A stretch of 33,875 nt of DNA from the sequence record SRR22947725_618; one strand, written 5' to 3'. The notes under the pieces were generated by a model that searched no databases, had not been told where the DNA came from, and saw only the letters and a program-made list of their open reading frames with translations. Positions 1 through 33,875 of the stretch are shown one piece after another. The first letter of the stretch is position 1; each line of letters opens with the position of its first letter. A program made the position numbers and the translations under genes.

Positions 1-1
1 G

Positions 2-979
2 CCCATTAGTAGGCTAAATATTTCAAATACACCGATACAAAGCTTAGAATCACTGAGAGGAAAGGCACTTACTTCAATAATCGCTGAGCATACGCAAATC
101 AAAGACATCTCAGCTCTTGCTGGTATGCCATTGGATCAAGTCAATTTCAAAAACAGCCCCATAAAAGATATCTCTATTTTCAAAAGTCTTCCTAAGCTGA
201 CAACGGTAAATTTAGAGAATACTTTCGTCGATGACCTAGAAGGTTTCATAAATTGCCAAAAACTGACGCGATTAAATGTCTCCCATTGCCCCATTCGCGA
301 CTTTAAAGGCTTAGAAAACAGTAAACTTAAATATTTTTATGCATCAAACACACAAGTAACATCTGTAGAAGAGCTCAAAAATCTACCTCTTGAAACTCTT
401 CATTTAAGCAGAACAAATATTGAGAGCCTAGTGCCGATTGAGCATAAGAATTTAAAATCCCTTCATCTTAACAATTCTGCTTTTTTAATTCCTGGAAGTT
501 TAACTAAATTCACTGAATTAACCCATCTTTTTGTCAATGAATGCAACATTAAAGACCTAAGCTTCCTAAAAAATATCAACCTAGAAGTTTTCTCTGCCCA
601 TTTTAACAGAATTAATTCGACTGAAGCTTTTAGTCATATGAATCGATTAACTAATCTAAATTTAACACGAAACCCCATTAAAGACCTTAGTGGCCTGTCT
701 GGCCTAAACCTGACTTCACTGGCTCTTATCTCAACACCAATAAAAGATATAACGGTCCTAGCGAGGATGCCCCTAGAATATCTCGCTATAACAGAATGTA
801 AAAAAATTGATTCACTAAAACCTCTAGAGAAACTCAAAAAAATTATTTACCTAAAAGTCCCTAGTCAGCGCCAAGATTACCATTATCTAAAAGACCTCAA
901 ATCGTTACGAGACCTTTCTGATAATTGGCGATTCATGACGCCAAAAGAGTTTTGGAAGAAATATCCTCGAAAAGATTAA
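2..979 (+). CDS. Leucine-rich-repeat protein, C-terminal part (5' truncated by the window)
   Basis: The frame of ORF 125..979 is open back to base 2 (PISRLNISNTPIQSLESLRG...). Many ~21-22 aa LxxLxLxxTxIxDLxxL repeats; ends MTPKEFWKKYPRKD. Confidence 0.9.
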   Translation, partial: PISRLNISNTPIQSLESLRGKALTSIIAEHTQIKDISALAGMPLDQVNFKNSPIKDISIFKSLPKLTTVNLENTFVDDLEGFINCQKLTRLNVSHCPIRDFKGLENSKLKYFYASNTQVTSVEELKNLPLETLHLSRTNIESLVPIEHKNLKSLHLNNSAFLIPGSLTKFTELTHLFVNECNIKDLSFLKNINLEVFSAHFNRINSTEAFSHMNRLTNLNLTRNPIKDLSGLSGLNLTSLALISTPIKDITVLARMPLEYLAITECKKIDSLKPLEKLKKIIYLKVPSQRQDYHYLKDLKSLRDLSDNWRFMTPKEFWKKYPRKD

Positions 980-2439
980 AGCTCTAAATTGCCAAAAACA
1001 TCGCCCAAGCTCCCAAAAGACTGAGATTTGTTTTTCTGCATAAAGTTCTTTACTGATGCACGACTTTCAGCTTCGGCATTTGTGCCTGGTAAAGCCAAGG
1101 AGATTTTACCATCTTCTATATGAAGAACTTCAACTTCAACTTCATCGCCAATAGGAAACTTACCAGTTAAGAATTTCAATGGGTCGCCATTAGGTGGAAT
1201 ATCAAGTGTACTGACGTGAATAAGGCCGCTCTTGCGATCATTCAGCTTCACGAATACTCCAAAACGCTTAATTCCATCAACTTTACCTGGAACAGTATTG
1301 CCTACTTTTATTGCATTAGAATGACCGGTAGGTACACCCGACTTTTCATGAGTATCAATATCGTGATCTTCATCTTCTCGACTAAGAGAAATGCGACGGG
1401 CTTCAGTATCGATATCCAAGATAAAGACCTCAACCTCATCTCCAACTGCGAAGACTTCTGCAGCATGAGCGATACGACGACCTTCGCCAAATTTAGAGAC
1501 GTGCATTAAACCTTCTATCATATTAGGTAATTGCACAAAGGCACCGTAGCTTTCGAGACGTGTAATGATTCCTTTATAAGCCGTATTTCTTTCAAGGCTT
1601 CCGGCGTCATTCCAAGGATTGCCTTCTGCTTCGCGTAAACTTAGAACTATGCGATCTTTCTCCCAGTCAAGTTTGCGCACAGTGACTTTCACTTTGTCGC
1701 CAACTTTCACAAGGTCATTTACATCAAAGTTTCGATCCCAACTGATCTCGCCCATTGGAACTAATCCATCAACAGCGCCTAGATCTATAAAAACACCAAA
1801 GCTTTCAATCTTACGAACTACCCCGTCCAGCTCATCGCCTTCATTCAGAGTGTTAACCAGCTCTTCACGTTTTTCTTTTGCTTCTTCTTCTACAATGGGG
1901 CGACGTGAGACGACTACATCTCTATCAGTGAGACGAGTAATGACAAAGGTAAGTACTTTACCTAAATAAAATTCCGGATTTTGAGCTCTTGCATCAATTT
2001 GTGAATACGGGCAAAAAGCAGTTAACCCTGCTAATGAAATAGAGTAACCGCCTTTGCGCTCTTCTACGACTTTACCTTCAACTGGAACTTGATTGGCAAA
2101 AGCATCACTGAGTGAATCTCTTAAGGCATCTCCCGACATTCTAAGAGTCAAAGAAATCTCGCCGCCATCATCACTGACAAAGTAAGCCGTGACTTCTTCA
2201 CCTTCCTGAACTTTAAGCTCATCATCTTTGATAAACTCAACTTTAGGAATGATACCTTCACTCTTACCATTTAATTCAATGAATACGCTGTTTTCACCAA
2301 TCATCGTAACGCGACCAGTTACTTTATCTCCTGGTGATAATTCTTTCCCGAGAGAGTCTACGCTTTGCTCCATAAGTGCAGCAAAATCGGCATCCATATC
2401 TACAAAATTCATTTCAGGTATATCGTCGTTACTCATCAT
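976..2439 (-). CDS. rpsA: Ribosomal protein S1 family protein with five S1 domains (possibly a second S1 paralog)
   Basis: Five S1 repeats, e.g. GDELDGVVRKIESFGVFIDLGAVDGLV and GIITRLESYGAFVQL..IEGLMHVS. C-terminal SFGSLGDVF; AAGGA SD upstream. Confidence 0.85.
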   Translation of the reverse strand: MMSNDDIPEMNFVDMDADFAALMEQSVDSLGKELSPGDKVTGRVTMIGENSVFIELNGKSEGIIPKVEFIKDDELKVQEGEEVTAYFVSDDGGEISLTLRMSGDALRDSLSDAFANQVPVEGKVVEERKGGYSISLAGLTAFCPYSQIDARAQNPEFYLGKVLTFVITRLTDRDVVVSRRPIVEEEAKEKREELVNTLNEGDELDGVVRKIESFGVFIDLGAVDGLVPMGEISWDRNFDVNDLVKVGDKVKVTVRKLDWEKDRIVLSLREAEGNPWNDAGSLERNTAYKGIITRLESYGAFVQLPNMIEGLMHVSKFGEGRRIAHAAEVFAVGDEVEVFILDIDTEARRISLSREDEDHDIDTHEKSGVPTGHSNAIKVGNTVPGKVDGIKRFGVFVKLNDRKSGLIHVSTLDIPPNGDPLKFLTGKFPIGDEVEVEVLHIEDGKISLALPGTNAEAESRASVKNFMQKNKSQSFGSLGDVFGNLEL

Positions 2440-2469
2440 CTATCCTTAAGCTTTCAAAATTTTTGCCCT

Positions 2470-2498
2470 AAGGTAGTTCATTTTTACAACAACGCCAA
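2470..2498 (-). promoter_or_regulatory. Candidate sigma70 promoter for the S1 gene
   Basis: Minus strand TTGGCG-17 nt-TACCTT, about 30 nt upstream of the start codon. Confidence 0.45.
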
Positions 2499-2546
2499 CT
2501 GAAGTTTTGACGGAGACGCCCTCATCAGCCAACAAACAAGGAGAAC

Positions 2547-3206
2547 TTAAGCGAGTGCTCGCAATTTATCCTCTTCGAAGGTTCGGTCGAGAATTTTTAT
2601 GACCTCTTCATTAAAGCTCAATGTCTGAGCTGCAGCCTTCAAATAAACCTTATCCGCCATCGCTTCTACAGTCGCTTTATCAAAACCTGAATCAAATGAT
2701 CTCTCACCTAATTTCTCTCCAACCTTTGAGCTCAGCCAACCAAATACGAGAATAAATATGGCAAAGAAAAAGACATCCAAGGCTTCTGAATAATAGGCAT
2801 AGGCCATACAAATAGCAAATGCCAGAAGCGCCCCCCCCAGCATACCGCCAAAATAGCCATAATTGGGAAGCTTCTCTAAAGTTTCTTTAGAACCTATAAA
2901 GTTCTTATTACAGCACTTACCTGAAAAGTTTATAGCCATGAAACGCTTGTTCTCACCATCGATATTTTTCATATCCCAACCGACAACAAGCTTCGCCTGC
3001 CCTTCGACACTACCATTATTCATTTTGAAAAGGTAAGTACCATCTTCTGTGACTGAATTAGCTAAATCGATTTCTTCATCTGAGAATGCACTCTTCATAA
3101 CTCTAGTAATTTCATCATTAACTTGCTCTGCTACTGCTTTAGCTTGATCAAGATCGCTAATTGATAATTGAATGTTTTTTTGAAAACTCATATCCGGTGT
3201 TATCAT
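2547..3206 (-). CDS. Hypothetical membrane protein (two C-terminal-half TM helices)
   Basis: 219-aa ORF, GAGG upstream, hydrophobic segments GGMLGGALLAFAICMAYAYY and VFFFAIFILVFGWL. No family recognised. Confidence 0.75.
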   Translation of the reverse strand: MITPDMSFQKNIQLSISDLDQAKAVAEQVNDEITRVMKSAFSDEEIDLANSVTEDGTYLFKMNNGSVEGQAKLVVGWDMKNIDGENKRFMAINFSGKCCNKNFIGSKETLEKLPNYGYFGGMLGGALLAFAICMAYAYYSEALDVFFFAIFILVFGWLSSKVGEKLGERSFDSGFDKATVEAMADKVYLKAAAQTLSFNEEVIKILDRTFEEDKLRALA

Positions 3207-3237
3207 AACCCACGCCGCCTCATGTTGTTATTAAGGC

Positions 3238-3267
3238 ATTATAAACAAGATACCCATTCTAGAACAA
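3238..3267 (-). promoter_or_regulatory. Candidate sigma70 promoter for the 219-aa gene
   Basis: Minus strand TTGTTC-18 nt-TATAAT, about 30 nt upstream of ATG 3206. Confidence 0.4.
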
Positions 3268-3389
3268 GAAGGGAGTATAATTTTCAGCAGTTTTCTAAAG
3301 CTTATAAAATGAAATTATAAATAACTTAAGAGCTTGAGCATTACAGTGTTTTTCTTTACAGTAATAAACTATCTATCAAAAGGGAACAA

Positions 3390-3785
3390 ATGGACACTGA
3401 AACTGAAAACCTATATAAAGCCCCAATCTCTGAAACGAAACCGAGTACACCTATTGCTGAGCAAGTACACTCAAAGCTTGGTATCGCATCATTTGCGACA
3501 AGTGTTATTACCGGCTTTTTATTATTAGCCCTTTTTATCTATGCCGGCTACGTCGAAACAACTACTCCCGGTGGAATGAATGAAGAATCCACTGTTGCTA
3601 TTTTGATTGGTTTTGGTTTTATTGCCGCTGTAGGTATTCTTCTTATTTCACTTGGCCTAGGAATCGGTGGCCTTATCCAGAAAGAGCGCAAAAAGTTATT
3701 CGCCGCTCTAGGTACTGCATTTTCATCTCTGATTATCCTCTCGGCAGCAGCTCTGATCATTATTGGCTTAACTATGCAGGGTTAG
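3390..3785 (+). CDS. Small three-TM membrane protein of unknown function
   Basis: 131 aa, AAGGGA SD, three hydrophobic helices, motifs HSKLGIASF and QKERKKLFAALG. Confidence 0.8.
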   Translation: MDTETENLYKAPISETKPSTPIAEQVHSKLGIASFATSVITGFLLLALFIYAGYVETTTPGGMNEESTVAILIGFGFIAAVGILLISLGLGIGGLIQKERKKLFAALGTAFSSLIILSAAALIIIGLTMQG

Positions 3786-3875
3786 GTCTTAATAAAGAAG
3801 TCAAATTAGAATCCTAGTGATCTACTAAAAATACAAATCACCACAGATTGAATTTAATATTTACAAGACGCAACT

Positions 3876-3907
3876 AAAAAAGCCGGACATCCTAAAGAAT
3901 GTCCGGC
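3876..3907 (-). terminator. Intrinsic terminator downstream of tal
   Basis: Minus strand GCCGGACAT-TCTTTAGG-ATGTCCGGC followed by TTTTTT. Confidence 0.85.
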
Positions 3908-3932
3908 AAAAAGATTATAAATTTAAAAAGGA

Positions 3933-4892
3933 CTACTTAAGTTGAGATAAAATATATTCCTCAAGCTTAATGATATCTTTTGTAAAACCACGAATCCCTT
4001 CTGCTAGCTTTTCTGTTGCCATGGCATCTTCATTCAGCATCCATCTAAACGTAGATTCATCAACATGAAGTTTCTTATCCTGACAATTCTTCTCCGCATA
4101 AGCCTCGTTCAAGATTTCTACGACATCTGCACTATCAGATTTCAACTCCTCAAGAAATTTTGGACCTATTGTTAAAAGGTCACAGCCAGCTAAAGCTTTT
4201 ATCTCACCAGTATTTCTAAAACTGGCCCCCATAACGACTGTTTCATATCCATACTTTTTGTAATAGCTATAAATCCTTCTAACGGATAACACACCAGGGT
4301 CACTTTCGCCTTCGTAATTCTCTCCAGTTTCCTTCTTAAACCAATCCATAATGCGCCCTACAAATGGCGAAATCAGATACACTCCAGCTTCGGCACAAGC
4401 GACAGCCTGGCCGAATCCAAAAAGAAGTGTCAAATTGCAGCGAACGCCTTCTTTTTCTAAAATCTCAGCAGCCTTAATGCCTTCCCAAGTAGAAGCAATT
4501 TTAATTAAAATCCTGTCTTTGGAAATTCCTTGGCTCTTATAAAGTTTGATGAGCTCGCGGGCTTTACTAACAGTTGCGTCTGTATCAAACGATAACCGAG
4601 CATCTACCTCTGTTGATACATATCGAGGGACGATCTTTAAAATCTCTAGACCGAAATTTACACAAACCTTATCCATTGCCGCATCAAGCTTAGTTTTAGT
4701 ATCATTACCATTCGCTTGTCCATACTGAACGGCTTCATCAACCAAATGCTTATATTGAGGCATTTGGGCTGCAGCATAAATTAAAGACGGATTAGTTGTC
4801 GCATCTGTCGGCGTGTAAGCCTTTAAGGATTCAAAATCACCTGTATCCGCAACAACAGTTGTTACTTTCTTTAACGCATCTAACGCACTCAT
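3933..4892 (-). CDS. tal: Transaldolase (type I)
   Basis: Motifs [55 protein letters not shown]. Start moved to ATG 4892 (MSALDALKK), which has GGAGA upstream. Confidence 0.97.
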
Positions 4893-5141
4893 CTTATTCT
4901 CCATTATTTTCCACACTATATCCTGCTTCAATAAAGCAAGATTCTATATTTTAACATAATTAATAACATATATACATACAACCATTATAATCAATGTTAT
5001 ATAAAAAAAATATTTAATTGCAATTAAAGATTCATTAGTTATCGCTTAAGGTTTTAAACTAAATAAGCTTGTACTCTTGCCCGATCAAATTAAATTTGGC
5101 CAAATTCACTACAATAAACGGATCTCTGGAGAGACGAATAA

Positions 5142-6275
5142 TTGATCGTTAAACCACAAAATTTTACCTTTGGCGAAAGCCCTGAAGATGAGCTCAAGTT
5201 ACGTTGCGGAACGACGCTGCGCAATGTGTCTGTTGAATATGAAGCTTATGGGTCTTTAAATAAAGACAAGTCAAATGCCATCCTAATATGCCATGCTTTA
5301 ACTGGTAGTGCTCATGCTGCCGGTAAATATAGTGAAGACGATCGTAAACCCGGGTGGTGGGATAGCATGATTGGCCCAGGTAAAGCCTTTGATACAGATC
5401 GTTTTTACGTCGTCTGTTCAAACATTCTCGGCAGCTGCTATGGTACAACTGGACCAACTTCCATCAACCCTGCCACCAGCAAGCCCTATCATATGGACTT
5501 CCCCATGATTACCGTCGCCGATATGGTCGACACCCAATACCGTTTAATGCTACACCTTAAAATAGACCGTTGGCTCTCTGTTGCTGGAGGTTCTTTAGGA
5601 GGTATGCAAGCTTTACAATGGGCTATTAGTTACCCAGATGCGGTTCACTCCGTCATGCCAATAGCCACGACTCCTATGCTGTCGCCTCAATCTATCGCCT
5701 TTGACTGGGTCGGCAGAGAAGCCATTATGGCCGATATAAATTTCAAAAATGGTGAATACACTAAAGAATCCCTTCCTGAAAGAGGTCTTTCCATATCAAG
5801 AATGCTAGCTCACATAACCTACCTTAGCGAATCAGGTATGCGCGAAAAGTTTGGACGCAGGCTACAGGAAATGGATGAATATAATTTTGAGTTCACTCAT
5901 AATTTTCAGATCGAAAGCTACTTAAAGTATCAAGGCAGTCAATTCGTCAATCGCTTTGATGCCAATGCCTACTTATATATCACTCGAGCCATGGATTACT
6001 TTAATCTCTCGATTGAAAACAACCCTTCCGGTAAGCTAGAAGATGTCCTCGCTCGCTCTAAAGCGGCCTTTTTAATTGTTTCTTTTAGTAGCGACTGGCT
6101 GTTCCCTCCTTATCAATCTTTAGAGATCGTCAAAGCACTCTTAAAATGCCGTAGGGAAGTGACCTATAGTGAAATCGAGTCAGACTATGGTCACGACGCC
6201 TTTTTACTTGAAGATGATACTCTGGGTGACATGGTGCGCAATTTCCTCTGTACTCAACAGGAGACTTACGCATGA
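5142..6275 (+). CDS. metX: Homoserine O-acyltransferase MetX (probably acetyltransferase)
   Basis: ICHALTG, GWWDSMIGPGK, nucleophile GGSLGG, RFDANAY, SDWLFP, GHDAFLLE. TTG start with GGAGAG SD and an in-frame TAA directly before it. Confidence 0.95.
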   Translation: MIVKPQNFTFGESPEDELKLRCGTTLRNVSVEYEAYGSLNKDKSNAILICHALTGSAHAAGKYSEDDRKPGWWDSMIGPGKAFDTDRFYVVCSNILGSCYGTTGPTSINPATSKPYHMDFPMITVADMVDTQYRLMLHLKIDRWLSVAGGSLGGMQALQWAISYPDAVHSVMPIATTPMLSPQSIAFDWVGREAIMADINFKNGEYTKESLPERGLSISRMLAHITYLSESGMREKFGRRLQEMDEYNFEFTHNFQIESYLKYQGSQFVNRFDANAYLYITRAMDYFNLSIENNPSGKLEDVLARSKAAFLIVSFSSDWLFPPYQSLEIVKALLKCRREVTYSEIESDYGHDAFLLEDDTLGDMVRNFLCTQQETYA

Positions 6276-6883
6276 ATGAATTAAGTCGCATTGCAGAAGT
6301 CAAACCGGATATACAGGCTCTCTACGACTCTATAAAAGAAGGTTCGCGCGTTCTCGACTTAGGCTGTGGAGATGGAACTCTTTTGAAATTATTAAGAGAT
6401 AAGAAAAATTGTAAAGTCCAAGGAATTGACCGCGATCAAGTTCAAGTCATGAAGTGTATCTCAAAAGGTATCCCTGTCATTCAGACAAATCTTGACGAAG
6501 GCCTTTGCTACTTCCAAGACAACTCTTTTGACTATGTGATTCTCGGTTTAACCTTCCAACAAATTCGCCAACCTCACAAACTCTTAAGAGAAATGGTAAG
6601 AGTCGGAAAATTCTCTATTGTCAGTGTCTTTAATCTGGGCTATATAAAAACCAGATTCCAAATATTTTTTGGCGGTATCATGCCAGTCAACAAAAGACTT
6701 CCTTACGAATGGTACGACACTCCCAACATTCACCTCGGAACAGAAAGAGACTTCTGCACCATGTGTGAAAAAGAGAACCTAAATATTTCTACAACTAAGC
6801 GTATTTCCAGCAGTAATAGTTTTCTGACAAATACCTTCCCTAATCTCTTTGCTGAAATTTGTATTTTCACCATAAATAACTAA
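6272..6883 (+). CDS. metW: Methionine biosynthesis protein MetW (SAM-binding fold)
   Basis: VLDLGCGDG and LPYEWYDTPNIH motifs; ATGA overlap with metX. Confidence 0.93.
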   Translation: MNELSRIAEVKPDIQALYDSIKEGSRVLDLGCGDGTLLKLLRDKKNCKVQGIDRDQVQVMKCISKGIPVIQTNLDEGLCYFQDNSFDYVILGLTFQQIRQPHKLLREMVRVGKFSIVSVFNLGYIKTRFQIFFGGIMPVNKRLPYEWYDTPNIHLGTERDFCTMCEKENLNISTTKRISSSNSFLTNTFPNLFAEICIFTINN

Positions 6884-6983
6884 AAATCAGCTCAACGGGC
6901 ATCCCGTATAGTACAAGCGGAGATGTTATTTCTTCAAAAAGGCAGTATAATTTTCAAGAGACTCAATCGCTAAAGGGAATTCG

Positions 6984-8714
6984 ATGGAAGGCGCTGCAGA
7001 CAAACTTTTAGATAATATCACCAAGAGACTGCGACTCAATGCTTTTCTCCAGTATTTCGCCAAATCGATATTCATCTTATCCGCCATCTATCTCACACTC
7101 ATATTAATTAGCAGATTCAGCGGCTTAATTCCTGATATATTCACATTAAAACTAAGCCTCGCGCCCTTAATATTAGCCATTCTCATCAGCTACTTCTCGC
7201 CTCATAAAACAAGTAAAACACAAGCAGCACGCAATGCGGACGACTTCGCAAAAACCGACGACCTTTTTCTAACGGATCACTCACTCGCTACTGCGTCAGG
7301 TGAATTTAAAGAGCTAATTCATAAGCAAGCCCAAGAAAAGGCCTCAAACTTAAAAGCTGAAGAGATAAGCCCACTCAAGGCTTCTAATGCAGTAAAGAAT
7401 TTACTTTTATCAATTATCCCCATCCTGATTCTCAGTCTATTCATGCCTCAATTTGATCCCTTTGGACAAGAAGAAATTCGTCAGAAAAGTGTTCAAAAGA
7501 AGAAAGTCATCGAAGAAGAGCGTAAAATTACAGCGAAACGACTAAGTGTTCTCAAAAAACAAAAAGCTTTGCCAAAAGAATCAGAACAAATCAAAGCCGA
7601 GCTCACTGAGATCTTTAAAGATTTTAAAAAAGTCGCGCCTAAAGAACAAACAAAAAAAATTCGCGAAAAGCGCCGGAAAATTGCCAAGGCTTGGACTGAT
7701 AAGAACCGCGATCTTCAAAGTGAAAAGAAATCGTCTCTAAAAACACAGTCTATTGGCGCCATGAGCGATAAAATGAAAAAAATCCTTCAAGACTTAAAAA
7801 AGAACCAAACACAAAGTGCCGCTGCTAGCCTCAAAAAAATCGCTGAAGAACTTCAAGAGCTTAGCGAGAAACCTGATTCAGAAGAAAAACAACAGCAAGT
7901 AGCAAAGCTAAAGCAGCAAATGAGTGAAATCAAAGATATGCTCAATAATGAAATGGGCGCTGACTCGGTTAAAGCTGCCATTGACAGAGCCCTTCGACAA
8001 CTCAATGATCTTGATAATGAATCCATGCAAGCTCTTAAAGATGCCGCTAAATCTATGGAATTATCTGAACGCGAGCTTCAACGCTTACAAAAACTTATGG
8101 ACGAAATGGATGAATTGCAGAAAATGATGCAAACCGCCCAAAATGCCGAGAAATATGCCCAAAATCAACAAGGTAAACAAGGCCAGCAAAATGGTCAGAA
8201 GCCGCCGGAGTACAGTAGCTTTGAAGAATATGAACAGTTTTTCAATCAGCAGAGCGAACCGTGCGAGCCCTGTGAAGGTGGTGGCATTTGTGAAAGCTGT
8301 AACGGCACGGGAAAAGGCGCCGATGGGGAAAGCTGTAAAGACTGCCAAGGAAAAGGAACTTGCGACAGCTGTGGTGGATCTGGTTCTAAACCGGGGTCTG
8401 GTCAAATGATGGCCTCTGGTACAGGCACTGGCAATCCCGGTCAAGGCGGTGGTAAACCTGGAGAAAATAGCGATATAGAAACTGACTTCAAAAAAGAACA
8501 ATCTAAATCAAAAAATAAAGCCGGTAAGATTTTAATGCAATGGAAAACCAAAGGCCAAAGTGAAAAAGGCGAAGTTACCGTTGAGTACGAAGAAGCCCTT
8601 CAAGAAATTAAAGAAGGCGTTGATGAAGCTATCGTTAAAGAGCGTATTCCGCCCGGCTACCATGAAGTCATAAAAAAATACTTCTCTTCCGACAGTGGTT
8701 CAACCGAGGACTAA
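6984..8714 (+). CDS. Membrane-anchored coiled-coil protein with four CxxCxGxG motifs and a C-terminal IPPGY..IKKYF motif
   Basis: Three N-terminal hydrophobic helices, a long K/E/Q/M-rich heptad region, Cys cluster at 8262-8384, Gly-rich linker, C-terminal ERIPPGYHEVIKKYF. AAGGGA SD. Confidence 0.8.
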   Translation: MEGAADKLLDNITKRLRLNAFLQYFAKSIFILSAIYLTLILISRFSGLIPDIFTLKLSLAPLILAILISYFSPHKTSKTQAARNADDFAKTDDLFLTDHSLATASGEFKELIHKQAQEKASNLKAEEISPLKASNAVKNLLLSIIPILILSLFMPQFDPFGQEEIRQKSVQKKKVIEEERKITAKRLSVLKKQKALPKESEQIKAELTEIFKDFKKVAPKEQTKKIREKRRKIAKAWTDKNRDLQSEKKSSLKTQSIGAMSDKMKKILQDLKKNQTQSAAASLKKIAEELQELSEKPDSEEKQQQVAKLKQQMSEIKDMLNNEMGADSVKAAIDRALRQLNDLDNESMQALKDAAKSMELSERELQRLQKLMDEMDELQKMMQTAQNAEKYAQNQQGKQGQQNGQKPPEYSSFEEYEQFFNQQSEPCEPCEGGGICESCNGTGKGADGESCKDCQGKGTCDSCGGSGSKPGSGQMMASGTGTGNPGQGGGKPGENSDIETDFKKEQSKSKNKAGKILMQWKTKGQSEKGEVTVEYEEALQEIKEGVDEAIVKERIPPGYHEVIKKYFSSDSGSTED

Positions 8715-8715
8715 C

Positions 8716-9732
8716 ATGCTGCGTTCCCTGCTCTTTTTCTCTTTGATAATTATAATCCTTACAGCATTCGCTTTACTCTCTTCTAAAAGTTCACCACAGG
8801 CACTTGTTGTTTATTGCTCGCACGATTCAATTTTTGCTGAAGAAGTCTTTCAAAAGTTCACATTGAAAACAGGTATCAAAGTCATCCCCCGTTATGATAC
8901 AGAGGCAAGTAAATCCTTAGGGCTAACAGAGAAAATTCTTCGCGAAAAAGAAAATAGCGATTGCGACGTCTATTGGAGTAATGAAATGTTCTCCATGGCT
9001 GCCCTAAAAGACGCTGAACTTTTAAAGCCCTACCAAAGCCGTAACGGATCTCGTATCCCGGCAAAATTCAAAGATAAGGATGGCTATTGGTGTGGCTTTT
9101 CAGCTCGTATGCGGGTCATCATCTATAACACAGAGAAAATTAAAGATGTGAGTCATATTAGTAATAATTTTACTGAAGAGGATCTATCCAGAGTAACTAT
9201 CGCCCTCCCTCTTTATGGAACCACGCTAACACACTTTGCCATGCTGCAGTCTCTAGGTAATTCAAATGACCTTAAAAGCGCCTATAAAAATTGGCAAGAG
9301 AGATCTCTGCAAATTGTCGCTGGGAATGGCCCTGCGAGAAACTTGGTCGCCAATGGTAACTGTGACTATGGCTGGACCGATACAGATGATTATTTTGGAG
9401 CCGTCGACAAAGGCTCTCCTGTAAAAATGAAGCCGGCCAGATTACCGAATAAGCAAACGATCATCATTCCAAATACAGTTGGTATAATCACTCATACCAC
9501 CAAGACTAAGATTGCACAAAAATTCGTCGACTACCTCTTATCCGCAGAGAATGAAATCTACTTAGCCAAATCTAAATCTCGACAACTACCGCTTGGCCCA
9601 ATCACGCAAGTATTACCCGAAGATGTAAATAGCCTCATGCCCTATATCCAAGAAAGCTGCGACCTTAAAGGCTGTTTTAAAGAGCGCGACTCTCTTATAA
9701 ACTGGCTAAAAGAAGTACATCAGCTCAAATGA
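8716..9732 (+). CDS. ABC transporter substrate-binding protein, FbpA/AfuA-like family
   Basis: N-terminal signal or anchor, then LVVYCS, F..KTGIKV, DVYWSNE, LLKPYQS, IPAKFKDKDGYWCG..ARMRVIIYN, AQKFVDYLLS.E.E. Start set to ATG 8716 (GAGGA SD, 1 nt after the upstream stop). Confidence 0.85.
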   Translation: MLRSLLFFSLIIIILTAFALLSSKSSPQALVVYCSHDSIFAEEVFQKFTLKTGIKVIPRYDTEASKSLGLTEKILREKENSDCDVYWSNEMFSMAALKDAELLKPYQSRNGSRIPAKFKDKDGYWCGFSARMRVIIYNTEKIKDVSHISNNFTEEDLSRVTIALPLYGTTLTHFAMLQSLGNSNDLKSAYKNWQERSLQIVAGNGPARNLVANGNCDYGWTDTDDYFGAVDKGSPVKMKPARLPNKQTIIIPNTVGIITHTTKTKIAQKFVDYLLSAENEIYLAKSKSRQLPLGPITQVLPEDVNSLMPYIQESCDLKGCFKERDSLINWLKEVHQLK

Positions 9733-11096
9733 CAGTTATAGTTTTCCTGTCCCTTATCAGAGCTCTTACCATAGGGATTATTTGTCTTTATATAAGCCTA
9801 ATCATCTATAAGGCCTTTATTGCTCAACGCGGTATAAGAAAAAAAATAATTTTTGGGGCCACTCTTTTACCTTTTGTTATTCCACCTCTCTTACCTGGCT
9901 ATGCTTACTCTGCGTTTAAATACAACACACAAACAAGCCCTTACCTTAACGAAATCATCTATGCAATCATTCTTATGGGGAAAACATTACCTATAGGTTT
10001 CCTGTGCCTTTACCTCCTCAATTATTCGCCAGAAAACTCTGCAAAAACATGTGCTCAACTTAGCCCTCGTCCGACGCTGCCCTTAAAAGTCAAATATCGC
10101 ATCCATCTACTCGGTTCACTTTTATGTGGTTTAATCATTTTCCACGATTATGAAGTTGCCTCTATAATGCGCATACCTCATTGGAGTATTGATGTCTTCA
10201 ATGCCCATGCTGGTGGGCTCTCACAAAGCTTAGTCAATAGTATCAAAATGATTATCTTGCCACTAAGCCTTACATCTGTTATTGCCTTAGCGGCCGTATA
10301 TTTCTTTAAGCAACCGACAATTGAAATGAGGAAGCGCCCTATTGCGGTCAATTCAAACACCTCCCTTAAAGTATCCATCTTCTATCTTAGCTTGATCCTT
10401 ACTATTATTTTCTTATTCCCTTTAGCCATAATATTTAATGGTGCTATCGGCGGCTTTGGCGAAGTTCTTCAATCGCAATGGATGCTCAAAGAAAGCGGCT
10501 ACAGCTTAGCTTTTACTTTAGTCGCGATAGTTTGCCTTAATCTCCTGGCACAAATCAAATTTATGAACCCAATGAAGTCGAAGTCATACTTCTTGGCTCT
10601 GCCCGGCTTATGCGGTCCTCTAATTCTCGGGCTTATCATTCTTACTGTATTTCAGAGTACACTTTTCAGTTTTTTATCCTCGACTGTCATCCCCCTTAGC
10701 TTAGCTCTTATACTTCATGCTCTCCCTCTTCAAATACTCATGAGCCTATTCTATCAGAACTCACTCAACGGCAAGGCTCTGTCGACTGCTAACTTACTTC
10801 CTAAAAAGCAAGGAAATAAAATTCTTTGGAGTTTAAAGGTCGCGCCTTTAATCATGAGTCAGGCACCCGTCTTTTGCTGGCTTTGGTTTGACCTAACGCT
10901 CAATACATTATTAGCACCGAGTAATATGCCCGGAATCTTCCCGAGACTCTATAATCTCATGCATTACAATGAAAACCAAAAGCTTTCTGCCACTGTTTTT
11001 ATTGTAGTTTTTGTGCCTCCGCTTATTTTGGCAATAAGCCTATTATTATCTCGAATTGGATTTCTATGGAACAAGAACAAAAGCTCTGGCAATTAA
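9729..11096 (+). CDS. ABC transporter permease, FbpB-like two-domain type, divergent
   Basis: About 12 hydrophobic segments, LLPFVIPPLL and LALPGLCG motifs at equivalent places in two halves. Lies between binding protein (ATGA overlap) and ATPase. Confidence 0.75.
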   Translation: MTVIVFLSLIRALTIGIICLYISLIIYKAFIAQRGIRKKIIFGATLLPFVIPPLLPGYAYSAFKYNTQTSPYLNEIIYAIILMGKTLPIGFLCLYLLNYSPENSAKTCAQLSPRPTLPLKVKYRIHLLGSLLCGLIIFHDYEVASIMRIPHWSIDVFNAHAGGLSQSLVNSIKMIILPLSLTSVIALAAVYFFKQPTIEMRKRPIAVNSNTSLKVSIFYLSLILTIIFLFPLAIIFNGAIGGFGEVLQSQWMLKESGYSLAFTLVAIVCLNLLAQIKFMNPMKSKSYFLALPGLCGPLILGLIILTVFQSTLFSFLSSTVIPLSLALILHALPLQILMSLFYQNSLNGKALSTANLLPKKQGNKILWSLKVAPLIMSQAPVFCWLWFDLTLNTLLAPSNMPGIFPRLYNLMHYNENQKLSATVFIVVFVPPLILAISLLLSRIGFLWNKNKSSGN

Positions 11097-12847
11097 CGGC
11101 ACTTTCTAAAGCAGGCTTCAAAGGTCAGCGCCTTGATTCGATTAACGGCATCATCCCCAAAGGCATCGTCGCCATTGCAGGCCAATCTGGCGCCGGTAAA
11201 ACAACCCTTTTAAACATTCTTAGTAAGCAGGAAATGGCCGACAAGGGTGAAATCATCAGCTTCTATGAGCAAAACTCCTGCCCTTTCTTTATCGTTCCTC
11301 AAGATTTTGGTCTCTGGCCTCATCTCACTGTCATTGATCATCTACTTAAAGTTATGCCCAAAGCATGCAGAACTATAGCGGAAAAGCTTTTAGCCGATTT
11401 TGATCTCACAAATAAAGCTCAAGAATACGTTGAGTTTTTATCCCAAGGCGAATGCTCTCGCCTGAGTATCGCACGGGCCATAGCAACAAACACCAAAGTC
11501 CTCATTATGGATGAGCCCTTAGCCAATGTCGATTCCGGTCGCAAAGGTAAATACTGGCATGCGCTCTTAGAGTTTATCGAACAAAATGACGCCTCGCTTA
11601 TTTTTTCAACACATGAGGCTGCCGAAATCCTCGCTTATGCTCAGACTGTTCTCTGCCTCCACAAAGGCCAGTTAACTGACTTAGATTCTGTGGAAAACAT
11701 TTATAGAAATCCTTCTTCGGCGGAAACTGCGGCTCTTCTTGGTCCTGGAAATTGGCTAAAGGATAACAGCCCGTTTGAACTCGCTAAAAACTTCTATCGC
11801 CCCGAGGAACTTAGTCTCCAAGAATATGTTGATAGTCCATTCACTGTTAAGCAATCGCGCTTCTTCGGCAGGTGCTACGAAAGCCTTATTTGTAATGGCA
11901 CGACACAAAGCACCCTCTTTCATAGCCCTACAGATAAAATAAAAGTCGGCCTCAGAGTCATCGTTACGGCCCTTTTATTTCTCTTAGTCTCCTGCTCTCC
12001 TCAACACGAGACGTTGTCATTTAAAACCGTTACATCGTGGAATATCCCAGCTGCTGGTAAAAAGCTACCCGGCCCAAGAGCCATAACATGTGGCCAAAAT
12101 AATGAGGTTATTGTCCTCGATGATGCGGGCCGACTCCTCGTCTATAATAAGGATGGTAAACTAAAGCGATCCTGGGATATGCCAGAGACTCATCTTGGGC
12201 ACCCTGAAGGCGTCACTGTATTTGAAGATGGTAAAATTGCTGTTGCCGATACCCACTATGCTCGTGTTGTTGTCTTTAATGCCGACGGAAGTGAAGCCTT
12301 TCGCTTTGGGAGCCGAGGCGAAGAGCCAGGACAATTTTATAGCCCCGTTGGTATCACTGTCGATAAGGATGGAAATATCTATGTCTGCGAATACGGCTTT
12401 AATGATCGCATTCAAAAATTTACTAAAGAAGGAAAATTTCTCGCTAGTTTTGGCACCAGTGGTGTCGAGCCCGGCAATATGCAGAGAGCTTCAGATATGG
12501 TCTGGAATAAAGGTTTGCTTTATGTAGCTGACGCCGTCAATAACCGCATTCAAGTCTTTAAAGATAATGGTAAATTCCTCAGCATCCTCAAACAAGGAAC
12601 TGAAGAACTCCCCCTCTACCTACCATATGATATAGACCTCGGCCCTCAAGGGAATTTATGGATCATTGAATATGCAAATTGCCGACTCACCAAAACGACT
12701 CTAGAAGGTCAACTGCTAGGAACATTCGGTTCTGCCGGCATGGACGTTAATCAATTCAAAAACCCTTGGGGCTTATCTGTGAGTCAAGATGGAAGTATCT
12801 ATGTTGCAGATACCGCCAATAGACGAATTATTGTCCTGAGGCCATAA
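11066..12847 (+). CDS. ABC ATPase fused to a six-bladed NHL beta-propeller
   Basis: Walker A GQSGAGKTT, Q-loop VPQDFGLWPHLTV, signature LSQGE, Walker B LIMDEP, H-loop STH. Then hydrophobic VIVTALLFLLVSC and six NHL repeats (e.g. FYSPVGITVDKDGNIYV, FKNPWGLSVSQDGSIYVADTANRRI). Confidence 0.9.
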   Translation: MEQEQKLWQLTALSKAGFKGQRLDSINGIIPKGIVAIAGQSGAGKTTLLNILSKQEMADKGEIISFYEQNSCPFFIVPQDFGLWPHLTVIDHLLKVMPKACRTIAEKLLADFDLTNKAQEYVEFLSQGECSRLSIARAIATNTKVLIMDEPLANVDSGRKGKYWHALLEFIEQNDASLIFSTHEAAEILAYAQTVLCLHKGQLTDLDSVENIYRNPSSAETAALLGPGNWLKDNSPFELAKNFYRPEELSLQEYVDSPFTVKQSRFFGRCYESLICNGTTQSTLFHSPTDKIKVGLRVIVTALLFLLVSCSPQHETLSFKTVTSWNIPAAGKKLPGPRAITCGQNNEVIVLDDAGRLLVYNKDGKLKRSWDMPETHLGHPEGVTVFEDGKIAVADTHYARVVVFNADGSEAFRFGSRGEEPGQFYSPVGITVDKDGNIYVCEYGFNDRIQKFTKEGKFLASFGTSGVEPGNMQRASDMVWNKGLLYVADAVNNRIQVFKDNGKFLSILKQGTEELPLYLPYDIDLGPQGNLWIIEYANCRLTKTTLEGQLLGTFGSAGMDVNQFKNPWGLSVSQDGSIYVADTANRRIIVLRP

Positions 12848-12848
12848 A

Positions 12849-13721
12849 GTGATTATTGAGTCAAAATACCTTAAAGCTGAATTCTCTACTAAAGGCGGCG
12901 AGCTCATTAGTTTACAGGACCAAAAAGGCGCCCAATATATTTGGCAAGGCGCTGAAGGGCTTTGGCCAGGGAAAGCCCCTATTCTTTTCCCAATATGCGG
13001 CTTCCTTAAAGAAAATTTTTATTACTATAAAAATGATCAATACTTCATGCAGGTTCACGGCTTTGCTGCCAATAGTCAATTCGAAATTACCGAGAAGAGC
13101 CTACAGAGTATCACTTTTACTTTGAAGTCTTCATCTCGCACTAAAATGCACTACCCTTTTGATTTTAATTTCCAACTTCAATACAGCCTGAATAAGAGCA
13201 CACTAGAAGCTAAAATTAGTGTACATAATGAAAGCGATAATAGGATTCTCTTTTCTTACGGATGGCATCCCGGCTTTGCCCTTAATTGGCAAAAAAATGA
13301 TAGTATAGACAACTACTACATTGCTCTCCCAGACAACCAAGATTTAATGAGAAGACCGGTTAACGAAGATGGCCTTCTTCAAAATGAGCTTGAAGTGATG
13401 AAGATCAACCCAAATAACACTTTCTCTCTTAGCCAAAACTCTTTTGATCAAAGAGCGATAGTCCTCGAAAATTACCCCTATACTGAAGTCTCTCTTCGCC
13501 ATATTCATTCAGCTAAGTCAATTGACCTCTATTTTGAAAATTTTAAAAACTTAGCTTTATGGGGCCAGAAATCTGCCAACTTCGTTTGTCTTGAGCCATG
13601 GAATGGCCTCGGAGACCTTGAGGATCACAACAATCAATTCATAGACAAAAAAGGCCTCATAAAACTTCCTTCAAAAAAGTCTCATGAGGCAAAAGTGCGC
13701 CTAACTATAAACAGTGACTAA
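12849..13721 (+). CDS. Aldose 1-epimerase family protein (LacX-like)
   Basis: GGELISL, YIWQG..W...APILFPICG, HGFA, YPFDF, GWHPGF, FVCLEPWNG. GTG start 1 nt after the upstream stop. Confidence 0.92.
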   Translation: MIIESKYLKAEFSTKGGELISLQDQKGAQYIWQGAEGLWPGKAPILFPICGFLKENFYYYKNDQYFMQVHGFAANSQFEITEKSLQSITFTLKSSSRTKMHYPFDFNFQLQYSLNKSTLEAKISVHNESDNRILFSYGWHPGFALNWQKNDSIDNYYIALPDNQDLMRRPVNEDGLLQNELEVMKINPNNTFSLSQNSFDQRAIVLENYPYTEVSLRHIHSAKSIDLYFENFKNLALWGQKSANFVCLEPWNGLGDLEDHNNQFIDKKGLIKLPSKKSHEAKVRLTINSD

Positions 13722-14599
13722 ACTGAGCAGCGATCAAACGCTTCGACAAGTCCTTCATAAGGATCTGTTGTCGGTATAAACTCATGGGCGATATAACCGC
13801 GATACCCAACTTCATTGAGCTTCTTAATGACTGCCGGGTAATTAATTTCCTGATTATCGCCAATTTCATTTCGCCCTGGGCATCCTGCTGTATGAATATG
13901 ACCGATGATATCCTTATTGGCTTCTATACGGGTAATCAGATCACCATGCATAACCTGCACGTGATAGATATCAAAAAGCAGCTTTAAATTAGGTGAGCCT
14001 ATTTTACGGATTATCTCACCACAGTATTCAATAGAGTCGCCCGCAAATCCAGGGTGCCCCTTCATATTTGTCGAAACCCGTGAATTGAGCATTTCCATCT
14101 GTAAAGTAATGCCTTTTTTCTCAGCATAACCAACAATTTTCTTGTAAGCTTTGAGGCAATTCTTCATACCCTCTTCCAGAGAGACTTTACCACCGCCATG
14201 CTTACTACTATCGTGATAGCCGACAAAAGTGATTACATTTTTAGATCCAAAAGCTGCTGTCTCATCAATATATTTTTTCAAAGCGGCAATATTTTCTGAA
14301 TGAAAATTTGGATGATTCATTCCTTTCGTAAATGGATGACCTTTCGTCATTGAACACTCAAGGCCCGCGGCTTTCAATTTCGGCCAATACTTAGTAGGAA
14401 TAAGTTCTAAGCCGTCACAACCCAATTTCTTGGCTGCTGAAATAGCTTCATCAATTCCCCAAACGCCATTATAGCACCACAGGCAAAATGACTTCTTAAA
14501 AGGAAACGTTTTGGTAACTGCCGAAGAGTTTGAAGCACAAGAAGCTGCCCCCAGTGCTAAAGTCCCACTGGCAGCTTTTAAAAGAGAACGACGATCCAT
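13718..14599 (-). CDS. Tat-exported hydroxypyruvate isomerase-like TIM-barrel protein
   Basis: N-terminus MDRRSLLK...LALGAASC; motifs EMLNS, LLFDIYHVQ, GHIHTAG.PGRNE, QEINYP, YIAHEF. Confidence 0.88.
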   Translation of the reverse strand: MDRRSLLKAASGTLALGAASCASNSSAVTKTFPFKKSFCLWCYNGVWGIDEAISAAKKLGCDGLELIPTKYWPKLKAAGLECSMTKGHPFTKGMNHPNFHSENIAALKKYIDETAAFGSKNVITFVGYHDSSKHGGGKVSLEEGMKNCLKAYKKIVGYAEKKGITLQMEMLNSRVSTNMKGHPGFAGDSIEYCGEIIRKIGSPNLKLLFDIYHVQVMHGDLITRIEANKDIIGHIHTAGCPGRNEIGDNQEINYPAVIKKLNEVGYRGYIAHEFIPTTDPYEGLVEAFDRCSV

Positions 14600-14692
14600 A
14601 AACTGTTTCCTATTTTTTTTAATACAAAATAACTCGACTCAATGTTTTAAGATAGAACTTTTGCGTCCAATTCTATGAATTTTAGGGACAAT

Positions 14693-14726
14693 AAAAAAGC
14701 CCGGCTCTCATAAAAGAACCGGGCTT
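14693..14726 (-). terminator. Intrinsic terminator after purQ
   Basis: Minus strand AAGCCCGGTTCT-TTTATG-AGAGCCGGGC followed by TTTTTT. Confidence 0.85.
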
Positions 14727-14745
14727 AAAACAAAAATAGAAAAAC

Positions 14746-15552
14746 TTAGACTAAATTTTCCTTGGCAAAATCTACCGCATTGCGGAACATTTTCTGACCA
14801 AGACCTTCTTTAGGAAGAGTGCCATTGATTTTCTGATGTGTCCAATGGGGGTGATTGAATGGAGAAAGATAAGCTTCAGGGTGTGGCATAAGACCAAATA
14901 CACGACCTGTTTTATCACAAATACCCGCAATATCATTTGCAGAACCATTTGGGTTCAACGGGAACTCTGATGTTTGCTCCCCAGAAACTGGATCTGCATA
15001 GCGAACGGCAACATAACCGCCATCTTCTAATTGCTTAAGAACTTCATCATTCATCGGTACAAATTTTCCTTCTCCATGACGGATAGGAACTGGAACCAAG
15101 TCCATACCTTTAGTAAAGACACAAGGAGACTTGTCATTAACTTTGAGTGTCACCCAAGAATCACGGAAAACACCACTATCATTGTGCTGAAGGGCAACTT
15201 CTTGATTAAACAAACCGTCAATAGCTGGGACAATTCCCATTCTAGTAATTGTCTGAAATCCATTACAAATACCAATTACCAATTTGCCCGCAGCAATAAA
15301 CTCTTCGAGCTGAGCTTTGAGGCCATATTTTACACGGTTTGAAAAAACAGTTCCTGCTCCTAAGTGGTCACCAAAGGAGAAACCACCGATAAAAGCGAGT
15401 ATTTGGTAGTCTGATAATTTACCAGGCTCTTCTAATAGGTCATTTAAATGAATGCGGCTTACTTGTGAACCCGCAGTCTCGAAGGCGGCTGAGGTTTCCT
15501 TTTCACAATTCAGGCCAAAACCGGTAATTATTAAAGTTTTTACAGTGCTCAT
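14746..15552 (-). CDS. purQ: FGAM synthase glutaminase subunit
   Basis: G.NCE.ET, GGFSFGD, GICNGFQ, HGEG, NPNGS, GLMPHPE. Confidence 0.96.
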   Translation of the reverse strand: MSTVKTLIITGFGLNCEKETSAAFETAGSQVSRIHLNDLLEEPGKLSDYQILAFIGGFSFGDHLGAGTVFSNRVKYGLKAQLEEFIAAGKLVIGICNGFQTITRMGIVPAIDGLFNQEVALQHNDSGVFRDSWVTLKVNDKSPCVFTKGMDLVPVPIRHGEGKFVPMNDEVLKQLEDGGYVAVRYADPVSGEQTSEFPLNPNGSANDIAGICDKTGRVFGLMPHPEAYLSPFNHPHWTHQKINGTLPKEGLGQKMFRNAVDFAKENLV

Positions 15553-15553
15553 T

Positions 15554-18514
15554 TTAAACGTTATCCAAAGTTGATTTGTAAGACTTGCTCATCTTGCCAA
15601 GTTTAACGGCTGATTCAATGTGCTTTCCTTGACGGAATACAAGCTCATCATCTAATGTCACCTGACCAACGCATGCACATGGCAGGCCTTCAAAAAGCTT
15701 TTCAAATTCAGCAGCAGACTCTTCGGCAATAGTAACTACAAAACGCGAATTCGATTCAGAGAAAAGAAGCTCCTGAGCTGTGAGATCATCAGCCGGCACC
15801 TTATTTAAATCGACATCAAGACCAAGCTGACCGGCAATGGCGACTTTAGCAAAAGCCACCGCAAGACCACCAAGGGCTGGCGTGTGAACCGAGTGGCAAA
15901 GCTCATTCTCGGTAGCCGCAGATAGCGCATTATAGATAGAAATTGCGTAATCAGCATCAACTTTCGGTACACTGTTACCAATAGCACCTTTAAGTATGCT
16001 GTACTGACTACCGCCAAGTTCAGCTTTCGTATCACCGACTACGTAAACCAAGTCTCCTGCTCTTTTCGCTGAAAGAGTTACAGACTTTTCGATGTTATCC
16101 ATCTTAGCAATTGTCGAGTATAGAACTGTCGGTGGTATAGAAATCTTCTTACCGCCTTTAGTACTGTCATTCTTCATACTGTCTTTACCGGAAATAAGCG
16201 GCACACTGAAAGCTTTACTATAGTCATAAAGAGCTTTGTTTGCTCTTACTAACTGAGCCATTTTGTATTGACCATCTGGAGTCTTATCGCTCTCAACTGG
16301 ATCAGGCCAACAGAAGTTATCTAAACCAGCGATGTGACCAAGTTTACCACCAACTGCGATAGTACGGCGAATCGCTAGATCCATAACTGAAGCCATCATG
16401 TGGTATGTATCGATATCCGAGTAACCTGGAGCTATACCAGCTGAAAGAACAATCCCTTCAGTACTTAGTGGCTCAGGCATAAAGACCGAGGCATCTGTGA
16501 TAACATCTGAGTTAACACCGACGTAAGGCTTAATAACACTGAGTCCTTTAACTTCGTGGTCATACTGACGACACTTAAATTCGTTCGAAGTGATATTGAG
16601 GCTCTCAAGAAGCTCAACGACATCATCAGAAATATCAGAATCATCAAATTCTGGCTCTGGATGCGTTGGTGGATCCCATTTTGCAGGGATGACCATTCTC
16701 GGTAAACCTTCATGCATAAATTCAAGATCGAGGTAACAAACTGTCTTGTCTTCGTAAGTAATATGGAATTTACCAGTGTCTGTAAATGTACCAAGGTTAC
16801 TGATTTCAACATCGCGCTGAGCTGCAAGAGCCGCGAATTCTGCCATCTTCTCAGGTTGAACGGCAAAGCTCATTCTTTCCTGAGCTTCAGAAACAAGAAT
16901 TTCCCAAGGCTGAAGACCGGCGTATTTAACTGGAGCTTTAGAAAGGTCCATATGACAACCACCACACTGAGTACTCATCTCACCAATACTCGATGAAAGG
17001 CCACCAGCGCCGTTGTCAGTTACGAAACGGTAAAGACCAAGGTCTCTGGCTTCGATAACAAAGTCATACATTTTTTTCTGAGTGATAGGGTCACCAATCT
17101 GAACGGCTTGAACAGGTGAATCCTTGTGAAGCTCTTCACTTGAGAAAGTAGCACCGTGAATACCGTCTTTACCAATTCTACCACCAGTCATAACGATGAA
17201 GTCACCAGGGATAATTGATTTATCTGCACCAGATTGGCCATGAATCTGACGAGGCAGAAGACCAACAGTACCACAGTAAACTAGAGGCTTACCGATATAA
17301 CGCTTATCGAAGTATTCCCAACCTAAACCGTAAGGAACGCCACTCTGGTTACCACCGTCGATAACACCTTGATGAACACCATCGCGAATACGTCTTGGGT
17401 GAAGTAGGCCTTCTGGCACATCTTCTTTAGGTGCAAATGGTGAACCTAGGCAGTAGCCCCAAGTATTAATAAGAAGTTCAGAACCAATACCAGTACCTAG
17501 TGGGTCGCGGTTTACACCAACGATACCAGTCATCGCACCGCCGTAGGGATCAAGTGCTGAAGGACTGTTATGAGTTTCTGCTTTGTAGACAAGATCGTAT
17601 TTGTCATTGAAACTAATTACACCGGCGTTGTCATGAAAAACTGAAACAAGCCAGTCGACTTCTTCTGATATTTCTTCTGTTGACTTTTTGATGTAACTTT
17701 TGAAAAGACTTGTGATAGTCTCTTCATTGCCATTTTCATCAGTGTAGTTGACGATGGCATCAAAAATTTTGTGCTTACAGTGTTCTGACCAAGTTTGAGC
17801 TAAGCACTCAAGTTCTGCATCTGTAATTTTACCTTCGAGACCTAATTCTTTGCGCTTAGGATCATCTGAGGCTTTGCGGATGTATTCTTGAATTATTTTC
17901 ATTTCTCTAAGAGTCAGAGCAAGAGTCTTCTCTTTAGAAGTTGTTTCTAGCTCTTCATCAGAAATCTCAAGAGTTAGAAGGTTGACTTCTGGCTCTGTTG
18001 CACTTTCGATAAGTGGTAAATTTTCAGGTGCGCCATTTGACTTCCACTCGTCTTGTGAGAGAACTGTAACACTCTCGATAAGAACATTACCAAGAAGTTC
18101 ACTACCTACTTTTTCAGCTTGTTCGCGAGTCAAGTTTGGTGCTGTAATAAAAAATTCACGGGAACTAAAAATATGCTCATCTTCTTCAAGTTGACGACCA
18201 ATGATGTCACCAACAGCTTCACGAGCTGAACGAGCAACGTTATCTGTAACTCCAGAAAGGAAACCGATAGCGATATACCAATCAAATTGACGATCCGTAA
18301 CTTGACCAACAATACCGTCTTGTAAGACAGGATTGATAATTTCTGATGCTACCTTAGAAATATCTGCTTCGCTAAAGTCAGCTTTGATAGTCAAAACATC
18401 TGATTTAGATGCACTTTCGATACTAAATCCAAAATACTGAGACGCTTGCTCTATAAGCTTGGCCGTTCCCTCGGCGACTCCTGCTCGAGGAGTCATTTCA
18501 AGTCTATATACCAT
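15554..18514 (-). CDS. purL: FGAM synthase PurL with N-terminal PurS-like extension
   Basis: QTWSEHCKHKIF, DNAGV, KAETHNSPSA, GGAMTG, DNGAGG, SEAQERM, SGKDSM, LFSESNSRF. About 170-aa N-terminal extension containing GFLSGVTDNVA. Confidence 0.95.
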   Translation of the reverse strand: MVYRLEMTPRAGVAEGTAKLIEQASQYFGFSIESASKSDVLTIKADFSEADISKVASEIINPVLQDGIVGQVTDRQFDWYIAIGFLSGVTDNVARSAREAVGDIIGRQLEEDEHIFSSREFFITAPNLTREQAEKVGSELLGNVLIESVTVLSQDEWKSNGAPENLPLIESATEPEVNLLTLEISDEELETTSKEKTLALTLREMKIIQEYIRKASDDPKRKELGLEGKITDAELECLAQTWSEHCKHKIFDAIVNYTDENGNEETITSLFKSYIKKSTEEISEEVDWLVSVFHDNAGVISFNDKYDLVYKAETHNSPSALDPYGGAMTGIVGVNRDPLGTGIGSELLINTWGYCLGSPFAPKEDVPEGLLHPRRIRDGVHQGVIDGGNQSGVPYGLGWEYFDKRYIGKPLVYCGTVGLLPRQIHGQSGADKSIIPGDFIVMTGGRIGKDGIHGATFSSEELHKDSPVQAVQIGDPITQKKMYDFVIEARDLGLYRFVTDNGAGGLSSSIGEMSTQCGGCHMDLSKAPVKYAGLQPWEILVSEAQERMSFAVQPEKMAEFAALAAQRDVEISNLGTFTDTGKFHITYEDKTVCYLDLEFMHEGLPRMVIPAKWDPPTHPEPEFDDSDISDDVVELLESLNITSNEFKCRQYDHEVKGLSVIKPYVGVNSDVITDASVFMPEPLSTEGIVLSAGIAPGYSDIDTYHMMASVMDLAIRRTIAVGGKLGHIAGLDNFCWPDPVESDKTPDGQYKMAQLVRANKALYDYSKAFSVPLISGKDSMKNDSTKGGKKISIPPTVLYSTIAKMDNIEKSVTLSAKRAGDLVYVVGDTKAELGGSQYSILKGAIGNSVPKVDADYAISIYNALSAATENELCHSVHTPALGGLAVAFAKVAIAGQLGLDVDLNKVPADDLTAQELLFSESNSRFVVTIAEESAAEFEKLFEGLPCACVGQVTLDDELVFRQGKHIESAVKLGKMSKSYKSTLDNV

Positions 18515-18538
18515 AAATTATCTTCTCTTTAATTACTC

Positions 18539-18985
18539 TTATTTATCTTTCATCAAAGGTATGCAATAACTGCAATAGCCAAAAATCTGTAAACTGTGTC
18601 TCTTGATCTCAAAACCCAATTTCTTGCATACTTCGATTTGTTTACGCTCAATATCATCATCGACAAACTCAATAACCTTGTCGCAATTCAGGCAAACTAA
18701 ATGATCATGATGCTGCCGGCCTACCATATTTTCATAATGCTGGTGTTTATGCCCCAAAGTCGCTTTGTGAACAACTCCAATTTCATGTAAAATATCCAAC
18801 GTTCTATAAACCGTAGCTCTAGATACTTTTAAACCTGCAGTTCTCATTTCAGCTGCTAATTCATCAGCATCGAAATGGTCTCGACGTTTGAGGACTTCCG
18901 CAAGAATTACTTTTCTCTCAGAAGTGTATTTCAAACCTTCTTTTCTCAGGTAATCCTTAAAACTATCAAATACCGCATCACTCAT
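18539..18985 (-). CDS. Fur-family transcriptional regulator
   Basis: GLKYTSER..IL, HFDADEL, VSRATVYRTL, HHDHLVCLNC, HSLQIFGYCSYC. Start set to ATG 18985 (MSDAVF), 16 nt after the bamA stop. Confidence 0.93.
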   Translation of the reverse strand: MSDAVFDSFKDYLRKEGLKYTSERKVILAEVLKRRDHFDADELAAEMRTAGLKVSRATVYRTLDILHEIGVVHKATLGHKHQHYENMVGRQHHDHLVCLNCDKVIEFVDDDIERKQIEVCKKLGFEIKRHSLQIFGYCSYCIPLMKDK

Positions 18986-19001
18986 AAATCTACTCGTTGA
19001 C

Positions 19002-21287
19002 TTAAAATTGATATCCAAAATTAAAATGTAAACGACCATTACTATCACGATCATTGACGTTATGAATTGGTATACCGTAATCAAGTCTCAGCATACCAAT
19101 CGGTAAATCTAGCCTTACACCTAAACCTGTTGTCACATTTATATCTGATGGGTCCCATGCATATGAAGAACTCCAGACATTACCGGCATCAAAAAACCAG
19201 GCGCCATTAACTCGCTTAAAAAGAGGCACATCTATCTCTGCTGTTCCCAAAAGTAAAGAATTACCTCCGAGTTCATCACCATTCCTATCTAACGGCCCAA
19301 CCTTCCTGTGTTTGTAACCTCTTAATGTGCCAAGTCCACCAGTGAAAAAACGATCATAAATAGGCACATCATCAACAGCATCGGTCACGCCAATTTCACC
19401 ACCAATCTTAATGACTGACTCATCAAAAACTGAAAAATACTCTGAACCCGAGATACGCAATTTATAAGAATCATTATCACTGCCTATCGCAATGGTTTGA
19501 AATTCGGTTGAAATTTGAATCTTGCCACCACGTGTCGGTCTTCTTAAACTGTCGCGAGTATCCTTAGTAAAGTTAAAGAAGGCCGCTGATACTAGATCCT
19601 CAACTTCTTCATCTTTAAGCTCTTGAGAGGCATCGCTCTCTACGCTTACATCTACTATTTCAAGCTTCATGCCTCGAGTGAAACGCCACCCTGGAAACTC
19701 TTTCATTGCTGAAGTCAAAGATGCTGATGCACCTATTCGCTCTTCTTCCATCTCATCATAAAATCTCGTAGCGTAGTAACCACTGATAGAAAGACTTAGA
19801 GGCTTATTGTTTAACCATGGCTCAACAAAAGAAATCTCTGCACGGCTTCTCGAAGTACCGCCCTCAATAGAAGCACGTAACTTCTGACCACCACCTGTGT
19901 AGGGCCAATCTTCACTAATGTCGAAGTTTGATTGTTGGACACCAACAGAACCGACAAAGCTAGATGCACTCGATACTCCAGCTCCAAAATTCAAACGCCC
20001 AGTTTCCTGCTCTTCAACCTTAACGGTAAGGTCTTTCTGCCCATCATTGCCCGTATCACTAGGAATAATCTCTGCAGATTTGAAATAACCCAATCCCATA
20101 AGACGGTTTTTACTCTTGTCAATTAAAAGCTTATTGGATAAATCTGTCGGCTGAATCGCTAATTCACGGCGAATTACATGGTCCTTTGTAATTGAGTTTC
20201 CGGTAATTTTGATGTTACGAATTACTGAAGGAACACCTTCATAAATGTGATATTCAACATCTACCTCAAGTTTCTCCGTATTCGGCTTCAAAATTGTTCG
20301 GCAACTGAATTCTAAATACCCCAGATTATTGTACTTCTCTGTCAAGCGACGGATATCCATCTTTTCTACATCGCGGTTGTATAGTAATTCTGGAGCGGCA
20401 TCCAAAAGAGGGCGTAATTCAGATTCTTGAAAAACATTTTTCTTTTCTTTCTTGCCTGGCATATTCATCCAATGCATAGACACATTCTTGACTAGATAAG
20501 GCTCACCCTCTTTAACATAGAGAACTAAATTTATGTATTCATCCTCAATAACGCGCTCTACATCCAGAATTTCAAAATCTAAATAACCCTTAGCTTCGTA
20601 TTTGCTCTGTAACTGCTCTTGATCATATCTAAAAAGTTCTTCATTTAGGAAACCAGTATCAAAAAAGTAACGCCAAAAACTAGGCTGAGTTTTCATTTCG
20701 CCGATAAGGTCATCAGGATCAAATACTGAAACACCGACTAAAGTGACACTATCAACCTGGTACGACTTCTCTTCTTTAATGTCAAAAACTACACGGACTT
20801 CACCAGGCTGCTCTGTTTCTTCCGTAACAATTTCGACTTGAGTATTAAAGTTACCATTTTCAGCATATTTCTCAAAAATTTTAGCTTTATCTTTAGCTAA
20901 CTGTTCCATATCCATCGGTACTTGTAACTGATGCTCCACCTGATCTTCAAGCTTATCTTCACTAATTTCGTTATTACCTCTAAAAGTAATCTCAGCAACT
21001 GTAACGTTTAATGTCAATGTAAATACTAATTCATACTCGCCGTCAACTACGGTGACCTTAGCCTTTACATCTTTGACTTTTTTCGTCTTGTAAATCCTCT
21101 TAATATCATCAGTGACTTTCTTTTGTGAAAATTCACTACCCGGCTTTATGTTTATTTGATTAATAAACATTTCGTAGGGGATAGGGTTGGCCTTATTGTC
21201 CACAAAAGTGACTCGGCTTATCTCATAAGCCTGAGTCATTGTCGACATTGATAAAAATATAACTAAAATAAACGAAAAATTCTTCAT
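19002..21287 (-). CDS. bamA: Outer membrane protein assembly factor BamA
   Basis: Signal peptide, POTRA motifs (ITGNSITKDHVIRREL, LGYF), barrel motifs GGGQKL, EPW, LRGY, DYG, terminal FNFGYQF. Start ATG 21287 with AAGGA SD. Confidence 0.95.
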   Translation of the reverse strand: MKNFSFILVIFLSMSTMTQAYEISRVTFVDNKANPIPYEMFINQINIKPGSEFSQKKVTDDIKRIYKTKKVKDVKAKVTVVDGEYELVFTLTLNVTVAEITFRGNNEISEDKLEDQVEHQLQVPMDMEQLAKDKAKIFEKYAENGNFNTQVEIVTEETEQPGEVRVVFDIKEEKSYQVDSVTLVGVSVFDPDDLIGEMKTQPSFWRYFFDTGFLNEELFRYDQEQLQSKYEAKGYLDFEILDVERVIEDEYINLVLYVKEGEPYLVKNVSMHWMNMPGKKEKKNVFQESELRPLLDAAPELLYNRDVEKMDIRRLTEKYNNLGYLEFSCRTILKPNTEKLEVDVEYHIYEGVPSVIRNIKITGNSITKDHVIRRELAIQPTDLSNKLLIDKSKNRLMGLGYFKSAEIIPSDTGNDGQKDLTVKVEEQETGRLNFGAGVSSASSFVGSVGVQQSNFDISEDWPYTGGGQKLRASIEGGTSRSRAEISFVEPWLNNKPLSLSISGYYATRFYDEMEEERIGASASLTSAMKEFPGWRFTRGMKLEIVDVSVESDASQELKDEEVEDLVSAAFFNFTKDTRDSLRRPTRGGKIQISTEFQTIAIGSDNDSYKLRISGSEYFSVFDESVIKIGGEIGVTDAVDDVPIYDRFFTGGLGTLRGYKHRKVGPLDRNGDELGGNSLLLGTAEIDVPLFKRVNGAWFFDAGNVWSSSYAWDPSDINVTTGLGVRLDLPIGMLRLDYGIPIHNVNDRDSNGRLHFNFGYQF

Positions 21288-21300
21288 AACATTCCTTGGT

Positions 21301-22725
21301 CTAAATATCTGGTACATCATCTTCTGAGATTCTGCTTTTATCCTGAAATAAAGTAAAAGCCGGTAGGAAAACCAAGTCTACTATACCGGTTTCTCCATTT
21401 CTGTGTTTAGCAACAATAAGCTCTGATTCAAGCCCATTCCTTGCCATTTCTTGTTGATCCCCTTCTTGCTGCAACTCACGCTCTCTATGAAGAATTGCAA
21501 CAATATCCGCATCCTGCTCAATAGCGCCAGATTCACGAAGGTGGGATAGTTTAGGACGAACCCCTCCTTGCTCCGCTTGTCTATTCAACTGAGCTAAAAT
21601 TAAAATGGGTACATCAAGTTCTTTCGCTAAAGCCTTAATACCACCAGACATTTGAGCGACTTCTTGTTCTCGACTGGTCGAACTACCACCTGCACCTTTC
21701 ATTAACTGAAGGTAGTCGATAACAATAAATTGTATATCATGTTTTTCTTTCATGCGGCGTGCTTTGGCGCGCATTTCAATAACATCTAACTGACCTGTAT
21801 CATCGATATAAATTTGCGCTTTGCGCAATTTATCGGCAGCATTTGTTATCTGCACCCAACGTGCATGGCTTAAAACGCCTTGCTTAAATTCTCTTAAATT
21901 AATTCTTGCTTCACTACACAAAAGTCTTAATACAAGTGAGAGTGTATTCATTTCCAGACTAAAAATACCAACACCCTTTTCGGCACGTAAAGCAACATTG
22001 GCGGCAATATTTAAAGCAAAGGCTGTTTTACCAATAGAAGGTCGTGCAGCAAGGACGATCATATCACCGCCCTTAAGCCCGGTTATCATATTATCCAGAT
22101 CGCGATAGCCTGTCGGAATTCCAACAGCATCTCCAGTCTGTTCATTTAGCTGTAGTAAGTAATCGATTGCTGGCTTCATAAAATCAGCAATAGAAGCGGC
22201 ATCTTTACCAGTCTGTAAATTAGCGACTTCCGAAATTTCCTGCTGGACTTCATCTAGGAGAAGGTTGACCTGACCTTCTGAATCAAAACATTTTTGAATA
22301 ACATCAGATGAAGCTCTGATGAGACGGCGAAGTACGGCATATTCGTGAACTATCTTTACATAGTTTTCAATATTCGCGGTCGTAGGGATCACATTCATTA
22401 ACTCAGCTAAGTAGGCATCGCCACCGACTGCAGTTAATTTATTTTTTAAATTGAGACATTCACTGACTGTGATGAGATCAATCGGTTGGCCTTCCCCTTC
22501 TGACGGGTTAGCCATTTTAATAATTGTCGAAAAAATTGTTTGATGAGCAGCGGAATAAAAGGCTCCATCAAAATTTAAACGAATAGCCGCCTCCTTCAAT
22601 GTATCTGGATCGGTCAATATACAACCGAGTACTGCCTTTTCGGCATCCAAATTATGCGGCATGGGTCTATCCCCAGTAAGGAGAGGACCAACGCCGCTGT
22701 TAAGAGTAGGAGGCGGCTTTTTCAC
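21301..22725 (-). CDS. dnaB: Replicative DNA helicase
   Basis: PHNLDAEKAVLG, LAARPSIGKT, FSLEM, IDYLQLM, LAQLNR, LRESGAIEQDAD, AKHRNGETG. GTG start 3 nt after rplI; a later ATG is possible. Confidence 0.97.
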   Translation of the reverse strand: MKKPPPTLNSGVGPLLTGDRPMPHNLDAEKAVLGCILTDPDTLKEAAIRLNFDGAFYSAAHQTIFSTIIKMANPSEGEGQPIDLITVSECLNLKNKLTAVGGDAYLAELMNVIPTTANIENYVKIVHEYAVLRRLIRASSDVIQKCFDSEGQVNLLLDEVQQEISEVANLQTGKDAASIADFMKPAIDYLLQLNEQTGDAVGIPTGYRDLDNMITGLKGGDMIVLAARPSIGKTAFALNIAANVALRAEKGVGIFSLEMNTLSLVLRLLCSEARINLREFKQGVLSHARWVQITNAADKLRKAQIYIDDTGQLDVIEMRAKARRMKEKHDIQFIVIDYLQLMKGAGGSSTSREQEVAQMSGGIKALAKELDVPILILAQLNRQAEQGGVRPKLSHLRESGAIEQDADIVAILHRERELQQEGDQQEMARNGLESELIVAKHRNGETGIVDLVFLPAFTLFQDKSRISEDDVPDI

Positions 22726-22728
22726 AGT

Positions 22729-23178
22729 TTAGGCTTTAACAACCCAAACTTTGAGAGTCGCAGCAACTTCTTTATGAAGTTTAACTGTGACTTCGTGAAC
22801 ACCAAGAGTCTTAATAGGCTCTGGTAAATCGATACATTTACGCTCGATGTCGAAACCTTCTTCTTCAAGAAGGCGAGCTACTTCGATACTGGTAACAGAA
22901 CCGAAAAGCTTCTCATCTTCACCAACCTGCATAGGAACAGTAACTGAAGTTTCAGCAACTTTAGCTGCTACTTCGTTTGCTGCTGCTACTTGTTCTTCGT
23001 ACTGTGCTTGAACGATAGCTTTGCGAGATGCAAGCTGACGCTCGATAGCTTTACTTGCATGTACTGCAAGTCCTTGTGGAAGAAGGTAGTTACGAGCATA
23101 ACCGTCTGCAACCTTTACACTATCACCGACAGTACCAAGATTATCGACATTATCCATTAAAATTAATTCAATAGCCAT
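22729..23178 (-). CDS. rplI: 50S ribosomal protein L9
   Basis: LGTVGDSVKVADGYARNYLLP, KLFGSVT, PIKTLG. Confidence 0.98.
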   Translation of the reverse strand: MAIELILMDNVDNLGTVGDSVKVADGYARNYLLPQGLAVHASKAIERQLASRKAIVQAQYEEQVAAANEVAAKVAETSVTVPMQVGEDEKLFGSVTSIEVARLLEEEGFDIERKCIDLPEPIKTLGVHEVTVKLHKEVAATLKVWVVKA

Positions 23179-23190
23179 TATTTACCTTCC

Positions 23191-23424
23191 TTATTTAACA
23201 AGAGCGATGTTGCGGGCTTTTTTGATAGCCTGAGCAAGCATTGCTTGATGCTTTTTACTAGTTCCGGTAATACGGCGAGGAAGAATTCTTCCACCTTCAG
23301 TTTGGAACTTCCTAAGAAGGTCCGCATCTTTAAAATCAACGTAATTAACGTTCTGTTCTGTAAAACGACAAGATTTTACTCTAACTGTCTTTTTACGACG
23401 CTTTCTTTTTTTATTGAATGCCAT
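23191..23424 (-). CDS. rpsR: 30S ribosomal protein S18
   Basis: VDFKDADLL.KF.TEGGRILPRRITG, AIKKAR.IAL. Confidence 0.97.
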   Translation of the reverse strand: MAFNKKRKRRKKTVRVKSCRFTEQNVNYVDFKDADLLRKFQTEGGRILPRRITGTSKKHQAMLAQAIKKARNIALVK

Positions 23425-23454
23425 GATAAGTTTTCCTGTTATTCAAAGTTTCTA

Positions 23455-24051
23455 TTAAAATGGTATATCATCTTCTGCTTCAGTATTGAACTCCGGCATT
23501 GGCGGAGGGTCAAACGAAGGAGCCGGTGCTGCATTAGTAGAAGCCGGCTGAACTGGAGTTGCTTGCTGCTGATTATAAGGAGCTTGAGCGACAGGCTGCT
23601 GAGTTGGAGCTTGCTGAACTGGAGCTGCCGCAGGGGCTGCTGGTTGTTGAGCTTGCTGATAACTATTTGCCTGAGGTGCTGGTGCCTGATTATTATCAGG
23701 TTGAGCATTATTTCTCTGAGGTGAACCCAAAAAACGAACTGACTCGGCTGACACAGAGTGACGGCTACGGTTCTGTCCACTGTTTTTATCTGTCCATGTT
23801 TCAAACCTTAAAACGCCCTCAACAAAAACTGGTGCGCCTTTGCGCAGGTAATTGTTACTGGACTCGGCTTGCTTTCCCCAAACTGACACATCAATAAAAC
23901 AAGTATCGTCACGCATTTCGCCTGACTGAGTCTTGTAAGACCTGTTGACCGCTAATCTGAGTGTACAGACTGCTGCACCGCTACCGGTGTATCTCAATTC
24001 TGGGTCTGCAGTTAAGTTCCCCATCAATAAGACTTTATTAAATGATGCCAT
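23455..24051 (-). CDS. ssb: Single-stranded DNA-binding protein
   Basis: NKVLLMGNLTADPELRYT OB fold, P/Q/A-rich linker, C-terminal DDIPF. Confidence 0.98.
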   Translation of the reverse strand: MASFNKVLLMGNLTADPELRYTGSGAAVCTLRLAVNRSYKTQSGEMRDDTCFIDVSVWGKQAESSNNYLRKGAPVFVEGVLRFETWTDKNSGQNRSRHSVSAESVRFLGSPQRNNAQPDNNQAPAPQANSYQQAQQPAAPAAAPVQQAPTQQPVAQAPYNQQQATPVQPASTNAAPAPSFDPPPMPEFNTEAEDDIPF

Positions 24052-24085
24052 GTTTTGCTCCTTAAGATTAAGCGTTTAGCTTAAA

Positions 24086-24409
24086 TTACTGGTCCAGTTG
24101 AAGTGTGCGAATTTCGCCTTTTGGCTTGTCGTCGAGTAGAACTACATGACGCAAAACATTCTCTTCAAGACGGAATTTGTCTTGGAAGTTTTCGACTTGA
24201 TCCGGAGTCATCTCGAATTCAAAACTCCAGTATAAACCGTGAGTTCTTTTACCGATAGGACGTGCAAATTGCTTGCGTCCAATACCATTTTTAGAAATGC
24301 TTTTCGCATCGCATTGTTTAAGCGATTCTTCAACCTTAGTTGAGAATGCTTCACCGCCGTCATCAAACTTGCGGTCATTCAATATAAATATTGCTTCGTA
24401 TTTTCTCAT
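24086..24409 (-). CDS. rpsF: 30S ribosomal protein S6
   Basis: MRKYEAIFIL, G.KQFARPI.K...G.Y, ENVLRH; canonical rpsF-ssb-rpsR-rplI position. Confidence 0.92.
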   Translation of the reverse strand: MRKYEAIFILNDRKFDDGGEAFSTKVEESLKQCDAKSISKNGIGRKQFARPIGKRTHGLYWSFEFEMTPDQVENFQDKFRLEENVLRHVVLLDDKPKGEIRTLQLDQ

Positions 24410-24411
24410 TT

Positions 24412-25044
24412 TTATTCCTGATTTGGTTGTTCAGAATATTTCGCTATAACGTCCCCGTTATAGTTATTCATCGCAGCTCCGTAACCTTGATCACAGAGCA
24501 TCAGCACTGCATCTGCTGTAACACTAATGACTTTCTTGAGCATATCGATTTCACAATCTGCGAAATCAGACAAGACATAGTCAGCTACAACAGCCGTTGA
24601 ATCGGGTCTACCGATCCCCATTTTTAGACGCCCATAATCGGGAGTCCCAAACCGAGCTGAAATTGATTTTATACCATTATGGCCACCACTGCCGCCGCCG
24701 AAACGGATGCGAATGCGACCAGGCTTTAAATCTAAATCGTCATAGACGACTAACACTTCTGCTGGTTTTATTTTCTCACGACGACACAAACTTCTGACTG
24801 CATCGCCACTCGAATTCATGAAAGTAATGGGCTTCTGTAAAAATACAGTTTTTCCGGAAAGACCCATTTGGCTGAAGTCACTCTTATACTTTCGTCTAAA
24901 AGATTCCCCTGCTCTTGATGCTAATTCATCAATGAGCATAAAGCCTATATTGTGTCGATTACCGGAATAAATACTCCCGGGGTTCCCCAATCCAACTATT
25001 AATTTGATCGGCAAACGTGGGTTTTCGCATAATTCTTCAGTCAT
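24412..25044 (-). CDS. pth: Peptidyl-tRNA hydrolase
   Basis: LIVGLGNPG, RHNIGF, KPITFMNSSG, YDDLDL, GGHNG, GIGRP. Start uncertain (ATG 25044 preferred over TTG 25056). Confidence 0.95.
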   Translation of the reverse strand: MTEELCENPRLPIKLIVGLGNPGSIYSGNRHNIGFMLIDELASRAGESFRRKYKSDFSQMGLSGKTVFLQKPITFMNSSGDAVRSLCRREKIKPAEVLVVYDDLDLKPGRIRIRFGGGSGGHNGIKSISARFGTPDYGRLKMGIGRPDSTAVVADYVLSDFADCEIDMLKKVISVTADAVLMLCDQGYGAAMNNYNGDVIAKYSEQPNQE

Positions 25045-25059
25045 CACTACTCTCAAAAT

Positions 25060-25095
25060 AGGCGTGGAATATAATCCTCACTTCATTTTGTGCAA
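25060..25095 (-). promoter_or_regulatory. Candidate sigma70 promoter of the pth-rpsF-ssb-rpsR-rplI operon
   Basis: Minus strand TTGCAC-16 nt-TATATT followed by GC-rich CCACGCC discriminator. Confidence 0.55.
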
Positions 25096-25233
25096 CTGCG
25101 GAATCACCTTTTTCATTAGCATAATTCTTCAATCTATTTATCACACTTTAAATAATTGACTGGACAGATATATCTGATGCTCTAATGTATGGGCACTCTA
25201 TATAAGAATACTTAAGTAAACACTAGGTTTAAA

Positions 25234-26085
25234 ATGCTAAAAATTGCCGTTCCCAACAAAGGCAGTCTTTCTGAAGGCGCTATGGAACTCATCCGCAAAG
25301 CGGGCTATAAATGTCGTCGTTCATCCAAAGAATTGTTTTGTGCTGACAGTACCAACAACGTTGAATTCTATTTCCTAAGACCAACTGATATACCTACCTA
25401 TGTCCATTCAGGTATCTTCCATTTTGGCATCACCGGTCGCGACATCTCTCAAGACGGTACGTTCAATCTCCACGAAAGCATGGCTCTGGGATTCGGCAAA
25501 GCGAGAATGATGTATATCTCACAAGGCAATCATGATTTCAAAGGCATGCAGGACTTCGAAGGTAAAACAATTGCTTGTTCATATCCTGAACTCATCAGCA
25601 ACCACCTAAAAGAAAACAATGTCTCGGCCAACATTATCGAACTCGACGGAGCCGTTGAGATTTCCTTACACCTTGGCATTGCTGATTTTGCCGCTGACGT
25701 CGTCGAAACCGGAACCACAATAAAACTTGCAGGTCTGAAAACAATTGGCGAACCGATTCTACACTCTGAAGCCATCCTTGTTTCTAAAAACAGCTCTATT
25801 ACTGACAAAGAAGAAGCTGCTATTTTCCACAAAAGGCTCACCGGTATCATTCTTGCACGACAGTACACAATGCTAGAGTACGACATACCTACTGAAAAGC
25901 TCGAACAAGCCTGCGCTATTTGCCCAGGACTCGAATCTCCTACTGTCTCGCCTTTGCGAGAAGCCAACTGGAATGCAGTCAAAGTCATGGTCAAATCTAA
26001 AGAAGTAAACTCCATCATGGATCAGCTTTCTTCACTTGGCGCCAAAGCGATTATCGTTACCGAAATCAAAAACTGTAGAATTTAA
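25234..26085 (+). CDS. hisG: ATP phosphoribosyltransferase, long form
   Basis: KIAVPNKGSL, LRPTDIPTYV, GITGRD, LDGAVEIS, DVVETGTT, PGLESPTVSPL C-terminal regulatory domain. Confidence 0.97.
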   Translation: MLKIAVPNKGSLSEGAMELIRKAGYKCRRSSKELFCADSTNNVEFYFLRPTDIPTYVHSGIFHFGITGRDISQDGTFNLHESMALGFGKARMMYISQGNHDFKGMQDFEGKTIACSYPELISNHLKENNVSANIIELDGAVEISLHLGIADFAADVVETGTTIKLAGLKTIGEPILHSEAILVSKNSSITDKEEAAIFHKRLTGIILARQYTMLEYDIPTEKLEQACAICPGLESPTVSPLREANWNAVKVMVKSKEVNSIMDQLSSLGAKAIIVTEIKNCRI

Positions 26086-26099
26086 GATTTTTATAATAT

Positions 26100-28631
26100 A
26101 TGGCTGATTCCGGGCAAAAACTAACGCCAATGATGAGGCAGTACCTTGAAGTAAAAGAAGGACTGCCCGACGAAACTATTCTTTTATTTAGAATGGGAGA
26201 CTTCTATGAGCTCTTCTTTGAAGATGCTTCACAAGGTGCCAGTATCATGGGTATTACACTCACTAAAAGAGCCGGAATACCCATGGCCGGCATTCCTTAT
26301 CATGCCCTGGGAAACTACCTGCCTAAAATACTGCAAGCTGGCATAAAAGTAGCCATCGCTGAACAAATGGAAGACCCTAAACAAGCCAAAGGGATAGTTC
26401 GCCGAGAAGTCACCAAAATTATAACACCTGGTACCATCGTAGAAGATAACATCCTCTCTGAGAAAAAGAGTAATTTTATCCTTGCAGTCAGTAAAGGGAA
26501 AAAGAACATCGGCATTTCTTGTCTTGATCTTAGTACTGGCGACTTTCGACTCACTCAACTTAAGACTATCCGCGAACTCGAAATCGAAATTCACCGTCTT
26601 TCGCCATCAGAGTGCCTTATTTCCGAAAGTTACCTCAATGAGCTCAATCAAGACGACTTTGACCTCCCTCTTCACATGACCATATCAAAAATGGATGACT
26701 GGCAATACGACCTTGAGTATTGCGAATCTACACTTCTACGTCATTTCCAAGTCTCGTCACTCGATGGTTTTGGCTGTCGTGGCATGAAAGAAGCCATTAC
26801 TGCCAGCGGTGTTATTTTCCACTATATCCAAAGTGTAATGAAGCGAAAAACAGACCACATCACCTTCTTGTCTGTCTATCAACTCAATGACTGCATGACT
26901 CTTGACCGTATATCACAAAGGAATCTTGAAGTTGTTGAGCCAATCTTTAAAGACTCCAAAGGATCAACACTACTTTCTGTCCTAGACGACTGCGTAACAC
27001 CCATGGGAAGCCGCCTTCTCAGAGAATGGTTATTGAGGCCCCTTATCAATAAGAAAGCTATTGAATCTAGACTGGATGCTGTAGAAACATTCGTCAACGA
27101 CCAAATTACCACTCTTGAGCTTAGAGAAGCTCTGCAAAATGTCAAAGATATCGAAAGAATCGTTACTCGCCTCAACCAAGGCTCTGCCAACGCTCGCGAA
27201 GTCCTTACTTTAAATAGAGCCTTAGAGGCAATTCCCGGTATACTCAACATCCTTCACTATGTAGATAGCAGCTTAATTCGCGACCTTAAAGTTACCATTC
27301 ACGACTTCAGCCAAATCAATAGCATTATTCAAGAAGCTATCCACGAAGAGCCGCCACTTACAATTAAAGATGGAGGGATTATCAGAGATGGATATAATGA
27401 AGACCTCGATAAACTCCGCAAAGGTAGCTCTGAAGGCAAAGACTGGCTCATTAAATTTGAAGCAGATGAAAAACTCAGAACTGGCATAAAAACCCTTAAA
27501 GTCCGCTTCAACAAGGTCTTTGGCTACTATATAGAAGTCAGCAAAGGGCAAATTCAGCACATTCCTGAAAACTACATACGCAAACAAACTCTAGTGAATG
27601 CTGAGCGCTTCATCACTCCAGAACTCAAAGAAATTGAAAATTCAGTCCTTGGCTCTGAAGATAAATCCAAAGCTCTAGAATATGAAATCTTCCAAGGGAT
27701 TCGCGAAAAGATCATCACTGAGACACTCAAAATTCAAGAAAGCGCCAAAGCTCTCGCTGCCATAGATACGCTCTGTAATATGGCCTCTATAGCTATTAAC
27801 AAAAACTACAAACGCCCAACTCTTAACACTAAGAATATTATTGATATCCAAGATGGACGCCATCCTGTAATCGATAACTTGCTAGGAAGCGACTCCTTTA
27901 TCCCCAATGACTCCCTAATGACGCCTGGCAAAAGTCATATGCATATTATCACCGGCCCGAACATGGCTGGTAAATCTACCTACATTCGCCAAGTAGCTCT
28001 ACTGACACTCATGGCTCAAGCTGGATGTTTTATCCCTTGTGAAAATGCCAATATTGGTATCATGCAAGCCATCTTCACTAGGATTGGTGCAGCTGACGAT
28101 CTCAGCCGAGGCCAAAGTACCTTTATGGTAGAAATGACAGAAACTGCCAATATTCTCAATAATGCGACAGAGAACAGCCTCGTCATACTCGATGAAATTG
28201 GCCGCGGCACAAGTACTTTTGATGGACTTAGTCTCGCTTGGGCTATAGCTGAATTCCTACACAATAAAAAATCTCTTACGCTTTTTGCGACCCACTACCA
28301 TGAGCTTACCGAGCTCTCCTTAACCCAAAAAGGTATTGCTAATTATAATGTTGCCGTCAAGGAATGGAATGATAAAATCATCTTCCTTCACAAGATCTTA
28401 CCTGGAGGAACGGACAAAAGCTATGGTATATATGTTGCTAGACTTGCAGGTCTCCCTCAAACTGTTATTGAAAGATCAAAAGAAGTCTTAAATAACCTCG
28501 AGGGGTCCGCCGTCTCCAATACTGGACAGCCAAGCATTGCAAAAAAGAACAGTTCTCGTAAGAGAAAAAATGAAGTAAATGAACAACAACCAAGCCTCTT
28601 CGATTGGCAAAAAACTGATGAGGGAGTATAA
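26100..28631 (+). CDS. mutS: DNA mismatch repair protein MutS
   Basis: TPMMRQY, FRMGDFYELF, GRHPVI, TGPNMAGKSTY, STFMVEM, DEIGRGT, FATHYHEL, SYGIYVA; clamp-binding-like QPSLF near the C-terminus. Confidence 0.98.
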   Translation: MADSGQKLTPMMRQYLEVKEGLPDETILLFRMGDFYELFFEDASQGASIMGITLTKRAGIPMAGIPYHALGNYLPKILQAGIKVAIAEQMEDPKQAKGIVRREVTKIITPGTIVEDNILSEKKSNFILAVSKGKKNIGISCLDLSTGDFRLTQLKTIRELEIEIHRLSPSECLISESYLNELNQDDFDLPLHMTISKMDDWQYDLEYCESTLLRHFQVSSLDGFGCRGMKEAITASGVIFHYIQSVMKRKTDHITFLSVYQLNDCMTLDRISQRNLEVVEPIFKDSKGSTLLSVLDDCVTPMGSRLLREWLLRPLINKKAIESRLDAVETFVNDQITTLELREALQNVKDIERIVTRLNQGSANAREVLTLNRALEAIPGILNILHYVDSSLIRDLKVTIHDFSQINSIIQEAIHEEPPLTIKDGGIIRDGYNEDLDKLRKGSSEGKDWLIKFEADEKLRTGIKTLKVRFNKVFGYYIEVSKGQIQHIPENYIRKQTLVNAERFITPELKEIENSVLGSEDKSKALEYEIFQGIREKIITETLKIQESAKALAAIDTLCNMASIAINKNYKRPTLNTKNIIDIQDGRHPVIDNLLGSDSFIPNDSLMTPGKSHMHIITGPNMAGKSTYIRQVALLTLMAQAGCFIPCENANIGIMQAIFTRIGAADDLSRGQSTFMVEMTETANILNNATENSLVILDEIGRGTSTFDGLSLAWAIAEFLHNKKSLTLFATHYHELTELSLTQKGIANYNVAVKEWNDKIIFLHKILPGGTDKSYGIYVARLAGLPQTVIERSKEVLNNLEGSAVSNTGQPSIAKKNSSRKRKNEVNEQQPSLFDWQKTDEGV

Positions 28632-28657
28632 GAAATGATGAAATTGACAAAAATAGT

Positions 28658-30826
28658 ATGCTTAAATCATGGAGCCAAATAGTGCAATTTAAAAGTCTCA
28701 TATGTGCAGCCATCATATTTGCCGCCAACACTCTTTCTGCTCAAGATGTTGTTATCTTTTCAGAATATTCTGAAGCCGCAGTCAAAGGCCTGGACAAATT
28801 ATCTACTGAACTTGAAGAAAGCCACTACCTAAAAGCTTTCAAATTAGAAGCCTTCAAGGTCCTAAATGAGTCCTATACAAAATACGCTGACACTTCATTT
28901 GAAGTTGATCCAAAGCTAGCGGAACCTTGTAAAGCTATTGCAGAAAAACACCTCAAAGTATTTAAAAAGAAAATCCTTTCGCTTCCTAAAGAGGAAAGAA
29001 AAGAAAAGATCGATGCCATTAAAACCGAAATTTTTAAGGCTATTAAAGAAGAAGTTAATCAAGTCAAAGCCGAAGCTCTCAAGCCAATCACAACTGCGAT
29101 CAACGAACTCACAAATGAAAAAAATACTAATAAAGCTATTTTTGACAAATTAACGACCACCGAAGCTCTGGCAGACAAAGCGACCATAACACTCCTCCTA
29201 AAAAATTGGAAAGAAGCAAGTGAGCAAGCGATTTTAACGACTAAAGGCGATTTCATTAAAGAAATCAAAGAAAACGCTCATGAGACTACTACCCTAGCTG
29301 CTGAAAAAAAGTACCCATTCCCACCTCAAGGTCAATCTGAAAAAGAAGCTCTAGAGAAATATAGACTTTATAAAGTTGGTGATAAGGTCAGCATAAAGTT
29401 TGCGCCCACTCCCAATAGAGTCCAGACTGCATCTGGTGCCATTCGTGCGATTGGCGACTCAAAAATTAAAATCGGCTTCAGCAGTGTCAACATCAAGGAT
29501 ATACTCGATCCTATCATAAGAGATGGTATGTCAAAAGCAAAAACTCTCAAAAATAGAGAAGAGTATGCTAAAAAAATCATCACAGTCATTAAGAAAAGAC
29601 GCCTCAACTACTACGATGATAACCTCCAAAAGAATGCCGACTTACTCATCAACCAAAATGAACAAAAAGGCTATATACTCTCTATAGGAAAGTGGACACC
29701 AATTGCAAAGGTGGCAGATTCATTCTTTAATCGCAATCTCAAAAAATGGCGCCAAGCTAATCTCAATAAACTTGAAAACGCCTCTTTACAAAACTCTAAG
29801 CTCATAGAAGAAATTCGTTCCAACACCAGTAGCTACCGTAAGCTCTTCAGTAAAGTCATCGAAGAAGCTGATGCTAAACTGATATCTGATTCTGAACAAC
29901 TCACTAGTGAAGCTGGTCTTGAAGAAGAACAAGAATTCACAGAAGAAGACCTAGAAGAAATTGAGCGCAAAGAAGCCGAAGAAAAGGCGAAATTAAAAGC
30001 TGAGAAAGATAAGGCTAATCTCGACGCCCTCAAAAGAAAACAAGCTGCTAAAAGAAAGCAAGAGGCCATTGCCGCTCAGAATGCCGCAAGTAAAGAAAAT
30101 AACTCAATGACTCTCATCATTGTCTTCTTACTCATTATCGGAGTCGTTGCATTTGTTGCGTTCAATCCAAAAATACGCAACAAAATCTTCAGCGGCGGCA
30201 AAAAGAAATCAATGCATGACATCGTCAGTAACCTTCAAGCCCCTGATGGAAGTGCACCAGCTCCGGCTGCAGCGCCTCCTGTACCTGGAGCACCAGGGGG
30301 TCCTGGCCCAAATGGCTCTATGGCTCCTACCCCATCGCCCCCAACTCATGCAGCTCCAACCGAGAAAACTCAAATTGAGCTTGATGATGGATTAAGCATA
30401 GAGCGAGGTGAAGATGAAGCTCCTGAAGCACCTCAAGCTGCACCACGCAAGAAAATTTCTCTGAATCTTGGTAGTTCAACGACTACCAGTTTAGATAAAG
30501 ATGGACTCGACAGTTCGAAACCGGAAGGTCTTAAACCGGTCCCTCCTGCTGGCGGGCTCACACCACCGGGGGGTGGACTTACCCCTCCGGGAGGCGGACT
30601 AACTCCTCCAGGGGGTGGATTAACCCCTCCAGGAGGCGGACTAACTCCTCCAGGAGGTGGATTAAAACCACCAGGTGGCGGACTAACCCCTCCAGGGGCT
30701 AAGTCACCGCTACCGGGTAGTGAATCTAATGACGAAGACAGTTCGTCAGAAAATTCAGATAAGTCTAACTTAATTATCAACCCAAACCTTAACGGAAGTG
30801 GTGATAAGCTTAGACTTAAAAAATAG
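28658..30826 (+). CDS. Hypothetical single-pass membrane protein with signal peptide and Pro/Gly-rich C-terminal tail
   Basis: 722 aa; signal-like N-terminus (..ANTLSA/QD), helical K/E-rich domain, TM MTLIIVFLLIIGVVAFVAF followed by basic residues, disordered tail. Confidence 0.8.
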   Translation: MLKSWSQIVQFKSLICAAIIFAANTLSAQDVVIFSEYSEAAVKGLDKLSTELEESHYLKAFKLEAFKVLNESYTKYADTSFEVDPKLAEPCKAIAEKHLKVFKKKILSLPKEERKEKIDAIKTEIFKAIKEEVNQVKAEALKPITTAINELTNEKNTNKAIFDKLTTTEALADKATITLLLKNWKEASEQAILTTKGDFIKEIKENAHETTTLAAEKKYPFPPQGQSEKEALEKYRLYKVGDKVSIKFAPTPNRVQTASGAIRAIGDSKIKIGFSSVNIKDILDPIIRDGMSKAKTLKNREEYAKKIITVIKKRRLNYYDDNLQKNADLLINQNEQKGYILSIGKWTPIAKVADSFFNRNLKKWRQANLNKLENASLQNSKLIEEIRSNTSSYRKLFSKVIEEADAKLISDSEQLTSEAGLEEEQEFTEEDLEEIERKEAEEKAKLKAEKDKANLDALKRKQAAKRKQEAIAAQNAASKENNSMTLIIVFLLIIGVVAFVAFNPKIRNKIFSGGKKKSMHDIVSNLQAPDGSAPAPAAAPPVPGAPGGPGPNGSMAPTPSPPTHAAPTEKTQIELDDGLSIERGEDEAPEAPQAAPRKKISLNLGSSTTTSLDKDGLDSSKPEGLKPVPPAGGLTPPGGGLTPPGGGLTPPGGGLTPPGGGLTPPGGGLKPPGGGLTPPGAKSPLPGSESNDEDSSSENSDKSNLIINPNLNGSGDKLRLKK
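30551..30697 (+). repeat. Coding tandem repeat, 7 x 21 bp, (GGL[T/K]PPG)7
   Basis: Seven consecutive units read directly, e.g. ggcggactaactcctccaggg and ggtggattaacccctccagga. Confidence 0.95.
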
Positions 30827-30832
30827 ACGTTG

Positions 30833-30862
30833 GCCTCTGTAGATTATACAGGGGCTTAATTG
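30833..30862 (+). terminator. Possible terminator hairpin after the 722-aa gene
   Basis: GCCTCTGTA-GATTA-TACAGGGGC (9-bp stem with one G-U pair) followed by a weak T tract TTAATTG. Confidence 0.45.
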
Positions 30863-30903
30863 TGTAGAAGTCCAATTATAATTGAGCCATTTGGAGATTC
30901 TCA

Positions 30904-32064
30904 ATGCTCATACATGAATACCAGGCACGGGACTTATTTGCCCAGTACGGCATCCCTGTTACAGAAAGAAAAGTTTTCGAGTCAATCGAAGGTGTTAAAG
31001 AGTACGCCACTGAACTCGGACAATGCGTTGTTAAAGCTCAAGTCCACGCTGGTGGCCGCGGTAAAGGTGGCGGTGTTAAATTCGCTCCTACTCCGGAAAA
31101 AGCTGTTGAACACGCGAACAACATCCTTGGAATGGATCTTGTTACTCACCAGACTGGCCCTGAAGGCTGTCACGTAAGTACAATCATCTTAGTTCCTGGT
31201 CTAGACATTGCTAAAGAATACTATCTAGCAATCACTATTGATCGTGCAACTCAATGCCCATACATCATCGCTTCTACTGAAGGTGGCATGGACATCGAAG
31301 AAGTCGCCGAAAGCACTCCTGAAAAGATTGCTAAGATCAAAGTTGACCCTTCTGCAGGATGCTGGCCTTACATCGGTCGTAAAGTTGCTGAAGCTCTTGA
31401 GCTTAAAGGTAAAAATGCCCGCATTGTTGCCGGCGTTGCTCAAAACCTTTACAAAATGTTCATCGAAAAAGACTGTTCTATCGTTGAGGTTAACCCTCTC
31501 GTAGTTACTGAGGAAGATGAAGTTTATGCTATCGACGGCAAAGTCAACTTTGACTCAAACGCTCTTTATCGCCAAAAAGACATCGTTGCTCTTCGCGACG
31601 AAAAAGAAGAAGAACCTTTAGAAGTAGAAGCTTCAAAGCACGACCTAGCTTACATTAAGCTAGACGGTAACGTTGCCTGTATGGTTAACGGTGCTGGTCT
31701 TGCAATGGCGACTATGGACATGATCCAGATTTCTGGTGGCTCTCCTGCTAACTTCCTTGATGTCGGCGGCACAGCAACTCCAGCTCGTGTTGAAGAAGCT
31801 TTCCGTATTCTTCTTAAAGACCCAAAGGTTGAAGGTATCTTAATCAACGTATTCGGCGGTATTGTCCGTTGTGACCTCGTTGCTGAAGGCGTTATTACTG
31901 CTGTAAAAAACATCGGTGACATTGATCTTCCAATCGTTATTCGCCTCAGCGGTACTAACTCTACAGAAGGCAAAGCTCTTCTTGCTGAGTCTGATCTCAC
32001 ATTCGAGACAGCTGATTCACTCAACGAAGCTGCAGCAAAAATTGTTGCTGCTGTAAAAAAATAA
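30904..32064 (+). CDS. sucC: Succinyl-CoA synthetase beta subunit
   Basis: [67 protein letters not shown]. Confidence 0.98.
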
Positions 32065-32080
32065 TCGCGGATATTTAAAA

Positions 32081-32953
32081 ATGGCTATTTTAGTTACAGA
32101 AAAAACTCGCGTCGTTGTTCAGGGTATCACTGGATCACAAGGTGCGTTCCACACTGGTCTTATGAAAGAATACTCTAGTGACTTTGTTGTTGCTGGCGTC
32201 ACTCCTGGGAAAGGCGGTCAAGATCTTGACGGTACTCCAGTTTACGATAGTGTTGCTGAAGCTGTGAAAGAACAGCAAGTAAACACTTCTGTTATTTTCG
32301 TACCACCACCGTTTGCTGCTGATGCAATTCTAGAAGCTGTCGACGCTGGCTTAGACCTTGTTATTTGTATCACGGAAGGTATTCCTGTTCTTGATATGAT
32401 GAAAGTTAAACACGCTATGAAAAACAGTAAGACTCGCCTCATTGGTCCTAACTGTCCTGGCGTCATTACTCCTGGAATTGGTAAAATCGGTATCATGCCG
32501 GCAAATATCCACTCCACTGGTAAAATCGGTATCATCTCACGCTCTGGTACTCTTACCTATGAAGCTGTTGACCAAATCACTAAAGCTGGTCTTGGACAAA
32601 CAACTTGTGTTGGTATCGGTGGTGATCCAATCAATGGTACTCAGCACCTTGACGTTGTCAAAATGTTTGCTGAAGACCCAGCTACTGAAGGTATCGTTCT
32701 TATTGGCGAAATCGGTGGTGATGCTGAAGAGCAAGCTGCTCTTTGGATCAAAGAAAATTACAAAAAGCCTGTCGTCGGTTTTATCGCCGGTTTGACAGCT
32801 CCTCCGGGAAAACGCATGGGCCATGCTGGCGCTATCGTTGGCGGTGGTGATAGAACTGGTCACGAAAAGGTAGCTTACCTTGAAGATTGTGGCATCAAAA
32901 TGGTTCAGTCCCCATCTGATATCGGAGATGCAATGTTGAGTTTCTTTAGTTAA
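32081..32953 (+). CDS. sucD: Succinyl-CoA synthetase alpha subunit
   Basis: [49 protein letters not shown]. Confidence 0.98.
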
Positions 32954-32970
32954 GACTCTGACATATCTTT

Positions 32971-33000
32971 AAAAAGGCAGCTTTCGGGCTGCCTTTTTTT
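32971..33000. terminator. Bidirectional intrinsic terminator between sucD and the ECF gene
   Basis: AAAAAGGCAGCT-TTCG-GGCTGCCTTTTTTT. Confidence 0.92.
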
Positions 33001-33011
33001 ATGCGTGCAAA

Positions 33012-33620
33012 TTACATTTCAGAAAGTTCTTTTTCTAACTTCTTTATTTCTTTCTGAATTTTTTCAACAACTCGAAGCTTATAGACATAGACGGTATTTT
33101 TCTGGATCCCTAAGTCCTCGGCAACGGTCTCTAAAGACTGCCCTTTCAGAAGCATCAAATAGGTATTTTTAACCTTATCTGTCAATTCCTTCTCAACCTT
33201 CTTCCAAGCAGCATTCGCTAAGAACAGCTTCCATTCACGCTCGGCAATCGTCTCAATTTCTGGCAGAGATACTTTCTCTATATATTTTTTTAATTGATCC
33301 TTATCGTCACCGGTCGCCTCATTCATCATACGCGACTTCTTCTTGATCAAGTCAATCGCCATATTGCGAATAATGGTACACAAAAAAGCTCGAAAAGTAC
33401 CTCTTTTAGTCGAATACTCAAACTCAGGAAGTTTCTCCCAAAGTTTAAGAAGAACGCGCTGTAAAATATCCTCGGCATCATGATGCTCAAGGTTCATATT
33501 TCTAGCGACGATGTAAATGTAATTTTTATAATAGCCGACAAATTCGCCCCAAGACTTTTCATCCCGTTGGTTTTTGACGCGGAATAAAAGAGTTTCTCGA
33601 GTTTTATAAACCTTTGTCAT
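33012..33620 (-). CDS. ECF sigma factor (sigma-70 group 4)
   Basis: Region 2: SWGEFVGYY..YIY, HDAEDILQ.VLLKLW, FRAFL..I.RN.AID. Region 4: SLETVAEDLGIQKNTVYVYK.R. AAGGA SD. Confidence 0.93.
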   Translation of the reverse strand: MTKVYKTRETLLFRVKNQRDEKSWGEFVGYYKNYIYIVARNMNLEHHDAEDILQRVLLKLWEKLPEFEYSTKRGTFRAFLCTIIRNMAIDLIKKKSRMMNEATGDDKDQLKKYIEKVSLPEIETIAEREWKLFLANAAWKKVEKELTDKVKNTYLMLLKGQSLETVAEDLGIQKNTVYVYKLRVVEKIQKEIKKLEKELSEM

Positions 33621-33630
33621 CGCTATCCTT

Positions 33631-33873
33631 TTACTTCAGAATCTTCAAATATGAACTTTCCGCATCGACTTCAAGCTCTTCTATAGCCACACCAACCGGA
33701 GAATCAACACTACTCGCCTCTTTCGAAAAGAAGCCATTCAGCACTAAATAAACGACACCAAACGAAAGAAAAATCAACGCTATACCAATCAACAACACCT
33801 GCTTCTTAGTCTCATTGGCCAATTTGCGGTATTTCTGAGCATCATGCAAGTAATTTGACACCTGCCTTTGTTG
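33631..33873 (-). CDS. C-terminal part of a membrane protein upstream of the ECF gene (probably truncated by the window)
   Basis: Frame is open to the window edge (QQRQVSNYL...), has one TM segment VLLIGIALIFLSFGVVYLVL, and stops 10 nt before the ECF ATG. Confidence 0.6.
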   Translation of the reverse strand, partial: QQRQVSNYLHDAQKYRKLANETKKQVLLIGIALIFLSFGVVYLVLNGFFSKEASSVDSPVGVAIEELEVDAESSYLKILK

Positions 33874-33875
33874 AA

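Follow-up and report, generated by a model that had tools for sequence, protein, structure and literature searches.

The window, by which we mean the whole 33,875-nucleotide stretch of record SRR22947725_618 that was analysed, carries on its plus strand a conserved operon in which genes for a solute-binding protein (SBP) and an FbpB-like permease are followed by a gene that joins an ABC ATPase to an NHL propeller through an internal segment of the signal peptidase II (SPII) signal type. The fusion gene (11066..12847, +), assigned from the ORF list, Pfam, homologues and AlphaFold2, is a single unbroken frame that starts with ATG and encodes 593 aa plus a stop. Its product is laid out as an FbpC/PotA-like ATPase with a regulatory beta-domain, K/R residues, 12 hydrophobic residues, the motif L-V-S-C310 and the propeller. 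A sequence-only reading of this DNA had proposed the uninterrupted 593-aa frame, a Cys codon at 11993-11995 and the lack of an in-frame start just before the hydrophobic stretch, and all of these hold. The TGC at that position encodes Cys310, and the ATG, GTG or TTG codons in frame nearest the junction are codon 209 (GTG, 11690) and codon 317 (TTG, 12014), with none between, so that internal initiation cannot yield a separate lipoprotein here. When we looked for a separate internal start near the positively charged residues in the homologues, a Met was found in merely 12 of 121. The AlphaFold2 model of the 593-aa protein has a mean pLDDT of 95.1 and a pTM of 0.55, and residues 292-310 are its sole strongly hydrophobic stretch (Kyte-Doolittle 19-residue mean 2.19, compared to 1.06 for the next-highest region, that of Walker A).

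The SBP and permease genes lie directly upstream of the fusion in 52 of the 59 loci with enough flanking sequence, and outside the Lentisphaerae the operon sits in a VWA-MoxR-DUF58-BatA cluster. In the window, the upstream partner gene P0241 (6984..8714, +; 576 aa) overlaps the start of the SBP gene by 20 nt. Its product opens with hydrophobic helices, contains a long coiled-coil-like stretch rich in K and E as well as a Cys-rich cluster of CxxC motifs, and closes with a conserved segment of ∼80 aa; no Pfam or NCBIfam match was found. It is homologous to a ∼547-aa product that other phyla encode upstream of their SBP (identity of 28% across 362 aa and of 50% across the final 80 aa), and this homologue is present in 32 of the 53 loci with enough upstream flank and also in L001 and L002.

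The periplasmic SBP (8695..9732, +; 345 aa) is distantly FbpA/FutA-like, based on matches to Pfam SBP_bac_8/1/6/11 and to PDB sequences, and has an N-terminal hydrophobic signal or anchor at residues 11-29. Its 31 PDB matches, the best of which is weak (1y4t, E 2.4e-12), nearly all bear iron-related names; those that do not are 5t1p (a generic ABC-transporter SBP), 6g7n (‘Extracellular solute-binding protein, family 1’) and the last match, a putrescine-binding protein. Within the SBP family (32 sequences), C41, C90, C223, D68/T69/E70 and T228/D229/D231/D232 are invariant, and in pairwise alignments the ferric Tyr-Tyr region faces T-D-T-D-D-Y/F-F, for which the family consensus is F-F. Given this consensus and the set of invariant residues, Fe3+ is not established as the substrate.

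The permease gene (9729..11096, +; 455 aa) overlaps the start of the ATPase by 31 nt. No Pfam match to its product was found even at E 10, nor a PDB match with a 39-sequence profile, but its AlphaFold2 model (pLDDT 90, pTM 0.90) has one Foldseek match at E ≤0.001, to Thermus FbpB (9j4r_A; E 7.5e-9, TMq 0.67, 488 columns). By fold, the protein is thus a double-length importer permease of the FbpB type, although sequence models fail to recognize it. FbpABC importers share with this operon the gene order of SBP, single double-length permease and one ATPase, and the permease and ATPase of the window are structurally closest to Thermus FbpBC (9j4r). FbpC, however, ends after its regulatory domain, with no known lipobox or propeller, whereas the ATPase of the window is extended by both. 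The window also departs from FbpABC in sequence, both in its permease and in its ATPase, which scores 90 bits on the NCBIfam FbpC model (PRK11432) against a cut-off of 496.

The ATPase half consists of a nucleotide-binding domain (residues 1 to ∼232; 11066..11761, +), defined by Pfam, alignment, AlphaFold2 and fold search and with all of its catalytic motifs intact, and a C-terminal regulatory (TOBE-like) beta-domain (residues ∼235-302; 11768..11971, +), defined by AlphaFold2 strands and fold matches. Pfam ABC_tran matches residues 32-153 (E 1e-22, 81.6 bits versus a cut-off of 25). The full motif set and the PotA/FbpC-like tail that had been recognized from the letters alone are present, with little or no variation among 119 aligned homologues. 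Invariant residues include G39, S41, G42, G44 and K45 of Walker A (GQSGAGKTT, 37-45), G128 of the ABC signature (LSQGE, 125-129), D149 and E150 of Walker B and H183 of the H-loop; L125, S126 and E129 are conserved in ≥90%, and the tail residues Y213/P216, G226 and R245 are invariant or nearly so. In the AlphaFold2 model the strands of the regulatory domain are 249-253, 259-266, 271-276, 281-286 and 297-302, the last of which (pLDDT ∼94) overlaps the start of the hydrophobic core. Foldseek matched this half to importer ATPases with a regulatory domain, namely Thermus FbpC (9j4r_B; TMt 0.74 over 336 columns), GlcV, CysA, MalK and PotA; the alignments to FbpC, GlcV and CysA span 336-341 columns, and the matches to these three and to MalK all take in the regulatory domains. 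Nevertheless, the ATPase reached no whole-protein cut-off of the NCBIfam equivalogs FbpC, PotA, PhnT2, ModC and CysA (the best score was 93.8 bits for PhnT2 versus 457.7, and PotA gave 85.4 versus 482), and therefore no named equivalog applies to it.

The NHL half, whose predicted mature lipoprotein would be C310-P593 (284 aa; 11993..12844, +), is a six-bladed propeller on the evidence of Pfam, PDB matches, AlphaFold2 and VIA-align, as the sequence-only reading had counted. Pfam NHL (PF01436) matches with E 1.1e-27 (95.1 bits versus a cut-off of 20), and AlphaFold2 places 24 strands within residues 321-592, forming six four-stranded blades of which the N-terminal strand (321-326) follows a linker. 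VIA-align matches it to the Thin NHL domain (6xg7; Z 39.6, rmsd 2.1, 271 residues aligned). The propeller also matches the NHL sensor of PknD (1rwi), both in sequence (E 2.6e-15) and in fold (Z 30.5, rmsd 2.3, 245 residues aligned).

The segment between the two halves resembles a lipoprotein signal. Based on charge counts in the homologues, on their run lengths with Kyte-Doolittle values, and on conservation, respectively, we assign a positively charged n-region K291-R297 (K-I-K-V-G-L-R; 11936..11956, +), a 12-residue hydrophobic h-region V298-S309 (11957..11992, +) and a lipobox L307-V308-S309-C310 (11984..11995, +) with a predicted LspA cut between S309 and C310. K291, K293 and R297 followed by 12 uncharged residues agree with the n- and h-regions of a Sec/SPII signal (h of ∼7-22 residues), and L-V-S-C310 agrees with the lipobox pattern [LVI]-[ASTVI]-[GAS]-C. 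Curated definitions of lipoprotein signals all require an N-terminal location, with the Cys within the ∼35 first residues; here the Cys is residue 310, a position that sets this case apart from ordinary ones, and we therefore describe the segment as SPII-like and do not class the precursor as a standard prolipoprotein.

A non-conserved Cys, which the sequence-only reading had named as telling against its topology, is not what we find: all 121 proteins have the lipobox Cys, preceded at -1 in every case by G, A or S (G in 89, S in 17, A in 15), while a hydrophobic run followed by [GAS]C was found in 80 of 80 genome loci. Apart from these two residues the segment is poorly conserved. As judged from the aligned proteins, this conservation puts the junction far beyond chance. 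The uncharged h-region is 12-13 residues long in 92 of the 121 homologues, with a range of 10-18 and a length of 17-18 in just 10. The net charge of the 10 residues preceding the run is positive in 118 of 121 homologues, and in 115 it exceeds the net charge of the 15 residues that follow the Cys; this asymmetry favours an N-in/C-out orientation. When we scanned the 121 proteins with a strict lipobox core, a PROSITE-like pattern, it was found at the junction in 95 and at merely 3 other sites across all of them, and it was found at a similar rate (21 of 25) in the genuine N-terminal signals of split orthologues. The 26 proteins and the 28 of 79 loci in which the strict core was missed mostly carry Q, H, P or C at -2 to -4, with scan-window artefacts accounting for a few. 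In the AlphaFold2 model, residues 306-311 form a low-confidence linker (pLDDT <50) between two confident domains, and thus the predicted cut site would be exposed. Both LspA (PF01252) and Lgt (PF01790) are encoded in 5 of 5 fusion-bearing related genomes.

The fusion is real and old, and is not an assembly artefact. All 120 of the best database homologues combine ABC_tran with NHL in 575-695 aa (one is partial) and are 39-68% identical to the window protein; some come from 5.2 and 7.2 Mb chromosomes, and the fusion lies on complete chromosomes in L033, L093 and L094. The sequence-only reading had asked whether the architecture is confined to a single assembly or broken by an indel or stop at the junction. 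In PVC genomes the fusion was found in 80 of the 80 best loci, from Lentisphaerae, Planctomycetota and Verrucomicrobiota, all of which match residues ∼1-593 in one frame except L056, where a single in-frame stop away from the junction breaks it. The junction itself is bridged intact by metagenome contigs of two other runs (11889-12039 and 11885-12105), which contain no insertion or deletion; their only two departures from the window there, 11953 and 11965, are synonymous changes at third codon positions. In a sample of 301 Planctomycetota genomes, the best 21 matches comprise 18 fusions in a single frame and 3 split forms, and in a species-level genome collection a relative is encoded in 586 of the first 600 pattern matches. 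That hundreds of species have kept the covalent link may indicate that it has a use of its own, which would count against cleavage.

In the split relatives, the same operon has an ATPase gene followed by a separate NHL gene whose product begins with a standard lipoprotein signal. In some Planctomycetota and Verrucomicrobiota the order is SBP, permease, ATPase, NHL and then a VWA/GATase1-like gene, and the propeller is 38-47% identical to that of the window; the split form has two genes with a stop codon between them, whereas the window no longer has that stop or the second start, and its signal peptide occupies 291-310. The stand-alone ATPases are ∼300 aa and end in ...G-x-R-V-x-I-R-L-R-L, which is the exact point, at the last strand of the regulatory domain, where the hydrophobic run starts in the fused proteins. 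The stand-alone NHL orthologues (292-325 aa) begin with M-(K/R)-hydrophobic-[GAS]C, followed by W-x-M-P-x-x-G-x-x-P-A-P-R as in the fused proteins. Because the boundaries of the split forms match the fused junction, the internal segment appears to be a retained Sec/SPII signal peptide. The two genes are adjacent on the DNA in L081, L082, L083 and L085 (gaps of +151, -8, +97 and -8 nt), and the propellers of these four have a lipobox; the more distant stand-alone propellers of L086 and L087 have signal peptides that lack the Cys. Since all of the orthologous stand-alone propellers have export signals, the native compartment of the propeller is the periplasm. In a quick tree built from the propeller domains of both forms, fused and split proteins intermingle in one well-supported clade, and thus the two states appear to be functionally interchangeable. 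The tree implies a minimum of 7 changes between fused and split states, of which well-supported branches force at least 3, but this count is soft because gene calling supplied some of the ‘split’ entries, at least one of which (P0154) is really a fused gene whose start was wrongly called at an internal site.

We observe directly the architecture and how it is conserved, the operon, a junction homologous to true N-terminal lipoprotein signals, and Lgt and LspA genes in related genomes; upon these we base a proposal in which we infer the steps of export, lipidation and cleavage. The gene probably yields two proteins from one precursor, which would both belong to a single FbpABC-like ABC importer. 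The first ∼300 residues would form the cytoplasmic ATPase, with its nucleotide-binding and regulatory domains, and K291-C310 would be a Sec/SPII signal peptide left over from a downstream gene that used to be separate. On leaving the ribosome the signal would insert N-in/C-out and the propeller would be translocated to the periplasm; Lgt would add diacylglycerol to C310, and LspA would then cut between S309 and C310. The predicted products are a 309-residue ATPase with a short hydrophobic C-terminal tail, which would dock on the permease encoded just upstream, and a 284-residue lipid-anchored propeller, which would serve as a periplasmic accessory of the same system. We consider it fairly probable, from the sequence comparisons, that the NHL half is exported, lipidated and cut off in this manner. 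For the propeller, a role in binding or presenting a metal-type substrate seems most likely, although our confidence in this is low. Counting against the proposal, the strand that AlphaFold2 assigns to 297-302 in the cytoplasmic domain is incompatible with simultaneous membrane insertion; after cleavage, the hydrophobic segment may stay as a membrane tail or fold back as that last strand.

The sequence-only reading had offered two models, a single-pass protein and a polyprotein cleaved by Lgt and LspA. None of the findings it had named as fatal to them turned up, and the split orthologues and the 12-13-residue core favour the polyprotein. If the protein instead stays whole, the hydrophobic segment would be a signal-anchor that ties a periplasmic propeller to the cytoplasmic ATPase, whether or not C310 is lipidated, and by analogy to PknD the propeller, by sensing or by docking a partner, might link what happens in the periplasm to ATP hydrolysis. 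PknD of Mycobacterium tuberculosis likewise places a six-bladed extracytoplasmic NHL propeller, the matching sensor 1rwi, behind a cytoplasmic nucleotide-using enzyme and a hydrophobic membrane span. It is a receptor Ser/Thr kinase, however, and is not known to be processed, whereas the enzyme of the window is an ABC ATPase and needs a permease to dock on, and the junction of the window, unlike that of PknD, is a short signal peptide with a lipobox. The covalent fusion is also the majority state in close relatives (80 of the 80 best loci, 18 of the best 21 sampled matches), and our literature search found no documented natural case in which LspA cuts an internal signal; LspA action on an internal signal reportedly has an engineered precedent. 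Nevertheless, an uncharged run that is mostly 12-13 and at most 18 residues is short for a stable transmembrane helix (∼18 or more hydrophobic residues), and for the Lentisphaerae group the model also assigns some of these residues to a strand of the regulatory domain. A plain anchor would leave the invariant Cys and the G, A or S before it unexplained in a segment that is otherwise poorly conserved. Moreover, the split orthologues work as two proteins and the states interconvert on the tree, so that a covalent transmembrane relay cannot be essential. We therefore regard an uncleaved membrane-spanning protein, PknD-like or otherwise, as unlikely.

It is far less probable that the NHL domain is a cytoplasmic regulatory extension of the ATPase, with the hydrophobic stretch as a buried strand and linker, although such an arrangement has a precedent in the cyanobacterial nitrate transporter NrtABCD. 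NrtC is also an importer ATPase extended at its C-terminus by a homologue of the periplasmic lipoprotein component of the same transporter; according to PMC10945777, this cytosolic regulatory domain is ∼30% identical to NrtA. The high-confidence folding of 297-302 into the regulatory beta-domain is consistent with this arrangement, but the extra domain of NrtC, attached through a hinge helix, lacks a signal peptide, whereas the window keeps a signal-like segment and an invariant lipobox Cys. A cytoplasmic propeller would give no reason for the Cys, the -1 residue and the 10-18-residue uncharged run in all 121 proteins and 80 loci, for the positive-inside asymmetry in 115 of 121, or for the export signals of every orthologous stand-alone propeller. 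Finally, a frameshift introduced in sequencing or assembly, or a recent joining of two genes by pseudogene-like read-through, is conceivable in that a single indel could fuse the frames where stop and start overlap by 8 nt (L082 and L085), but is refuted by the same in-frame fusion in 120 homologues from independent sources, by 79 uninterrupted loci in three phylum-level groups, by the complete chromosomes and by the bridging contigs.

For the proposed two-product precursor, a parallel may be the cytochrome b-c1 precursor FbcH of Bradyrhizobium, reportedly a single product that is divided at an internal signal, with cleavage placing the downstream part in the periplasm. FbcH is said to use signal peptidase I, not LspA, and both of its parts are said to be membrane or periplasmic redox proteins. 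The architecture of ATPase, signal and NHL propeller, which the sequence-only reading did not know from any characterized importer, was not described in the literature that we searched. We see an even chance that the gene encodes a bacterial polyprotein that occurs naturally and is processed by the lipoprotein pathway, with an internal lipobox that lets Lgt and LspA split a motor and a lipoprotein across the membrane. If so, the same dozen residues would serve first as the core of a signal peptide and then as the last strand or the membrane tail of the ATPase. Such a design would be fixed in hundreds of PVC species, and would escape lipoprotein predictors, which inspect N-termini only.

The fusion is encoded by a single unbroken frame of 593 aa (11066..12847, + strand), and each of the structural elements named in the sequence-only reading was borne out: the frame itself, the Cys310 codon (TGC, 11993-11995, + strand), the ATPase domain, the NHL propeller and the hydrophobic segment between them. 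Pfam assigns ABC_tran to residues 32-153 (E 1e-22) and finds NHL repeats (E 1.1e-27), and residues 292-310 are the sole strongly hydrophobic stretch of the protein. The ATPase had been called PotA/FbpC-like, a description with which both searches agree: Foldseek matches this half to FbpC (9j4r_B, TMt 0.74), GlcV, CysA, MalK and PotA, and the top NCBIfam models are importer ATPases (PhnT2, ModC, sulfate, WtpC, FbpC and PotA), although no NCBIfam importer model reaches its cut-off on the fusion and all scores fall far under. In the AlphaFold2 model (119 homologues; mean pLDDT 95.1, pTM 0.55), the NBD is followed by a beta-rich regulatory domain predicted to end with strand 297-302, by a linker at 306-311 (pLDDT <50) that the model leaves exposed at the lipobox, and by 24 strands in 321-592, which make up the six blades counted originally. 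Foldseek likewise matches the second half to NHL propellers, and VIA-align of the propeller yields Z scores of 39.6 for Thin, 31.9 for PAL and 30.5 for the PknD sensor. In the PDB, the propeller lies closest to TRIM-NHL domains of eukaryotes (E 1e-41 and similar), a kinship that says nothing about its function.

The fused state is widely conserved. We searched a collection of 5.8 billion proteins, in which 7997 candidates were scored and 1223 had E ≤ 1e-3; each of the best 120 of these 1223 carries both ABC_tran and NHL. These homologues are 575-695 aa long (one is partial, at 460 aa), are 39-68% identical to the window protein, and come from Lentisphaerales, Gimesia, Planctomicrobium, Planctomyces and unnamed metagenome bins, with chromosomes of 5.2 and 7.2 Mb among the carriers. 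In a collection with one genome per species, at least 586 of the 600 pattern matches listed encode a relative, and we read the fused or split status on DNA for the best 80 of these at least 586 matches. Residues ∼1-593 were matched at every one of the 80 loci, and 79 were uninterrupted; thus the homologues in PVC genomes are not always split, an outcome that would have told against the original reading. The remaining locus (L056, 505..2328) has a lone in-frame stop within the ABC signature motif in an otherwise intact fusion, which may be a sequencing error or mark a pseudogene. The fusion is single-copy in each of five related genomes. For the window itself, the junction (11885-12105) is spanned without indels by metagenome contigs from two further runs, and the sole differences there are synonymous ones at 11953 and 11965; no listed contig covers the full 1.2 kb stretch compared, and the public runs listed include no RNA data set.

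The junction has the features of a lipoprotein signal throughout the family. When the window protein was aligned with the 120 homologues, the proposed lipobox Cys proved to be conserved in 121/121 proteins, preceded by G in 89, S in 17 and A in 15, and a hydrophobic run followed by [GAS]C is present at 80/80 loci (F-T-G-C in the version at L051). The uncharged run ahead of the Cys is 12-13 residues long in 92 of the 121 proteins (range 10-18), and the ten residues before it have a net positive charge in 118. The mean charge is +2.0 for this n-region versus -1.0 for the 15 residues past the Cys, and the charge asymmetry favours N-in/C-out in 115/121. A strict lipobox core of the PROSITE type matches the junction in 95/121 proteins and just 3 other sites in these proteins, and most of the misses at the junction have Q, H, P or C at -2 to -4. 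The same core matches 21 of 25 true N-terminal signals of split relatives, so that it misses genuine signals about as often. Two other sources of an exported propeller were considered and rejected. An internal translation start would yield a separate lipoprotein, but, as had been noted from the sequence, there is no start codon just before the hydrophobic stretch: in-frame ATG, GTG or TTG occurs at codon 209 and then at codon 317, with none in between, and an internal start was likewise rejected for 109/121 homologues. Tat export was set aside for the window, in which the n-region has no twin-arginine motif.

To see both halves as separate proteins, we sought split relatives among proteins of <326 aa. 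The NHL proteins that stand alone are 292-325 aa long and share 42-53% identity with the C-terminal half of the fusion; they open with a classical signal and lipobox, followed by W-x-M-P-x-x-G-x-x-P-A-P-R as in the fusion. The stand-alone ATPases (∼300 aa, 36-42% identical) stop at F-H-R-P-x-x-x-L-x-x-G-x-R-V-x-I-R-L-R-L, the point at which the fused hydrophobic run starts. On DNA, an ATPase gene is followed directly by an NHL lipoprotein gene in four genomes (L081, L082, L083 and L085, with gaps of +151, -8, +97 and -8 nt), with homologues of both the SBP and the permease upstream in L081 and L082 and of the SBP only in L083 and L085. These gene pairs indicate that the fused gene corresponds to the ATPase gene plus the downstream lipoprotein gene with its signal peptide retained; that is, an ATPase gene evidently took in a periplasmic NHL lipoprotein gene, signal peptide included. 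The comparison also shows that the junction segment is homologous to real N-terminal lipoprotein signals; the fused and split states appear to be interchangeable. At L082 (genome G461), where the lipoprotein gene overlaps the end of the ATPase gene by 8 nt, the query matched the ATPase (∼5912..6556) only to residue 215; this ATPase seems to end soon after the NBD and to have no regulatory beta-domain.

Both states recur within phyla. A propeller match at E ≤ 1e-40 was found in 63 of 301 sampled Planctomycetota genomes. Open-frame length was discarded as a proxy for fusion among the weaker matches, as the long frames upstream of L086 and L087 were spurious GC-rich extensions; we therefore re-read the best 21 of the 63 on DNA, and these comprise 18 single-frame fusions and 3 split pairs. 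The Verrucomicrobiota group yields 3 matches in 301 genomes, of which one is fused, another is split and the third is weak. On a quick FastTree built from propeller domains (68 fused, 41 called split), all the fused rows and 30 of the split ones fall into a single clade (support 100), and at least 7 changes between the states are implied, 3 of them forced by well-supported branches. The number of changes should be read loosely, as the ‘split’ calls include at least one error: P0154, a listed stand-alone NHL protein, starts with residues of the internal hydrophobic segment of the fused gene (compare L067) and looks like a miscalled start inside such a gene. Short database entries are not acceptable as split genes without a DNA check. 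The more distant loci L086 and L087 have separate NHL genes with N-terminal signal peptides that have no Cys, and thus the propellers there would be secreted or anchored, not lipidated. The propeller carries an export signal in every form seen, whether fused, split or distantly split.

We propose that the fusion is a polyprotein cut by LspA. The ATPase part would be made first; the internal signal would then engage Sec and insert N-in/C-out, the NHL propeller would be exported, and C310 would be lipidated by Lgt, with LspA cutting just ahead of it. Lgt and LspA are encoded in 5/5 carrier genomes. Processing would yield what the split operon makes as two proteins: an ATPase that serves the FbpB-like permease, and a propeller anchored by lipid in the periplasm. 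With two ATPase copies per transporter, two propellers would be made per complex. Export of the propeller is very probable; that the fusion precursor is cleaved we hold with less assurance, as the likelier fate. After cleavage the ATPase would keep a hydrophobic tail of 12 residues, which may hold it at the membrane. A second, speculative option, prompted by the AlphaFold2 model and by the stand-alone ATPases, is that this tail folds back and supplies the final strand of the regulatory domain.

If the fusion were instead an uncleaved bitopic protein like PknD, whose sensor is among the structural matches of the propeller, one chain would span the membrane; we regard this as unlikely, though it deserves consideration, since it is weakened by the shortness of the hydrophobic run, by the invariance of the lipobox and by the split orthologues. 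We give much less credence to a cytoplasmic propeller acting as a regulatory domain on the ATPase, for which NrtC is the comparison case (PMC10945777), as it leaves the conserved signal features unexplained. An artefact is excluded for practical purposes by the 120 fused homologues, the 79 unbroken loci and the indel-free bridging contigs.

Upstream of the fusion, at the 59 loci with enough flank, we find SBP and permease genes in 52; another 4 have just the permease, and 3 lack both. In the window, the PDB matches of the SBP (345 aa, 8695..9732, + strand) are mostly iron-binding proteins, but weak ones (best 1y4t, E 2.4e-12). Within its family (32 sequences, alignment A3), C41, C90, C223, D68-T69-E70 and the T-D-T-D-D motif (T228-D229-x-D231-D232) are invariant, and the consensus is F-F at the Tyr-Tyr position of ferric-binding proteins; thus its ligand may be other than Fe3+ bound in the classical way. 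The permease (455 aa, 9729..11096, + strand) has no match in Pfam even at E 10, in NCBIfam or in the PDB with a 39-sequence profile. Its model (pLDDT 90, pTM 0.90) has a lone Foldseek match at E ≤ 0.001, to Thermus FbpB (E 7.5e-9, TMq 0.67), and points to a strongly diverged membrane domain of a type I importer with an FbpB-like fold. The SBP start is overlapped by 20 nt by the gene for a coiled-coil membrane protein of 576 aa (6984..8714, + strand). This protein combines hydrophobic helices at its N-terminus with a very long stretch rich in K, E and Q, a Cys-rich cluster of CxxC pairs and a conserved C-terminal ∼80 aa. It belongs to no Pfam or NCBIfam family, and its matches in the protein atlas were all unnamed clusters from Planctomycetota; its homologues occupy the same upstream position in Planctomycetota and Verrucomicrobiota loci, which makes it a probable fifth component of the importer system. 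A complex prediction for NHL 311-593 with SBP 33-345, run without the homologue alignments, scored 0.01 and is uninformative either way.

Outside Lentisphaerae, the first gene after the fusion encodes a VWA plus GATase1-like protein of ∼1000 aa (56/64 eligible loci), with MoxR AAA_3 (44/56) and DUF58 (37/54) further downstream and, in Planctomicrobium, a BatA-type VWA gene next after DUF58. This cluster is Bat/MoxR-like (L033, 7758..13197; L088, 12773..14701, - strand). The VWA neighbour is common to split loci too, and in Lentisphaerae genomes its orthologue (48% identical) lies on another contig. At L084, the NHL and VWA genes adjoin, and the importer genes are not beside them. The gene that follows the fusion in the window, an aldose 1-epimerase (12849..13721, + strand) with a GTG start one base past the fusion stop, has this position at two Lentisphaerae loci (L001 and L002) and at no other locus. 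The remaining window genes read as housekeeping: the flanks (5142..6883, + strand; 3933..4931 and 14746..22725, - strand) encode a MetX-like hydrolase, MetW, transaldolase, FGAM synthase in two parts, BamA (Omp85 and POTRA) and DnaB, with HisG, MutS and SucCD farther out. The window has a G+C content of 41% and is most closely related to bins of marine Lentisphaerales.

The architecture had been judged unfamiliar from any characterised importer, and a literature search returned nothing on an internal lipobox, on natural LspA-cut polyproteins or on ABC-NHL fusions. Related precedents are FbcH, a polyprotein, and a prolipoprotein signal engineered into an internal position. The rules for finding lipoproteins and the picture of importer ATPases as soluble subunits both presume N-terminal signals. 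The system is a genuine and broadly conserved variant of an FbpABC-like importer that has so far gone uncharacterised. The lipobox sits 310 residues into an ATPase and is invariant in 121 proteins and 80 loci from three PVC lineages, and the split-form genomes reveal the nature of both halves when made apart. The conserved linkage to the VWA/MoxR/DUF58/BatA cluster is a second reason for interest in the system. If LspA cuts the fusion, it would document how bacteria can make two proteins, one cytoplasmic and one periplasmic, from a single chain, and would add a class of lipoproteins missed by current predictors and a fourth, propeller-type component for an FbpABC-like importer; if it is uncut, an ABC motor would be wired to a periplasmic propeller, which is equally unusual.
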